Shown: positions 1-64,000 of the stretch, one piece after another
Numbering within the stretch: the stretch's first letter is position 1
Layout: the number at the start of each line of letters is the position of its first letter
Translations under genes and position numbers: made by a program
The notes under the pieces: model-generated
Database searches by the model: none
The model's input: the letters and a program-made list of their open reading frames with translations, nothing else
What the model was told of the DNA's origin: nothing
NCBI GenBank assembly: GCA_049604415.1
Contig: JBMYTN010000006.1
Coordinates: 65,107-129,106, forward strand
Reading direction: 5' to 3'
Source of the DNA: Rhodospirillaceae bacterium
GTDB taxonomy: Bacteria > Pseudomonadota > Alphaproteobacteria > Rhodospirillales > Rhodospirillaceae
DNA length: 64,000 nucleotides

Positions 1-1
1 G

Positions 2-1435
2 ATGGCGACCTCGGCCCGGGAAGTCGAAACCCTGGTCGGCTCCTTGCGCAAATGGATTTTTGAGGATGCCCGGGCCGCAGATCTCCAGGCCATGGAGCGC
101 TTGGGCACAGGGCCGATTTATGCCGGTCTGACCCAGGAAACCCAGACCATTTCCCGCAATCTGCCGATCATGGTCATTGGCGCGCAGCAGATCGTCATGC
201 TGGTCTGTGTCGGGGCTTATATGGCGATCCTCTCCACCGAGGCCTTTTTCGCCGCTGTGGGCTTTTTGATCATCGCCGTGGTGGTGCATATCAAGCGGAT
301 GGAGGTCCACAATGCCCGCATGGTCGACGCCCATCGCGAGGAGGCCAAGGTCTTCGCCGGGCTGGGGCATTTGCTGGATGGCTTTAAGGAAATCCGTGTC
401 AGCCGCGCCCGGGCCGAGGGCGTCATGGGCGATTTGGCCTTGGCGTCGGGCTCGACCCGGGTGATCAAAACCCAAATCAAGGCCGGTTGGGCCTTTGAAT
501 TCGTCCTGTTCCAATTGGCGTTTTATCTGTTGCTGGCGATCATGGTTTTCGTGGTGCCGATGTTCACCGAGGATTTCCACGATGTGATCGTCCCGGCCTC
601 CACCGCAGCTTTGTTCATGATCGGCCCCGTTGGCGTGGTCGCCCAGGCGATCCCGATGCTGGCAGATTCCGACCGGGCGGTGCGCAATGTGGAAGCCCTG
701 CGCGCCCATTTGAAACAGGCCCTGGCCGAGGGCGAAGACGAGGCGGCAGAGGAGATTGAGGGCCCGTTGCGCTCGGTCCGTCTGGAGGACGCCACTTTCA
801 GCTATGTGGATGGCCAGGGCCGGACCGGCTTTTCCGTCGGTCCGCTATCGGCGACCTTCACGGCGGGCAGCATCACCTTTGTTACCGGCGGCAATGGGTC
901 AGGCAAATCGACCATGATGCGCCTGGTGACCGCTTTGGCCCGCCCGCGCGAAGGCAGCATGCTGGTCAATGACACGCCCTTAAGGCCCGGGCAGCGCCAA
1001 GATTATCGTGACCGGATCGGTGCGATCTTTTCCGACTTCCATTTGTTCCGCCGCGCCTATGGCCTAGAAGACTCCGATCCAGATCTGGTGGCCAAGCTGC
1101 TTGAGGAGTTTGGCCTAAGCAAAAAAACCCGCTTTGAAGACGGTGCCTTTTCCACCATTGATCTGTCCACTGGCCAGCGCAAACGCCTTGCCCTGATCCA
1201 GGTCATGCTGGAGGACAAGGAAATGGTCGTGCTCGACGAATGGGCCGCCGACCAGGACCCGACCTTCCGCAAACGGTTTTACGAGGACTTGCTGCCGGAG
1301 CTGAAGGCCCGGGGCAAGATCGTGGTCTGCGTCACCCATGATGACCGCTGGTTTGGCATCGCCGACCAGATCCTGCATATGGATTATGGCCGCTTTGTCA
1401 CCGAGGGTTGGGGCAGTGACGGGGCTGCCCCGTGA
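2..1435 (+). CDS. ABC transporter fused permease/ATP-binding protein, cyclic-peptide (SyrD/YojI-like) exporter family; 5'-partial, N-terminus lies upstream of the window
   Basis: ORF is open to the window edge. TM-rich N-part is followed by an NBD with Walker A GGNGSGKST, signature-like LSTGQRKRLALI and Walker B VVLDEWAAD. The stop overlaps the next start (GTGA). Confidence 0.75.
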   Translation: MATSAREVETLVGSLRKWIFEDARAADLQAMERLGTGPIYAGLTQETQTISRNLPIMVIGAQQIVMLVCVGAYMAILSTEAFFAAVGFLIIAVVVHIKRMEVHNARMVDAHREEAKVFAGLGHLLDGFKEIRVSRARAEGVMGDLALASGSTRVIKTQIKAGWAFEFVLFQLAFYLLLAIMVFVVPMFTEDFHDVIVPASTAALFMIGPVGVVAQAIPMLADSDRAVRNVEALRAHLKQALAEGEDEAAEEIEGPLRSVRLEDATFSYVDGQGRTGFSVGPLSATFTAGSITFVTGGNGSGKSTMMRLVTALARPREGSMLVNDTPLRPGQRQDYRDRIGAIFSDFHLFRRAYGLEDSDPDLVAKLLEEFGLSKKTRFEDGAFSTIDLSTGQRKRLALIQVMLEDKEMVVLDEWAADQDPTFRKRFYEDLLPELKARGKIVVCVTHDDRWFGIADQILHMDYGRFVTEGWGSDGAAP

Positions 1436-2268
1436 CCGCAGCCCCCAAAAGCCCGGATCCGCAGCTCTCAAAAGCGTCCGCACCCTCATCTCCGGCCATA
1501 TCTTCTCCACAGCCTTCGCCTGAGGCCAAGCGCTCGCCCTGGCTGACCGCCTTCCGCCCGGTGGAAAACCCCCGGCTGCGCATCGTCTGCTTTCCCTATG
1601 CCGGGGCCGGGGCGTCGGCCTATCGCCTCTGGCCCGCTGCAGCGCCCGAAGACGTGGAGGTTTTGGCGGTTCAACTGCCAGGCCGGGAAAACCGGTTGCG
1701 CGATCCTGTGCTGACGGATGTGGCCAATGTGGTGCCGCCTTTGGTCAGGGCCCTGCGGCCCCTGGCGGACAAGGTGCCCATGGTGCTGTTTGGCCATTCC
1801 ATGGGCGCAGCCATCGCCCATGATGTGGCCCGCACCCTGATTGCCGGGGGCACGGCCCCGGCGGCGCTGGTGTTTTCCGGGCGGCGTCCGGGCCATTTGG
1901 GGCCGCAGAAGGACCCACTCCATCTGCTGGAGGAACCGGCTTTTCTGGAGGCCATCCGGCAAATGGGTGGCACCCCGAAAGAGGTTTTTGAGCATCCGGA
2001 ATTGCTTGAGGTTTTGATCCCGGTCCTGCGGGCGGATTTCCAAATGTCAGAAACCTATGCCCGCAGCCTGGGTCAGCCTTTCCCGATGCCGGTCTTGATC
2101 TTGGCCGGGGCGAAGGACCAAGAAGCCCCGCCGGAGACGGTGATGGCGTGGCAGGACCTCGCCGGGGGGACCGTCGAAAGCCATGTTTATGAGGACGGAC
2201 ATTTCTTCCTCCACCCCCATTGCGGTGACATTATCGCCCGAATTTTGCGTTTGATCGCTTCGGCTTGA
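1432..2268 (+). CDS. type II thioesterase (alpha/beta hydrolase, NRPS/PKS-associated editing thioesterase-like)
   Basis: Contains CFPYAGAGASAYRLW and the GHSMGAAIAH nucleophile elbow (GxSxG). About 280 aa. Translationally coupled to the upstream exporter. The N-terminal roughly 45 aa is Pro/Ser-rich, so the real start may be internal. Confidence 0.7.
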   Translation: MTAAPKSPDPQLSKASAPSSPAISSPQPSPEAKRSPWLTAFRPVENPRLRIVCFPYAGAGASAYRLWPAAAPEDVEVLAVQLPGRENRLRDPVLTDVANVVPPLVRALRPLADKVPMVLFGHSMGAAIAHDVARTLIAGGTAPAALVFSGRRPGHLGPQKDPLHLLEEPAFLEAIRQMGGTPKEVFEHPELLEVLIPVLRADFQMSETYARSLGQPFPMPVLILAGAKDQEAPPETVMAWQDLAGGTVESHVYEDGHFFLHPHCGDIIARILRLIASA

Positions 2269-2395
2269 CATAAAGCAATTTAACTTAAGCTAAAGGTCTG
2301 TATTTCATCCTGTCCGGGGTGCAGTGCGATTGACTCTACCCCTCCCCGCAAGTAGCGTTCGACCACGCTAACTCCAGAAAAAATAGGGGCAATTC

Positions 2396-3169
2396 ATGCG
2401 ATGCATCATCTCTAGACTTTTGACCCTAGGTTCACTCATTGGTCTGATGGTTGGACTGGGCTCTGCCAGCGCCCAGGCGTCTGACTCCCTGCGGATTCTG
2501 ACGGAGATTTTGCCGCCCTACCAATTCCAGGACGAGGCCCAGGCTGATCCGGTTTTGAAGGGCATCTCGATCGAGATCGTCCAGGCCATCCAAGAACGGG
2601 TGGGCGATGAAACACCCCACGAGGTGCTGCCTTGGAGCCGGGCGCTGAAACTGGTGAAGAAGAATCCGAATACCTTCCTGTTCTCCACCGCCCGGACGCC
2701 GGAGCGCGAAGAACAATTCAAATGGATTGGACCTCTGGCGCCGTTGGAAATGGTGTTCTTCATCAAAAAGGGCTCCGGGGTTGAAATCACATCAATGGAT
2801 CAAGCCAAAACCATTGACCGGATTGGTGTGACCAAGAATGTCGCCACCCACGAGATTCTGACGGAGATGGGATTTGAAAATCTGGATGTGATGCAAAGCG
2901 GCTCGGACGACAAAAACATCTCGCGTCTTGTGAAGGGCCGCATCGATACGTGGCCGACCGCCTATTACGCCGGGATCTACAGCGCCCGGCTTTATGGTGA
3001 GCTTGACCAGATCGAGGTGGTTCCCAATGTGACCATTCTCTCCGGATCGCTCTATATCGCGGTCAATAAGGAAACCCCGGACGCTTTGGTGCAAAAATGG
3101 CAAGACGCGCTGGATGCCCTGCGCGCCGAGGGTGTCGTCGAGGCCATCACCGCCCGGTATGACCGGTAA
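2396..3169 (+). CDS. periplasmic solute-binding protein, family 3 (amino-acid/polar solute binding fold) with signal peptide
   Basis: N-terminal hydrophobic signal (LLTLGSLIGLMVGLGSASA). Size and residue pattern are typical of SBP_bac_3. It sits directly upstream of a sensor that itself contains an SBP_bac_3-like domain. Confidence 0.6.
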   Translation: MRCIISRLLTLGSLIGLMVGLGSASAQASDSLRILTEILPPYQFQDEAQADPVLKGISIEIVQAIQERVGDETPHEVLPWSRALKLVKKNPNTFLFSTARTPEREEQFKWIGPLAPLEMVFFIKKGSGVEITSMDQAKTIDRIGVTKNVATHEILTEMGFENLDVMQSGSDDKNISRLVKGRIDTWPTAYYAGIYSARLYGELDQIEVVPNVTILSGSLYIAVNKETPDALVQKWQDALDALRAEGVVEAITARYDR

Positions 3170-3175
3170 GGAGCG

Positions 3176-6100
3176 TTGATGACCCCCTCTGGGCGATCTT
3201 TTCCAGCCGGTAGCCTGGCACTGCTTGGCCCTGTGCTTAGCACCGTGATGGCGCGCAGCCTTATGGTGCTGATGGCGGTGCTGTGGCTGGGTATGGGCAC
3301 GCCTGGGGATGGTTTTGCCCAAACAACCGGATCGCCGGAGCAAACCCAAGCCAGCGCGGGTGACGCGCTCGCCGAAAGCCTCGCCCGATTTACCGCGCGC
3401 GCCATCTACAATCTGGACAATGACCAACTGCGCGCGGTTGTGGACCCCTTCCTGGAGCAGAATCAAAACATTAGGGGTTTGCGGGTCATCGAAAGCATCG
3501 ATGACGAGCTGATGCTCAGCTATTACCGCGATCTCGACAGCGGGGCAGTGGTTTTTGACGATGTCCTGCCGTCCAATGTGATGGAGTTGGACCGCTTCAG
3601 CGCCAAAAGCGTTTTTGAAGGCGAGGTGATCGGGACGATCCAGATCTGGGTCGAGGTCGCCAATGAGCTGGGTTTGACGCCTGCGGAACTGGCCTGGATC
3701 AGGGACAATCCGGTGATCCGGGTCCACAATGAGACCAATTGGCCGCCCTTCAATTTTGCCATTGGTGGCAACCCCAGGGGCCTATCCATCGATGTGATGA
3801 ACCTGCTGGCGGAAAAAACCGGCCTTCAGGTGGAGTATGTCACCGGTCCGAGCTGGAGTGACTTTTTGCAGATGATGCGGGCGGGCGAGTTGGACGTCAT
3901 GCTCAACATCGTCAAGACCGAAGAGCGGCAAACCTATCTGCTCTACACACCACCTTACATGTCCAACCCCAATGCGATCCTCAGCCGTCGAGATCAGCGT
4001 TTCACCGATGTGGAAAGCTTAAACGGCAAGACCGTCGCGGTGCCCAAAGGGTTCTTTTTTGAAGAGGTGCTGGCCCGGGATTATCCTGATATCAAGCTGC
4101 TTACCGTGGTTGATATTCTGGCCGGGATGAAGGCGGTGGCCTTTGGCGATGCCGATGCCGCCTTTGGCGAACTGGCGGTGCTGCAATATCTGCTGGCGGA
4201 AAACATGCTCGGCGATCTGGTGATCTCCGGCGAGGTTGAGCTGGGCAATCCGGAATATTCTCTGCTGAACATCGCCACCCGGATCGATAGCCCGGAGCTG
4301 GCTTCGATCCTGACCAAAGCAGTGCGGTCCCTGACACCGGAGACCATGGGACCGCTGCGGGACCGTTGGCTCACCTTTGGCAGCGAAATCGACGCCCAGG
4401 ATCCGGACGCTGGCAAAAGCCCGGCGGTGCTGGTCCAGGAACAATTGGCCCAGGAGACCCAGGCCAGCGCCTATCAGGATCTGCTGATCATCGTCATGGT
4501 CCTGGGCGGCATTCTGGTGGCCCTGTTGGTCCTGGGCCGCTTTGTCGCGAAGGGCAATCCGACCCGGCTTTATCGGTCTCGGCCGCTGTTGATCATGGGC
4601 GTTGGCGTGGTGCTGCTGGTGCTGGGCGGGGTTGTGGTCGGCACCAAATTGGCGCTGGATGTGCTGGAGCGCCAGACCCGGGACCGGATCGCAGGTAGTT
4701 TGATCACCACGGTGGATGGCCGACGCGCCCATGTGGAATCCTGGATCGGCCACCACCTTTTGGTGGGCAAGCAACTGGCCGAAGACCGAGAGCTGCGCCG
4801 GATCGCTATGGAGGTCGCCGAAAGCCCGGATCCGGCGGACAATCTCTATCGCCTGACCTCCTATTTCACGGATCTGGGGGTGGATCACTTTGTCTTTTTG
4901 GATGCCCAGGGCCAAACCTTGGTCGGCGATATTGTCGACAGCCATGCGGTGCCGCTCGACTGGCCGAAAGTGGCCCCCCGGGTGCTGCAAACCCTGGAAA
5001 CCGATCTGGCGCTGTTCCTGGGCACCATTAAGGTTTCGACCATCCAGCGTCCCTTGACCCGTCCGATGCCGTTTTTCTCCGTGCCCTTGCCGGGCGTGAG
5101 TTCCGCAAATGCGGAACAAGGCGGCGTGCCTCGGGTCCTGATCATCTCTGCGGCAGAGGGCGAACGCCTCAGCCGGATCATGGCCTTCGGCCAGCTGTTC
5201 TCCACCGGGGAGACCTACGCGTTCTCTGAAGATGGCTTGATGCTCAGCGCCAGCCGCTTTGGCGATCAATTGGTCGAGATGGGGCTGATCCGATCACCGG
5301 GGGATGAGGTGCTGAATTTGCGGGTGGCGGATCCGGAGGTCGACCTGACCACCGGGGCGCAAAGCCCCCTTGCGCCCGAAGACCGGACCTTGACCAAAAT
5401 GGTTCAATCCGCCCTCCGTGATGGCAGCGGCTTTGATGTCGATGGCACCGGCTATCGGGATTATCGCGGCGTGCCGGTGTTTGGTGCCTGGCAGTGGATC
5501 GCTTCCTCGCAAATTGGCATCACCACCGAAGTGGATGTGGCCGAAGCCTTAGGGCCTTATCAGGAAACCCGGCTGATCCTGCTGTCCTTGGTCGGCGGTG
5601 TGGTGGCCATCGGCCTGGGCTTGACCGGGGTCTCGATCTGGACCGGACGCAGTGCATCGCGCAATTTGTGGGTGGCCAATCAGGAACTGGAGCAGCGGGT
5701 GGAAGAGCGCGCCCAGGACGCGGTCACCAGCGAACGCCGGATGCGCGCCATCATCGACAATGCGGTCGATGGCATCATCACCATTGATGACCAAGGCACC
5801 GTCGAAGACTTTTCCGCCGCCGCCGGTCAGATCTTTGGCTATACGCCGCAAGAGGTCATCGGCCAGAACATCAAAATGCTGATGGCCCCAGAGATCGCCC
5901 GGGAGCATGACGGCTATCTGTCCGCCTATCGGGCGGGCGGGCGGCCCCATGTGGTGGGCAAAAACCGCGAGGTAACCGGGCGCAAAAAGGATGGCACCAC
6001 TTTCCCGATGGACTTGGCGGTGGGCGAAATCCTGATCGAGGGCCGGAAAACCTTCACCGGCATTGTCCGCGACATCAGTGCCCGGAAAAAGGCTGGCGAG

Positions 6101-7690
6101 GCGCTGACCCTATCCGAAGAGCGCACCCGGTTGATCCTGGAATCCGTCGGTGAAGGGGTGTTCGGGGTCGATCTGGACGGACGCATTACCTTCGTCAACC
6201 AATCGGCAGAAAAGCTGCTCGGCTTCCTGGCTCGGGAAATGATCGGCCAAAAAGCCCACCCGCTGTTCCACCATCACAGGCGGGATGGCTCGGTCTATCC
6301 GGTCCATGACTGTTGGATGTTCAAATCCTTCACCGAGGGCGAATCCTATCGGATCGACAATGAGGTGCTGTGGCGCAAGGACCGCAAGCCGTTGGAGGTG
6401 GAGTATTTCGCCACCCCAATCCGCAAGGATGGGGCCATTGTCGGGGCTGTGGTCTCCTTCTCCGACATCTCCAAACGCCGGGATGCGGAACGCAAGTTGA
6501 AACAGGCCTTCCGCCTGTCGCAAAAGACCCTGCGCGAGATGGATGCGGTGCTGGAAGCCATCGATTACGGCATTTGCTTCATGGACAAGGATCTGCGGGT
6601 CCGGGTGATGAACCAGGCCTTCATGACCCAATGGCATTTCGATCCGGATGTTTTGGCCGCCAAGCCGACCATGGAAGAGTTGATCCGGCGCAACCGCTAT
6701 AACGGTCTCTATTATCTGGCCGATCCATCAGACGACGACGCCTTTGATGTCTATGTCCAGGAACGGGTCGAGGCGGTGCGCGAGGGTGGGTTCCCGGCGG
6801 TGGAAATGACCCGGGCTGACGGCAAGGTGCTGATCTATCAGTGCTTCTCTTTGCCCGATGGCGAGCGGATGTTGACCTATTTCGACATTTCGGAGCAGAA
6901 GCAGGCCGAAGGCAAACTGAAGGACGCTTACGAGGTCATCTCCGGCTCGATCGATTATGCCGCCCGGATCCAACGCTCGGTCTTGCCCGATCCGGCCATG
7001 CTGCGGGCCTTCTTCACCGACCATTTCGTCATTTGGGAACCCCGCGATACGGTGGGCGGTGACATTTATTGGGCCAAGATGTGGAAGGACAGCATCCTGC
7101 TGATCCTCGGCGATTGCACCGGCCATGGGGTGCCCGGGGCGTTTATGACCCTGATCTCCTCCGGCGCCCTGGAGCGGGCGATGCTGGAATGCGTCTCCGG
7201 CGATCTCTCCCAACTGATCTCGGAACTGCACCGCTCGATCCAGATCACCTTGGGCCAGCATGGTGTTTCCGGGGAGTCCGATGACGGCCTGGAGCTTGGA
7301 GCCTGCCTGATCAGCCCGGATATGACGGAGATGACCTATGTCGGGGCTCGGTTCTCCTTGTTTATTGTTGAGGATGGGGCGGTCAGCGAGGTCAAAGGCA
7401 CCCGCAAAGGCCTGGGCTATCGCCGCACCCCGGCCTCGCAAACATTCGACGCTCACCGCATCGAGGTCCGCGACGGCATGCGGTTCTTTATGACCTCTGA
7501 CGGAATGATTGACCAAATTGGCGAAAAGACCCGCCGCAGCTATGGAAAGAAACGATTTATACAGTTATTACAGGAGGTGGGGGCGGATGAGATGAGTGAC
7601 CAGAAAGCCGCCATGCAGCACAGTCTGCAAATGTTCCAAGGACTCGAGCCACGCCGGGATGATGTATCCGTCATCGGGTTCAGATTATGA
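3176..7690 (+). CDS. multidomain membrane sensor Ser/Thr phosphatase, PP2C/SpoIIE (RsbU/SiaA-like). Domain order: periplasmic region - SBP_bac_3-like domain - TM - second sensor region - TM - 3x PAS - PP2C
   Basis: 1504 aa. Signal/TM at the N-terminus. SBP_bac_3-like segment (IRVHNETNWPPFNF...). Hydrophobic TM stretches around aa 455-510 and 795-815. PAS-like blocks (IIDNAVDGIITIDDQG..., LILESVGEGVFGVDLDG...). C-terminal SpoIIE/PP2C signature GGDIYW...LILGDCTGHGVPGAFMT. The stop overlaps the next start (ATGA). Confidence 0.8.
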   Translation: MMTPSGRSFPAGSLALLGPVLSTVMARSLMVLMAVLWLGMGTPGDGFAQTTGSPEQTQASAGDALAESLARFTARAIYNLDNDQLRAVVDPFLEQNQNIRGLRVIESIDDELMLSYYRDLDSGAVVFDDVLPSNVMELDRFSAKSVFEGEVIGTIQIWVEVANELGLTPAELAWIRDNPVIRVHNETNWPPFNFAIGGNPRGLSIDVMNLLAEKTGLQVEYVTGPSWSDFLQMMRAGELDVMLNIVKTEERQTYLLYTPPYMSNPNAILSRRDQRFTDVESLNGKTVAVPKGFFFEEVLARDYPDIKLLTVVDILAGMKAVAFGDADAAFGELAVLQYLLAENMLGDLVISGEVELGNPEYSLLNIATRIDSPELASILTKAVRSLTPETMGPLRDRWLTFGSEIDAQDPDAGKSPAVLVQEQLAQETQASAYQDLLIIVMVLGGILVALLVLGRFVAKGNPTRLYRSRPLLIMGVGVVLLVLGGVVVGTKLALDVLERQTRDRIAGSLITTVDGRRAHVESWIGHHLLVGKQLAEDRELRRIAMEVAESPDPADNLYRLTSYFTDLGVDHFVFLDAQGQTLVGDIVDSHAVPLDWPKVAPRVLQTLETDLALFLGTIKVSTIQRPLTRPMPFFSVPLPGVSSANAEQGGVPRVLIISAAEGERLSRIMAFGQLFSTGETYAFSEDGLMLSASRFGDQLVEMGLIRSPGDEVLNLRVADPEVDLTTGAQSPLAPEDRTLTKMVQSALRDGSGFDVDGTGYRDYRGVPVFGAWQWIASSQIGITTEVDVAEALGPYQETRLILLSLVGGVVAIGLGLTGVSIWTGRSASRNLWVANQELEQRVEERAQDAVTSERRMRAIIDNAVDGIITIDDQGTVEDFSAAAGQIFGYTPQEVIGQNIKMLMAPEIAREHDGYLSAYRAGGRPHVVGKNREVTGRKKDGTTFPMDLAVGEILIEGRKTFTGIVRDISARKKAGEALTLSEERTRLILESVGEGVFGVDLDGRITFVNQSAEKLLGFLAREMIGQKAHPLFHHHRRDGSVYPVHDCWMFKSFTEGESYRIDNEVLWRKDRKPLEVEYFATPIRKDGAIVGAVVSFSDISKRRDAERKLKQAFRLSQKTLREMDAVLEAIDYGICFMDKDLRVRVMNQAFMTQWHFDPDVLAAKPTMEELIRRNRYNGLYYLADPSDDDAFDVYVQERVEAVREGGFPAVEMTRADGKVLIYQCFSLPDGERMLTYFDISEQKQAEGKLKDAYEVISGSIDYAARIQRSVLPDPAMLRAFFTDHFVIWEPRDTVGGDIYWAKMWKDSILLILGDCTGHGVPGAFMTLISSGALERAMLECVSGDLSQLISELHRSIQITLGQHGVSGESDDGLELGACLISPDMTEMTYVGARFSLFIVEDGAVSEVKGTRKGLGYRRTPASQTFDAHRIEVRDGMRFFMTSDGMIDQIGEKTRRSYGKKRFIQLLQEVGADEMSDQKAAMQHSLQMFQGLEPRRDDVSVIGFRL

Positions 7691-8265
7691 GCGAGGGGCA
7701 AGGCATGCTGGCAAAGGACATGTATGACTTACGCAGCGATTTGGCAGAGCGCGGCGTCATGTTTTGCTACAGTGGGTTTATGACCGAGCAGGTGCTGACC
7801 GCCATTGGTTCAGCCCTGCGGACCAAATTGGAATTGGACAAGACGGATCGGCAGAGGGCGAAGAACCTGTTTTCGGTCTTTGTCGAACAGGTCCAAAACA
7901 TCATCCGTTATTCCGCCGAACGGGAAATCGGCGACAATGGCGACGAGGACAGCGACAAGGAACTGCGCTATGGCGTGCTTTCGGTGGGTCGCGAAGACCA
8001 AAGGCTGTTCGTCTCCTGCGGCAATCTGATCGTCCAGAAGGACGTGGATCGTCTGCGCAATTCCCTCGACCACATCAAGTCCTTGGATCGCAAGGCTTTG
8101 ATGAAACTCCATAAAGAGACCCTGCGCGGTGCCCGGCCTGAGGGCAGCAAAGGCGCGGGCGTCGGCTTTATTGATATCGCACGTCAAGCGTCGCACGGCT
8201 TTGATTTTGATTTCATGCCGATCAGCGACCAGCACTCCTATTTCTGCCTTAAGGCCTATCTCTGA
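7687..8265 (+). CDS. small GHKL-type Ser/Thr protein kinase, partner-switch kinase (SiaB/RsbW-like)
   Basis: 192 aa. N-box-like FVEQVQNIIRYS and G2-box-like GSKGAGVGFIDIAR resemble anti-sigma-factor-type HATPase kinases. It sits between a PP2C phosphatase and a DUF1987-like protein, the same position as siaB in siaABCD. Confidence 0.55.
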   Translation: MSEGQGMLAKDMYDLRSDLAERGVMFCYSGFMTEQVLTAIGSALRTKLELDKTDRQRAKNLFSVFVEQVQNIIRYSAEREIGDNGDEDSDKELRYGVLSVGREDQRLFVSCGNLIVQKDVDRLRNSLDHIKSLDRKALMKLHKETLRGARPEGSKGAGVGFIDIARQASHGFDFDFMPISDQHSYFCLKAYL

Positions 8266-8273
8266 GAGGACCC

Positions 8274-8666
8274 ATGGCCATGGACAGCATCCAAATCGCC
8301 GCCACACAGCGCACCCCAGACGTTCAATTCAACTTTGATGCCAATGAGTTTAGCATCACGGGCGAGTCCTATCCGGAGAACGTCACCGACTTCTATGGCT
8401 CCCTGATGGAAGCCTTGGAAACCCATCTGGAAAGCCAGGAGGGGGCGAAAGTCACCTTCAAATTCGAGCTGGTCTATATCAACAGTTCGACGGCCAAGAT
8501 CGTGATGGAAATCTTTGATCTGCTTGACCAGACCGGCGAGCGGGGCAATGAGGTGACCATCATCTGGCGCATCGAAGAAGAAGACGACAATATGCAGGAG
8601 CTGGGCGAGGAATTCGCCGAGGACCTGGAGTCGGTCACCTTCACCATTGAAACGTTCTCGGGCTGA
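8274..8666 (+). CDS. SiaC-like (DUF1987) partner-switch phosphoprotein
   Basis: 130 aa. Contains ITGESYPEN and the LVYINSSTAKIVMEIFDLLD block, which I recognise as the conserved core of DUF1987/SiaC proteins. Acidic C-terminus. Operon position matches siaC. Confidence 0.6.
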   Translation: MAMDSIQIAATQRTPDVQFNFDANEFSITGESYPENVTDFYGSLMEALETHLESQEGAKVTFKFELVYINSSTAKIVMEIFDLLDQTGERGNEVTIIWRIEEEDDNMQELGEEFAEDLESVTFTIETFSG

Positions 8667-8671
8667 CGCTT

Positions 8672-9715
8672 GTGGAAAACTCCAAGATCTTCAAACGCGA
8701 AGAAAAGATTGTCGCCGATGCCGAGGCCCTGCTGGCCTCGGATGCCTTGCCGGATGGCGAGGGGCGGGAGTCTTTTGACGCCTTGCTCAAGGCCTATCGC
8801 AAGCTGCTGCGCACGACGTCGAAGCTGGTGAAGATCTCGGACCGCAATGAGGCTGAACTGAACCGGGTCGCCAACACCCTTGATGAGAAGAGCACCATGC
8901 TCGAGGGGCTGTCACAGAACCTGTCAAAATATCTCTCGCCGCAGATTTATGATCAGATCTTCACCGGGGCTCAAGGGGTCGAGCTGAAAACGGCGCGGAA
9001 AAAGCTGACGGTGTTCTTCAGCGATTTGAAGGACTTCACCCAGACCACCGAGGATCTGCAGCCGGAAGATCTGACCTATTTGCTGAACAAATATTTCAGC
9101 GAAATGTCGAAGATCGCCCTGAAACATGGCGCCACCATCGACAAGTTCATTGGCGATGCGATGGTGATGTTCTTTGGCGATCCCAACTCCAAGGGGGTGT
9201 TGGAAGACGCCAAATCCTGTGTCCGCATGGCTATCGAGATGCAGCGGCGCATGGAGGATCTGCGCGAGATTTGGAACGCCAAGGGCTATGAGCATCCGTT
9301 CCAAATGCGCATTGGCATCAACACCGGCTTTTGCAATGTGGGCAATTTCGGCAGTGATGCCCGGATGGATTACACCATCATCGGCAACGAGGTGAATTTG
9401 GCCGCCAGGCTGGAAGGCAAGGCCGAGCCGGGCGGCATCCTGATGTCTTATGAAACCTACGCCCTGGTCCGCGACATTGTTCATGCGGAGCCGCGTGAGC
9501 CGATCCAGGTCAAGGGCATCCGCCGCGATGTGGTGCCCTATGATGTGCGCGGAATCCTTGAGGGCATGGACAGCTCCCGGCGTTTCCTGCGCCATGTGGA
9601 GGAGGGCGTTTTGATGGTGCTCGACCTCGACAAAATGAGTGTCGAAGACAAGCGCCGGACCTTAGAAAAGGTCGAAGGCATGGCCAGCCGCCTGAAGCAA
9701 GAGGTCGGGGAGTAG
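8672..9715 (+). CDS. class III nucleotidyl cyclase (CHD domain), probably an adenylate cyclase, with an N-terminal coiled-coil of about 100 aa
   Basis: KLTVFFSDLKDFT (metal-binding Asp), DKFIGDAMVMFFGDP (Lys before IGD suggests adenine specificity) and NEVNLAARLEG (transition-state Asn/Arg). GTG start 5 nt after the SiaC-like stop. An alternative internal ATG exists. Confidence 0.8.
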   Translation: MENSKIFKREEKIVADAEALLASDALPDGEGRESFDALLKAYRKLLRTTSKLVKISDRNEAELNRVANTLDEKSTMLEGLSQNLSKYLSPQIYDQIFTGAQGVELKTARKKLTVFFSDLKDFTQTTEDLQPEDLTYLLNKYFSEMSKIALKHGATIDKFIGDAMVMFFGDPNSKGVLEDAKSCVRMAIEMQRRMEDLREIWNAKGYEHPFQMRIGINTGFCNVGNFGSDARMDYTIIGNEVNLAARLEGKAEPGGILMSYETYALVRDIVHAEPREPIQVKGIRRDVVPYDVRGILEGMDSSRRFLRHVEEGVLMVLDLDKMSVEDKRRTLEKVEGMASRLKQEVGE

Positions 9716-9769
9716 GGGCGGCTGTCTCTATCGGTCTGCTGTCGGTCTGCGCGTCAGTCGCGCCGTCGG

Positions 9770-11890
9770 TCAGTCCTCTGCCAAATCACCAAAAAACTCT
9801 GAGCCGGGGGCCACGCCCGAGATCGTCAACCGCTCCCGAGCCCGGGTGCAGGCGACATAAAACAGCTGGCGTTCGGTTTCATAGACCTCATCCAGCTCCA
9901 CCTCATCGGCCACGGTTTCGATCCGGTCCTGATCGGGCAGCACCTCCTCGTCACAGGCCATCACCACCACATGGCGGAACTCCAGGCCCTTGGCCAAATG
10001 CATCACGCCAATGGCCACCCGCCCGGTGCGATCCTCAATGCGGTCGGACAGCTCAAGGGCCTGAGCCCCAGCCTCCTGAACCGCCGCGCGGGCCCGGGGC
10101 AGTTCGGTATCGGAGCGGACAAAGACCCCGATTTCCTCAGGCGGGATGCCCTCATCCAGGGTCTCAAACAAGGCCAGACCGATGGCGGTGATTTCGTCTT
10201 CGGGGCTGTCGGCCACATGCACCACGGGATCGGGACCGTTAAACACCGAGATCGTGCCGCGCCGGTCTTCCTCAATGCCGTCCACATCCCGCACCATGCT
10301 GGGCAACAGCCGATCCGCTGCGCGGCGGATCTGGTGCGAGGTGCGGTAATTGACCTTCAGGGTGTGGGAGCGCCCGCGAATATCGATCCCCAGCCCGAGC
10401 CAGGAAAACGGTTCCTGAAAAATCCGCTGGCCCAAATCGCCAGCAAAGAACAATGCGTCGGGGGTTTTCGGGGCAATGGCGGCCAGCATTTTCAGCGCCG
10501 GGACGCCCAAATCCTGTGCCTCATCGACCAGGATATGATCGAAGGGCTTGTCTGCTCGGTCTTTGTAATGGGCCGTGACCGCGCCAAACACCATGGCCGG
10601 GGTCAGGCTCATTTGGGCCTGTAAGCGCTCCCGGACCTCGGCAAACACCGGCCAGAGCCGTTCCCTCTGCTTGCTGCCCAGCCGGTTTTTCCGGCCCAGG
10701 CGTGGCACCCGGGCATAGGCCTCAAGGCTTTCGATCTGCCAGGCATCAACCACATGACGCCATTCGGACAGCAAGAACCGGTCGGTAAAGCCCTGCAGGC
10801 CTTGGGCTTCAGCGGCCTGGAGCAAGGTCGACCGCACGGTCTCCGGGCTGACGAGGCGCGGCTCATAGCCCTTGATCAAGGTGAACAGCTGCTGTGCGGC
10901 GCCGTCAAAGGGTGCGATGCTGACCCGGTCGGTCAGGATCTGGTCATTGCCGACCAGCAGCCGCAGCTTTTGCCGCAAGGCGTTGCAGAGCGGACTGGAA
11001 AAGCTGGTCAGCAGCAATTTGCTGGCCGGGGCGGTGCGCAGCAAATGGCTGGTCCGGTGCAAAGCCACCACAGTTTTGCCGGTGCCTGCGGATCCGGCAA
11101 TCCGAACCGGGCCGGAGGCGGGGGCCTCTACCAGTTTCTCCTGGTCCGGATGCAGAAAAATCGCCCAGCGATCCCAGGGCGCGTTCAGCGCGTTTTCCAG
11201 GGCCGCGACATTGTCCATGACCCGGAACCGTCGCAGGGCATCGGGATGGCTGAAGGGATCGATCCCCGGCAATTGCTGCTCCGGCGGGCGCAACACCCCG
11301 TCGGCGACATAGCCCAGCAGAGCTTCCATGGCTTCCGCCGGGATATGGTCTGCCAGATCGAGGAAATTGTTTTCCGAAGCATTGTGGACATCGCGCAGCC
11401 AGTCTTCCGGCACCCCGATGCCCAGCAGATCTTCCTCGGTCAATTGCAGGAACAGGGGCGGGTAATAGGGGTCTTGGTCCTCCTCGGCGGCCTCGGCCAT
11501 GGGCGGGGGCAGCGTCGATGTCGGGCCGTCGACGAAGGCCGGGCCGAAGATGGTCTCGACCCGCTCCCGGATTTCCACCAGCTGTGCGGCCCCGGTGCGC
11601 GGATGGGTGTCGATGCGCCGCCGCTCGGCCCAGCGATAGGCCGCGTCATGGTGATCGACATAGGCGATCAGGAAGCTGGACGCGGTTTTATGGACGATCA
11701 ACCGGATGTCGCGATTGACCCGCACCGACCAGAAATTCGGATCCTTGGCGTTTTCGATTCGATGAAACTTTAGGCCCGGATTGGAGGGGTCTTGCTGCAG
11801 GTCAAACACGGTCAGCTTGACCGCCTTTTGCGCCGCATTGGGCAGTTTGGCCAAGGCTGTCTGAAAGCTGTCGGCGAGCAGGAAGATCAT
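9770..11890 (-). CDS. UvrD/REP-family superfamily-I helicase with an N-terminal RelE/ParE-like (toxin-fold-like) domain
   Basis: Walker A GSAGTGKTVVALHR and C-terminal UvrD_C-like LFYVACTRARERLTISG. N-terminal 100 aa (PGLKFHRIENAKDPNFWSVRVNRDIRLIVHKTASSFLIAYVDHHDAAYRWA) matches the RelE/ParE toxin sequence pattern. Confidence 0.75.
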   Translation of the reverse strand: MIFLLADSFQTALAKLPNAAQKAVKLTVFDLQQDPSNPGLKFHRIENAKDPNFWSVRVNRDIRLIVHKTASSFLIAYVDHHDAAYRWAERRRIDTHPRTGAAQLVEIRERVETIFGPAFVDGPTSTLPPPMAEAAEEDQDPYYPPLFLQLTEEDLLGIGVPEDWLRDVHNASENNFLDLADHIPAEAMEALLGYVADGVLRPPEQQLPGIDPFSHPDALRRFRVMDNVAALENALNAPWDRWAIFLHPDQEKLVEAPASGPVRIAGSAGTGKTVVALHRTSHLLRTAPASKLLLTSFSSPLCNALRQKLRLLVGNDQILTDRVSIAPFDGAAQQLFTLIKGYEPRLVSPETVRSTLLQAAEAQGLQGFTDRFLLSEWRHVVDAWQIESLEAYARVPRLGRKNRLGSKQRERLWPVFAEVRERLQAQMSLTPAMVFGAVTAHYKDRADKPFDHILVDEAQDLGVPALKMLAAIAPKTPDALFFAGDLGQRIFQEPFSWLGLGIDIRGRSHTLKVNYRTSHQIRRAADRLLPSMVRDVDGIEEDRRGTISVFNGPDPVVHVADSPEDEITAIGLALFETLDEGIPPEEIGVFVRSDTELPRARAAVQEAGAQALELSDRIEDRTGRVAIGVMHLAKGLEFRHVVVMACDEEVLPDQDRIETVADEVELDEVYETERQLFYVACTRARERLTISGVAPGSEFFGDLAED

Positions 11891-12434
11891 CTGAGTTGGG
11901 ACCGTATTGCCTTTACTATTTCCGCCACTCTAAGATTTAGGCATGCCTAAGGCCTCGTGTGACTTTGACTCTCCTGAAAGGGGTCTCGATTTTGTCGCAC
12001 AAATGCCAAAAGTGGAAAAAGGTCTCGACTGCATACAAGATTATGGGATGTTCGCGTTGCGAGTATAGTATCAGAAATTATGTGCGAAGCAGTAAAATCC
12101 AGAAGGTGTGTTTCAAAAACAAGACAGCCTGCTGTGTCTTGAGCGGCACTTCAGCACCCTCAGGAACGGCTATTCCGATGAATAAGTCCACTTGCCGAGC
12201 GGAAAGCAGAGCCCGGAACACGAAAATCAGAAAACGAAACCGATAGCCGCTGAAAGGGGACCTGAACGCGCTGCGGAAGTCAGGCGATTGCAATCCTAAT
12301 ACAGCAGCATAAAGTCGAACGCTCGCAGATTGATTATGCGTTGAAACTCCACTATTTTCTTATCCTGTTGTGGTCCTGCAGAGCGGGTTTCAAGACTGAA
12401 TTGATCGGCAGGGCAAAAGCTAAGGGGCAGGGCA

Positions 12435-15400
12435 ATGGGGACGACATTTTATGATCAGCCAATTCTGAACTCCCCTTACGAGGAGCCGTCTCGTCATCAC
12501 GCGCTGGATGATGAGGGGCAGCCAACAGATGATGAGCCGGTTCTCGGTCGACGGAAATCGGATCTTACAACCCCAATGGTCCCAGGCAATCGTCGTCAGC
12601 GGGCGAATGAGGCTGCAGGTCAAACATCTTTGGGTCTTGGGATTGACGCGGGCGATGAGGGAGATGATCAGCAATATGATCCAACCCCAATCATCAACGA
12701 AATTCGATCCAAGGTCGCGGAATGGCGAAGGCTCCCGAGTACCACGGATTGGGGTGTGACACCAGCAACAGCGCGCTTGTTGAAGCATTGGCGGGACTAT
12801 GACTATTCGGGTATTCGCCCCTTCTTTTGTCAAATCGAAGCGGTGGAAACGATTATCTGGCTGACAGAAGTCGCCCGGAAGCAAAAGACAGGCGGGCATT
12901 TCTGGCGTCATATTGAGAGCGCGAACAGGGTCGCAAACCCCGATTTGCTGCGGCTGGCTATGAAAATGGCGACTGGGTCAGGCAAGACCACGGTCATGGC
13001 GATGTTGATTGCATGGCAGACCGTGAATGCGGTGCGGTCACCCACAAGCAAGTTATTTTCTCGCGGTTTTTTAATTGTTTCGCCCGGCATTACGATCCGG
13101 GATCGCCTTCGCGTTCTCATGCCGAACGATCCGCAGGGCTATTACAAGACCCGTGAACTCGTCCCGGCCGACATGCTGGAAGACATCAATAAAGCAAAGA
13201 TTGTCATCACCAACTATCATGCTTTCCAACTCAAGGAACTGATGGACACCAACAAAGTTGGGCGATCTTTGTTACAAGGACGTGGTGAGGAGCTGAAGAC
13301 CAAAGAAAACGAAGGGCAGATGGTCCGTCGGGTTGCAGAAGAGCTCATGGGGATGAAGAACGTCGTCGTGATCAATGACGAGGCTCACCATTGCTATCGG
13401 GAGAAACCGGGCAATGATGACATCCAGGAGCTCAAAGGCGATGAAAAGAAAGCAGCCGAGGAGGAAAATAAGGCGGCGCGCCTTTGGATCAACGGCATCG
13501 AAGCCTTCAAAAAGAAACTTGGTGTTCGATTTGTTTTTGACCTTTCAGCCACACCCTTTTTTCTTAGCGGTTCCGGCTGGCGGGAAGGGGCATTGTTTCC
13601 CTGGACGGTGAGCGACTTTTCCCTGATCGATGCGATTGAGTGTGGCATCGTCAAGTTGCCTCGTGTTCCTGTGGCGGACAATGCACTGATCCCTGGCAAC
13701 GAAATGCCGGTCTACCGAGAACTTTGGAGGCATATCGGTAAGGAGATGCCCAAAAAGGGTCGGGGCAAAGGGGGGGGCGACGCAAATCCGATGGACATCC
13801 CGGACATGCTGAAAACCGCTCTGTTCGCGCTCTACAAACATTACGCGGAAACCTTTGAACAATGGAAACGAGCGGGGATTGAAACGCCGCCTGTTTTTAT
13901 CGTCGTGTGCAATAACACCTCGACGTCAAAATTGGTGCAGGAGTGGATATCGGGCTGGGAGCGGCCCAATGAAGACGACGAAATGGTCTTTGAACATAAT
14001 GGGCATCTGGAGCTCTTTCGGAACTACGACAACAATGGAATCCTGCTCCATAGGCCCAATACGCTTTTGATCGACAGCATGCAAATCGAAAGCGGAGAGG
14101 CGCTGGACGATAACTTTAAAAAGATTGCGGCCAAGGAAATTGAGCTCTTCCAACGCGAGCGGAAAGAACGCGGGGAGCACGGTGATATCACCGATAGCGA
14201 ATTGCTTCGCGAAGTCATGAATACTGTCGGCAAAAAAGGTCGACTGGGTGAGCAGGTCCGTTGCGTTGTTTCTGTCTCCATGCTGACGGAAGGGTGGGAC
14301 GCCAACACCGTGACACACATTCTGGGCATTCGCGCTTTCGGCACCCAGTTGCTGTGCGAACAGGTCGTGGGTCGGGCACTGCGCCGGTATTCTTATGACC
14401 TCAACGACGCCTCTCTGTTCAATGTCGAATACGCCGACATCATGGGGATTCCTTTTAATTTCACGGCCAAGCCGCAGGTCGCTCCGCCAAAACCGCCAAA
14501 AAAGACGGAACGGGTGATGGCCATGAAGGAACGCTCCAACCTAGAGATCATCTTTCCGCGCGTCGCGGGATATCGGGTTGACCTTCCGGAAGAACGATTG
14601 CCTGTCAAATTTACCGAGAACTCCAGCTACACCCTGACGCCCGAGGAGGTTGGTCCGGGTCAGGTGTTGATGGAAGGTATTGTCGGTGAAAGTGTTTTGA
14701 TCTCGGCGGGAGAAGCGCAGAAACTTCGCCTCAGCACCATTTCATTCAATCTCGCCAAACACGTCATGCTTAAATATTTCAAGGACGAGGATGGCGAGCC
14801 GAAGCTGCATCTGTTTGGCCAAATCAAGCGCATCGTCAGGCTATGGCTGGATGGCGGCTATTTCGAAGCCAAGGGTGATACCGGGACGTGGATGCTGGCC
14901 TCCTATCCGAATGTGCAAGCGCAAGCGGGGGAGAGGATTTACAATGCCATCGTCAATGGCATGAACGCCGAAGAGGAAGCCGGTGACCTGGAACCCCGCG
15001 TAAAAGCGGTTCTCGACCCTTATAATCCGAAGGGCTCAACCGCCCATGTCGGCTTCCAAACGACGAAATCTTTGTTCAAAACGTCGCCTGTCAAATGCCA
15101 CATAAACTATGTTGTGGCCGATAGTGGATGGGAAGATCAGTTCGCGATCGCCGCTGAAGCAAACCCCAAAGTCTTGTGTTATGTGAAAAACCAAGGGCTC
15201 GGCCTGGAGGTGCCATATAAGGATGGTTCGAATGCCAGGGTTTATATCCCGGATTTCATTGTTCAAATCGATGACGGCCATGGTTCCGACGACCCGTTAA
15301 ACCTGATCGTCGAGGTCAAGGGATATCGGAATGAAAACGTCAAGCTGAAATCTGAAACAATGAACACCCAATGGGTCCCTGGCGTGAACAACCTCGGCCA

Positions 15401-15536
15401 GTGGGGGCGGTGGGCCTTTGTCGAGTTCCAGGACGCTTGGTCGATGCCGAATGAATTTCAGGAGCTGATCGAAAAGTTTCTCGACAAAGTGATTGGCGAC
15501 TTCGTTGATCAGAATGCCGATGGGGAGGCTGCTTAG
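12435..15536 (+). CDS. Type III restriction enzyme Res-like subunit (SF2 helicase + C-terminal PD-(D/E)xK nuclease)
   Basis: 1033 aa. Walker A MATGSGKTTVMAM, DEAH box VINDEAHHC, helicase motif VI-like QVVGRALRR. C-terminal YIPDFIV...LIVEVKGY is a PD-ExK nuclease motif. AAGGGG Shine-Dalgarno upstream. Confidence 0.8.
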   Translation: MGTTFYDQPILNSPYEEPSRHHALDDEGQPTDDEPVLGRRKSDLTTPMVPGNRRQRANEAAGQTSLGLGIDAGDEGDDQQYDPTPIINEIRSKVAEWRRLPSTTDWGVTPATARLLKHWRDYDYSGIRPFFCQIEAVETIIWLTEVARKQKTGGHFWRHIESANRVANPDLLRLAMKMATGSGKTTVMAMLIAWQTVNAVRSPTSKLFSRGFLIVSPGITIRDRLRVLMPNDPQGYYKTRELVPADMLEDINKAKIVITNYHAFQLKELMDTNKVGRSLLQGRGEELKTKENEGQMVRRVAEELMGMKNVVVINDEAHHCYREKPGNDDIQELKGDEKKAAEEENKAARLWINGIEAFKKKLGVRFVFDLSATPFFLSGSGWREGALFPWTVSDFSLIDAIECGIVKLPRVPVADNALIPGNEMPVYRELWRHIGKEMPKKGRGKGGGDANPMDIPDMLKTALFALYKHYAETFEQWKRAGIETPPVFIVVCNNTSTSKLVQEWISGWERPNEDDEMVFEHNGHLELFRNYDNNGILLHRPNTLLIDSMQIESGEALDDNFKKIAAKEIELFQRERKERGEHGDITDSELLREVMNTVGKKGRLGEQVRCVVSVSMLTEGWDANTVTHILGIRAFGTQLLCEQVVGRALRRYSYDLNDASLFNVEYADIMGIPFNFTAKPQVAPPKPPKKTERVMAMKERSNLEIIFPRVAGYRVDLPEERLPVKFTENSSYTLTPEEVGPGQVLMEGIVGESVLISAGEAQKLRLSTISFNLAKHVMLKYFKDEDGEPKLHLFGQIKRIVRLWLDGGYFEAKGDTGTWMLASYPNVQAQAGERIYNAIVNGMNAEEEAGDLEPRVKAVLDPYNPKGSTAHVGFQTTKSLFKTSPVKCHINYVVADSGWEDQFAIAAEANPKVLCYVKNQGLGLEVPYKDGSNARVYIPDFIVQIDDGHGSDDPLNLIVEVKGYRNENVKLKSETMNTQWVPGVNNLGQWGRWAFVEFQDAWSMPNEFQELIEKFLDKVIGDFVDQNADGEAA

Positions 15537-16724
15537 GTGTCTCCTCGAAATGTCATAGAGGCACCAGAATTCTCGGAATTTGCCTTTGGCTTTTGCGTTA
15601 CTCAGGGGGTCGTAAATCTTCGCTTTGGTCAGTTTAGCCCATTTGGTGCTTCTGTCCGATTTGCCGCTCGGCACCGGGCAATACTATGGGATTGGGGTCA
15701 TTTGCACTATGAGTTGATACATGATTTTGGTCTTAGTCCGAAACAAGCCCGAGCCGTGCTCAACGAAACAGGTGCTCCCTTCCATCCGACGCAGAGTCAA
15801 GAAGCTACCTTCCCGATTGATGTCGCTATGACGAGCAACGGGGTCGCGTGCTTCTTTCAGTATAAGCGATGTGACTGCGTGACTGGCTCCCATAGCTCTT
15901 TGACTGAAGTAACGCAGGGAAGCTTTAGCAGCTTAGAGAAGCCATTCTATCGAGTGAATTTCAAGTGGACGGCACCTAATCCAAAAAAACCAAACTGTGG
16001 CGGTGATTTTAATCAGAGAGAGCAATTAGAGAGACTAGAAAACGCGTTATCCCATATTCCTTCAGCGTTGGTCCGCTATGTGGTCCCGGCATTCCATAAA
16101 TCGGAAGAGTTGGATATCGTTCAACAGGATGGCGTCGCTGCGCGATCAGATGGAGAACCGCTTGTCCTTTGTTTTCCAGCCAGCGCATTTTCGTTGCCTG
16201 CGGGGACAAATCACCATGTGAGCTTCGATAGAGCCTGCACCGCTTTTCGGCATTCCAAAGGGTCAGAGCCAGTGCAAGGATTTAGCCCGCTTGAAGACGA
16301 AATTGAGCGCTCGTCCGAAGAAACCAAACAGCCAGTGTTCAAGACCATACATAGTCTGCGCAAGGACCTTGATGCGTTTGCATCGAATTTAGGCGTTCCG
16401 GATCCGCCGGAACAGATCGATGATCAAAATTTGCTTCGGTTCTTTGGGATATGGCCTCGCCGCAAGCCCCGCGCATCAGATCAAGATTACTTGCGATTTT
16501 TTGCCGACGTCGAAGAGACACCGACAGAGATTTCGGACCTGTCGACAGGCCTCCGCAAGCTCTTAAAGCAACCGCTCGACAAATCACTCGTTGCTCTAAA
16601 GAATTATTCGCCCATGTCTTTTGTGGAAGATTGGTTTGCTGCGGATTTTCGCTGCCGACAGATCATTGGGCAGCCCTTGGGGGTAAACATAATGAGCTTA
16701 GGGGGCGGGCAAAATGGCGCGTAA
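15537..16724 (+). CDS. hypothetical protein encoded between Res-like and Mod-like genes (no recognisable motifs)
   Basis: 395 aa. GTG start immediately after the Res stop and 3' end overlapping the Mod start by 11 nt, so it is translationally coupled within the operon. AT-richer codon usage than the flanking genes. Confidence 0.5.
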   Translation: MSPRNVIEAPEFSEFAFGFCVTQGVVNLRFGQFSPFGASVRFAARHRAILWDWGHLHYELIHDFGLSPKQARAVLNETGAPFHPTQSQEATFPIDVAMTSNGVACFFQYKRCDCVTGSHSSLTEVTQGSFSSLEKPFYRVNFKWTAPNPKKPNCGGDFNQREQLERLENALSHIPSALVRYVVPAFHKSEELDIVQQDGVAARSDGEPLVLCFPASAFSLPAGTNHHVSFDRACTAFRHSKGSEPVQGFSPLEDEIERSSEETKQPVFKTIHSLRKDLDAFASNLGVPDPPEQIDDQNLLRFFGIWPRRKPRASDQDYLRFFADVEETPTEISDLSTGLRKLLKQPLDKSLVALKNYSPMSFVEDWFAADFRCRQIIGQPLGVNIMSLGGGQNGA

Positions 16725-19686
16725 ACCAAAGGCGCCGAAACAGGTCGAGACGCTGACCCATGCGGAAGCAAAACGGAAGAATATCCCGACGGCAGAATTG
16801 CAATCGGCTGCGGAGCGGATTGAGGAGCTATCCCCCTTTGAGCCCGTGACCTATCCGCGCGCGCACCCATTGGCCGAAGGTGAAACGAGAGAGCGAGACG
16901 AAGATTTGGACCCGCAGATTATTTGGAAGGGGGCGACCCTTTCGCTTACGCCCGAGCAGGTCGAGGAATTGACAACGACCGGCAAGCTCGAAATCGGCGA
17001 GGCGCAACTGACTTGGCGCGGCAAGGATACGCAGGACTGGTCGGACCTCGTGGTTCAAGCACCACCGCTCTACATCCAGGAAAAGGTTCATCCAAAAGCG
17101 ATCATCGAAGACCTCAAGCGTAAGTCGGAAAAACGCGCGAAGGAAAAAACCGACGCGCCCGACCTCTTCGATATGTTTGGGGATTTCAACGGCATCGACC
17201 CGGAAGCCAAGACCGAGTTCTACCAGCACGATCAGAACTGGCAGAACCGTATGATCCTGGGCGATAGCCTTCAGGTCATGGCGAGTCTGGCAGAACGTGA
17301 GGGCCTACGGGGCAAGGTTCAGTGCATTTATTTTGACCCTCCGTATGGGATCAAGTTTGGTTCAAATTGGCAAGTTTCAACCAGATCGCGTGATGTCAAA
17401 GACGGCAAGTTAGATCAAATCAGTCGCGAACCTGAGCAAGTAAAGGCGTTTCGCGACACTTGGGCTGATGGTATTCACTCTTATCTGACCTACTTGAGAG
17501 ACCGGTTTACGCTTATGAGAGATCTGCTCTCTGAAACTGGCTCAATATTTGTGCAGATAGGGGATGAAAACGCTCATAGAGTGCGATCTCTTTTGGATGA
17601 AGTTTTTGGCGAAGAGAACTTTCTCAATACTATTTTTTACAGAACTACTGGGGGGCTCGCTACAAAAGGGCTTAGCAGGGTTGGTGACATTGTTCTCTGG
17701 TATGCGAAAGATTTGCCGAGAGCTAAATTGAGAAAACTGTATTCAGAAAAATTACCATCTGAAGACAAGAATTACAGGATGCTCGATCTTGGGGGCTTCC
17801 AGATTAGAGGACTCGATGCTGAAGAACAGGCTGGCTTGAAGAGAATTCCAGACCGAAGTCGAGTGTTCAGGTATGACAACCTCACTGGTCAAGGTAGCTC
17901 TGATCACGAGACCCCCCTTCAGCTTGGCGGCAAAATCTATTATCCGCCCAAAAACACGCATTGGAAAGCCAACTATCCTGATGGGATGATGAGACTTTTA
18001 AGGTCTAATAGGCTTCATGCAGGCGGAAATACAGTTAGCTATAAAAGGTATTTAGATGACTATTTGGTAAAACCGATTGTATCCGTTTGGATGGATACTG
18101 GTGTATCTGGTTTTTCCTCAGACAAGCTATACGTGGTTCAAACTTTGCCAGATGTTATCAAGCGATGCATTTTGATGACCAGCGATCCTGGCGATATAGT
18201 TTTTGATCCAACATGCGGATCGGGGACCACCGCATATGTTGCCGAGCAATGGGGACGACGGTGGATTACAATAGACACCTCTCGCGTCTCTCTTGCTCTC
18301 GCTCGGTCGCGCATCATGGGCGCGCGTTATCCATATTATTTGCTCGCTGACAGTCCTGATGGCAAAGATAAAGAGCAGGATATTACCGGAGCGTTTCAAC
18401 CCGACACGCCAACCCGCTACGATATTCGACATGGCTTCGTCTACGAACGCGCCCCGCACATTACCCTCAAATCCATTGCTAACAATGCCGAGATCGACGT
18501 CATTTGGGAAAATTGTCAGGAGGAGCTGGAACTACTTCGCGAACGCTTGAACTCCGCGCTCGGCAAGTCTTGGGAAGAATGGGAAATACGACGCGAGGTC
18601 GATGGCGGCTGGTCCAAAGACGCCAAGGATGCGCACGCCAAGTGGTGGGAGTTGCGGATTGCCCGCCAAGCAGAGATCGACAAATCCATTGCTCAAAAAG
18701 CAGATGTGGAGTTGCTCTACGACCGACCCTACGAGGACAATTCAAAGGTCCGTGTGGCTGGGCCTTTCACAGTCGAAAGTCTGTCGCCGCACCGGGTTGT
18801 TCCCGCAGATGAGGAAGAACTGATTGATTTGGTTGATGCTGCAGAGGGCCATCGGGATCGCTCGAATGCACCGCAAAAAGACTTTACGGCGATGATCCTG
18901 GAGAACTTGAAATCCGCAGGGGTCCATCAGGCCGCAAAAGAAGACCGCATCAGCTTTAACAGTATTGATGGTTGGCCGGGCACATATATCGCCGCCGAAG
19001 GGTATTTTCAGGATGGCGGGCAAGAGGCGAGAAGCGGCGAAGCCGCGACAGGGAAACAACAAGGCATTGAGAAGCGGGCGGCGATCTTTGTCGGACCGGA
19101 ATTCGGCACCGTAACCCGTGCCGACCTAACAGCGGCAGCCCGCGAAGCCAATGATGCTCGGTTCGACGTCTTGATCGCTTGCGGGTTCAATTTTGATGCG
19201 CATTCATCAGAGCTGACTCGCATGGGGCCGTTGCCGATCCTGAAGGCCAAGATGAACCAAGACCTCCATATGTCCGACGAGCTCAAGAATACCGGCAAGG
19301 GCAATCTGTTCACGATCATTGGCGAGCCGGATATTGACTGGAACTTCGATGATGACGGCAATATCGTCGTCGAGGTCCTTGGTCTGGATGTCTTCGATCT
19401 TAGAACCAGTGAGGTGCGGGCCAGCGAGAAGGATGATATTGCGGCCTGGTTTATCGACACCGACTACAACGAAGAAAGCTTCTTTGTCCGCCACGCCTAT
19501 TTCCTCGGGGCGAACGATCCCTACAAGGCCCTGAAGACCAGCCTGAAAGCCGAGATCGACAAGGAAGCCTGGGAATCCCTCTATCGCGACGTGTCGCGCC
19601 CGTTCCCCAAACCGGAAACGGGTCGCTTTGCCGTCAAAGTTATCAACCACTTCGGCGACGAAGTGATGAAGGTGTTTTCGGTGTAG
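16714..19686 (+). CDS. beta-class DNA amino-methyltransferase (N6-adenine or N4-cytosine), Type III Mod-like, with a 150-aa N-terminal and roughly 430-aa C-terminal extension
   Basis: 990 aa. Motif X-like NRMILGDSLQVMASL, motif IV DPPYG (CIYFDPPYGIKF), then about 280 aa (target recognition region), then motif I VFDPTCGSGTT. The order IV then I indicates beta class. The C-terminal 430 aa has no recognisable motif. Confidence 0.8.
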   Translation: MARKPKAPKQVETLTHAEAKRKNIPTAELQSAAERIEELSPFEPVTYPRAHPLAEGETRERDEDLDPQIIWKGATLSLTPEQVEELTTTGKLEIGEAQLTWRGKDTQDWSDLVVQAPPLYIQEKVHPKAIIEDLKRKSEKRAKEKTDAPDLFDMFGDFNGIDPEAKTEFYQHDQNWQNRMILGDSLQVMASLAEREGLRGKVQCIYFDPPYGIKFGSNWQVSTRSRDVKDGKLDQISREPEQVKAFRDTWADGIHSYLTYLRDRFTLMRDLLSETGSIFVQIGDENAHRVRSLLDEVFGEENFLNTIFYRTTGGLATKGLSRVGDIVLWYAKDLPRAKLRKLYSEKLPSEDKNYRMLDLGGFQIRGLDAEEQAGLKRIPDRSRVFRYDNLTGQGSSDHETPLQLGGKIYYPPKNTHWKANYPDGMMRLLRSNRLHAGGNTVSYKRYLDDYLVKPIVSVWMDTGVSGFSSDKLYVVQTLPDVIKRCILMTSDPGDIVFDPTCGSGTTAYVAEQWGRRWITIDTSRVSLALARSRIMGARYPYYLLADSPDGKDKEQDITGAFQPDTPTRYDIRHGFVYERAPHITLKSIANNAEIDVIWENCQEELELLRERLNSALGKSWEEWEIRREVDGGWSKDAKDAHAKWWELRIARQAEIDKSIAQKADVELLYDRPYEDNSKVRVAGPFTVESLSPHRVVPADEEELIDLVDAAEGHRDRSNAPQKDFTAMILENLKSAGVHQAAKEDRISFNSIDGWPGTYIAAEGYFQDGGQEARSGEAATGKQQGIEKRAAIFVGPEFGTVTRADLTAAAREANDARFDVLIACGFNFDAHSSELTRMGPLPILKAKMNQDLHMSDELKNTGKGNLFTIIGEPDIDWNFDDDGNIVVEVLGLDVFDLRTSEVRASEKDDIAAWFIDTDYNEESFFVRHAYFLGANDPYKALKTSLKAEIDKEAWESLYRDVSRPFPKPETGRFAVKVINHFGDEVMKVFSV

Positions 19687-19695
19687 TAGGCAGAA

Positions 19696-20061
19696 ATGGC
19701 ACGGAAATTAACGTCTGACCAGGAAATCGATACTTTTATCGCCAAGGTTATTAGGGAGGCGCAGCATCACGCTCCTGATGTCGCGCAAATCATCATGCCT
19801 CTGTCGAAGGTGGTGAGGGCCCGGCTCAATTTGACCCAGGACCGCGTCGAAGTTTATGAGCGGAAGGGGCAGATGGCACGGACTTGTTGGGTAACAATTT
19901 CCGGAAAAAGATATGTGTTTTCATACAATTATAAGAATCATAAAATTGATTTGCGAGAAAAATCAATTCAAGGCACTTCGAAATATCAGTTTGATAACGA
20001 GACCGATTTAGACAAATTTGAAAGTGATTTTTTCGAGTATGTGAAGGCTGTTGGATATTAG
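19696..20061 (+). CDS. small hypothetical protein (121 aa) at the distal end of the R-M island
   Basis: Starts 10 nt after the Mod stop. AT-rich 3' half. No motifs recognised. Confidence 0.4.
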   Translation: MARKLTSDQEIDTFIAKVIREAQHHAPDVAQIIMPLSKVVRARLNLTQDRVEVYERKGQMARTCWVTISGKRYVFSYNYKNHKIDLREKSIQGTSKYQFDNETDLDKFESDFFEYVKAVGY

Positions 20062-20166
20062 ATAATGCAATTGAATACTGCGGGCAGTTTTTAAAACTTC
20101 CTTCGTTCGGCTGAGTGCTCAGCAGTAGTCTGCAGCGAAATTCACCGGACTTTTCAGGGGAGCAGT

Positions 20167-21324
20167 TCAGGCACTCTCCGGCACCGGTCCCTCCGTGCAC
20201 AACAACAGCACCCGGGACTCTGAACCCAGCCCCACAGACGCAGACAAAGACTGATCCGCGCACAGCGCCCGCAGGCCGACCAGCCCGGCAATGCCCGTAT
20301 CCCCCGCCATCACCGCCGGATCGCCGCCTTGACCGGCCGCCAATCGCGCCATCGCCGGGTGGATATCGGTGTCCTCGACGGACAACGCCGCAATCGCCAT
20401 CTGGCGCATCAAGGCAAAGGCCGGGGTCGAGACCTCGCCGCAGGCCAAGCCCGCCATCTCCGTTTCTAGGCCGCCGCCCACCGCCTGAGAGGTTCCGGCG
20501 CGCAAAGAGGCCAGCATCGGCGCGGCTCGGGTCGGCTCGACGGTGATCACCTTGGGCAGCGCGGCAACCCCCATGGCCTGCAGCCAGCCGCCAATCACCG
20601 AAGCCGCCACCCCGCCAACACCGCATTGCGCCAGCACATGGGTCGGACCCTCCGGCCATTGCGCGGCCAGCTCCATTCCCGCCAGGGTGTAGCCGATCAT
20701 GGTGTCCCGGGCCGAAGGGATGCTGTCGCCATAATCCGTATCGGTGATCAAAAGCACCTGGGCCGGATCGGCAGCGGCCAGATCCTCCGCCGCGCGCACC
20801 GCATCGTCATAGGTGCCGGGCAGGATCACCACCTCCGCACCCTCTGCCCGGATCCGGGCTGCGCGGCGCGGGTCGGCCTCCCGGCCCATAAAGATTTTCG
20901 CTCGGCAGCCGAGCAAGGTCGCCGACCACGCCAGGGCAAGGCCGTGATTGCCATCGGTGGCCGCCACCGCCAACGGTTTGGCGTTTGGTGCAGCATCGGA
21001 GGTCGCGCGGCGCGCCAAGGCCCGGGCCAGGGCGATGGGCGCACCCAGGGCTTTCACCCCGCCTTTGCCCGCCCGTTGGCCCTCATCCTTGATGCGCAGA
21101 ACCCCAAGGCCCAGCTCGGCGGCCAGTCCAGGCAGGTCATAAAGCGGGGTCGGATCGCTGACCGCAGGCACCATGCTTTGGCGCAAGGCCTTGGCCTCGG
21201 CGATGTCATCCCGGGGCAGCCGCTGGTCGAGTGTCGCTTGCAGGGCGACGCTGTCGGGACCCGTTAAGGGCAGCGCTTCGGGACGAACCCAGTGATCGGT
21301 TGGCAGGGTGGGGTGCGTGGACAT
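20167..21324 (-). CDS. PLP-dependent fold-type II enzyme, diaminopropionate ammonia-lyase-like
   Basis: Contains ATDGNHGLALAW, a tryptophan-synthase-beta-superfamily PLP motif as in DAP ammonia-lyase or serine/threonine dehydratases. Start chosen at MSTHPTLP; the ORF extends 31 codons further upstream. Confidence 0.55.
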   Translation of the reverse strand: MSTHPTLPTDHWVRPEALPLTGPDSVALQATLDQRLPRDDIAEAKALRQSMVPAVSDPTPLYDLPGLAAELGLGVLRIKDEGQRAGKGGVKALGAPIALARALARRATSDAAPNAKPLAVAATDGNHGLALAWSATLLGCRAKIFMGREADPRRAARIRAEGAEVVILPGTYDDAVRAAEDLAAADPAQVLLITDTDYGDSIPSARDTMIGYTLAGMELAAQWPEGPTHVLAQCGVGGVAASVIGGWLQAMGVAALPKVITVEPTRAAPMLASLRAGTSQAVGGGLETEMAGLACGEVSTPAFALMRQMAIAALSVEDTDIHPAMARLAAGQGGDPAVMAGDTGIAGLVGLRALCADQSLSASVGLGSESRVLLLCTEGPVPESA

Positions 21325-21434
21325 GCGGATTGATTGTAAAAGACCAAGATGTATTGTCGGTTTGGGAGAAGAGCCCGATTGGGTATACTCCCGCTTCGGA
21401 GTTGGGCCATCGCCCAATTCGAACCTTGGGCCAA

Positions 21435-22904
21435 ATGGATAAAGGGATCAAGATGGCCGCCTGCTTTCCAGTGCGACAGATCAGCATTTCGGCCTTGGCC
21501 CTGATGGCCGCACTTCGTGTGTTTGATCCCAGCGCCCCCGCTTTGGCGCAATCGGCCCAGCCTCCTCCTGGTGCCAGTGCGGGTACCAATGCGGGCACCA
21601 GCTCCGGCACCAATGGCGCGTTGGATCCGGAGTCCGAGGCTCTGCTGGAAAAATTCGATGCGGAGGCGTCGGCCTATGAGGCCTCCCTGACCGCGATCCC
21701 GAATTTTGGCATGGCCGGGTCCGGACCGACCGGGGCGACCCGACCGCCGCAACCCTATTCCGATGGCACCATGCCCTATCAACCGGATTCGGTTCCGGCC
21801 TTCCAATATACCAAAGACGGCAATGGCAATTTCATGGACGACCCGATGAAGGTCGGTCCGGAAGAAGACTATTTCGCCGCGATCTATAGCGGTTCGACCC
21901 GGGGGACCTATTTCTACATCGCCGGGGCGATCTGCGCGACATTGCAGAACCGGATGGAAGAACCCAATGTCCGGGTCAATTGCACCCCGCTGCGCTCCGG
22001 TGGCGTCGGGGCCAATGTGGCCTTGCTGAAGGAAGGCCGGGCGCAATTCGCCATCGTCCAATCCGACACCAATTTTTATGCCTGGCAAAAACTGGCCCCG
22101 ATCCCGCGCACCCGGTCCGTCATGTCCTTGCATGACGAAATGGGCGTCTTCGTCACCCGCAATGGGGTCACCTTGGACAGCGTTGAGGATCTGAAGCGCT
22201 TGCGGGTCAATGTCGCCCGTCCGAGCACCGCCTCGCGCCAGCTATGGGACGATCTGCTCGGCGCCTATGAAATGACCGTCGATGACATTGGCCAGTATTT
22301 TGAGGTCTCCCAGGACTTCAATGTTCAAGGCATTTGCGGCAATCAGATCGACGCCTTCGCCTTGTGGATCGGCCATCCGGCGTCTCTGATCCAAGAGGCG
22401 ATTTCCGAATGCAATGCGGAGGTCAAAGGCATTTGGGGCGATCCAGTTGCCTCGATGATCTCAGCCCAACCCTATTTGTTCCGCTTGGAACTGCCCGAAG
22501 CGACCTACCATCCTTTTGCCCCAGGGGAAGACCCCTGCTCCCCGTCCGGCGAGGGCTATTTGGCCGCCGCCGCGACCCTGGATGCGGAATGCGAGGCCGC
22601 CCGACCGAAGCTGACCACCTATGGCTTTAAGGCTTCGCTGTTGGCTCGGGAAGAAGCCCGCCCGGATGTGGTCTATCACTTGGTCAAAACGGTCATCGAG
22701 CACACCGAATATTTCAAATCCCGCCATCCGGCCCTGGGCACGGTGAATATGTGCGACATGGTCAATAAGGGGAATTATCTCGAGTTCCATGAGGGCGCGG
22801 CACGGTATTATTGGGAGCGCGGCTGGTTGCCCCGGGGCTCCTATGATCCCCGCGATGCAGAATGCGGCGGCACCGTCCCAATGTTGCGCCTGCCCAGCCA
22901 ATAG
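21435..22904 (+). CDS. TAXI-family TRAP-type solute-binding protein with signal peptide and a long low-complexity linker
   Basis: GSTRGTYFYIAGAICATL...LRSGGVGANVALLKEGRAQFAIVQSDTNFYAWQ matches the TAXI consensus. N-terminal signal MAACFPVRQISISALALMAAL. No TRAP permease gene is adjacent. Confidence 0.6.
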   Translation: MDKGIKMAACFPVRQISISALALMAALRVFDPSAPALAQSAQPPPGASAGTNAGTSSGTNGALDPESEALLEKFDAEASAYEASLTAIPNFGMAGSGPTGATRPPQPYSDGTMPYQPDSVPAFQYTKDGNGNFMDDPMKVGPEEDYFAAIYSGSTRGTYFYIAGAICATLQNRMEEPNVRVNCTPLRSGGVGANVALLKEGRAQFAIVQSDTNFYAWQKLAPIPRTRSVMSLHDEMGVFVTRNGVTLDSVEDLKRLRVNVARPSTASRQLWDDLLGAYEMTVDDIGQYFEVSQDFNVQGICGNQIDAFALWIGHPASLIQEAISECNAEVKGIWGDPVASMISAQPYLFRLELPEATYHPFAPGEDPCSPSGEGYLAAAATLDAECEAARPKLTTYGFKASLLAREEARPDVVYHLVKTVIEHTEYFKSRHPALGTVNMCDMVNKGNYLEFHEGAARYYWERGWLPRGSYDPRDAECGGTVPMLRLPSQ

Positions 22905-22928
22905 TGTCCCAGTCCACAGGCTCTAGCT

Positions 22929-23684
22929 TTACACGCCTTCCCCGGATTCATAGCGCTCAATGAAAGCGTTGCCGACCTTGCGCGTGGTCGCGACCGCCGT
23001 GATGGTCGAGACCGCCAGCCCAGCGACAATCGCCAGCGGATTGGCTTTGCCCAGCACCGATAAGGTGACCGCTTCCGCCCCCATCGGCACCACCGCCCCG
23101 GCGACGGAATAGATTACGGCGCGAGCCCGATCCGGCTGGAACGGCTGGTCATAATGGGCGGCCAGCTTTTTCGCCAGGGACAGCTGGACGGCAAACACTG
23201 TGGCGGTGTCCAGGATCGGCATCGGCAAAAAACCGCCAATGCCGCCGAAGACCGCAAAACGCTCCACCAGGCTATGGGCCTTGGCCCGGCGCACCGCAAT
23301 CCGGGCGGCCTCGCGCTCATCCTGGACCGGAGAGGCTGCGTCTTCGCCAGGAGCGTCGCCAGCGTTCCCTGCGGGGGGCTCTGTTGGAGCGTCGGCAGCG
23401 ACCTCCTCAACAACCGGGGCCGCTTTGGCTTTGCTCCGCGACCGGCTCGGGCGTTTCGGCTTTGCGGCCGGGGGCTCCGAGGCAGTGGTTGCTTCGGGCG
23501 CGGCCGCCGTCGCCGCTTCGGTCTTGACCTCGGCGGCTTTGCTGGCGGCTTTGCGGGGCGCCCGGCGGCGCGGCGCAGGCTTTTCTGCTGTGGGCTCTGT
23601 CGCTGCAGCCGGATCGGCGACCGTGGTCTCGCCGGTCAGGTCTTTCATGGTTTTGGTCGTGGCCTTGGGGAGGCGGCGGGCCAT
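22929..23684 (-). CDS. DUF697-like protein with a Lys/Ala/Pro-rich (histone H1-like) N-terminal tail
   Basis: C-terminal domain FGGIGGFLPMPILDTATVFAVQLSLAKKLAAHYDQPF... is paralogous to the protein at 29821-30375. The N-terminal roughly 110 aa is basic and low-complexity (KPAPRRRAPRKAASKAA...KPKRPSRSRSKAKAA). It lies 18 nt downstream of a parA-like gene. Confidence 0.55.
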   Translation of the reverse strand: MARRLPKATTKTMKDLTGETTVADPAAATEPTAEKPAPRRRAPRKAASKAAEVKTEAATAAAPEATTASEPPAAKPKRPSRSRSKAKAAPVVEEVAADAPTEPPAGNAGDAPGEDAASPVQDEREAARIAVRRAKAHSLVERFAVFGGIGGFLPMPILDTATVFAVQLSLAKKLAAHYDQPFQPDRARAVIYSVAGAVVPMGAEAVTLSVLGKANPLAIVAGLAVSTITAVATTRKVGNAFIERYESGEGV

Positions 23685-23702
23685 GGAGCTCTCCTAACGG
23701 GC

Positions 23703-24356
23703 TTATTTGGTCGCGGCCAAGAGGCTGTCGACCTCCTTGGCGAGTTGGGCGATATCGCGGGCTGCAGCGCTTCTTGGTTGTAGCATGGACGGGGTGGCCC
23801 CGAACAGAGCCGCTTCGCCATGGACCACGCGATTGGTCAATTCGGTCTCGAACAACGGAAACCCGGCTTCGCTCAGCTCGCTGCGGATATGGCGGGCAAT
23901 GACGCTGTCCCGGGTGGTTTGGGTCAGCAGGCAGCGAAACAAGGGGGCCGCGCCTTTGACCTGCTGGATCAGGGTTTCGGCGGTGTCGGTCATGACATCC
24001 ACATCCAGCGGCGAGGCCTTCACCGGCACAATCACCAAATCGGCGGTGGACAGAGCATCCAAGGTCGCCTCGGCGCGAAAGCCCGGCGTATCGATGATCA
24101 CCGGCCCGGCGCTCTGCGCCAGCTCCTTGGCCACAACGCCCGGGGTGTCGGAGGCCCCATCCACGACCCGGACCCCGTTTAAGGCCTGCTCCCGGGCCGC
24201 CAGCCGGATCAAGGAGCGTTGCGGGTCCGCATCCAGCAGCACCGGGGCTTTGCCTTTGAGGGACCAATGCACCGCCAAACAGCTGGCCACAGTGCTTTTG
24301 CCACTGCCGCCCTTCAGGGTGGCGATGGCGAGAATGGGAAAAGGGGAGGTCGCCAT
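23703..24356 (-). CDS. ParA/MinD-family P-loop ATPase (orphan ParA-like)
   Basis: Deviant Walker A ATLKGGSGKSTVAS. 217 aa, the size of small ParA/CbiA-type ATPases. No parB or parS is obvious. Confidence 0.8.
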   Translation of the reverse strand: MATSPFPILAIATLKGGSGKSTVASCLAVHWSLKGKAPVLLDADPQRSLIRLAAREQALNGVRVVDGASDTPGVVAKELAQSAGPVIIDTPGFRAEATLDALSTADLVIVPVKASPLDVDVMTDTAETLIQQVKGAAPLFRCLLTQTTRDSVIARHIRSELSEAGFPLFETELTNRVVHGEAALFGATPSMLQPRSAAARDIAQLAKEVDSLLAATK

Positions 24357-24422
24357 GGATGCGGGGGGCTCCGATAAGGGCGATCAAGGACAGGTTGGTC
24401 TAAACACCTTTAGAATAACCGA

Positions 24423-25139
24423 TCACGGCGCTTGGTTGAAGCCGAGTTTGATCGCCTCACCTTCCGATTGGGCATCCAATGCGATGGCCTGTGCGCCTTT
24501 GGCGAAGAGGGCCTGTTGGGCGTCCAGATCCTCCAACCGAACCCAATGTAGAGTTGGTGGCGGTTCTGCGGGCGCGGTGCCATTTGCCCCTTTGATCGGA
24601 CCGAAGCCGACATAGCGCCAATGGCCGCCATATTTGCGCATCAAGCGCACCAGGGCCATGTCACCGCGCAGCACATTGGTGATGCTGGCTGGGTTGAACG
24701 GCGAGACATGGCTGATGGCAAACTGCCGTCCGCAGGCCAGTGCGCGGTGCAGGCGCAGCCGGGTCAAATGATGTTGCAGGCCCGCACCGCGCCAATCCGG
24801 ATGGACCACCGTGCCATCCATATGGGCAAGCAGTGTTGCCGTTGGTTTTGGGGTTCTGGGTGGCAGGTCGTTGAGGAAACTCTCCGCTGCGGTCCGGGGC
24901 AGGCCGAGCACACTATAGGCCACCAAATCGGAGCCTTTAAAGCTGCCAAAGGTTTCACCCCGCAGGCCGAGATGCTCGGGAAAATGCGCTGGGTCTTCCT
25001 CCGCCAAGACCCCCTCGGCAACCGAGGCCAAGCCAAGGCGATACAAGGTCAGCAGTGCCGGAAGGTCCGTCGCCGTCAAAGGGCGGGTGGTCAGACCGGC
25101 AGGGGGGCGCAGCAGCGGATCCTCGGCGCTGGCGGTCAA
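24423..25139 (-). CDS. GNAT-like N-acetyltransferase (tentative)
   Basis: VVHPDWRGAGLQHHLTRLRLHRALACG resembles GNAT motif A. Start overlaps the upstream SBP gene stop. Confidence 0.4.
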   Translation of the reverse strand: MTASAEDPLLRPPAGLTTRPLTATDLPALLTLYRLGLASVAEGVLAEEDPAHFPEHLGLRGETFGSFKGSDLVAYSVLGLPRTAAESFLNDLPPRTPKPTATLLAHMDGTVVHPDWRGAGLQHHLTRLRLHRALACGRQFAISHVSPFNPASITNVLRGDMALVRLMRKYGGHWRYVGFGPIKGANGTAPAEPPPTLHWVRLEDLDAQQALFAKGAQAIALDAQSEGEAIKLGFNQAP

Positions 25140-26179
25140 TCGACCACTTCCGCATAGTCCAACAGGGACAAAGGCGGATAGATCTTTAGCTTCAGCGCGA
25201 CGGGCAGTTTGATCAGATAGGTGAAGCGGTCCAGGGTCTCGATGGGGATCTCACTGGGCGGCGTTCCGTCCAGGACCTGCAGCACTTTGGAGGCCACCAA
25301 ACGTCCCACCAGATCATAGCGGCTGATCAGCCCGAACATGGCATCGCCATTGCGGATCTCGAACTGGGTGGCGCTGAAGGTCGGAATGCCATTTGCTGTG
25401 CTGTGATCGGTCAAGGACTGCCGATGCTCGCCGACAAAATTGTCCGGACCGATATAAATCACATCGGCATTCTGATCGGCCAATTGTTGCACCAGTCCGG
25501 GAATGGCAAGTGGGTCTGGCGCGCCATCGGCCCCCAGCGGCACTGGGGCTTCCAGAACCGTGTAATCCAGCTCCGAAGCATTGCGCTTCAGATCCGCCAC
25601 ATTGGTCCGGGAATTGTCTTCTTGCGGATTGTAAATGATCCCCAGGCGGCGCATGGGGCGCATGGCCCGCATCGCATTGATCTGGGCGCTTAAGGGCGCG
25701 ATATGCGAGGTTCCGGTCACATTGGGACGGCGCGGGCCATCCGGGGGCGGGGCGATTTTGGTCGGTCTGGGATAGGACACCAGGGTGAACACCACCGGGA
25801 TGTCGGTGATGTGGATGTCCGGATCGACGGCGTCATATTGGCCCACCGTGCCCATGGTGATCGAGGTGCCCCAGGTGTAGACCACATCGGGCCGCAGGGC
25901 CTTGGCCTCGGCAATGAAGCCCGGCAGCTTGGACTTATCCCGATCCACAGAGCGGATGATCAGGTTCAGATCCACCCCACGCTCGGCCATATAGGCTTTG
26001 AAGCCCTGCTCGACCTCAGTCTCGCCGCGCCACAGGATCATGAACACGGTTTTTTTGTCCGGGTCCAAGGTAACGGGGGCGGTTTGGGCCCCGGATTGCG
26101 CCCCGGTTTGCGCTGGGGCCTGTCCGGCGAACAGGATCGCGCTTACGGCAAGACCGATAAAAAGGCGCAGCAGGGTCAT
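25136..26179 (-). CDS. ABC-type periplasmic substrate-binding protein (PF04392-like family) with signal peptide
   Basis: Signal MTLLRLFIGLAVSAILFAGQAPA. Residue pattern of the uncharacterised-ABC SBP family. Start overlaps the upstream MFS gene stop (ATGA). Confidence 0.55.
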   Translation of the reverse strand: MTLLRLFIGLAVSAILFAGQAPAQTGAQSGAQTAPVTLDPDKKTVFMILWRGETEVEQGFKAYMAERGVDLNLIIRSVDRDKSKLPGFIAEAKALRPDVVYTWGTSITMGTVGQYDAVDPDIHITDIPVVFTLVSYPRPTKIAPPPDGPRRPNVTGTSHIAPLSAQINAMRAMRPMRRLGIIYNPQEDNSRTNVADLKRNASELDYTVLEAPVPLGADGAPDPLAIPGLVQQLADQNADVIYIGPDNFVGEHRQSLTDHSTANGIPTFSATQFEIRNGDAMFGLISRYDLVGRLVASKVLQVLDGTPPSEIPIETLDRFTYLIKLPVALKLKIYPPLSLLDYAEVVD

Positions 26180-28293
26180 CCGAGCGGTCCCTCGCCAGGG
26201 TTTTTGGATGGCGTGATCGACGCAGAGGATCCCGCACTGTTGGCCATGCGCTGCAGCAGCCGGTTTTCCTCGGCCATTTTCGTCGCCTCGTCGATCATCA
26301 CCACCAACATAAACAGCGCGGCGGAGGCCAGGCAATAGACCCCCAGCACGCCAATGGCGGTATAGAGCGAGGAATGGGCGGCGATGGCCGCCACCGCCAG
26401 CGGACCGATGGACCCGCCCAGGCGTTCAACCAGCCGCAAAACCGCCATCACCGGCCCTTGGCCATGTTTGGCGATCACATCTTCGGACATGGCCACGGCG
26501 GTGCTGACCTGGGCGGAGATCGACATGGCTTGGCCAATCCCGAGTGCCGCCACGCCCAGCAAAATGGCAATGGGTTCCGCGCCTTGGGAGGCGGGCAGGA
26601 CACCCCCCGCCGCGATCAAACAACCGACCCCGACCGTCGCGCCATGGCTGCGGATCTTATCGGTGATCTTGGCGAAAAACGGCCCCAGCACCACGGCCAA
26701 GATGCCATAGATCATGACCACCCGACCGATTTCGGATTCCGAGGTGTTCATATCCACCAGCGCCAGCGGCACCAGGAAAAACAAAAAGCCGGTCAGCAGC
26801 ATTTTCGACGGCACAGCAGCCAGGAACAGCAAGGCTAAGAACCGGCGATTGCTCAAGGTGTCGATGAAGGTGGCACGGGTCAGTTTTGGCGGCGCTTCCC
26901 GGTGATCGGTCAGCGGATCCATCAGCTTCATCACCAACAGGCCGGACAAGGCGGCCATGCTGGCCCCGACCAGGAAGGTTTCCGAATAGCCAATCCGGTC
27001 GGCGATGATGCCGCCAATGGCCGGGCCGCAAATATCGGCCAGCATGATGCCGCCGACAAACATCGCCGCCCCTTGGGTGCGGTTGTGGCTGCCGGTGCTT
27101 TCCAGCACGTAACCCTGACAGGCAACAAAGGCTAAGGCGTAGCCCGCCCCGGAAATGGCCCGCCAGAGCAACAGATCCCACAGCTCGACTGCATAGCCGG
27201 TGCCGACCAGGCCAATGGTCGCCAAGATTGCGCCCAGGGCATACATCCGTCGCCGCCCGACACGCTCATAAAGCAAGCTGCCAATGGGCATCACCAAGGC
27301 GATCATCGCCGTATGCAAGGTCATGATCAGGCCCGCAGACAGCTCCGGCGCGATCCCAGTGCCTTCGGTAAAGCTGCCGAAAAACACCGGCATGAAGGGG
27401 CGGGCCAGCTCCTCGGCAAACACAAACAGGAACGCCAGCAGACGCACCGCGATCAGCTTCGGTTCCCGAGTTGGTTTCGGTGTCTCCTGCGGCGTGGTGC
27501 GCGAGGCCCGGCGCACCTGTTCGTTCAAATGCCGGGCAAAGCGGCCCAGATCATCGCGGGTGATTTGGCCATGCAGCTTGGTGAAATGCCGTTGGGCGAT
27601 TTCTTTCAGCACCTGAGTCGCCGTGCGGATCGGCAGCACCAGGTTCACTGTCAACACCAGGATCATCAATTCAAAGGACAGGAACAGGCAGACAATCAAA
27701 ACAATGCCGATGTCTTCCAGGTTTTCTGCCACCGGGGCCAGCAGGGCAGCCCGGTCATAGGCGACAACCAGCACCCCTTCGCCATCGGGGAAGGTTTCGC
27801 TGATACCAACCCGGGCGAAGGCGGCCAACAGGTCTCCTTGTAAAGCGGAATAAAGCGGGGCTGCGGTATCCAGGGTTGCCGGGGCGGCCTCGCCAAACTC
27901 AGCAGCCATCGATCCTGAAGTCACCGCCTGGGTCGGCAAGGCCAATTGCCGAGCGATCTCCGGTTCCGGCAGGCCATAGGACATCAAGATCCGGCCCCCG
28001 GCGTCCGTCAGGGCCATGAACAACAAATCGGGATCGTTTTTGCGCACCGTATCTGCAAAGGCTTCGAAGCCCGCTAGTTTGTCCAGCGGGATGCCCAGCT
28101 CCAGGGCGCGGTCGATCCGGCTCCGAGCGCTGTCGGCCTGCAATTCTGCTTTGCCCGCCAGTTCCGGCATCAAGGTCTGTTCATTGACCTCAACGGCAAT
28201 GAACGAGACCGTGCCAAGAGCACACATCACCGCAATGGCGGTGACGATCAACAGGCGGGCGACGGGGCCAGAGAGCAAACGGCGCAGCATCAC
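26176..28293 (-). CDS. MFS transporter fused to an N-terminal sensor-like module (TM - periplasmic domain - TM - HAMP-like), roughly 280 aa
   Basis: 705 aa. C-terminal 420 aa has 12-TM MFS character. The N-terminal module resembles the separate upstream protein (GIPLDKLAGFEAF versus GIDLGLPLTALETL). Confidence 0.65.
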   Translation of the reverse strand: MMLRRLLSGPVARLLIVTAIAVMCALGTVSFIAVEVNEQTLMPELAGKAELQADSARSRIDRALELGIPLDKLAGFEAFADTVRKNDPDLLFMALTDAGGRILMSYGLPEPEIARQLALPTQAVTSGSMAAEFGEAAPATLDTAAPLYSALQGDLLAAFARVGISETFPDGEGVLVVAYDRAALLAPVAENLEDIGIVLIVCLFLSFELMILVLTVNLVLPIRTATQVLKEIAQRHFTKLHGQITRDDLGRFARHLNEQVRRASRTTPQETPKPTREPKLIAVRLLAFLFVFAEELARPFMPVFFGSFTEGTGIAPELSAGLIMTLHTAMIALVMPIGSLLYERVGRRRMYALGAILATIGLVGTGYAVELWDLLLWRAISGAGYALAFVACQGYVLESTGSHNRTQGAAMFVGGIMLADICGPAIGGIIADRIGYSETFLVGASMAALSGLLVMKLMDPLTDHREAPPKLTRATFIDTLSNRRFLALLFLAAVPSKMLLTGFLFFLVPLALVDMNTSESEIGRVVMIYGILAVVLGPFFAKITDKIRSHGATVGVGCLIAAGGVLPASQGAEPIAILLGVAALGIGQAMSISAQVSTAVAMSEDVIAKHGQGPVMAVLRLVERLGGSIGPLAVAAIAAHSSLYTAIGVLGVYCLASAALFMLVVMIDEATKMAEENRLLQRMANSAGSSASITPSKNPGEGPLG

Positions 28294-29153
28294 ACGCTCT
28301 CCGGGGTCGGACTGGTGGCCGGTTTTTTGCCATCGGGTTTGTGGCCATCAGGTTTCTCTGGGCTGTCCCCAGCACCCTCAGCTTCGGGAGGATGCTTCTG
28401 TGCCATCTCCAGCAGGACCGGGCGGGCGGCCAAATAGGCTTCAGACAGCTCCGGCAAGGTTTGCTTGGTTTGCGCCACCAGCTTTTGATCCGGTTCGGCC
28501 TCTGCCTTGCCCAGGGCGACATTGGCCAGATCGACTTCCAAGGAGCGCAAGGCCCGCCGCCGACCCATAAAGACGCCGGAAACCAACAGGACAGCGGGCA
28601 GGGCGACGGCGGCGGAGATCGCGGCCCCCCGGATCATCCGGTCCAGGGCAGCATCGCGGGAGGCGACATAGGCATCCGGGCTGTGGAACACCGCCACGCC
28701 GCCCGCACAATCGCCCAAGCTGTCGGTGAAGCTGCGCCCGACGGCCACGATCTCATCGGTAAAAAAGCGCCAGCGATCGCGCTGTAGCAAGGCGTCCGTC
28801 AGTGCCAGCTCTTCGGGCACGACCCCGACCTGGGCCACCGGGGCAAAGCTGCAATCATGGGCCAACACCCCGGTGATTTCCGGATCGCGGGCCATTTGCC
28901 GCTCCATGGCAGGCGGGAGGGTTTCCAACGCCGTCAGTGGCAAACCCAAGTCAATGCCGGTCACGGCGGTTTCGGCGACCTCAGCCGCGACAATCGACAG
29001 CCGGTTTTCCACCAGCCGGGAATAGGTTTCTTCGAAGCGCAAATAGTTGAGAAGGGTGGTCAAGCATAGGGCCAACACGATGACGGTCACCATGGCGCCG
29101 CCAATCTTATATGTCAGCAAGGAGTGCATATCCGGGCCTTTTCTGGCGCGCAC
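28290..29153 (-). CDS. membrane protein with periplasmic sensor-like domain and cytoplasmic coiled-coil/Pro-Lys-rich tail
   Basis: Two TM segments flank a roughly 160-aa domain. Stop overlaps the MFS start. A likely alternative start is MHSLLTYK at 29129. Confidence 0.5.
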   Translation of the reverse strand: MRARKGPDMHSLLTYKIGGAMVTVIVLALCLTTLLNYLRFEETYSRLVENRLSIVAAEVAETAVTGIDLGLPLTALETLPPAMERQMARDPEITGVLAHDCSFAPVAQVGVVPEELALTDALLQRDRWRFFTDEIVAVGRSFTDSLGDCAGGVAVFHSPDAYVASRDAALDRMIRGAAISAAVALPAVLLVSGVFMGRRRALRSLEVDLANVALGKAEAEPDQKLVAQTKQTLPELSEAYLAARPVLLEMAQKHPPEAEGAGDSPEKPDGHKPDGKKPATSPTPESV

Positions 29154-29820
29154 CGGCCATTAGACTTTGGTCCAGGCCCACGCTTCACAACTGATACAAG
29201 AGCAGAGAGTTGTCCTGCGGTCCGCAGACGTCAATGCAATAGTTGGAAAAAACGCACTTTCCGTTAAATTTTATCAGTCTCAAGGACCAAATCTCCACAA
29301 TCTTCGCGGAGTCTGCAAAACCATTGTGGGAAACCGATAATCCGAGGCGAAGCGGGCGCGCCTGCCTTGGCACGGAAAGGTTTTCTCTTCCCCTCCCCGC
29401 GACTCAAGAAGGGGCGGTTGGAAGACTGGACGATGCGAACCCTCTGCACTCCTGAACCGGTCAGAGCAGGTGCGCAGAGAGAGGGTGGGACGGGGATAGC
29501 ACCGGTTAAATAGTTGACTTATGGGAAAAGGTTTGACCCGCTTTGGGTGTAAACATATAGTTTGGACAGCTTTTGGGGTTAGGCCTTGGCGCGGGGTCGG
29601 ATCTCGCAGGTCTCTTTTGGGTCTCAAGAGGGCCGTTTCTTATCGGTCGAGCAGCTTTTTCGCGCCGAGCCTTATGGTAGAAACGGACAATCTCCTATAT
29701 CCTCTGGGAAGGATGTGCCAAAGTCCTGCCATATCGATTTGATTTAAGGTTTCCGGAGCCCCAGAGGGCCCGGGTCCCAGCATCCGCCACCCGCTTCGCA
29801 CAACATTAAGGAAGTCACCC

Positions 29821-30375
29821 ATGGCCGAAAAGCCCGATGACACCACCGCCACCGCCGCTGATGCCCCCGAAACGGACGCTCCGGAGGCCGATGCTGCGGT
29901 TGAGGAAACCTCTAAAAAGGACGAAGCCCTGAAGCTCGTTCGCCGCTTCAGCTATTGGGGCATTGGGGCCAGCGCCATCCCCGTGATGGTCGTCGACACC
30001 GCTGCTCTGCTCGCCGTGCAACTGCGTATGGTGCAGAAGTTGTCCGAGCATTATGAGGTTGAGTTCAAAGAGAACGTCGTCAAATCCGTGATCACGGCGG
30101 TTGCTGGCAGCACGGCAGCGGGCATCATTGGCCATTCCGTTGTGGGCCGTGTCCTCGGCGGCATTCCGACCGTTGGTCCGGTGCTGAAACTGGCCAGCGC
30201 GCCGGTGGTCGGTGGGGCCTTCACCTATGCGGTTGGCAAAATGTTCACCGAGCATTTCGAATCCGGCGGCACCTTGCTGACCTTGGACACCGCCAAGGCC
30301 AAGTTGCGTTGCAAAAAGATCATGGAAGAAGAATCCTCTTCCTCCGATGACGCTGCGGCCCAAGCCGCCGCCTAA
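29821..30375 (+). CDS. DUF697-like protein paralog with acidic N- and C-terminal tails
   Basis: WGIGASAIPVMVVDTAALLAVQLRMVQKLSEHYEVEF... is collinear with 22929-23684. AGGAAG Shine-Dalgarno upstream. Followed by an intrinsic terminator. Confidence 0.55.
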   Translation: MAEKPDDTTATAADAPETDAPEADAAVEETSKKDEALKLVRRFSYWGIGASAIPVMVVDTAALLAVQLRMVQKLSEHYEVEFKENVVKSVITAVAGSTAAGIIGHSVVGRVLGGIPTVGPVLKLASAPVVGGAFTYAVGKMFTEHFESGGTLLTLDTAKAKLRCKKIMEEESSSSDDAAAQAAA

Positions 30376-30444
30376 CACTGTCTTCAGGCCCGGCCCCACC
30401 TTCGGGTGATCAGGTCCGACTTTGAGGTTTGATCATTTCGGGCA

Positions 30445-30486
30445 GGGGCGACGATCACGGATTTGGATCGCCGCCCCTTTCCTTTG
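30445..30486 (+). terminator. rho-independent terminator
   Basis: GGGGCGACGATC-loop-GATCGCCGCCCC followed by TTTCCTTTG. Confidence 0.55.
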
Positions 30487-30813
30487 CGTAGCCTGTTGTC
30501 CCTCTCCTTGTTCCTTCCCTCCGATCCTGTCTCATCGATCCATCCCACCGATCACGCCCCGGCATCCTGGCATTGGGCTGTTCGCCTAAGCGCTTTTTGC
30601 GGCAGTTAACGCAGGAAAATTCCGCCATTGGCTGTGCTAGGTTTGCGCTGCGGTGGAGGGACCTGTATGATCCCCCTCTCTATTGGTTGCGAACCAGGAC
30701 ATGAAGCCAGGGTTTGCCGGATCGATCTGACAGTCTTCCGGCCTCTGTTGTCCTGTCCGGTTCATCCCTATGTCGCACCACCCCGATCCTGTTGTCCCGC
30801 CAGAGGCGCCCCC

Positions 30814-31065
30814 ATGCTGTTCATGTTATTTGCCCTCTATGTGACTGGGTGCATTGCCGTCGGCATATTGGGCCGCAATGGGCGGTTGGGGTTTTTTGGC
30901 CATTTCTTTATCGGGCTTTTGTTCACCCCGTTTGGGGATCTGCTGGTCCAGTCCATCGCCTCCCGGATGAGCCTGCGCAAGGCCCAGGAGGAGGCTGACG
31001 ACTGGGACGACGAAGACAGCGACGAGGAAGAAGATCCCTCGTCTTCTTCCCGGTTCTCCTCGTGA
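30814..31065 (+). CDS. small membrane protein with acidic C-tail, possible NfeD-like partner of the downstream SPFH protein (tentative)
   Basis: MLFMLFALYVTGCIAVGILG...FFIGLLFTPF are two TM segments, then DDWDDEDSDEEEDP. Ends 2 nt before the SPFH gene. The longer ORF from 30628 looks like an artefactual extension. Confidence 0.35.
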   Translation: MLFMLFALYVTGCIAVGILGRNGRLGFFGHFFIGLLFTPFGDLLVQSIASRMSLRKAQEEADDWDDEDSDEEEDPSSSSRFSS

Positions 31066-31066
31066 T

Positions 31067-32917
31067 GTGCGCAAAGGGTCGATGATGGTTTTTGGCTTTA
31101 AAAAGCGCAAAAAGGCACAGGAGACAGCGGCCTCGCAGGAGAGCGATGCGGCTGCGACGGCGTCTCCGTCTCCGTCCCCTGCGGAAGACCCGTCCAACGG
31201 TGATCGCGCTGCGGAGACGGTGCCCAGTGATGCCCCAGACGCTGCTGCTTCCGCTGCTGAACCGGCTGAGAATGGAGCAGACGGTGCAAACGGGGCGGAG
31301 GCTGCCGAAGCGGTTGCTCCGGAGAGCCCGAAAGCTGAGGAGCCGAAAACGGCCAAGCAAACCCGGGCCGAGGCACGCAAAGAGCGTAAAGCCCGGGGCC
31401 GGAAGACCAAGGCCAATGGCAATGGGCGCGGCAATGGCAACGGGCATGGGAACGGCAATGGAAATGGCCATGGCAAGCCGCCCCGCAAGCGCGGCATTTT
31501 TGCTCGGATTTTCGGTTTCCTGTTTGGCTGGTTGTTCCGCTGGTTCAACCGTCACGCCATTTCTCTGACCCTGCTGTTTTTGCTGGCCTTGCTCGGCGTT
31601 GGCTTGTTGGCACCCAGGATCTTCATCACCATCCCGGCGGGTCATGTGGGTGTGTTGTGGGAGCGTTTCCTGGGCGGGACTGACACCGACAAATTTTATA
31701 CCGAAGGGGTGACGGTTATCTTCCCCTGGGATGAGATGTATATTTATGACGCCCGCTTGCAGAATGATGCGCGGACCTATGACACCATCTCCTCCAACGG
31801 CCTGAGCCTGCAGGTCGAAATCGCCACCCGCTATCGGCTCAATCAGGAAAATGTCGGTCTGCTGCACAAGCTGGTCGGGCCGAAATATCCGGAAATCCTG
31901 GTCTATCCGGAAATCGGCTCCCATGCCCGTGACATCATCGCGCGCTACACCCCTGAACAGCTCTATTCCGATATCCGGTCCTTCATTCAGGCCCAGATTC
32001 TGGAGCGCATGGTGACCGAATTGGGGGCCTCGCTGGTGAACCAATCGGTGCGCGGCAAGCTGATTGAGGTCGAAGATGTCCTGATCCGCTCTGTGGTGCT
32101 GCCCGAAACGGTGCAAAAGGCCATTGAGCGCAAGGCCGAGCAATATCAGGCCATGTTGGAATATGATTTCCGTCTCGCCCGGGAAGAGAAGGAAAAGGTC
32201 CGCAAGTCCATTGAGGCGGAAGGGATCGCGGCGTTCCAGGCCAAGGTGGCCGACAGCATCACCGATGAGTATCTGCGTCTGCGCGGCATTGAAGCGACGG
32301 TGGCCCTGGCGGCCTCGCGCAACAGCAAGATGGTGATCATTGGTGGCAAGGATGGTCTGCCGTTGATCCTGAACACCGGTGAGACGCCGCTAGACGCTAC
32401 CGGCGGTGGCGGGGCGACGGGCGCGGGCACGAACGCTGGGGGGCTGGACAATCCGGTCTTTAGCCGCACGCCGCAAAATGCCCGGATTGATGAATTCACC
32501 CCGGCCAATTCGGCAATGCCAGATGCCTCCACGGGCTTTGGCAGCAGTGGTGGGGCCACAACGACCGGCCAATCGCAGGGCGGGTCCACCGGAACCGGCC
32601 GTCCCAGCGCGCCGGGCAGTGCCTTGGCCCCGTCTGGGGATGGGGGCACCGCAGCCCGGGAAGCCCCACAAGCGCCCAATGAAATGACCGGCATGGCGCC
32701 GTCGGAGCGCAGCCAGTCTGCCGGGTCGGGCATGAACGAGACGCCGGGCAATGTGCAGGCTCAACCGAGCCAGCCCCAGACCGGGGCAGCTCAATCAGGC
32801 CAAAGCACGCCGCAGGATGGCCAACGGGCGTCCGAGATCAATCGCGGGGCTTTGAACCAGGATATCCCCTCGACGCTGAATTCCTTCGCCGATCGCTATC
32901 GGTTGGGCACAAATTAA
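31067..32917 (+). CDS. SPFH/band-7 (prohibitin/stomatin/HflKC-like) domain membrane protein with disordered N- and C-terminal low-complexity regions
   Basis: TM after a basic stretch, then an SPFH-like core (IPAGHVGVLWERFLGG...QAMLEYDFRLAREEKEK...). Contains an (AATGGC)n-encoded NG repeat and a G/S/T/Q-rich C-tail. Confidence 0.7.
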   Translation: MRKGSMMVFGFKKRKKAQETAASQESDAAATASPSPSPAEDPSNGDRAAETVPSDAPDAAASAAEPAENGADGANGAEAAEAVAPESPKAEEPKTAKQTRAEARKERKARGRKTKANGNGRGNGNGHGNGNGNGHGKPPRKRGIFARIFGFLFGWLFRWFNRHAISLTLLFLLALLGVGLLAPRIFITIPAGHVGVLWERFLGGTDTDKFYTEGVTVIFPWDEMYIYDARLQNDARTYDTISSNGLSLQVEIATRYRLNQENVGLLHKLVGPKYPEILVYPEIGSHARDIIARYTPEQLYSDIRSFIQAQILERMVTELGASLVNQSVRGKLIEVEDVLIRSVVLPETVQKAIERKAEQYQAMLEYDFRLAREEKEKVRKSIEAEGIAAFQAKVADSITDEYLRLRGIEATVALAASRNSKMVIIGGKDGLPLILNTGETPLDATGGGGATGAGTNAGGLDNPVFSRTPQNARIDEFTPANSAMPDASTGFGSSGGATTTGQSQGGSTGTGRPSAPGSALAPSGDGGTAAREAPQAPNEMTGMAPSERSQSAGSGMNETPGNVQAQPSQPQTGAAQSGQSTPQDGQRASEINRGALNQDIPSTLNSFADRYRLGTN

Positions 32918-32941
32918 GCATTTCGGCCCTGCCAAAAATAT

Positions 32942-33086
32942 GGGCGATCTTCAGGATCGCCCCTTCCGCACATACAAAAAAGAAGGGCGATCAAAAAAAT
33001 CGCCCCAATCGCCGCCATAAGGCGGGCGGTCTTCAGAATCGCTCCTTCTGCACACACAAAAAAAAGGGCGATCAAGAAGATCGCCC
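32942..33086. repeat. tandem array, 2 units of about 80 bp, each containing two GC-stem hairpins (GGGCGATC..GATCGCCC)
   Basis: Hairpins at 32942-32962, 32985-33005, 33024-33045 and 33066-33086, with a conserved spacer CTTCCGCACATACAAAAAAGAA / CTTCTGCACACACAAAAAAAAG. Lies immediately 3' of the SPFH gene. Confidence 0.6.
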
Positions 33087-33363
33087 GTGAGGTGCAAGTG
33101 GAAGTGAAGGCTAAAGACACCGAACGAAGGAGAGATCCCGAGGAGCCCTCCTTCAGAAGGCATGTTGTTGATAAAGTTTGATCTGCTGCCCTGCAACAAG
33201 AAAATTAAAAACGACGTGATTCCGAAATAAAATTACTCAAAATTTTCTCTTTGAGAGAATTGCTCGGATGCGATGCACCAATGCAGAGCCTAAATCCTAA
33301 CGGTGAGCCATTCAGGCAAAAGCGATGGCTGCGGACTCGGAGGGCTTCGTCTGGAGTCGGTCT

Positions 33364-33406
33364 AGGCCGTAAACTCATAAACGTCCCGTTTATGAGTCTA
33401 AGGCCT
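33364..33406. repeat. 43-bp palindromic intergenic element, copy 1 (AGGCCGTAAACTCATAAACG TCC CGTTTATGAGTCTAAGGCCT)
   Basis: Near-perfect inverted repeat. Copies also at 36558-36600 and 58751-58793, all between convergent genes. Confidence 0.6.
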
Positions 33407-33483
33407 AATACGGCTTTCCCGTTTCAGCTTTCGCCGGTAAGCCTTCAGGACCAAGCCTTTGTCCGGCGATCGTGACGTGCGTT

Positions 33484-34887
33484 TCAACGCCGGAAGAGCA
33501 CGATAAGACGATCAGGATCCTCCGAGTCGAGGGCCGGGATATCGATGGCATGCAGAGGTAAAAGCTTTCGGCTGACCTCTGGTGACAGGTCCAGTGTGGG
33601 AGCGGGTCCGGATAGAACGATCAACGCATAGTCGGTTTCCTGGTCAAGGGCCCACCGGGCGACGGCTTCGGCATTGCTTTGGCTTTGATTGGCACGTTCC
33701 AGATCGTGTTCCAAAACCTTGCCCGGACGATCGGGTAACGGCCAAAGCCTGCTCCAGCCATCTGGGTCCAAGGCAATGCTGCTCCCTGGCATGATGGCAC
33801 TGTCTAAGCTTTCTATGGCCGCGCGTTGCCCCGCGTGGATTTGACGATGGAAACCGGGCTGCTTTGCCAGCAGTGCTTTGCCAGAGCAAACCAATAAAAC
33901 GGTGCCAGCAGCCATGGCCAATGCGGGGCCAAATGGATCGGGCAGCGGGCTGATCAACAGATTTCCTGCCAGAGCCGCAGCCAAGAGAAGCAAGTGTTTC
34001 AGCCATAGGGGCTGAAGCAACGCAGTCCAGCGAAAGATCCTGTCTGCTCCGAGAGGACCAGCGGGGATCAGTCTTGATAGGGTATCCCGCCAAGTGGTCG
34101 AGGACCACCGGCACTGGTCCAAGCTCCAGCGGCGCAGAATGCCGAGATGGAGGGTTTCCAAGGCAAGCATGGAGGCGAAGCCAAGGACAACTGCCAGAAG
34201 CAGGTCTCCTGGTGAACTGCCGAGCATAAAGCTTAAGAGGAGGACCAGAGTCAGCGCAAAGGCGGCAAAAGCGGGATGGAACAGGATGATCACACTTACC
34301 AAGATCGCAAGAGTGATGTGGTTGGCGAGAAACAGGTCGGGCCCCCAGGTTGCGCAAGCCAAAATCCCGAGCAGGGCTGGGGTGACGATGGTTTCGGGCA
34401 GCAGCAAGGGCTGGTTCAGGAACTGGTCTATGTTGATCAGAAAGACCAAGGCCAAACACCAGCCCCAGGGGGAGGGGGCGAGGGTTACAAGCAGCAATGC
34501 TGTTAGCAGATTGGAGATGAAACAGAGCGGCACGGTGACGGCCCGCAGGGCGTTTGGCGAGGGCCCAAAAAAACGTATGGCCAAGGCCGCCAAAGCGGAT
34601 GTTCCCAGCCCCCACTGGGCTGAGGGTGGAACGGCGCTCCGTTGGGAGCGGATCTCTGCCAACCGGCCCTGCAATAGGGACATGGCATCCTGGCAAACCA
34701 AGCCTTGATCCCGCAATCGATTGCGAAAAGAGGGATCGATCCGAGCGATGCCGACGCCGATCTCTAACTTTAACCCAAACCGGTCAAGCTTCAGCTCAGA
34801 TTGAAGGAACGCGAGACCAAGGCAGAGAGAGCCCAACACCAGAAACGGGATCCAATCTGTGATCCCTGCGAAATCGATCATGCCCAC
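33484..34887 (-). CDS. large polytopic integral membrane protein (at least 10 predicted TM), function unknown
   Basis: 467 aa, mostly hydrophobic helices. No catalytic motif recognised. Confidence 0.5.
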   Translation of the reverse strand: MGMIDFAGITDWIPFLVLGSLCLGLAFLQSELKLDRFGLKLEIGVGIARIDPSFRNRLRDQGLVCQDAMSLLQGRLAEIRSQRSAVPPSAQWGLGTSALAALAIRFFGPSPNALRAVTVPLCFISNLLTALLLVTLAPSPWGWCLALVFLINIDQFLNQPLLLPETIVTPALLGILACATWGPDLFLANHITLAILVSVIILFHPAFAAFALTLVLLLSFMLGSSPGDLLLAVVLGFASMLALETLHLGILRRWSLDQCRWSSTTWRDTLSRLIPAGPLGADRIFRWTALLQPLWLKHLLLLAAALAGNLLISPLPDPFGPALAMAAGTVLLVCSGKALLAKQPGFHRQIHAGQRAAIESLDSAIMPGSSIALDPDGWSRLWPLPDRPGKVLEHDLERANQSQSNAEAVARWALDQETDYALIVLSGPAPTLDLSPEVSRKLLPLHAIDIPALDSEDPDRLIVLFRR

Positions 34888-34979
34888 ATGTCCACTGGTC
34901 CTATATTCTGTCTGTGGTGTTATGGCCTGGGTGCGGCCATTGTTCCAGCTTTGGGTTAGACAATCGACACAGAGGCATT

Positions 34980-36545
34980 ATGGAGGTTTTCGCGATCATT
35001 CTGGCCCTGGCCTGTGTGGTTCCGGTGATAGTGCTTTGCTGTTGGGCGTGTCATTGGGACGGGCCAGCACCGTTTTTCAACACGGTGCGAAGAGACCGGC
35101 TGGACCATTGGTTCCTGCATCATTGTGAAAAAATCACCATGACCGATGCCCGGGCTTGGCTGTGGCACCGGCGCTTGGGAACCCGATCAGAAGATTTGCG
35201 CCCCTATCCGCCGATTTATGCCTTTGGCTTGGCCTCGGCGCTGCCTTGCTTGCTCGGGTTTGCCAGTTTCGGGCTGACCAACCGGGGCATGCGCGTTCCA
35301 TTCTTGCTGATGAATGGCGCGGCTTGTGTTGGCATGGTGCTTTGCCTTCAGGCGATGATGCCCTGGTGGGCGGCTCTTACTGCGGCTGCGATCTTGCTGC
35401 TCAATGCCAATCAACTGCACTACATGATGGTCGGCGTGATCGAGCATGTGACCACCATTGCCCTTATTGCGCTGATTACTGTTTTGCTTCTGGTTCCGGC
35501 AACCCTCCTGGACCATCCTTGGATCATTGGCTTTGCCATTGGGGTGCTGATCTGGGTGAAGCAAACCTGCATGGGGATTGTGGCAGTTGCTTTTGTCGTT
35601 CTGTCCGCTGCCCTGGGGGGCTGGTTGGCAGGGCTGGTGGCAGCAGTGGCCTGCCTGCTTGGTGCGGTTTTGGCCGAAGCATTGCAGTTGCTTGTGATGG
35701 CCCGATTGGGCTGGGCCGGGAAACGGTTGCAAAACCTGCGGGAAGCCTTCGCTTTGTTTACCGGGCGCTCGGCGAACAAAGTGAATTCCGCCGTTATCCC
35801 GCTGAAAATGGCCAAACTACGGATCTACCCTTATCTGTTTCGCAATTTGGCAGAATGGTTGTGGTTCACAGGCCCCGATGGTGTCAAAGACCATGGAGTG
35901 ACCGCTTGGGTGGGGTGGGCGTTTTTGAGTGTTTTTAGTCTCACCGGCTTGCTTTGCCTGGTGATAAATGGGGTCAGTCACCCGGTTTCAGCCTTATTCC
36001 TGGCTTTGATGGTGATCATCGGTGCCCATGGTGCTTTTTCCTACTGGCTGAAGCGCAGCGCTCCCTTGTTTCTGCCGATCCTGCTCTGTCAGATTTTGTT
36101 GCTGGAGACCGTGGCGGTGGCTCTTATGGGGCAACCGGGCTGGTCTCTGGTGCCCCTTGCAGGATTGTTGGTTTTGCAGGTCATGCTGCATGGTCCGTTG
36201 CTGCGCAATTGGGTGCGCCAGCGTCGCACCATCACCAAAGACTTGGCTGATGGTCTCACTGATGTCGTGTCGGAAGAGACCATCTACGCCCATAATTACT
36301 GCCAGCGCTTTTTTTGGCAGGCCCCTGTGCGGTTTAAGGCCGGGGATGATCAGTGGTACCACAATCAGGACATTATTGAGTGGTTGGCCAAAGAGCGGGG
36401 AACCTATCTGATGACCTCGGCCTATGGTCGGGACGCGGTATTGCCGGACGGGTGTCGGGCGGAAAAACTGGGCGAGTGGCCATCAACCCCGGCCCATATG
36501 TCGGGCAATGACACCTATACCCTGTTCCGGATCACCTGGGTCTAA
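34980..36545 (+). CDS. large polytopic integral membrane protein with C-terminal soluble domain, function unknown
   Basis: AGAGG Shine-Dalgarno 6 nt before ATG at 34980 (the ORF track starts at 34914). Multiple TM helices, then a roughly 100-aa hydrophilic C-terminus. Divergent from 33484-34887. Confidence 0.5.
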   Translation: MEVFAIILALACVVPVIVLCCWACHWDGPAPFFNTVRRDRLDHWFLHHCEKITMTDARAWLWHRRLGTRSEDLRPYPPIYAFGLASALPCLLGFASFGLTNRGMRVPFLLMNGAACVGMVLCLQAMMPWWAALTAAAILLLNANQLHYMMVGVIEHVTTIALIALITVLLLVPATLLDHPWIIGFAIGVLIWVKQTCMGIVAVAFVVLSAALGGWLAGLVAAVACLLGAVLAEALQLLVMARLGWAGKRLQNLREAFALFTGRSANKVNSAVIPLKMAKLRIYPYLFRNLAEWLWFTGPDGVKDHGVTAWVGWAFLSVFSLTGLLCLVINGVSHPVSALFLALMVIIGAHGAFSYWLKRSAPLFLPILLCQILLLETVAVALMGQPGWSLVPLAGLLVLQVMLHGPLLRNWVRQRRTITKDLADGLTDVVSEETIYAHNYCQRFFWQAPVRFKAGDDQWYHNQDIIEWLAKERGTYLMTSAYGRDAVLPDGCRAEKLGEWPSTPAHMSGNDTYTLFRITWV

Positions 36546-36557
36546 ACGCCTGGAACC

Positions 36558-36600
36558 AGGCCGTTGACTCAAAAACGTCCCGTTTATGAGGCTACGGCCT
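36558..36600. repeat. 43-bp palindromic intergenic element, copy 2
   Basis: AGGCCGTTGACTCAAAAACGTCCCGTTTATGAGGCTACGGCCT, located between convergent genes. Confidence 0.6.
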
Positions 36601-36627
36601 AAAGGGCCAATACGGGTGGATTAGGCG

Positions 36628-38397
36628 TCAAGCGGCGCTATCTGTGGCAACTTGTTCAGGCGTTTTGCTCTGCCCTGGTGGCAGATCTTTGACCAGGCGG
36701 CGCAGTTGTTGGGTTGTGGCCCGGATCTGTGCGGCTTTTTTGGTTTCCGGAATTTCTTCCTCGCCATTGTTTTCATACCCCGCAGGCAGGATCATCTCGC
36801 CGGTGATCTCACCTTGGACGCTTTCGATATCGAAATCCGTCGGCTTCATATTGCCCGACTGGATCACCATGTTGGACCAGCCGTAGAGCCAAATTGAAAA
36901 CAGCTTCCCGACATTCTGGATCCGTTTGCGCCGAGACAGCAGCAACAGCAACCCCTTGGTTACAAAATAGACCCGCATCGGATGGAGCAAAAACCGTCCC
37001 ATGCGCAGACTTAAGGATGCCAGAACCAAGCGGTTGCGGATCACATTGCGCAGCAATTCGGCCAAGCTGCCATAGCCCGCCCCTTCCTGGGCGATGAAAT
37101 TGCCGGTTTCTAAATTTTCCACATAGTTCCGCAGCCGTCGATATTGGTGCCGTCCATCTGCGGATGACTTCATAAAATGCACATAGCCCTTAATCAGGGT
37201 TTCTGTCGGCAGCAAATAGCGGATGTTGGTCTGGAATTTGAAGCGACCGATATGGGCTGCTAAGGGGCGCAAGCGACCGCTCAGCTTCATCCGGCGATAG
37301 AGCGGTGTGCCGGGCAAAGCGACCAGCAGGCCGGGGTTGGAGGTCAGCAAGCAGGACTCTTCCATGCCCTCCAGGGATTTGTCGAAGATTTCCGGCGTGT
37401 CGGAATCAAAGCCGAAGATCAGCCCTGGGGTCACGATGAAGCCATAAGATTGAATTTGACGCAGCGCCTCAGGCAGATCGAACTTCTTCGAGCGGTTTTG
37501 TACCTTGCTCATTTCCAGCAAGGTGTTGGTGTCGAAGGACTCCACACCGATGAACAGAACATCGAACCCAGCCTGGCGCAGCTTGACCATCAAGGCCGGG
37601 TCTTGGGCCAGATTGATGGTCAGCCAAGTGAAAAAGCTGGGTCGGTGACCGGTGCGCTCGCGCCATTCGATCATCTTGTCGGCCACTTCATGGGCCCAGC
37701 GGGGCTCGCCAATGAAGTTATCGCAACACAACATGAAGGACTTCACGCCCAAATTGGCTAGGCGATCCAAATCCTCAATGATCACATCGGGGTCTTTGTT
37801 GTGGGCCCGATTGTTGTCGGTCAAGATCCGGATATCGCAGAATTCGCATAGGAACGGACAGCCTCGGGAGACTTCCAACAGGGTGCCGTAATAGTGGTGG
37901 ACGTATTTTTTCAACAGCGCTTGGTCCATGGGCATGGAGCCGCCCATGTTGAAGCGTTGCGGGGCGCGAATGACACGGTCTTCTTCAGATTTGCCACGCA
38001 CCGCATCCAGCAAGCGGTTGATGATCAGCTCGCCATCGCCAATGCAGATGTAATCGAAAGGGGTGAATTCGTTCAGCCAACCAGCTTGGTCAAAGGACCA
38101 TGTGATCGGGCCGCCAATGGCGAATTTGGCTTTCGGATAGCGGGCTTTCAGGCGCTCTGCCACCCCGCGCATATAGTCCAGATCCTGGTTTAGCGCGCTA
38201 AACAAAAAAGCGTCCGCTTCACCAATCTCATCTTCAGAGCAGATGCGGGTGTCAAACAGATCATAGGTTATGGAGGCGCGGTCTTCTATGAACGGCGCGA
38301 TCACCATCGCCCAGAGCGGGGTATAGGCATTGCCGAAATTCTGCCTTGCCTGATAGACCGGATCGGGCGCGTGAATAAAGTGGACGCGGTAAGACAT
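36628..38397 (-). CDS. B12-binding domain radical SAM protein (class B radical SAM family)
   Basis: N-terminal Rossmann-like cobalamin-binding region (FAIGGPITW), radical SAM cluster motif CPFLCEFC (CxxxCxxC), C-terminal extension. Start chosen at MSYRVHF, which has a better Shine-Dalgarno than the 38445 start. Confidence 0.8.
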   Translation of the reverse strand: MSYRVHFIHAPDPVYQARQNFGNAYTPLWAMVIAPFIEDRASITYDLFDTRICSEDEIGEADAFLFSALNQDLDYMRGVAERLKARYPKAKFAIGGPITWSFDQAGWLNEFTPFDYICIGDGELIINRLLDAVRGKSEEDRVIRAPQRFNMGGSMPMDQALLKKYVHHYYGTLLEVSRGCPFLCEFCDIRILTDNNRAHNKDPDVIIEDLDRLANLGVKSFMLCCDNFIGEPRWAHEVADKMIEWRERTGHRPSFFTWLTINLAQDPALMVKLRQAGFDVLFIGVESFDTNTLLEMSKVQNRSKKFDLPEALRQIQSYGFIVTPGLIFGFDSDTPEIFDKSLEGMEESCLLTSNPGLLVALPGTPLYRRMKLSGRLRPLAAHIGRFKFQTNIRYLLPTETLIKGYVHFMKSSADGRHQYRRLRNYVENLETGNFIAQEGAGYGSLAELLRNVIRNRLVLASLSLRMGRFLLHPMRVYFVTKGLLLLLSRRKRIQNVGKLFSIWLYGWSNMVIQSGNMKPTDFDIESVQGEITGEMILPAGYENNGEEEIPETKKAAQIRATTQQLRRLVKDLPPGQSKTPEQVATDSAA

Positions 38398-38540
38398 TCT
38401 GTTTGCCCCGCCAAGCTGTTCCAGTTGGGACTGATCACTCCGCATTCTGCGAAGCCTATATTAGAATGCCAATTGGTTAATTTCTTTTTAAGACGCAAGC
38501 CAATTCGGTCTCAAAGGTCGGGTTTTCGTCAACTGGCGCA

Positions 38541-39632
38541 CTATGCTTGGGCCTTGGCCAGCTTTTTCGCCCGATTTTCCGCCCCGCGCCGGATGCGGTT
38601 GAACACACCGGTCAGCCCCATGGCTTTGCGCATGTCTTTCAGGGTGTTTTGGGCGATCGCTCGAACCTTTTCCGTACCCTCGGCAATGACCTCGTCCACA
38701 TAGCCAGTTTTGGCTTCGGCTTCGGCGGTGCGCTCCCGGATCGGGGTCAGGAAGCCTTCAATGGCTTCGGTCAGCAGGCCTTTAACTTCCGTATCGCCGA
38801 CCTTGCCAGCACGGTAGCGGGTCTTCAGCTCCTCGACCTGGTCTTTGTTCGGGTTGAAAATGTCGTGATAGATGAAGACCGGGTTGCCCTCGACCTTGCC
38901 TGGGATGTCGGCGCGGATCCGGTTCGGGTCGGTGAACATGGAGTTCACTTTTTTCGCCACGGTCTTGCTGTCATCGGACAGGAAGATGCAATTGCCCAGG
39001 GATTTGGACATTTTGGCCCCGCCATCCAAGCCAACCAATGACGGGGTCTCGCTGACCATCACATCGGGGATCGGGAACACTTCGCCATAGGTTTGGTTAA
39101 AGCGCCGAGCGATTTCCCGGGTGATCTCCACATGGGCCACATTGTCCTTGCCGACCGGCACCAGATGGGCCTTGGGCATCAAGATATCTGCCGATTGCAG
39201 CAACGGGTAAGAGATCAGGGCGAGGGGAATGGACTCTTCGGAAATCTGGGCATCCCGGGCCATATCCTTGATGCTCGGCAGCCGGGTCAGGCGATTGACG
39301 GTCACCAAATGGGACATCAGCAAGCTGATTTGCGGCACCTCAGGAATGGCCGATTGCAGGTAGATCGTGACTTTGGTCGGGTCGATCCCAGCCCCGATAT
39401 AGTCCATCACCATGCCCCGGGCATTGTCGGACACCTTATTGATATGCTCCGGCTCCGATTTGGTGGTCAGCATATGCAAATCGGCAATGATCAGGATGGT
39501 GTCATATTGATCCTGCAGGGCGGCACGGTTTTGCAGCGAGCCAACATAATGCCCCAAATGCAGCCGCCCTGTGGGGCGGTCGCCGGTCAAGATACGCTTC
39601 TTCTCTGGGGTCGAAACTGGGCTGTCGGTCAT
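38541..39632 (-). CDS. trpS: tryptophan--tRNA ligase
   Basis: HIGH-type motif TGDRPTGRLHLGHYVG, KMSKS motif GAKMSKSLGN, 363 aa. Confidence 0.85.
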   Translation of the reverse strand: MTDSPVSTPEKKRILTGDRPTGRLHLGHYVGSLQNRAALQDQYDTILIIADLHMLTTKSEPEHINKVSDNARGMVMDYIGAGIDPTKVTIYLQSAIPEVPQISLLMSHLVTVNRLTRLPSIKDMARDAQISEESIPLALISYPLLQSADILMPKAHLVPVGKDNVAHVEITREIARRFNQTYGEVFPIPDVMVSETPSLVGLDGGAKMSKSLGNCIFLSDDSKTVAKKVNSMFTDPNRIRADIPGKVEGNPVFIYHDIFNPNKDQVEELKTRYRAGKVGDTEVKGLLTEAIEGFLTPIRERTAEAEAKTGYVDEVIAEGTEKVRAIAQNTLKDMRKAMGLTGVFNRIRRGAENRAKKLAKAQA

Positions 39633-39771
39633 GGGAGGGCTCGCTAGGGAACAATGGGGACAGGAAGGCGCTTCCTGCTACCCCTCCGACCGCGCGATGT
39701 CCATAGCCAAATCAAGCGGGGCAGGGTCCCAAGGCTGATTCATGGCCTGGCTCCGGTGGCAGTCCAAGCAT

Positions 39772-41925
39772 TCACCGCCGTCGTGACCGCGCCTTGTTTT
39801 TCGCTTTCGCCTTGGCGCTGGACTTGGCCGCAGCACCACGCCCCCTGGCTGCGGAGGCGCGATAGGGGGCAACCGGGCCCGCATCGGCCAAGCCATCCGC
39901 TGGAACGCCCAGCTCCATGGCTTCCAGGCGTTTGATCTCATCACGCAGCCGGGCGGCTTCTTCGAATTCCAGGTCAGCCGCAGCGGCGCGCATGCTCTTT
40001 TCCAGCTCGGCAATATGGGTGCGCAGATTGTCGCCCGCCAAATATGGGTCTTGGCCATCACCATCCTGCAGCGCGTCGACGGTGACATAGTCCTGCTCAT
40101 ACACACTTTGCAACACATCGGAGATCCGGGAGCGCACCGTCTCCGGCGTGATGCCATGCAGGGCGTTATAGGCCTGCTGCTTTTCCCGGCGTCGGTTGGT
40201 CTCGCCAATGGCGTAGTCCAGGCTGTCGGTCATTTTGTCCGCATAGAGGATGACCCGGCCCTCCACATTCCGCGCCGCCCGGCCAATGGTCTGGACCAAG
40301 GAGGTTTTGGAGCGCAAAAAGCCCTCCTTATCCGCATCCAGGATCGCCACCAACCCGCATTCCGGAATGTCGAGGCCCTCGCGCAGCAGGTTGATCCCGA
40401 CCAGCACATCAAAGCTGCCCAGACGCAAATCGCGGATGATCTCGATCCGCTCCAGGGTGTCGACATCGGAGTGCATATAGCGCACCCGCACCCCCTGTTC
40501 GGTCAAATATTCCGTCAGGTCTTCGGCCATGCGCTTGGTCAGGGTGGTGCAGAGCACGCGCTGGCCCTTCTCGGCACAGAGCTTGGCCTCTGAGAGCAAA
40601 TCATCGACCTGGGTTTCCACCGGACGGATGATGCAAACCGGATCCACCAGGCCGGTGGGTCGGATGACCTGCTCGGTGACCACGCCCTGGGTGCGATCCA
40701 GCTCCCACCCGCCCGGCGTTGCCGAGACGAACAGGGATTGCGGGCGCATCACCTCCCACTCCTCGAATTTCAGCGGTCGGTTGTCGACGCAGGAAGGCAG
40801 CCGGAAGCCATAGTCCGCCAAGGTGCTTTTGCGTTGGAAGTCGCCCCGGAACATGCCACCGATTTGGGGCACCGCGACATGGCTTTCATCGACAAACAGC
40901 AAAGCGTCTTCCGGCAGATATTCAAACAGGGTCGGCGGCGGCATGCCCGGTTCGCGCCCGGTCAGATGGCGGGAATAGTTTTCGATGCTTTTGCAATGCC
41001 CGGTGGCCTCGATCATCTCCAGGTCAAAGCGGGTGCGCTGTTCCAGCCGTTGCGCTTCCAACAGCTTGCCTTGATTGGTCAGATTTTCCAGCTGCTGCTT
41101 CAGCTCGGTCTTGATGGTCCGAACCGCTTGGGACAAAGCTGGGCGCGGGGTGACATGGTGGCTGGCGGGATAGACCGTGACGCTTTCCAGGGTCGCCGTG
41201 GTCTCCCCGGTTAGGGGATCGAACTCCTTAATCGCCTCGATCTCATCGCCCCACAGGCCGACCCGCCAGGCCCGGTCCTCATAGTGGGCCGGGAAGATCT
41301 CCACACTGTCGCCCCGGACCCGGAAGCAGCCCCGGGCAAAACCGATGTCATTGCGGGTATATTGGATCTCGACCAGGGTGCGCAGCAGATCCTTGCGCTC
41401 CAAAGTCTGACCGGTTTCCAGCTTCAGGGTCATTTGGGCATAGGACTCGACGGCCCCGATGCCATAGATGCAAGAAACGGAGGCGACGATGACCACATCG
41501 CGTCGTTCCAGCAGCGCCCGGGTGGCGGCGTGGCGCATCCGGTCGATCTGCTCATTGATCGAGCTGTCCTTCTCGATATAGGTGTCGGTCCGGGGCACAT
41601 AGGCTTCAGGCTGGTAGTAGTCGTAATAGGAAACGAAATATTCCACCGCATTGTCCGGGAAGAAGCCTTTGAACTCGCCATAGAGCTGGGCGGCCAAGGT
41701 CTTGTTCGGGGCCAGGATCAGGGTGGGGCGGCCTTGGGCCTCGATGATTTTGGCCATTGTGAAGGTCTTGCCCGACCCGGTGACCCCCAGCAGCACCTGA
41801 TCTCGCTCACCGCCCAAAATGCCGTCATTCAGCTCGCCAATGGCTGTCGGCTGATCCCCGGCGGGTTGATAGTCCGAGGCCATGCGGAAGTCGGCCCGGG
41901 GACCGGCGGCAGGGCGGTTGAACAT
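39772..41925 (-). CDS. uvrB: excinuclease ABC subunit B
   Basis: N-terminal [14 protein letters not shown], Walker [15 protein letters not shown]-terminal UvrB/UvrC interaction motif [17 protein letters not shown]. Start chosen at MFNRP; the ORF is open to 42045. Confidence 0.9.
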
Positions 41926-42100
41926 CGGCAACAGAATGGGGGCGGAGGCGGTCATGGGGCAGGGACACTTGCGTCTGGAGGGCACAACGCGATGGGCTGT
42001 TAGAAGGTATGGTGAAATCTGCCAGATTGCAAAGGGCTGCCCCATATCCGGCGGATGGCTAGGGAGGATCCTGTCACGGCAATACGGGCATTATTTTTAG

Positions 42101-43447
<1,347 letters not shown>

Positions 43448-43475
43448 TCAACAGGCCCAATACCCTGATGGAACA

Positions 43476-43511
43476 GCCCTGCCCCCGAACGGGGGCAGGG
43501 CTTTTCTTTTG
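43476..43511 (+). terminator. rho-independent terminator
   Basis: GCCCTGCCCCCGAACGGGGGCAGGGC followed by TTTTCTTTTG. Confidence 0.65.
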
Positions 43512-43587
43512 CGCTGCGGCTTGAAGCGATCGGGGGAGATCGCTTTATGTCTTGCAACGGCAACACAAACGGCAGGAGCACCGGTCA

Positions 43588-44238
43588 ATGAAGCAGGCGG
43601 ATGGGTTTCCGACGGTCATGGTGGTCGACCACCCCTTGGTGCAGCATAAGCTGAGCCATATGCGCGACAAGGCGACCTCGACCCGCAAATTTCGCCAGCT
43701 GTTGCGGGAGATCGGTTTGCTGATGGGCTATGAGCTGACCCGCAGCCTGCCCATGACCACCACCAATATTGAAACCCCGCTGACCGACTATGACGCGCCG
43801 GTCATTGCCGGGCGCAAATTGGCGGTGGTGCCAATCCTACGCGCCGGGACCGGCATGGCCGATGGCTTGCTGGAGCTGGTGCCCGGGGCCCGGGTTGGCC
43901 ATGTCGGCAGCTATCGCGACCCGGTGACCAAACATCCGGTGGAATATCTGGTCAAGCTGCCCCAGCCCCAGGGCCGGACCTTCATCCTGGTCGATCCGAT
44001 GCTGGCCACCGGCCATTCCGCCGTCCATGCGGTCGAGGTGGTGAAGAAGCACGGCGTTAAGGGCGAGGATATCCGCTTCATGGCCCTGGTCACAGTGCCG
44101 GAGGGCCTAAAGGTCTTCACTGAAGCCCATCCGGATGTGGCGGTCTATGTGGCGGCCATCGACAGCCACCTTAATGAACATGCCTATATCGTGCCGGGTC
44201 TCGGCGATGCCGGGGATCGCTTGTTCGGCACCAAATAG
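43588..44238 (+). CDS. upp: uracil phosphoribosyltransferase
   Basis: [14 protein letters not shown] and DPMLATGHS (PRPP-binding). About 215 aa. Confidence 0.85.
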
Positions 44239-44465
44239 GGCCGTCCCGATAGCCCTCTGGCGAACCTGTGCGCTGCAGCAAGAATGGGCGTTATGCAGTC
44301 CATTTCTTGAGCAGAACGCTCAGACTTTGCGCGGTTCTGTTTCTGGAATGTGACAGAATGGACCTCCTCCGTGAGGCTCCGCCTCATCCCGGTTTTGTCA
44401 CTGATTTGGCATAAGGATTGCTGCGGCTGCGTCGGCCCTATTCCGAGACAGAACCAGGATATTCG

Positions 44466-45605
44466 ATGACAGACGCTGCTCTCGCCTCTGCCCGCCATAA
44501 AGGCGGTGTCGAACTGCTTGGGGTGACCAAGCGATATGGCGAGGCCGTAGCGGTCCATCAGATCTCCCTAAAGATCGCACCGGGATCCTATTGTTGTCTG
44601 TTGGGGCCATCGGGCTGCGGCAAAACCTCGACCCTGCGGATGATCGCCGGTCATGAGGAGGTGAGCGAGGGCGACATTCTCATCGATGGCCGCAATGTCA
44701 CCGAAGCCGCCCCGGCGGCCCGGGGCACGGCGATGATGTTCCAGAACTATGCCTTGTTTCCGCATTTGAACTGTCTGGACAATGTGGCATTTTCCCTGCG
44801 TATAAAAGGGGTTGCGAAGGCGGAGCGGCATCAGAAAGCCGCTGAGTTGCTTGCCCTGGTCCATATGTCTGATTACACCACGCGCATGCCCGCCCAACTG
44901 TCCGGTGGCCAGCAGCAGCGTGTGGCCTTGGCCCGGGCGCTGATCACCAATCCGGAGGTGCTGCTGCTTGATGAGCCGCTTTCGGCGCTGGATCCATTCC
45001 TGCGCACCCATATGCGCGCAGAGCTGCGCTCCCTGCAAAAAGAACTGGGCATCACCTTCATTCATGTGACCCACTCCCAGGACGAGGCCATGGCCCTGGC
45101 CGATATGGTGGTGGTGATGGAAGGCGGCCAAATCCGCCAGGCTGATCCGCCTAGAGTGTTGTTTAACCGTCCCGCCGACAGCTTTGTTGCGCGCTTTATC
45201 GGCGGTCACAATGTGCTGGAAGGCATTTTGACGGAGCCCCGCACCGATGGGGTTTATGTTGAGGGCGGCGCTGGGGCTTTCTATCCCGTCGCCAAAGATC
45301 CGACCGCCCTGTCCGGAACACAAACTGGAACGCGGCTGGCGTTCACAGTGCGGTCTGATGCCATCGACGTTCAAGCGGCAGAGCCTAGCGGGCCGGAGCA
45401 ACCCGCATCTGTCGCAGCGACTCTTTCGAGCATCGAATATGCTGGGGCACAGGTCCATTTGACCCTGTTGCTGGCCGATGGTCAGACCACCCTTAGCGCG
45501 GTTCAATCCGAAACGACCTTCTTTCAGACCCCTCTAGAGGCAGGACAGCCGGTTTTGGCGTCCTGGTCACCGGAGGGCGTCCATCTGCTGGCCGCCACGC
45601 CATAA
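44466..45605 (+). CDS. ABC transporter ATP-binding protein (PotA/FbpC-like, with C-terminal TOBE-like domain)
   Basis: Walker [10 protein letters not shown], signature [15 protein letters not shown], Walker [12 protein letters not shown]. Confidence 0.8.
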
Positions 45606-45637
45606 CCTGCCTTCACAACCCGAACAGGAGTACTGCG

Positions 45638-46939
45638 ATGACCGATCAGACTGCAAAGCCTAAGGCTGGACTGAAACGCCGGGATTTCCTGAAGACCACC
45701 GCTGCGGCAGCCGGTGGGGTGGCCTTGGGATCCGGAGCCATTAAGGGCTTCCCCACGGTTTGGGCGCAAAACATCAAAGACGTCACCCTGCGCCAGTTTG
45801 GCACCGGGGTCTCAAACATCAATGAGATCGCGACCAAGGTGAAGGAAGATCTGGGCTTTACCCTGGAGATGACCGCCCTGGATACCGACACCACCGCCCA
45901 GCGGGTGGTGACCCAGCCGAAATCCTTCGATATCGCCGACATCGAGTATTTCACCGTGAAGAAAGTTTGGGGCGCGGGCAATCTGCAGCCCTTTGATGTC
46001 TCCAAGCTGACCAATTACGACAAGATCGTCGGGATTTTTAAGAACGGCAAGCTGACCCCGGACTCCACCATTGCCCAGGGCACCGCGCCGCATACGGTGG
46101 GCTTTGTCGCCGATCCCGATGCCAAGGATTTCGCCGGAGAAGAGACCAACTGGTACACCTTGGTCCCGACCATCTACAACGCCGACACCTTGGGCATCCG
46201 TCCGGATTTGATCGGTCGTCCCATTGGCAGCTGGACCGAGTTGCTGAATTCGGAATTCAAGGGCAAGGCCTCGATCCTGAACATTTCCTCCATCGGCATT
46301 ATGGACGCGGCCATGGTTTGCGAAGCCATGGGCGAGATCACCTATGGTGATAAAGGTAATATGACCACCGAAGAGATCGACAAGACCATGGCGATCTTTA
46401 CCGAGGCGAAAAAGGATGGCCAGTTCCGTGCCTTCTGGAAGACCTTTGATGAGTCGGTCAATCTGATGGCCTCGGGCGAGGTGGTGATTCAGTCCATGTG
46501 GTCCCCCGCGATCACCAAAGTGAAGTCCATGGGCTTCCCCTGCATCTATCAGCCGCTGAAAGAAGGCTATCGCTCATGGGGCGGCGGTTTGGGCCTGTCG
46601 CGCAATCTTTCCGGCCTCGAGCTGGAAGCGGCCTATGAATACATCAACTGGTATCTGTCCGGTTGGGTCGGCGGCTTGTTGATGCGCCAAGGCTATTACT
46701 CTGCGGCTCCGGAGACCTCCAAGCTGCATATGAGCGATGATGAATGGGGCTTCTGGTTTGAAGGCAAGCCTGCGGAAAGCGACATTGTCGATCCGTTCGG
46801 CAATGTGCTGGAGAAGGCCGGAGCAACCCGCGACGGCGGGTCGTTCTATGACCGGATGGGGGCTGTGGCCTGCTGGAATTCGGTCATGGATGAAAACCGC
46901 TACATGGTCAGAAAATGGAACGAATTCATCGCGGCATAA
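45638..46939 (+). CDS. ABC transporter periplasmic substrate-binding protein (PotD/PotF-like family), Tat-type signal
   Basis: RRDFLKTTAAAAGGVALG twin-arginine signal. Family-1 SBP size. First gene of the permease operon. Confidence 0.7.
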   Translation: MTDQTAKPKAGLKRRDFLKTTAAAAGGVALGSGAIKGFPTVWAQNIKDVTLRQFGTGVSNINEIATKVKEDLGFTLEMTALDTDTTAQRVVTQPKSFDIADIEYFTVKKVWGAGNLQPFDVSKLTNYDKIVGIFKNGKLTPDSTIAQGTAPHTVGFVADPDAKDFAGEETNWYTLVPTIYNADTLGIRPDLIGRPIGSWTELLNSEFKGKASILNISSIGIMDAAMVCEAMGEITYGDKGNMTTEEIDKTMAIFTEAKKDGQFRAFWKTFDESVNLMASGEVVIQSMWSPAITKVKSMGFPCIYQPLKEGYRSWGGGLGLSRNLSGLELEAAYEYINWYLSGWVGGLLMRQGYYSAAPETSKLHMSDDEWGFWFEGKPAESDIVDPFGNVLEKAGATRDGGSFYDRMGAVACWNSVMDENRYMVRKWNEFIAA

Positions 46940-47022
46940 AGCGGGTGTTCTGATCCTGTCTACCCTCCGTAGGACTTTGTGCCTGCGGGGGGTCGATTGG
47001 TTCACTGACCAAAGGGGATCCC

Positions 47023-47868
47023 ATGTCCGACTATCGGTCCTACCTGCAAGTTCTGCCTCTGGTCGCGATCCTGGGGCTGTTCCTGCTTGGACCGATTGTC
47101 TTGATTTTTATTGTCAGTTTTTGGGATTACTCCGAATTCGATTTGATCCCAGATTTTGTGTTCACCAATTACCGGGAGCTGTTTGAATCCTCGGTCACCT
47201 ATACGATTTACCTCAACACATTGAAATATGCGGCGCTGACCTGGGCCTTTACCCTGGGGATCGGCTTCACGGTGGCCTATTTCCTGGCCTTTCATGTCCG
47301 TAGCCTGAAATGGCAGATTGCCTTGTTTTTGATCTGCACCATCCCGTTTTGGACCTCGAACCTGATCCGCATGATTGCCTGGATCCCGGTTTTAGGCCGC
47401 GAAGGCTTGGTCAACACGGCCCTGCTAAACGCGGGACTGGTGTCCGAGCCGGTGGATTGGTTGCTGTTCAGCGACTTCACCGTCGTGCTGGCCTTTGTCC
47501 ATCTCTACACCCTGTTCATGGTCGTCCCGATTTTTAATTCCATGATGCGCATCGATCAGGCGGTGCTCGAGGCCGCCCGGGACGCCGGAGCCACCAGCTG
47601 GCAAACCGTGCGGCATGTGATCATCCCGCTCTGCCGCCCCGGCATCGCCATTGGCACCATCTTTGTGGTCAGTCTGGTGATGGGGGATTTTGTCACCGTT
47701 CAGGCCATGTCCGGTGGCCAAAGTGCCTCGGTTGGGGTGGCGATGAACAACAAGCGGGCCTTGCTGCAATATCCGGCCGCTGCAGCGGATGCGATGATTT
47801 TGCTGGCCTTTGTGTTGACCGTGGTGGCGATGCTGATGCGCTCGGTCAACATCCGCAAAGAGCTTTAG
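47023..47868 (+). CDS. ABC transporter permease (PotB/PotH-like)
   Basis: 6 TM. EAA-like loop (AARDAGATSWQTVRHVIIPL). Confidence 0.75.
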   Translation: MSDYRSYLQVLPLVAILGLFLLGPIVLIFIVSFWDYSEFDLIPDFVFTNYRELFESSVTYTIYLNTLKYAALTWAFTLGIGFTVAYFLAFHVRSLKWQIALFLICTIPFWTSNLIRMIAWIPVLGREGLVNTALLNAGLVSEPVDWLLFSDFTVVLAFVHLYTLFMVVPIFNSMMRIDQAVLEAARDAGATSWQTVRHVIIPLCRPGIAIGTIFVVSLVMGDFVTVQAMSGGQSASVGVAMNNKRALLQYPAAAADAMILLAFVLTVVAMLMRSVNIRKEL

Positions 47869-47877
47869 GGGCGGCAG

Positions 47878-48729
47878 ATGGCAGGACGGGTCGGGGAGAA
47901 ACGCGGGCGGAGTTTTTGGGTGCTGGCAGCCTTTTTCTGGCTGTTTGTGTTGTTCCTCTATGGGCCGATCCTGGCCATCGTCACCTTATCCTTCCAGGGA
48001 CCGGATGGCGGTTTGACCTTCCCGATGAATGGGGTTTCGGTGCATTGGTTCGGCGCGTTGTTCGAGGAACAGCGGGTCGGTGATTTCAAGGGCTCCTTCT
48101 TGCGCTCCATCCTATTGGCGTTGTTGGTCATGGCGTTGACGGTGGTGATTTCCCTGTCTGCAGGGATGGCCTTCCGCCGCCCCTTCAAGGGGGCAGGGGT
48201 GGTGTTTTATGTCACCGTGGCCAGCCTGATCGTGCCCTCCATCCTGATCACTTTGGGCATCGGTTTGCTGTTTGACCGGCTAGACTTGGAAAGCACCTGG
48301 TACACATCCGGTCTGGGAGCCCACCTAACCTGGACTCTCCCCTTTGGCCTGCTGATCATGTTTGCGGTCTTCAACCGATTCGATAAGTCCTATGAGGAGG
48401 CGGCGCGGGATTTGGGCGCCTCGCCCTGGCAAGTGCTGCGCCATGTCATTGTGCCGATCATCGGGCCAAGCCTGATTGGGGTGGGGCTGTTTGGCTTTAC
48501 CCTCAGCTTCGACGAGTTTGCCCGCTCCCTATTGTCGGTGGGCTCGAAGAACACATTGCCATTGGAAATCTTTGGCATGACGACCACCGTGACCACGCCC
48601 ACGCTTTACGCGCTCGGGACCCTAACCACGGCAGTTTCCTTTCTGATCATCGCGCTGGCCTTTGCGGCCATATCCCTGCTGCATCGCCGTCGCCGAGGCG
48701 ATGGCCGTAAAAACGGGGAGGGTGTATGA
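47878..48729 (+). CDS. ABC transporter permease (PotC/PotI-like)
   Basis: 6 TM. EAA-like loop (AARDLGASPWQVLRHVIVPI). Confidence 0.75.
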   Translation: MAGRVGEKRGRSFWVLAAFFWLFVLFLYGPILAIVTLSFQGPDGGLTFPMNGVSVHWFGALFEEQRVGDFKGSFLRSILLALLVMALTVVISLSAGMAFRRPFKGAGVVFYVTVASLIVPSILITLGIGLLFDRLDLESTWYTSGLGAHLTWTLPFGLLIMFAVFNRFDKSYEEAARDLGASPWQVLRHVIVPIIGPSLIGVGLFGFTLSFDEFARSLLSVGSKNTLPLEIFGMTTTVTTPTLYALGTLTTAVSFLIIALAFAAISLLHRRRRGDGRKNGEGV

Positions 48730-49460
48730 GCCGCAGCATTTTGTTGGTCAATCCAAACACAACAACGGCGATGACAGAGCGCATGGCAGGTGCCGCCCAG
48801 ACGGTGATGCCTGACGGGGTGGCGTTGCTGGCGAAGACCGTGCCATACGGGGCTCCCAGCATTGAAGGCTATTATGATGAGGTTTTTGCTGTTCCACCGC
48901 TGCTGGAGGTGGTTGCAGAGCATCAGGGCCAGTTTGATGGCGTGGTGGTCGGGTGCTTTGATGATACTGGTGTTGATGCCCTGCGATGTGTCACTGACCG
49001 ACCCGTCATCGGTCTGTGCCAAGCGGGCATGCAGGCGGCCTCGGTGCTGGCCAATGGGTTTTCGGTGATCACCACCCTGTCCCGCTCGGTCCCAGCCCTG
49101 GAGCATTTGGCGGAGAAATACGGCTTTGGCCGTTTATGCCGTCGGATCCGGGCCGCAGAGGTTCCGGTGCTCGACCTGGAAGATCCGGCCAGTCCGGCCT
49201 TGTCGCGCATCGAAGTCGAGATTGAACGCGCCTTGGCGGAGGATCGCACCGAAGCCATCCTGTTGGGCTGCGCCGGGATGGTCGATCTGACCCACAGCCT
49301 GTCTGAAAAGTATGGGGTCCCGGTGATTGAGGGGGTGACGGCAGCCGCTGCCCAGGTCGAGGCCCTGTCCCGTCTTGGTTTGAAAACCGCCAAAACCGGC
49401 GGCTATGCGACGCCACGCAGGAAAACCTTCTCAGGGCTGTTTGACCGCTTTTCCCCTTAA
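48726..49460 (+). CDS. Asp/Glu/hydantoin racemase family protein
   Basis: ILLVNPNTT...GCFDDTG...LLGCAGM pattern with the two catalytic Cys regions of this family. Start overlaps the permease stop. Confidence 0.55.
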   Translation: MSRSILLVNPNTTTAMTERMAGAAQTVMPDGVALLAKTVPYGAPSIEGYYDEVFAVPPLLEVVAEHQGQFDGVVVGCFDDTGVDALRCVTDRPVIGLCQAGMQAASVLANGFSVITTLSRSVPALEHLAEKYGFGRLCRRIRAAEVPVLDLEDPASPALSRIEVEIERALAEDRTEAILLGCAGMVDLTHSLSEKYGVPVIEGVTAAAAQVEALSRLGLKTAKTGGYATPRRKTFSGLFDRFSP

Positions 49461-50311
49461 GCGGTCGCGCCTTCTTGGGTGCGATCAACCGCCTCAATGA
49501 CATGGCGCAGTAACAGGGCGGTGGTCACCGGCCCGACACCGCCCGGCACCGGGGTCAGGGCTCCCGCAATCGGGGCCACCGAGTCCGGATCCACATCGCC
49601 GACCAAACCGCCCTCGGGGGTCGGGTTGGTGCCCACATCAATGATTACCGCGTCTTTGCGCACATAATCTGCGGTCAGAAGCTGTGGCCGACCCACCGCA
49701 GCCACCAGAATGTCGGCTTGGCGGCACAGACCCGGCAGATCCCGGCTGCGGGAATGGCAGACGGTGACCGTGGCGTCCTCGGCAGTCAGCAACAGGGCTG
49801 CAGGCTTGCCAACCACCATGGAGCGGCCAACCACCACCACATTGGCCCCAGAGAGCGGGATTTTTTCTGCCTTCAGAATGTCGAGCACCGCTTGGGCCGT
49901 GGCCGGGGCGAAGGTCGGCAGACCCGCCGCCAGTCGGCCAATGCTTTGCGGATTGGTGCCGTCAATGTCCTTTTCCGGGACAATGTGACCAGCGACATCC
50001 AACAAAGTGACTCCCTCGGGCAGGGGGGTCTGACAAATAATGCCATGCACCGTGGGATCGGCGGACAGCCGGTCCAGCGCCGCACAGATCTGCGGACCGG
50101 TGGAACCGGTCAAAGTTTCGATGTCACATAGCAAGCCAAGCCGCTCCGCTGCACGTTTGATGGAGCGCACATACCACGCCGTGGATTCGTCGTCGGTGGG
50201 CACGGCGATGGCCAGCTTTGGCGTGGTGCCAGCCTCGGTCAGGCGGGCGGCATCGACCTTGGTGGCCGCATTCAGTTTCTTCGCGATGGCCTTGCCGTCG
50301 ATCAGTCTCAT
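49457..50311 (-). CDS. folD: bifunctional methylenetetrahydrofolate dehydrogenase / methenyl-THF cyclohydrolase
   Basis: MRLIDGKAIAKK...GVTLLDVAGH...VVVGRSMVVGKP...DVGTNPT are typical FolD blocks. 284 aa. Confidence 0.85.
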   Translation of the reverse strand: MRLIDGKAIAKKLNAATKVDAARLTEAGTTPKLAIAVPTDDESTAWYVRSIKRAAERLGLLCDIETLTGSTGPQICAALDRLSADPTVHGIICQTPLPEGVTLLDVAGHIVPEKDIDGTNPQSIGRLAAGLPTFAPATAQAVLDILKAEKIPLSGANVVVVGRSMVVGKPAALLLTAEDATVTVCHSRSRDLPGLCRQADILVAAVGRPQLLTADYVRKDAVIIDVGTNPTPEGGLVGDVDPDSVAPIAGALTPVPGGVGPVTTALLLRHVIEAVDRTQEGATA

Positions 50312-50973
50312 TTGGCAATCCTTTCGCGGACAATTCCGGCCACCTGATCGGCTTTGGCGCCGGCCGCCTTAAAGCCCTCCAGGGCCTCAACGGTTTGGCG
50401 GCACCAGTCGGGATCCTTCACCGAGGCCAGATTGATCTCCACATTGACCATCGAGGAGTCGAGCGCCGCCCGGGCCGCATAGGCCGCGACGGCAATGTCC
50501 GAGGCCACACTGGAATTGGTGTTGTCCAGGATGCTTTCCGCCAGATCGATCACCGCCACAGCGGTTCGGGCGGTTTCAAGCGGCACCTCGGCGGCCTGTT
50601 TCAGTGCGGTTTGGATCGCCGCTTTGCGTGCGGCTTTGTCCGCATCGGTGGCCTTGGGCAGTTTATAGGCCGCGATCACGCCGTCGAAGGCGGTGGCGTC
50701 GGCAGCGGCCAGGCGCAGGGCATCGGCGCGCAAGGCCTTGGTCTGGTCCATCACCGCCAGCAAGCTGTCCCGATGGGCGGCGAATTTGGGCTTATCGATC
50801 GTCAGGGCACAGACCATTTCCACCAGACTGGCACCGATGGAGGCGCTAACCGCGCCAGCAGCCCCACCGCCTGGGGCCGGGGCTGAGGACGCCAATGCCT
50901 CCAGCCAGGTTTCAAGGGAGCCATCGGTGCCTTGGGGGCCACCATTGGCCTCGGTCTCAGCGCTATCGGTCAT
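50308..50973 (-). CDS. methenyltetrahydrofolate cyclohydrolase / formiminotransferase-cyclodeaminase C-domain family protein (FchA-like)
   Basis: APAPGGGAAGAVSASIGASLVEMVCALT and the helical pattern of cyclodeaminase/cyclohydrolase proteins. Overlaps folD (coupled). Start chosen at MTDSAE. Confidence 0.7.
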   Translation of the reverse strand: MTDSAETEANGGPQGTDGSLETWLEALASSAPAPGGGAAGAVSASIGASLVEMVCALTIDKPKFAAHRDSLLAVMDQTKALRADALRLAAADATAFDGVIAAYKLPKATDADKAARKAAIQTALKQAAEVPLETARTAVAVIDLAESILDNTNSSVASDIAVAAYAARAALDSSMVNVEINLASVKDPDWCRQTVEALEGFKAAGAKADQVAGIVRERIAK

Positions 50974-51091
50974 GCTGCGGTAAGTCTTCTGATGTTCGGG
51001 GAGGGAAAATTCCGGCGCGGACAGTAGCACCGGCGGGCCTGCTGCGGCAATATGGATCCAAAGTCGCATTAAGCCTGAAAGTGAACCAAGC

Positions 51092-52012
51092 GTGTTATTC
51101 CAGGACCACCACCTTTGTGGACTGCATCTAGGGGCCTCCTGTCCCCTGCCGGACCTGCCGGTTGCCCAGGGCATGGCCGGGCAGGACCCCGAGATCACGC
51201 TCCTGGTGGAGGCTCTGGCCCCCATATTGCCCGAGGCGACCCATCGGGCACCGCTGTTTCAATTAAGGGGGCTCGAGGATTGCTTGTTCGACCTGCCCGG
51301 CCTCGGTCGGGCCTTGATCAGCCGTGGCAATCGGGTGGTCCTCGACCCCTTGGTCACCCTGCCGGAGGTCCTGTCGTCGTTCTGGGATGTGGTCTTGCCG
51401 CTTCTGAGCCTGCAAAGGGGCTGGGTGCCGTTTCGCGCCAGTGCTGTTGTTGGACCTGCCGGAGCGGTCTTGATCGTGGGGCATTCCGGGTCCGGCAAAT
51501 CCGTCGCGGCCGCACAACTGCTTAGTGGCGGGTTTTCTTGCGCTGGGGATGGCGTTGTGCCGGTGGACCTGTCCGGATCGGTGCCCATGTTGCGCCCGAC
51601 ATCCGGAACGCTTCGGCTTTGGCCAGCAATGGCCGACCTCTTCACCGGACAGGCGGAAACCCATTCGGACCATTCCGGTCGGGTGTGCATGCCAACAGCA
51701 TTGCCGCAGACCGCGCCCATACCCGTGCGGGGGATTGTGCGGCTCAGGGTCAGGGCCGGAGGGATTGAGATGGGGAGCCAGGATGAAACCGGGGTCGATG
51801 CTTTGGCCTTGGTCCAGGAGGCGGTCGCGGCCCAGGCCGTCGCCCGGTTGACGGGCCAATTGAGCAAGATTTTTGCCGCCAACGCCACCATGGTGCAGAC
51901 GGTTCCTTGTGTCACTTTGGTGCGGGATACGGTGATAGGGTCTTTGCCCGCATGGCAAGCCCTGTTGGAACGCTCAGTGCGGCATCTCTTGGGGCAGGAG
52001 GGGCAGCCATGA
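51092..52012 (+). CDS. HPr-kinase-C-domain-like (HprK-related) kinase, lasso-peptide-cluster type
   Basis: AVLIVGHSGSGKSVAAAQLLSGGFSCAGDGVV matches the HprK P-loop/C-domain pattern. Stop overlaps the sulfotransferase start (ATGA). Start could instead be 51170. Confidence 0.65.
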   Translation: MLFQDHHLCGLHLGASCPLPDLPVAQGMAGQDPEITLLVEALAPILPEATHRAPLFQLRGLEDCLFDLPGLGRALISRGNRVVLDPLVTLPEVLSSFWDVVLPLLSLQRGWVPFRASAVVGPAGAVLIVGHSGSGKSVAAAQLLSGGFSCAGDGVVPVDLSGSVPMLRPTSGTLRLWPAMADLFTGQAETHSDHSGRVCMPTALPQTAPIPVRGIVRLRVRAGGIEMGSQDETGVDALALVQEAVAAQAVARLTGQLSKIFAANATMVQTVPCVTLVRDTVIGSLPAWQALLERSVRHLLGQEGQP

Positions 52013-52854
52013 CCGCCCGGATCGTTTGGCTCGCCTCCTATCCCAAATCCGGCAATACCTGGCTGCGGTTCTTGCTCGACAGTCTGCTGCGCGGTGGGGC
52101 ACCGGTAGACATCAATCATGTCCGCCTGCCCGAGGCCCATGCCGCCAACCGGCATTTGTTCCGCAGCATTCTTGATGTGGAGGCCAGCAGTTTCGATCCC
52201 ACGACCGCCGATACCCTTCGACCCGTGCTCTATCGGCACTGGGTGAAGGACCGCCAAGGGCTGCTGTTTAGCAAAACCCATGATCGCTATCGCCGGGTCG
52301 CCGATGGATCGCCCTTGTTTCCGGCAGACATTTCCCATGGGGTTATCCATTTGATCCGAGATCCCCGGGATGTCGCTGTCTCCTTATCCCACCAGTTGGG
52401 GTTAGACCTTGGTCGGGCTGCGGACTGGGTTTGCTCCCGGCCATTGGAGCGGATCGGTCCTTCCCATGACATTTTATACGCCCAATTGCCGGAGGTGATC
52501 GGCGACTGGGCCGGGCACAGCGAAAGCTGGCGCGAGACCCCACTGCCTCGGCTGGTGGTGCGCTATGAGGATTTGGTCACCGACCCTCGGGCATCTCTTG
52601 GGGCCGTGGCCGGTTTTCTCCAGCTATCCCCATCGCGCGACATACTGGACGCTGCGATTGGGCAGTGCCGTCTGGAACGCTTGCAGGCCCAGGAACAAGG
52701 GGATGGATTTCGCGAGGCGTCCGGCGTGCGGTTTTTTCGCAGCGGACGTATTGGCCAGGGACGCGTGACCCTTTCGGCGCAGCACTTGACCCGTATTGAG
52801 GCCTGTCTTGGCCCCGAGATGGCCTGCCATGGCTATGAGGGTTCTGGAGACTGA
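52009..52854 (+). CDS. sulfotransferase family protein
   Basis: PAPS 5'-phosphosulfate-binding motif SYPKSGNTWLR, 3'-phosphate region RDPRDVAVS. Confidence 0.75.
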   Translation: MTARIVWLASYPKSGNTWLRFLLDSLLRGGAPVDINHVRLPEAHAANRHLFRSILDVEASSFDPTTADTLRPVLYRHWVKDRQGLLFSKTHDRYRRVADGSPLFPADISHGVIHLIRDPRDVAVSLSHQLGLDLGRAADWVCSRPLERIGPSHDILYAQLPEVIGDWAGHSESWRETPLPRLVVRYEDLVTDPRASLGAVAGFLQLSPSRDILDAAIGQCRLERLQAQEQGDGFREASGVRFFRSGRIGQGRVTLSAQHLTRIEACLGPEMACHGYEGSGD

Positions 52855-52958
52855 ATTTCCCCATAGGGTGAGTAATAATTTTGACAATCGCATATATCGT
52901 TTTTTATACAATAGGGATAATAAACCCACTTATTGAGATCATAAATAGGACGCTGCCC
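52855..52958 (+). promoter_or_regulatory. AT-rich putative promoter region for the lasso precursor gene
   Basis: 104-bp markedly AT-rich segment (TTGACAATCGCATATATCGTTTTTTATACAATAGGGATAATAAA) immediately upstream of the precursor ORF, in an otherwise GC-rich context. Confidence 0.35.
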
Positions 52959-53120
52959 ATGACTGACCATTCTGATCATCGTGAGTTGGCCGCCGATGCG
53001 GCTCAAACCGGTCAAAAGCAAGCTTGGTCCAAACCCTGCCTGAATGTCTTGGATATCTCCGAGACGTCAGGGGGGACCGCGCTGGATACCTCGGAAACAG
53101 CCTTTACCCGAGCATCCTAA
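52959..53120 (+). CDS. lasso peptide precursor (A gene), 53 aa; predicted leader MTDHSDHRELAADAAQTGQKQAWSKPCLNVLDISETS and core GGTALDTSETAFTRAS
   Basis: Small ORF immediately 5' of the Asn-synthetase-like cyclase. Leader has a WxxPxL motif and Thr at position -2. Core starts with Gly and has Glu at position 9 (9-membered ring possible; Asp6 is too short). Ser/Thr-rich core with a C-terminal Ser. Confidence 0.55.
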   Translation: MTDHSDHRELAADAAQTGQKQAWSKPCLNVLDISETSGGTALDTSETAFTRAS

Positions 53121-55046
53121 ATGGTCGCATTGGCCGGGGTGGTGGCCGAGGAAGATCGGCCCCCCTTCGCGCCTTTGCAAACACAGTTCAACGCCTCACC
53201 AACCCTCACCTGGGCTTGTTGTCCTGGGGCCTCTGCACAGTGCGTTATGGGAACCCTTCTTGCGAATGGCTCGCCAGAGCCGGTGGGACGGAGCATGGCA
53301 CATCATGCCCCCACCGGTGTCATGGTGGTGGCCGATGCTTGGTTACCCCCAGATCCTCATTGCCGAGTCCATGGGGCAGCGGAGCGGGTCGCCCAGCTTT
53401 ATCTTGCCCATGGTTCGGATGCGTTTGAGCGCTTGGAAGGCGAGTTTGCCATTGCGCTTTGGGATCCTCGGACCCGGTGCTTGCTGTTGCTCCGGGATGG
53501 TTTTGGCTGTCGACCGCTCTATTACCGGCTTTGGCCCGATGGTCGTTTGGCCTTCAGCAGCTTGATCGCACCGTTGATCGGTTTTGAGGAGGCGGCTCCG
53601 GGGGTCAATCCGGATTGGATTGCTGACTACCTGACCCGCAGCGAAAGCGATCCGGAGATCACGCCCTATCTGGGCGTCTCCCGCCTGCCCCCAGGACATC
53701 TGCTGACATGGCACGCGGGCAGGCTGTTCACGCGCCGGGTCTTCTACTTTGACCCTCCGGACCCGCTCGACTGGTCCGCAGCCCGCATCCAAGACGCTTT
53801 TGCCGCCCATCTGGAGCGGGCCGTCAGAGACCGCTTAACCCCAGGGATCCAATCTTTCGGGGCTGAACTCAGCGGCGGTCTGGACAGCAGCGCCGTGGTT
53901 AGCATCGCCGCTGCAGGGCTGCCCGTTGGGACGCTGTCCTCCCCGCTGCGGACCTATTGCCACGGCCTAAGCCCACAGGAGCGCGGCACGGTCTGGCCGT
54001 TTGAAGACGAAACCGCCCATGCGGCTTTGGTGGCGAACCATCTTGGGCTGACAGAGACCCATCACATCGTTCCGTCCCAGGGGCATAGTTTTTTGGACCA
54101 TGCGGATCGCATCCAAGCGGTTCATGGCGGGCCCTTGGTCGATGGGTTCGCCTGCCATTCCGATCCGGTGCTGCGACAGGCCCAAGCCGATGGCGTTGGG
54201 GTGATGCTCTCCGGTCAAGGCGGCGATCAATATGCCTCCGCGCCCTGCGGCATGGTGATTGGCGAATATGCCCAATCCCGGGCGTGGCGGGCGCTCTGGC
54301 GGGAATGTCGCGCTGCGGGGCAGGCCAGAGCTCCCGGGGCGCATGAAGCGTCCTGGCGTACCTTTCTCCGGGCAAGCCTTCGGGCGGAATTCGGTGCCCT
54401 CTATGGCTGGCTGCGCCCTAGGGCGGACCACGTGCCGTTTGGCCAGGAGGTTTTGGCGTCTCTGACGGTGCCGCAGTCGTTTTATCAGGAGATGGATTTG
54501 GCGGGGCGGGTTGATCGCGCCAGCCAGCAAGGGCGGTTTCGCAGCGTTGCGGCCCAGCAAGCCAGCTGGGTCGGGCAAGCCCCCTTTAGCCTTCGTTTGG
54601 AAAGCTCCTGGGTCGCCGGTTTTGTCCATGGCGTGACCTATCGCTACCCGTTGTTGGATTTGGCCTTGGTCCGCTTTGTGCTGTCGATCCCGGTGCAGCA
54701 CAGAGTGTTTCGTGGTCAAGGCCGGTTGCTGATGCATCGATTTCTCCAAAAGCGCCTTCCGGCCTCCATCGCTTGGCGGCGGGACAAGGCCCAGACCGCT
54801 TTGCCCGGCGTTGCCGCTCGCATGCGCCGCGCCATGCCCGTTTTACGCCAGCGCCTTGAGGAGATCCAAAGCGGTCCCCTCGCGGCGTCTTACATCGATT
54901 TTGCCGCGCTGTTTGCGCAGATGGCGCGATTGGGCGAGGGGGAGACGGCGTTGGATCAACCGGTCGACCGGGCGGCTCTGATCAATCTGCAGCGGGTGGT
55001 GATGTTGGGTTTGTTTTTGCAGCAGCAGGAGAAGAGGGGGCCATGA
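53121..55046 (+). CDS. lasso peptide isopeptide-bond-forming cyclase (asparagine synthetase-like, C protein)
   Basis: AsnB-like N-domain remnants (FAIALWDPRTRCLLLLRDGFGCRPLYY) and PP-loop ATP pyrophosphatase motif SGGLDSS. ATG directly follows the precursor stop. Stop overlaps the PqqD start. Confidence 0.75.
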   Translation: MVALAGVVAEEDRPPFAPLQTQFNASPTLTWACCPGASAQCVMGTLLANGSPEPVGRSMAHHAPTGVMVVADAWLPPDPHCRVHGAAERVAQLYLAHGSDAFERLEGEFAIALWDPRTRCLLLLRDGFGCRPLYYRLWPDGRLAFSSLIAPLIGFEEAAPGVNPDWIADYLTRSESDPEITPYLGVSRLPPGHLLTWHAGRLFTRRVFYFDPPDPLDWSAARIQDAFAAHLERAVRDRLTPGIQSFGAELSGGLDSSAVVSIAAAGLPVGTLSSPLRTYCHGLSPQERGTVWPFEDETAHAALVANHLGLTETHHIVPSQGHSFLDHADRIQAVHGGPLVDGFACHSDPVLRQAQADGVGVMLSGQGGDQYASAPCGMVIGEYAQSRAWRALWRECRAAGQARAPGAHEASWRTFLRASLRAEFGALYGWLRPRADHVPFGQEVLASLTVPQSFYQEMDLAGRVDRASQQGRFRSVAAQQASWVGQAPFSLRLESSWVAGFVHGVTYRYPLLDLALVRFVLSIPVQHRVFRGQGRLLMHRFLQKRLPASIAWRRDKAQTALPGVAARMRRAMPVLRQRLEEIQSGPLAASYIDFAALFAQMARLGEGETALDQPVDRAALINLQRVVMLGLFLQQQEKRGP

Positions 55047-55330
55047 CCATCACCCTAACGTCGACGGTTCGAAAGTCAGAAGGTCCGGTCGAGGCCTCCA
55101 TGGATGGGCGCACGGTCATGCTGAACATGGCCTCGGGCAAATATTTTGGCTTGGATGATATCGGGACCGATGTCTGGTCCCGGTTGGAAGGCTCGGTTGC
55201 GGTGATGGCTCTGGTGGATGCCTTGGAGGCCCTCTATGACGCGCCCAGGGCGACCTTGGAAGCCGACGTGTTGGAGTTTTTGCGCGCCCTGGAAACGGAA
55301 GGGCTGGTCGAAGCCGTGCCAAGCGCCTAA
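55043..55330 (+). CDS. PqqD-family RiPP recognition element (lasso B1 protein)
   Basis: 95 aa. Pattern DGRTVMLNMASGKYFGLDDIGTDVWSRL...LVDAL...DVLEFLRALETEGLV is typical of PqqD/RRE. Confidence 0.7.
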   Translation: MTITLTSTVRKSEGPVEASMDGRTVMLNMASGKYFGLDDIGTDVWSRLEGSVAVMALVDALEALYDAPRATLEADVLEFLRALETEGLVEAVPSA

Positions 55331-55369
55331 ACAGCCCAAACCGGTTTTTGAGATGGGAGAGGGCGCGGT

Positions 55370-55981
55370 ATGGCACCGACGGTCGTGGTTTTTGACATTG
55401 GCGGAGTCCTGGTGGATTGGAACCCGAACCACCTTTATCGCAAGCTGATCCCGTCGGATGCCGAGCGCGAAGCCTTCCTGCGCGACATTTGCTCCCCGGC
55501 CTGGAACCACCAATTCGATGCGGGAGTGTCCTTCACCGCTGGTGTGGATGCGCTCTCGGCCCAGCATCCCGACAAAGCCGATTTGATTGCCGCCTATCGC
55601 GACCGCTGGGTCGAAATGCTGGAGGGCTCGTTCGAAGACACGGTCCGTCTGCTCCGGCGTTTGCAGGCTGCCGGTGTGCCGCTGCATGCCATCACCAATT
55701 GGTCGATGGAGACCTTCCCCATCGCCCAGCAGCGCTTTGACTTTTTGCAAGGCTTCGATGTCCTGGTGGTTTCCGGGGCGGAAAACATGGCCAAGCCCGA
55801 CCCGGCGATTTTCCGCCTGTTCCTAGAGCGGGCTGGGGAGACGGCGCAGAACTGCCTGTTCATTGATGACAATGCAGCCAATATCGAAAGCGCTTCGGCG
55901 CTCGGCTTCCACACCCATCATTTCAAACAGGCTGCGGCCCTTGAGGCGGATCTTTTGGCCTATGGCCTGCTCAAGGCCTGA
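55370..55981 (+). CDS. HAD-superfamily hydrolase (subfamily IA-like)
   Basis: Motif I VVFDIGGVL (DxG), motif III region K, motif IV FIDDNAANIESA. Confidence 0.75.
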   Translation: MAPTVVVFDIGGVLVDWNPNHLYRKLIPSDAEREAFLRDICSPAWNHQFDAGVSFTAGVDALSAQHPDKADLIAAYRDRWVEMLEGSFEDTVRLLRRLQAAGVPLHAITNWSMETFPIAQQRFDFLQGFDVLVVSGAENMAKPDPAIFRLFLERAGETAQNCLFIDDNAANIESASALGFHTHHFKQAAALEADLLAYGLLKA

Positions 55982-56113
55982 CATCCAAGGTCCGCTTTCC
56001 GATAACGGCTTTTGTTTTGAAGGGCCTTTCAGTATAACAGCCCCCTTCCCAAAACGGGCCGAAACAGACCCACGCGCGCAGCCGCCTGCGCGCCCCTTCT
56101 CAGAGTGAATTCC

Positions 56114-58714
56114 ATGAAAGACTTCCCGCAGAAATACAAAGCCAGCGCCGTCGAGGACGAGGTCAAAGCCTTCTGGGGAAGCAGCGATGTGTATACCTGG
56201 GATCCGGAGCTGCCGTCCGAGACCAATTACGTCATTGATACCCCGCCGCCGACCGTGTCGGGCACCTTGCATGTGGGTCATGTCTACTCCTACACCCAGG
56301 CCGACATCGTGGCGCGCTATTTCCGGATGCGCGGGCGCAATGTGCTCTATCCCATCGGCTGGGACGACAATGGCCTGCCCACCGAACGGCTGGTGGAAAA
56401 GGTCCGCAAGGTCCGGGGTGGGGCCATGGGCCGGGAAGAGTTCATTGCCATCTGCAATGATGTGATCCCGAAATATGAGGAACAGTTCCGCGATCTGTTT
56501 TCGACCCTGGCGCTCAGCGTTGATTGGAGCCGGGAATACCAGACCATCAGCCCGGAAAGCCGGGCGATCTCGCAATTGTCCTTCATCGATCTCTATGAAA
56601 AAGGCCTGATCGAACAGCGCCTGGAGCCGTCCCTGTGGGATCCGGCGGACCGCACCGCCATCGCCCAGGCCGAGATGGAAGAAATGGAGCGCGACAGCTT
56701 CATGAACACCATCACCTTTGCCATTGAGGGCGAGGGGGAGGGCGGAGCCGGGATCCAGATTGCCACCACCCGGCCCGAGCTGATCGCTGGCTGCGGCGCG
56801 GTGATGATCCACCCGGAACATCCCCGGGCGGCTGAGCTGTTGGGCCGCAATGCGGTGACCCCGCTTTATGGGGTGCCCGTGCCCTTCATCGCCGATGAGC
56901 ATGTGGACCCGGAAAAGGGCACCGGCATGGTGATGTGCTGTACCTTCGGGGATGTCACCGACATCCAATGGTACAAGACCCATGGATTGCCGCTGCGCGT
57001 CGTGATCGACAATGCGGGCAAGATGAAATCCGATCTTCCCATTGGCAGCGATCCGGCTTGGCCGTCCGTGGATGCGGCCCAGGCCCAAGCCACCGTAGAG
57101 GCCCTGCAGGGCAAGAAGGTCAATGAAGCCCGCAAGCTGATCCTAGAGCAACTCCAGGAGGCCGGGGTGCTCAACGGTCAGGAAAAGATCCGCCAGGTGG
57201 TGCCGGTGGCCGAACGCTCCGGCGCGCCGCTGGAGATCATCGTCACCCCGCAATGGTTCATCCGCACCCTGGAATACCGCGACCAGATCCTGGCCAAGGG
57301 TCAGGAGATCACCTGGCATCCCGAATACATGTTCAACCGCTTTGAAACTTGGGTCCAAGGCCTGAAATGGGATTGGTGCATTTCCCGCCAACGCCATTTC
57401 GGCGTGCCGATCCCGGTGTGGATTTCCCAGCGCGCGGGCGAGGAAGGCAAGGTGCTGCTGCCCGCCGCCGATGCTCTGCCGGTTGATCCGCTGGTGGATC
57501 TGCCCGAGGGCTATAGCCGCGATGAAGTTGAGCCGGTCAAGGATGTGATGGACACTTGGGCGACCTCGTCCCTGACGCCCCAGCTGACCACCCGCTCCAT
57601 CACCCCGGAGCGCGGCTATGACCTTGCCGCCCATGAGCGGCTGTTCCCGTCCTCCATGCGGCCCCAGGCCCATGAAATCATCCGGACTTGGGCCTTCTAC
57701 ACCATCGTCAAAGCACTCCATCACCAGAATGATGTGCCCTGGCGGGACATCTGTATCTCCGGCTGGTGCTTGGCCTCCGATGGCTCGAAAATGTCCAAAT
57801 CCAAGGGCAACATCATCGATCCGCTGCGGCTGATTGCCGATAATGGGGTTGATCCGGTGCGCTATTGGACCGGCACTTCGCGTTTGGGCAATGACACTGC
57901 CCTGTCGCCCAACACTCTGAAGCAGGGGCGACGTCTGGTGACCAAGCTGTGGAATGCCGCCCGGCTGGCCCATATGTCCTTGGGCGGCAGCGCGCCGCAA
58001 GGAACCTTGGAAGAAGCCCTGCAGAGCAAAGACATCAGCCATCCGATTGATCTCTGGCTGATTGGCGAGCTGGCCCGCACCGCTTCCGAAGCCACCGAGG
58101 CCTTTGATCGCTATGAATATGCCCAGGCCCTGAAGGGCATCGAAACCTTCTTCTGGAGCGTGTTCTGCGACAATTATCTGGAGCTGGTGAAATGGCGCAC
58201 CGGGCCGGAGAGTGCGGCTTCAGAAGCCGATCAGGCCTCCGCCCGCACCACCTTGTATTTCGCCACCACCGCCGTGTTGCGGCTGTTTGCGCCCTTCGTG
58301 CCCTATGTCACCGAGAAGGTCTATGACCTGTTCGTCAATGAAGAGGGCGGGGAGCGGGCTTCTGTTCATGCCCGGGGTGCCTGGCCGGAATTTGACGCCG
58401 CAGCCCTGCCGCCAGCCTGTCCGTTCGCCGACGCTTTGCTGGACGTGATGACCGCCGTGCGCAAGATCAAATCGGATCTGGGTGTTTCGATCAAAACCCC
58501 GCTGGGCGCGGTGCATGTCACCCCGGATCCGGAGGCCGGATCGCCGGTGGATTTGGCAGCCCTAGAGCCGGTGCTGGAAGATCTGCGTCGGGTGTTGAAT
58601 GTGGAAGCGATTGTGTTCACCGCCGCCCAGGGCAATGCCGATGATCTTGTCGCCGCCTCGTCCGGTGGGTTGACCGCTACGGCGCAAAAGCCCGCCGAAG
58701 CTCCGGCGGACTGA
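56114..58714 (+). CDS. valS: class I aminoacyl-tRNA ligase of the Val/Ile/Leu subgroup, most consistent with valine--tRNA ligase
   Basis: PPPTVSGTLHVGH (HIGH region, ValRS-like PPP), KMSKSKGN. About 866 aa. GWDDNGLPTE after HIGH is somewhat IleRS-like, so specificity is not fully certain. Confidence 0.55.
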   Translation: MKDFPQKYKASAVEDEVKAFWGSSDVYTWDPELPSETNYVIDTPPPTVSGTLHVGHVYSYTQADIVARYFRMRGRNVLYPIGWDDNGLPTERLVEKVRKVRGGAMGREEFIAICNDVIPKYEEQFRDLFSTLALSVDWSREYQTISPESRAISQLSFIDLYEKGLIEQRLEPSLWDPADRTAIAQAEMEEMERDSFMNTITFAIEGEGEGGAGIQIATTRPELIAGCGAVMIHPEHPRAAELLGRNAVTPLYGVPVPFIADEHVDPEKGTGMVMCCTFGDVTDIQWYKTHGLPLRVVIDNAGKMKSDLPIGSDPAWPSVDAAQAQATVEALQGKKVNEARKLILEQLQEAGVLNGQEKIRQVVPVAERSGAPLEIIVTPQWFIRTLEYRDQILAKGQEITWHPEYMFNRFETWVQGLKWDWCISRQRHFGVPIPVWISQRAGEEGKVLLPAADALPVDPLVDLPEGYSRDEVEPVKDVMDTWATSSLTPQLTTRSITPERGYDLAAHERLFPSSMRPQAHEIIRTWAFYTIVKALHHQNDVPWRDICISGWCLASDGSKMSKSKGNIIDPLRLIADNGVDPVRYWTGTSRLGNDTALSPNTLKQGRRLVTKLWNAARLAHMSLGGSAPQGTLEEALQSKDISHPIDLWLIGELARTASEATEAFDRYEYAQALKGIETFFWSVFCDNYLELVKWRTGPESAASEADQASARTTLYFATTAVLRLFAPFVPYVTEKVYDLFVNEEGGERASVHARGAWPEFDAAALPPACPFADALLDVMTAVRKIKSDLGVSIKTPLGAVHVTPDPEAGSPVDLAALEPVLEDLRRVLNVEAIVFTAAQGNADDLVAASSGGLTATAQKPAEAPAD

Positions 58715-58750
58715 TTGGATATCTCGGAGGGGTTAGGGCGAGTTTCTCTT

Positions 58751-58793
58751 AGGCCGTAAACTCAAAAACGTCCCGTTTATGAGTTTACGGCCT
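58751..58793. repeat. 43-bp palindromic intergenic element, copy 3 (near-perfect palindrome); overlaps the stop codon of the convergent ABC ATPase gene
   Basis: AGGCCGTAAACTCAAAAACGTCCCGTTTATGAGTTTACGGCCT. Confidence 0.65.
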
Positions 58794-59580
58794 ACGCCTC
58801 TCCATGGAGCAGGGCGTGGTAATGGTTGAACGCCCCTTCCACATCGCCGAAATGCACCATTCTGCCTTTGTGCAGCAGCATGGCTTTGTTGCACCAGCGA
58901 CGGATGATGTTGTCATCATGGCTGGCAACAACGACGATCCCGGCGCTGGTCATGAAGCTTTCAAAGCGCTCTGAGGCCTTTTCCATAAAGGCCGCATCTC
59001 CGGCCCCAATGGCCTCATCCATGATCAGGATGTCCGGGCGCACGGAGGTCGCCATGCCGAAGGCCAGGCGCACCAGCATGCCTTGGGAATAGGTCCGGAT
59101 CGGCATTTCCAGATATTCGCCCAGCTCGGTGAACTCGGCCATTTCCCGGATCAGGGAATCTGCTTCCTGCTCACGCAACCCCATCAGCAGGGCGCGGGTT
59201 TTCACCGCCGCCAGCCCGCTTGCATTGGGGTCATAGCCTTCCATCAGGTCGAACACCGGGGTCAAAGAGCCTTCGACGGTCAGATGGCCTCCGGTGGGTT
59301 CATAGATCCCGGCGAGCATTTTCAGCATGGTGCTTTTGCCCGCCCCATTATGGCCGATAATGCCCAGGCGGTCGCCATTGACCAGCTCGAAATTGATGTC
59401 ATCCAGCGCCTTAATGACCACCCGGTTGCCGCCTTGCTTGGTGATGGTGCCACCAACCATTTTGGCTTGGCCGGAAAACACCGACTTCATCGGATTGATC
59501 AGAACCGCATGCCGCAGGGAGCGGTTTTGGTCATAAATCGGGAAGTCGACGACGATGTCTTCAGCTTTGATATACGCCAT
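58792..59580 (-). CDS. ABC transporter ATP-binding protein, KpsT/Wzt/TagH-like (polysaccharide-type exporter)
   Basis: Walker A GIIGHNGAGKSTMLKMLAG, signature YSQGMLVRLAFG, Walker B ILIMDEAIGAGD. Start at MAYIKAEDI; the ORF is open to 59601. Confidence 0.75.
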   Translation of the reverse strand: MAYIKAEDIVVDFPIYDQNRSLRHAVLINPMKSVFSGQAKMVGGTITKQGGNRVVIKALDDINFELVNGDRLGIIGHNGAGKSTMLKMLAGIYEPTGGHLTVEGSLTPVFDLMEGYDPNASGLAAVKTRALLMGLREQEADSLIREMAEFTELGEYLEMPIRTYSQGMLVRLAFGMATSVRPDILIMDEAIGAGDAAFMEKASERFESFMTSAGIVVVASHDDNIIRRWCNKAMLLHKGRMVHFGDVEGAFNHYHALLHGEA

Positions 59581-59591
59581 GGGGGCGGCCT

Positions 59592-60431
59592 TCAGATCCA
59601 ATAGGTGATGCGGGCGCGGAACTTGGAAAAGAACACCAAGGCCGCAAGCGAGCCGACCACCGCAGCAATGGTGCAGACCAGGTAGTTCAGCATGGAGGCC
59701 GGTTCACCCATCAAAGGCGAGCGCACGACTTCCATCAAATGGGTCAGCGGATTGAAGTTCAGGAAATAGGCATGCTCGCCCAACTGCTCCGGATAATAAA
59801 TCACCGGGGTCAGCCAGAAGGCGGCGTTGATCAGATTGGTCACAATCATCGGCACATCCCGGAAGCGGACCGCCAGGATCGCCAGGATGGTCAACAGCCA
59901 AGTGCAATTGATCACCAGCAAGAAGATCCCAACCAGCAGCAGGGCCAAGCCGCTGAAAATATCCAGGGTGCCGCCAATGCCGGGCAAGGTGCCGTAAATC
60001 ATCCCGATGACAATGTAGATCGGCGACACATGCAGCCAGATCACGATGGTTCGCCACATCGCCAGCAGCACATAGAGGAACCGGGGTCGGTTATGCGAGG
60101 TCAGATGGCTGTGAGAACTGATAAAGATCATCACCGCTTCGGTGGCGACCGTGGTGATCAGGTTCCAAACCAGCAGGGAGGCGCTGAGATAGGGCAAATA
60201 GCGCGGCAGGGGCAGGTTGAACATGATCCCAACCAAGACCCCCATGGTCAGGATGGTCACCAGCATGCTGGCGGTGAGCCAGAACGGACCCAGGGTCGAG
60301 CGGCTGTAGCGTTGCTTCAGCTCCAGCATGGTCAGATGATGCCAGACGAACCATTGCTGAAAGGCGGCCTGGATGTCGCGCACCGCAAGGGTGAGGGATG
60401 ACGGAGGCTGGGACATGAGAAACACGCTCAC
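59592..60431 (-). CDS. ABC-2 type transporter permease (KpsM/Wzm-like)
   Basis: 279 aa, 6 TM, ABC-2 family pattern, immediately upstream of the ATPase. Confidence 0.7.
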   Translation of the reverse strand: MSVFLMSQPPSSLTLAVRDIQAAFQQWFVWHHLTMLELKQRYSRSTLGPFWLTASMLVTILTMGVLVGIMFNLPLPRYLPYLSASLLVWNLITTVATEAVMIFISSHSHLTSHNRPRFLYVLLAMWRTIVIWLHVSPIYIVIGMIYGTLPGIGGTLDIFSGLALLLVGIFLLVINCTWLLTILAILAVRFRDVPMIVTNLINAAFWLTPVIYYPEQLGEHAYFLNFNPLTHLMEVVRSPLMGEPASMLNYLVCTIAAVVGSLAALVFFSKFRARITYWI

Positions 60432-60767
60432 GCAGAAGAGACAGGAAAGTTCAGTTCTGTCCTCCTCGGACCATCCCGCAACGCTGTGCCAAGCGGTCCA
60501 TTTTCGTTTTTATTTTGACAGCCAGGAGGGCGGGGGCTGTTGCCAAGGCTTCTGATCCTTCGGCTGGCGTGGAATAGCGCTCCGGCTGGGTGCGGTCAAG
60601 AGGCGCGGCAAAAACACGCCGCTTTGTTGTAATGCGGTGACCTTATTTGCGTTTGCTAATCAACCTTAGCTTCCCCAAGGCTCCAGTTTCGGAGTACCCT
60701 CTTTCGTCGATGGGTGTTTGAGGCGCACGGAGCCAAAATTAGAAGTGCGGGGAGTATCGTCGTTACA

Positions 60768-62276
60768 ATGAAGCGCATGATCGCAAACCATTTGGGCCAG
60801 CAGCGCTTTGTCCTGATCACGGCCGCCCTGTTGGTGGTCGGCTTCCTGGCCACCAGTCTGGCCAGTTATTTTGTCTCCGTGACCAAAGTGCGTGGCTTGA
60901 TCATGACCGACGAGCTGCCGCTGACCTCGGACAATATTTACACGGAAATTCAGAAGGACCTCGTCCGCCCGGTCTTGGTCTCCGCCATGATGGCGTCGGA
61001 CACCTTTTTGCGCGATTGGGTCATTGACGGTGAGCAAGACACCGATCCGATCGTCAAATATCTGACCGACGTCATGGCCCGCAATGATGCCATCTCGGCC
61101 TTTTTCATCTCCGAGCAGACCAAAAACTATTACCATCCCAAGGGCATTGTGCAGCAGGTCTCGGAGGATGATCCGGACGACATCTGGTATTTCCGCGCCC
61201 GGGACATGTCGCTGCCCTATGAAATCAATGTCGATACCGACCAGGCCAATGCACGCCAACTGACGATCTTCATCAATTACCGGGTGTTGGACTATGAGGG
61301 CGACTTCCTCGGCATTGCCGGGGTTGGCCTGCAGGTCGATACGGTCCAACAGGAGATCCAGGGCTATCAGGACCGCTTCGACCGCAATGTCTATTTCCTG
61401 GATATTGGCGGCAATCCGGTGCTGACCGGGGATAAGGGCATTGGCAGCCAAGAGGGTCTGGACACGGTCCGCGATCAGATCATCGTCAATGATGCGGGGT
61501 CGTTTGAATATCAGGCCAATGGCGAGACCTATTTGCTCAGCACCCGCTTTGTCCAGGAATTGAGCTGGTTTCTGGTGGTGGAACAGGCCGAAGGAGCCAC
61601 CCTGACCGGCTTGAGGCAGACGCTCTATCTGAACATTGGGATCTGCATCCTGATCAGCGTGGCGATCCTGTTGATATTCACCAGGGTGCTGCGCAATCAC
61701 CAATCCAAATTGCTGACCATGGCGACCACGGACAAGCTGACCGGCTTGCTGAACCGCCAAGCCTTTGAAGCGATCTTTGAAACCGAGATCGCCAATGTCC
61801 GGCGTAGCGGCGAGCCACTCTCGATCCTGCTGTTCGATGTCGACGACTTCAAGCGGGTCAATGACCATTTCGGCCATTTGGGCGGCGATGAGGTGATCCG
61901 AAGGGTCGCCGATCAGACCGCCACTGCGGTGCGCGAGGCCGACAATGTCTGCCGCTGGGGTGGCGAGGAATATATCGTCCTGTTGCGCCGTTGCGGCCTG
62001 GAAGACGCTGGCGAGATTGCCGAGAAGATCCGGCTTCGGATTGCCGAAGGGGCTGGCGAGAAGTCGTCTTCTGTGGCGGGCGACACACCGGAGTCCGTAA
62101 CCGTTACAGTCAGCTTAGGCGGCGCCCAATTCCAAGACGGCGATACCCGGGAATCCCTGGTCTCTCGGGCCGATGAAGCGCTTTATCGCGCTAAACGCTC
62201 TGGCAAAAACCGGGCGGTGATGGCGGAGGGCACAATTCTGCCCATGGATCCCACCGCCGCCAGCCGCCGGGCTTAA
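60768..62276 (+). CDS. membrane diguanylate-cyclase-family protein: periplasmic Cache-like sensor + TM + GGDEF domain with variant GGEEY motif
   Basis: N-terminal TM, about 270-aa periplasmic region, second TM (LNIGICILISVAILLIF). GGDEF domain LTGLLNRQAFE...FDVDDFKRVNDHFGH...RWGGEEYIV. I-site-like RxxD is present (RVAD). Confidence 0.8.
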   Translation: MKRMIANHLGQQRFVLITAALLVVGFLATSLASYFVSVTKVRGLIMTDELPLTSDNIYTEIQKDLVRPVLVSAMMASDTFLRDWVIDGEQDTDPIVKYLTDVMARNDAISAFFISEQTKNYYHPKGIVQQVSEDDPDDIWYFRARDMSLPYEINVDTDQANARQLTIFINYRVLDYEGDFLGIAGVGLQVDTVQQEIQGYQDRFDRNVYFLDIGGNPVLTGDKGIGSQEGLDTVRDQIIVNDAGSFEYQANGETYLLSTRFVQELSWFLVVEQAEGATLTGLRQTLYLNIGICILISVAILLIFTRVLRNHQSKLLTMATTDKLTGLLNRQAFEAIFETEIANVRRSGEPLSILLFDVDDFKRVNDHFGHLGGDEVIRRVADQTATAVREADNVCRWGGEEYIVLLRRCGLEDAGEIAEKIRLRIAEGAGEKSSSVAGDTPESVTVTVSLGGAQFQDGDTRESLVSRADEALYRAKRSGKNRAVMAEGTILPMDPTAASRRA

Positions 62277-62290
62277 ACGGACCCGGATGC

Positions 62291-64000
62291 TTATCCCATG
62301 GAGAGCAACGCCGTGTTGCCCCCTGCGGCGGTGACATCGACGCAGAGATGACGTTCCAGCAGGCAATAATGTTCCGGATCGCCTTCGGTGACCAAGGGCA
62401 AGATGGGGCCGGAGCGGGCGGCCAAAGCTTGGCGTAGGCTTTGCGCCTCCGCAGAATTGCCCCACCAGACCACACCGCCAAACCCGTTCAGCCTGTCCAG
62501 CGCCTCGGCCGGTAGACCCTCCGGCAGCGCGATGGCGCGACCACCGGCGGCGATAATCTTTTGCCGTTGGGACTCGGCGGCCTCGGCCCCGGGACCTAAG
62601 CATAAGAAGGGATCGCGGGCATAGGTCGACAGGCGGTTGGACTCCCCGGTCGGACCGGGCATGTCCTGGGTCGACAGGGCGGTGGTGGCTTGATGGCCCA
62701 AATAGGTTAAGGCGTTTTGCAGCTGGTCCAGATCTGGGCTTGGCGTCGGAGTCACCGCGCTTGGCGCCTTGGCGGGGCCTTGCCCCTCTGCCGGGCTGGG
62801 GCCTTGGGTGAAGCGCAGCAAATATTGCGGACCTCCGGCTTTGGGGCCGGTGCCGGACAGGCCTTCGCCGCCAAAGGGCTGGGAGCCGACAATGGCTCCG
62901 ATCTGATTGCGGTTCACATAGAGATTGCCGACCTTAAGGCTGGCACTGACCTGCTCGACCCGCTGATCGATCCGGCTGTGCAACCCAAAGGTCAGGCCAA
63001 AGCCGCTGGCATTGATGTCCTGGAGGATCTTTGGCAGATCCTGGGCCGCATAGGGCACCAAATGCAGAACCGGGCCAAACACCTCCCGCTCCAATGCACC
63101 GATGCCGCTGGTTTTCAGGACGGTCGGGCCAACAAAGCAGCCGCGTTGCGGGGCTGCGATCTGATGCAACACCGCGCCTTGGGCTTTGAAGGTTTTGATA
63201 TGGGCTTCGATGCCTGCTCGGGCCTCGGCATCGATCACCGGTCCGATGTCAGTGTGCAGATCCCAGGGATCGCCGAGGACCAACCGGTCCATGGCCCCGC
63301 GCAGCATGTCCAGGAAGGGCTCGGCAATGTCCTCCTGGACATAGAGCACCCGCAAGGCCGAACAGCGCTGACCAGCCGATTGGAAGGCTGAGGCGATGAC
63401 ATCTTTGATCGCCTGCTCCGGCAGCGCGGTGGAATCCACGACCATGGCATTCAGGCCGCCGGTTTCGGCGATCAGCGGCGCGGCGGCGTTGCCAGTTGCC
63501 GCCATGGCCCGGTGAATGGCCTGGGCCGTGTCGGTGGAGCCGGTGAAGCACACCCCGGCCAGGCGCGGATCACCCACCAGGGCCGCGCCAAGGGTCGCGC
63601 CATCGCCGGGCAGCAGTTGCAGCACCGCACGCGGGACCCCGGCTTGGTGCAACAATTGGGTGGCCAGGAAGGCCGTGGCTGGGGTCTGCTCTGCCGGTTT
63701 GGCGATCACCCCATTCCCGCTGGCCAGGGCTGCCGCGATCTGGCCGGTGAAGATCGCCAGCGGAAAGTTCCAAGGCGAGATACAGGCAAACAGACCCCGG
63801 GCCGGACGCTGCGCCAAGGCCGGAGCGCCCTGGGCATAATAGCGCAGGAAATCTACCGCTTCGCGTAGCTCGGCATTGGCATCAGCTTGGGTTTTGCCGG
63901 CCTCCCGGGCGAGGAGGGCAAAGAAGGCTCCGAAATTTTGCTCATAAAGATCTGCCGCATTGCGCAGGATCGCTGACCGTGTCTCGGTGGGACAGTCCTG
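62291..64000 (-). CDS. putA: bifunctional proline dehydrogenase / L-glutamate gamma-semialdehyde dehydrogenase PutA, C-terminal part (5' end beyond the window)
   Basis: ALDH-domain blocks EAVDFLRYYA, ISPWNFPLAIF, IAETGGLNA (catalytic Cys region) and the PutA C-terminal domain. The reading frame is open upstream of the listed TTG to the window end. Confidence 0.8.
   Translation of the reverse strand, partial: QDCPTETRSAILRNAADLYEQNFGAFFALLAREAGKTQADANAELREAVDFLRYYAQGAPALAQRPARGLFACISPWNFPLAIFTGQIAAALASGNGVIAKPAEQTPATAFLATQLLHQAGVPRAVLQLLPGDGATLGAALVGDPRLAGVCFTGSTDTAQAIHRAMAATGNAAAPLIAETGGLNAMVVDSTALPEQAIKDVIASAFQSAGQRCSALRVLYVQEDIAEPFLDMLRGAMDRLVLGDPWDLHTDIGPVIDAEARAGIEAHIKTFKAQGAVLHQIAAPQRGCFVGPTVLKTSGIGALEREVFGPVLHLVPYAAQDLPKILQDINASGFGLTFGLHSRIDQRVEQVSASLKVGNLYVNRNQIGAIVGSQPFGGEGLSGTGPKAGGPQYLLRFTQGPSPAEGQGPAKAPSAVTPTPSPDLDQLQNALTYLGHQATTALSTQDMPGPTGESNRLSTYARDPFLCLGPGAEAAESQRQKIIAAGGRAIALPEGLPAEALDRLNGFGGVVWWGNSAEAQSLRQALAARSGPILPLVTEGDPEHYCLLERHLCVDVTAAGGNTALLSMG

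What the first reader, a model, noticed from the sequence alone, without database searches (positions are those of the whole stretch)
52959..53120. Predicted lasso precursor: leader with WxxPxL...T(-2) motif and a Ser/Thr-rich 16-aa core GGTALDTSETAFTRAS ending in Ser
Translation of the small ORF gives MTDHSDHRELAADAAQTGQKQAWSKPCLNVLDISETS / GGTALDTSETAFTRAS.

Thr at -2, Gly1 and Glu9 fit the lasso rules: Gly1-Glu9 gives a 9-membered macrolactam, whereas Asp6 is too short. The tail would be only 7 residues, which is short for a stable threaded fold.

The C-terminal Ser is the residue phosphorylated by HprK-like kinases in paeninodin-type systems. Five other Ser/Thr residues are candidate sulfation sites.

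A 104-bp AT-rich island directly upstream looks like a dedicated promoter.
Basis: seen in the sequence. Interest (0 to 1): 0.6.

Follow-up and report, generated by a model that had tools for sequence, protein, structure and literature searches.

The report
Lasso-peptide precursor gene, leader protease missing
The small gene is real and most likely encodes the precursor of a knotted "lasso" peptide of the kinase- and sulfotransferase-linked type, but the protease that normally removes the leader is absent from all 64 kb.

Summary
The ORF at 52959-53120 translates exactly as written, has an AGGA ribosome-binding site, and follows a 104-bp gap of 35% GC.

It lies in a tight five-gene operon:
- HprK-like kinase (K)
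- sulfotransferase (S)
- precursor (A)
- Asn-synthetase-like cyclase (C)
- PqqD-type leader-binding protein (B1)

I compared it with 40 putative precursors from kinase+sulfotransferase lasso loci in metagenomes. The peptide is typical of them: WxxPxL leader, Thr(-2) 13 residues after the Trp, Gly1, Glu9, a 16-aa core and a C-terminal Ser. The 7-residue tail is ordinary for this family.

- No B2 leader protease exists anywhere in the window. It is also absent from two independent public assemblies that span the operon.
- The kinase carries R-K-D-G where the family has the catalytic H-K-D-D, so phosphorylation cannot be assumed.
- The promoter is unproven.

This cluster type has been noticed since 2014 but never characterised, and I found no report of a sulfated lasso peptide. 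Lasso formation without the B proteins has a published precedent (pseudomycoidin).

Verdict: a genuine, sequence-orphan member of a known kind with an unusual protease-less layout. Moderate interest.

The parts
51173..52012 (+). K: HprK-like kinase homologue (279 aa) with a non-canonical catalytic tetrad R88-K109-D126-G127
   Evidence: Pfam Hpr_kinase_C gives only a weak match (E 0.0085). phmmer against 1.8 billion representatives finds 3458 relatives of about 300 aa, aligned over the full length, best E 7.5e-21. The family profile hits HPr kinase/phosphorylase 1JB1 at E 6.8e-9 and maps the LHASAV / GKS / ADD motifs. The same 279-aa gene is called in public locus L007.
52009..52854 (+). S: PAPS-type sulfotransferase (281 aa); its ATG overlaps the K stop codon (ATGA)
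   Evidence: PF00685 at E 6.4e-19. It is 35% identical (E 4e-45) to the sulfotransferase of a Bacteroidales lasso cluster, L006. The PKSGNTW and RDPRDVAVS motifs and His91 are conserved. The best solved relatives are StaL, Teg12 and Teg14.
52855..52958 (.). AT-rich intergenic gap: TTGACA at 52881-52886, TATACA 18 nt further on, AGGA at 52947-52950
   Evidence: GC is 34.6%, in the lowest 0.3% of 104-nt windows. The sequence was read. The promoter scan found no site that meets its criteria. A weak direct repeat ATAGGG..TAA lies at 52863 and 52911.
52959..53069 (+). A, leader part (37 aa) with the WSKPCL binding motif and Thr at -2
   Evidence: NF033524 (paeninodin-family lasso peptide) matches residues 20-39 at E 2.4e-4 and 20.8 bits, below the 27-bit cut-off.
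53070..53120 (+). A, core part GGTALDTSETAFTRAS plus the stop codon; predicted Gly1-Glu9 macrolactam with tail TAFTRAS
   Evidence: Predicted masses are given.
53121..55046 (+). C: Asn-synthetase-like lasso cyclase (641 aa); its ATG follows the precursor stop codon directly
   Evidence: PF00733 at E 2.7e-35. NF033535 (lasso cyclase) scores 198 bits against 154 bits for the asparagine synthase model; both are below their cut-offs. The N-terminus MVALAG lacks the Cys2 glutaminase nucleophile, as in lasso-linked relatives, whereas relatives from polysaccharide loci start MCG. The SGGLDS ATP-binding loop is present. The best relatives are only 27-31% identical.
55043..55330 (+). B1: PqqD-type RiPP recognition element (95 aa); its ATG overlaps the C stop codon
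   Evidence: PF05402 scores 68 bits, above its cut-off. NF033536 scores 70.6 bits against a cut-off of 80. Solved relatives: TbiB1 5V1U at E 1.4e-14 and the lasso PqqD chaperone 9X90 at E 8e-11.

Best explanation
The ORF is the precursor gene (A) of a class II lasso peptide of the paeninodin-like group. That group is defined by a WxxP leader, a C-terminal Ser and an HprK-type kinase. Here the gene sits in a compact 4.2-kb operon, K-S-A-C-B1, in a Rhodospirillaceae genome.

Proposed mechanism. Every step below is inferred by homology; none is shown.
1. B1 binds the WSKPCL motif of the leader.
2. The linear precursor may be modified at or near its C-terminal Ser by K, and by the PAPS-dependent sulfotransferase S.
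3. The leader is removed after Ser37 (Thr at -2). The protease is not encoded in the operon or anywhere in the 64 kb. It could be a B2 elsewhere in the genome or a host protease.
4. C adenylates the Glu9 side chain and joins it to the Gly1 amine, giving a 9-residue ring.
5. The 7-residue tail TAFTRAS is held in the ring by Phe12/Arg14 and/or by the C-terminal modification.
For: - Gene and context: the ORF has a ribosome-binding site and is translationally coupled to C. The junctions K/S and C/B1 overlap as ATGA, and A/C abut as TAA-ATG.
- Family identities of K, S, C and B1 are supported.
- Closest relatives of C that sit in lasso contexts: L004 and L005 (A-B1-B2-C-K) and L006 (B2, B1, S, K, C). 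L006's precursor ...KPWEKPKIKTVHFNDTA/GGNPYAVGESIAYDS has the same GG start, Glu9 and Ser end.
- The sulfotransferase subfamily is strongly linked to this system. Of 80 metagenomic loci, 56 carry K, usually just upstream of S as here, and 33 carry C+K+S.
- The peptide matches the consensus of 40 putative precursors from those loci in every scored feature.
- The composite motif is unique in the window, with 0.03 expected by chance.
- Literature: Trp in WxxP is nearly invariant in paeninodin-like precursors (PMC13381572). HprK homologues phosphorylate the C-terminal Ser of linear precursors (PMC8498205, PMC9266682). Pseudomycoidin forms without B1/B2, and a C+A+K cluster with no B genes was noted in Stanieria (PMC6993621).
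Against: - No B2 is detectable. tblastn with 3 B2 proteins gave only E > 0.7. A 3-sequence HMM and then a 30-sequence iterated HMM, run over all six frames, gave a best E of 0.69. The operon leaves no room for such a gene; its only gaps are 104 and 39 bp.
- No dedicated ABC exporter is present. The ABC-2 pair 3.7 kb downstream is not conserved in related loci.
- K has Arg for the His and Gly for the second Asp of the H-K-D-D tetrad, which is reported to be essential (PMC9266682). HKDD occurs in 49 of 55 sulfotransferase-linked kinases, and RKDG only here.
- The precursor, cyclase and B1 all score below NCBIfam's curated cut-offs for the lasso-specific models.
- There is no close homologue of A, C or K in 5.8 billion proteins, so conservation of this exact layout cannot be shown.
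- No expression or product data exist.
Confidence: 0.65

Rival explanations
1. The operon is a decaying or crippled remnant of a kinase+sulfotransferase lasso cluster. It has lost its leader protease and exporter, so the precursor is made but never matured, or is not made at all.
For: - B2 and a dedicated transporter are absent.
- Two of the four catalytic kinase residues are replaced.
- In one related B2-less locus (L020), a transposase fragment sits where B2 would be expected.
- The proteins are sequence orphans.
Against: - All five reading frames are intact and tightly coupled.
- The precursor keeps every family-defining position.
- The PAPS-binding motifs and catalytic His of S, and the ATP loop of C, are intact.
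- The His-to-Arg change is shared with the nearest kinase relative, L040 (RKDD). The R-K-D-G combination recurs in three other family representatives. That pattern looks like a sub-lineage rather than random decay.
- 13 of 33 C+K+S loci also show no B2 on the stretch of contig retrieved (up to 8 kb either side).
Confidence: 0.2
2. The product is not a lasso but a linear, leader-bearing or otherwise processed phospho/sulfo-peptide. This would resemble the linear polyphosphorylated peptides that use an RRE and an HprK kinase without a B2 protease.
For: - The LPP family (RRE + HprK + signal-peptidase-like protease, with no cyclase) is documented (PMC13381572).
- Loci L035 and L058 carry B1+K+S with neither C nor B2 within about 7 kb.
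- L013 has B1, an ABC transporter, K and S beside a proteasome-like gene, and no C.
Against: - A cyclase gene is present and coupled to the precursor.
- The core has the ring-forming Gly1/Glu9 geometry.
- B1 resembles lasso RREs (TbiB1 at E 1.4e-14, 9X90 at E 8e-11) far more than the other PqqD-family chain, 9X8Z (E 0.03).
- LPP leaders use YxxP, whereas this one uses WxxP (PMC13381572).
Confidence: 0.1
3. The ORF is a chance open frame in an intergenic region and encodes nothing.
For: It is short (53 codons), carries only a 'hypothetical protein' label in public annotation, and has no homologue by sequence search.
Against: - The composite motif is expected 0.03 times per window and is found only here.
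- The ORF lies exactly between the tailoring genes and the cyclase.
- A ribosome-binding site is present.
- It gives a partial match to the paeninodin-family model.
- It fits the 40 putative family precursors.
Confidence: 0.03

Closest known systems
Paeninodin / pseudomycoidin-type lasso peptide clusters (Paenibacillus dendritiformis pade, Bacillus pseudomycoides psm)
   Same: - WxxP leader motif, Thr(-2) and a 9-residue ring formed from residue 1 to an acidic residue at position 9.
- C-terminal Ser.
- An HprK-like kinase gene next to the precursor.
- A separate B1 recognition protein and an Asn-synthetase-like cyclase.
- The precursor gives a partial hit to NCBIfam's paeninodin-family model (PMC6993621, PMC13381572).
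   Different: - No B2 protease, no ABC exporter and no NTP-transferase.
- A sulfotransferase is present.
- The host is an alphaproteobacterium, not a Bacillota member.
- The kinase tetrad is R-K-D-G.
- The core is shorter: 16 aa, against the 23-aa paeninodin core that I recall (my own knowledge, not checked here).
- Sequence identity to any relative is at most about 30-45%.
Kinase+sulfotransferase lasso clusters, known only from genome mining (noted in PMC4289311 in 2014 and by Zhu et al. 2016 as cited in PMC8498205; examples here are L006 and L012-L091)
   Same: - A K-S gene pair in the same order and overlapping.
- The same sulfotransferase subfamily, with the IVWLASYPKSGNTW N-terminus.
- The same precursor architecture.
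- The L006 core GGNPYAVGESIAYDS closely parallels GGTALDTSETAFTRAS.
   Different: - 20 of 33 complete-looking loci have B2 and 11 have the NTP-transferase; this one has neither.
- The gene order K-S-A-C-B1 was not seen in the others.
- No member has been characterised, so the role of the sulfotransferase is unknown for all of them.
B-protein-less lasso cluster of Stanieria cyanosphaera PCC 7437, and leader-peptidase-independent pseudomycoidin synthesis (PMC6993621)
   Same: A cyclase, a precursor and an HprK-type kinase without the canonical leader peptidase. Experiments showed that host proteases plus the cyclase can suffice in this family.
   Different: - The Stanieria cluster lacks B1 as well and carries a glycosyltransferase. 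Here B1 is kept and a sulfotransferase is present.
- I could not retrieve the Stanieria sequences for comparison.
Linear polyphosphorylated peptides (LPP; PMC13381572)
   Same: An RRE plus an HprK-like kinase acting on a Ser of a leader-bearing peptide, with no B2 protease.
   Different: - LPP clusters have no cyclase, use a SipW-like signal peptidase and have YxxP leaders.
- This locus has a cyclase and a WxxP leader, and no signal-peptidase gene was seen among its annotated neighbours.

Membership tests
Lasso peptide biosynthetic gene cluster (canonical A + B/B1B2 + C) | Precursor with a [Y/W]xxPx[L/V/I/F/A] leader motif and Thr at -2 | tested here: met
   WSKPCL is present and Thr36 is at -2. 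The motif definition is taken from PMC13381572. Thr lies 13 residues after the Trp, as in 27 of 41 family peptides.
Lasso peptide biosynthetic gene cluster (canonical A + B/B1B2 + C) | Core starting with a small residue and carrying Asp/Glu at position 7-9 for the macrolactam | tested here: met
   Gly1 and Glu9 are present. Asp6 lies outside the 7-9 range.
Lasso peptide biosynthetic gene cluster (canonical A + B/B1B2 + C) | Asn-synthetase-like macrolactam synthetase (C) next to the precursor | tested here: inconclusive
   - Pfam Asn_synthase is clearly met.
- The lasso-cyclase model NF033535 is the best NCBIfam hit, but at 198 bits against a 525-bit cut-off.
- The protein lacks Cys2, like lasso-linked relatives.
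- Its best-scoring relatives include both lasso-context and polysaccharide-locus enzymes.
Lasso peptide biosynthetic gene cluster (canonical A + B/B1B2 + C) | PqqD-type RRE (B1 or the N-terminal domain of B) | tested here: met
   PF05402 scores 68.1 bits against a cut-off of 23.4. TbiB1 matches at E 1.4e-14. The lasso-specific model NF033536 scores 70.6 bits, just under its cut-off of 80.
Lasso peptide biosynthetic gene cluster (canonical A + B/B1B2 + C) | Transglutaminase-like Cys protease (B2 or the C-terminal domain of B) that removes the leader | tested here: not met
   - tblastn with three B2 proteins found nothing.
- A 3-sequence HMM, a search for the HAW motif, and a 30-sequence iterated HMM over all six frames of the 64 kb gave a best E of 0.69.
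- The public gene calls on an independent assembly show the same genes.
- The rest of the genome could not be searched.
Paeninodin-like (kinase-tailored) lasso peptides | C-terminal Ser on the precursor | tested here: met
   The peptide ends in Ser53/Ser16 followed by a stop codon. 38 of 41 family peptides end in Ser.
Paeninodin-like (kinase-tailored) lasso peptides | HprK-like kinase with the catalytic His-Lys-Asp-Asp residues | tested here: inconclusive
   A homologue is present and full length. It has Arg88 for the His and Gly127 for the second Asp. The Lys and the first Asp are kept. Activity cannot be judged from sequence.
Paeninodin-like (kinase-tailored) lasso peptides | Match to NCBIfam NF033524 (paeninodin-family lasso peptide) above its cut-off | tested here: not met
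   The score is 20.8 bits against a cut-off of 27, at E 2.4e-4, and covers only residues 20-39.
Paeninodin-like (kinase-tailored) lasso peptides | Dedicated ABC exporter (D) | tested here: not met
   The operon has none. The nearest ABC genes (58792-60431, minus strand) lie beyond HAD and ValRS, and their membrane component has no counterpart in 80 related loci.
Linear polyphosphorylated peptides (LPP) | No cyclase; SipW-like leader peptidase; YxxP leader | tested here: not met
   A cyclase is present. The leader has WxxP. None of the Pfam annotations of neighbouring genes is a signal peptidase.

The most novel reading that the evidence does not exclude
This is a naturally B2-independent lasso pathway. 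B1, the cyclase and a housekeeping protease mature the peptide. The conserved kinase-sulfotransferase pair installs a C-terminal anionic lock, phosphate and/or sulfate. That product would be the first sulfated lasso peptide, and it would show that the leader protease is dispensable in a whole branch of the family.
Probability: 0.2. Interest if true: 0.65.

Novelty: new variant of a known kind. Interest (0 to 1): 0.45.

Why it matters
Kinase+sulfotransferase lasso clusters have appeared in genome-mining surveys since 2014, yet what the sulfotransferase does remains unknown. I found no report of a sulfated lasso peptide in the held literature.

This locus is a minimal five-gene version that could be cloned whole, and it bears on two open points:
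- whether the sulfotransferase modifies the peptide, and where;
- whether lasso formation in this branch needs a dedicated leader protease. About a third of related loci also show no B2.

The survey also supplies 40 comparator precursors and a recognisable sulfotransferase signature (IVWLASYPKSGNTW) for finding such clusters. If the cluster proves inactive, the result is simply a correct but ordinary annotation of a hypothetical protein.

Tried and rejected
- Searching representative genomes for relatives of the precursor and of the neighbouring ValRS, to define the insertion site, returned nothing. Both scans are spent, so synteny in related genomes is unknown.
- Kinase alignments were too diverse for the locus-finding tool. 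A two-sequence sulfotransferase alignment worked instead.
I replaced this with local HMM searches over all stop-to-stop segments.
- HAD hydrolase (55370-55981) as part of the system: rejected. It has no counterpart in 80 related loci.
- The downstream ABC-2 transporter as the exporter: not supported. Its membrane component has no counterpart in the 80 loci, and its ATPase gives only generic ABC-ATPase hits in 8 of them.
- ValRS as a self-resistance copy: not supported. Only three sulfotransferase-only loci with no kinase or cyclase carry ValRS-like fragments.
- The sigma-70 promoter and terminator scans gave nothing above chance. Rfam gave nothing.
- An alternative leader protease shared by the B2-less loci: none found. 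L020 has a transposase fragment and a methyltransferase. L051 has HEAT and UbiA genes. L040 has a TPR/2OG oxygenase.
- A clade-level loss of B2 among the closest kinase/B1 relatives could not be established. L040, L074, L030 and L013 are short contigs, and L044 and L037 do have B2.

Full report
**1.

- AGGA lies 8 nt before the ATG.
- The gap between the upstream gene and the ORF (52855-52958, 104 bp) has 34.6% GC in a window that averages 58.9%. Only 0.3% of 104-nt windows are that low.
- I tested a composite motif: [YW]xxPx[LVIFA], then T-x-small residue, then D/E at core position 7-9, then Ser-stop. It occurs once in all six frames of the 64 kb, at this ORF. The expectation is 0.03 per random sequence.
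- The same 53-aa protein is in public data as a 'hypothetical protein' of a Rhodospirillaceae MAG.
- Three other public contigs, from two sequencing runs and another assembly, are 100% identical to the window. Two of them span the operon: a 12-kb contig covers the whole neighbourhood and a 3.3-kb contig covers part of K through most of C. The third (1.7 kb) ends just inside C. The gene layout is therefore not an assembly accident. Because the copies are identical, they give no information on selection.

**2. The surroundings**

The ORF sits in a tightly packed + strand operon:

| Gene | Coordinates | Product |
|---|---|---|
| K | 51173-52012 | HprK-like kinase homologue |
| S | 52009-52854 | sulfotransferase |
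| A | 52959-53120 | precursor |
| C | 53121-55046 | Asn-synthetase-like cyclase |
| B1 | 55043-55330 | PqqD-type recognition element |

- The K/S and C/B1 junctions overlap as ATGA, and the A stop is followed at once by the C start (TAA-ATG).
- The flanks are housekeeping genes. FolD and an FTCD-like gene lie upstream on the other strand. A HAD hydrolase, ValRS, an ABC-2 pair and a GGDEF protein lie downstream.
- The HAD hydrolase and the ABC-2 membrane protein have no counterpart in 80 related loci, and the ABC ATPase gives only generic hits. I do not count them as part of the system.
- The operon's GC (61.8%) matches its flanks.

**3. The proteins**

C (cyclase):
- It hits Pfam Asn_synthase. 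Its best NCBIfam model is the lasso cyclase, although below the curated cut-off.
- It starts MVALAG, without the Cys2 glutaminase nucleophile. Lasso-linked relatives are the same, whereas relatives from polysaccharide loci start MCG.
- It keeps the SGGLDS ATP loop.
- The NCBI record calls it 58 residues shorter. The long form aligns with homologue N-termini.

B1 (recognition element):
- It is a clear PqqD/RRE. Its best solved relatives are lasso proteins: TbiB1 at E 1.4e-14 and a lasso PqqD chaperone, 9X90, at E 8e-11. The other PqqD-family chain, 9X8Z, scores only E 0.03.

S (sulfotransferase):
- It has intact PAPS-binding motifs.
- It is 35% identical over its full length to the sulfotransferase of a Bacteroidales lasso cluster.
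- Its nearest solved relatives are StaL, Teg12 and Teg14, which sulfate phenols on glycopeptide antibiotics.

K (kinase):
- Pfam barely recognises it. A full search finds 3458 relatives of about 300 residues, aligned end to end.
- The family profile matches HPr kinase/phosphorylase. That alignment maps the His-Lys-Asp-Asp residues reported as essential in lasso kinases (PMC9266682).
- This protein has Arg, Lys, Asp, Gly at those positions. Among 151 family representatives, His is present in 133 and Arg in 11; the second Asp is present in 133 and Gly in 7. Three other representatives share R-K-D-G.
- Among 55 kinases linked to this sulfotransferase subfamily, 49 are HKDD. The nearest relative (L040) is RKDD, and RKDG occurs only here.
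- Phosphorylation of Ser16 therefore cannot be taken for granted.

**4. The missing protease**

- A canonical lasso cluster needs a leader peptidase, either B or B2 (PMC13352647).
- None is here. tblastn with three B2 proteins gave nothing. Neither did a three-sequence HMM, a search for the conserved HAW motif, or a 30-sequence iterated B2 HMM run over every stop-to-stop segment of all six frames. The best E was 0.69.
- The operon has no room for such a gene. K, S, C and B1 are each present once in the window.
- The rest of the genome could not be searched.

**5. Related loci**

The closest relatives of A, C and K are distant:
- A has no homologue by sequence search.
- C is 27-31% identical to its best relatives.
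- K is 32-41% identical to its best relatives.

Those relatives of C that lie in lasso contexts show A-B1-B2-C-K-D with an NTP-transferase (L004 Salinarimonas ramus, L005). A Bacteroidales MAG (L006) carries B2, B1, S, K, C and the NTP-transferase. The L006 precursor...KPWEKPKIKTVHFNDTA/GGNPYAVGESIAYDS, parallels this one closely.

Results of the survey:
- 56 of the 80 loci carry K, usually directly upstream of S as here.
- 33 carry C+K+S. Of these, 28 have B1, 20 have B2 and 11 have the NTP-transferase.
- 13 of the 33 show no B2. Most of those are short contigs or have little sequence on one side. L020 and L051 have at least 4 kb of sequence on both sides of the cluster.
- In L020 a transposase fragment sits beside B1.
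- I found no shared alternative protease among the B2-less loci.

**6. The precursor family**

From 56 pattern hits close to cluster genes I picked, by eye, 40 putative precursors. I compared them with the window peptide:

| Feature | Family (including the window peptide where n = 41) | Window peptide |
|---|---|---|
| First motif residue | Trp in 37/41, Tyr in 4 | Trp |
| Thr(-2) position | W+13 in 27, W+14 in 13 | W+13 |
| C-terminal residue | Ser in 38/41 | Ser |
| D/E at core position 7-9 | 37/40 | Glu9 |
| Core length | 13-29 aa, median 17 | 16 |
| Tail length | 4-21 aa, median 8 | 7 |

Further points from the comparison set:
- 16 of 39 comparator cores have no bulky residue after position 9. 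This fits the published idea that C-terminal modifications act as the lock in this family (PMC6993621).
- Only 16 of 39 cores contain Tyr, and this one has none. If the sulfotransferase acts on the peptide, its target is not generally a phenol. The one near-universal feature is the C-terminal Ser, next to which K is known to act.
- Whether S acts at or near that Ser is my inference, not a result.

**7. Literature**

- HprK and sulfotransferase genes in lasso clusters were noted in 2014 (PMC4289311) and again in 2016 (reviewed in PMC8498205).
- HprK homologues phosphorylate, and even polyphosphorylate, the C-terminal Ser of the linear precursor, in Firmicutes and in Sphingobium (PMC9266682).
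- Trp in WxxP is nearly invariant in paeninodin-like precursors (PMC13381572).
- Pseudomycoidin is made in E. coli and B. subtilis without B1/B2. The same paper notes a Stanieria cluster with a cyclase, a precursor and a kinase but no B genes (PMC6993621).
- A related family of linear polyphosphorylated peptides uses an RRE and an HprK with a signal-peptidase-like protease and no cyclase (PMC13381572).
- I found no report of a sulfated lasso peptide. A 2026 review does not mention sulfotransferases.

**8. Most likely mechanism**

- B1 binds WSKPCL.
- K (if active) and S modify the linear precursor.
- The leader is cut after Ser37 by a protease encoded outside the window.
- C joins Gly1 to Glu9.
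- The tail TAFTRAS is trapped by Phe12/Arg14 and/or the C-terminal modification.

Every step is inferred by homology. I rate this reading at 0.65. The rivals are a crippled remnant (0.2), a linear modified peptide (0.1) and a chance ORF (0.03).

**9. The promoter claim**

The AT-rich gap contains a perfect TTGACA (52881-52886). TATACA follows 18 nt later and TACAAT 20 nt later. The scan's criteria are not met, and no terminator separates S from A. A dedicated promoter is plausible but not shown.

**10. Verdict**

It belongs to a widespread but uncharacterised kinase+sulfotransferase lasso group. It is a sequence orphan, and it lacks the defining leader protease and carries an atypical kinase. 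It is a new variant of a known kind and of moderate interest.

Noticed in passing
L001 4723-12060 (also L002, L003; ENA metagenome): A cluster of an S8 subtilase (881 aa, PF00082 at E 1.6e-39), PqqD, an Asn-synthetase-like C, a 58-aa ORF (..YQPPVLKRFGLVRDLTTAGSANDLEMAMMTHQMRRA), an HprK-like kinase and a PrmA-like methyltransferase. It has no B2, and the subtilase sits where a leader protease would be expected.
   Followed up: partly
L011 4849-8830 (Logan SRR28060496): Two tandem pairs of a small ORF followed by an Asn-synthetase-like gene. The small ORFs have WxxPxL leaders and a C-terminal Ser (..RWVTPELLDLSLVSSASLGGQCRTDGGDLDNADIS..HWTRPTLVALAASVNSEGKPTMYCVEGGELGMAYAPS). The stop codon of the first small ORF abuts its C start. 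A Sulfotransfer_4 gene is nearby, and no B1, B2 or K appears on the 9.9 kb seen.
   Followed up: partly
L035, L058 (about 16.8 kb each); L013: B1+K+S modules without a cyclase or B2 within about 7 kb. L013 has a proteasome-subunit-like gene, B1, an ABC transporter, K and S. These may be linear phospho/sulfo-peptide systems.
   Followed up: partly
L073 (13.7 kb metagenome contig): At least six precursor-like ORFs with WxxP leaders, several cyclase and kinase copies and one sulfotransferase, with no B2 detected.
   Followed up: no
window 53121-53294: The NCBI record annotates the cyclase as 583 aa, starting 58 codons downstream (P0002). The 641-aa form starts at the ATG that abuts the precursor stop, matches homologue N-termini, and is the form called in the Logan assembly.
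   Followed up: yes
window 56105-58714: The ValRS next to the operon matches NCBIfam NF009687 (PRK13208 type, 994 bits) much better than PRK05729 (520 bits, below its cut-off). Three sulfotransferase-only metagenomic loci (L062, L071, L080) carry ValRS-like fragments of about 186 aa.
   Followed up: partly
window 62291-63817 (-): An aldehyde-dehydrogenase ORF whose residues 3-338 match only positions 123-457 of the Pfam model. The N-terminal part of the domain is missing from this frame, so the gene may be frameshifted or truncated at the window edge.
   Followed up: no
window 52863-52875 and 52911-52923: A weak 13-nt direct repeat (ATAGGGTGAGTAA / ATAGGGATAATAA), 48 nt apart, inside the AT-rich gap upstream of the precursor.
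   Followed up: no
window 36628-38445 (-): A B12-binding radical SAM protein with DUF4070, beside two large ORFs (33484-34887 on the minus strand, 34914-36545 on the plus strand) that have no Pfam match.
   Followed up: no
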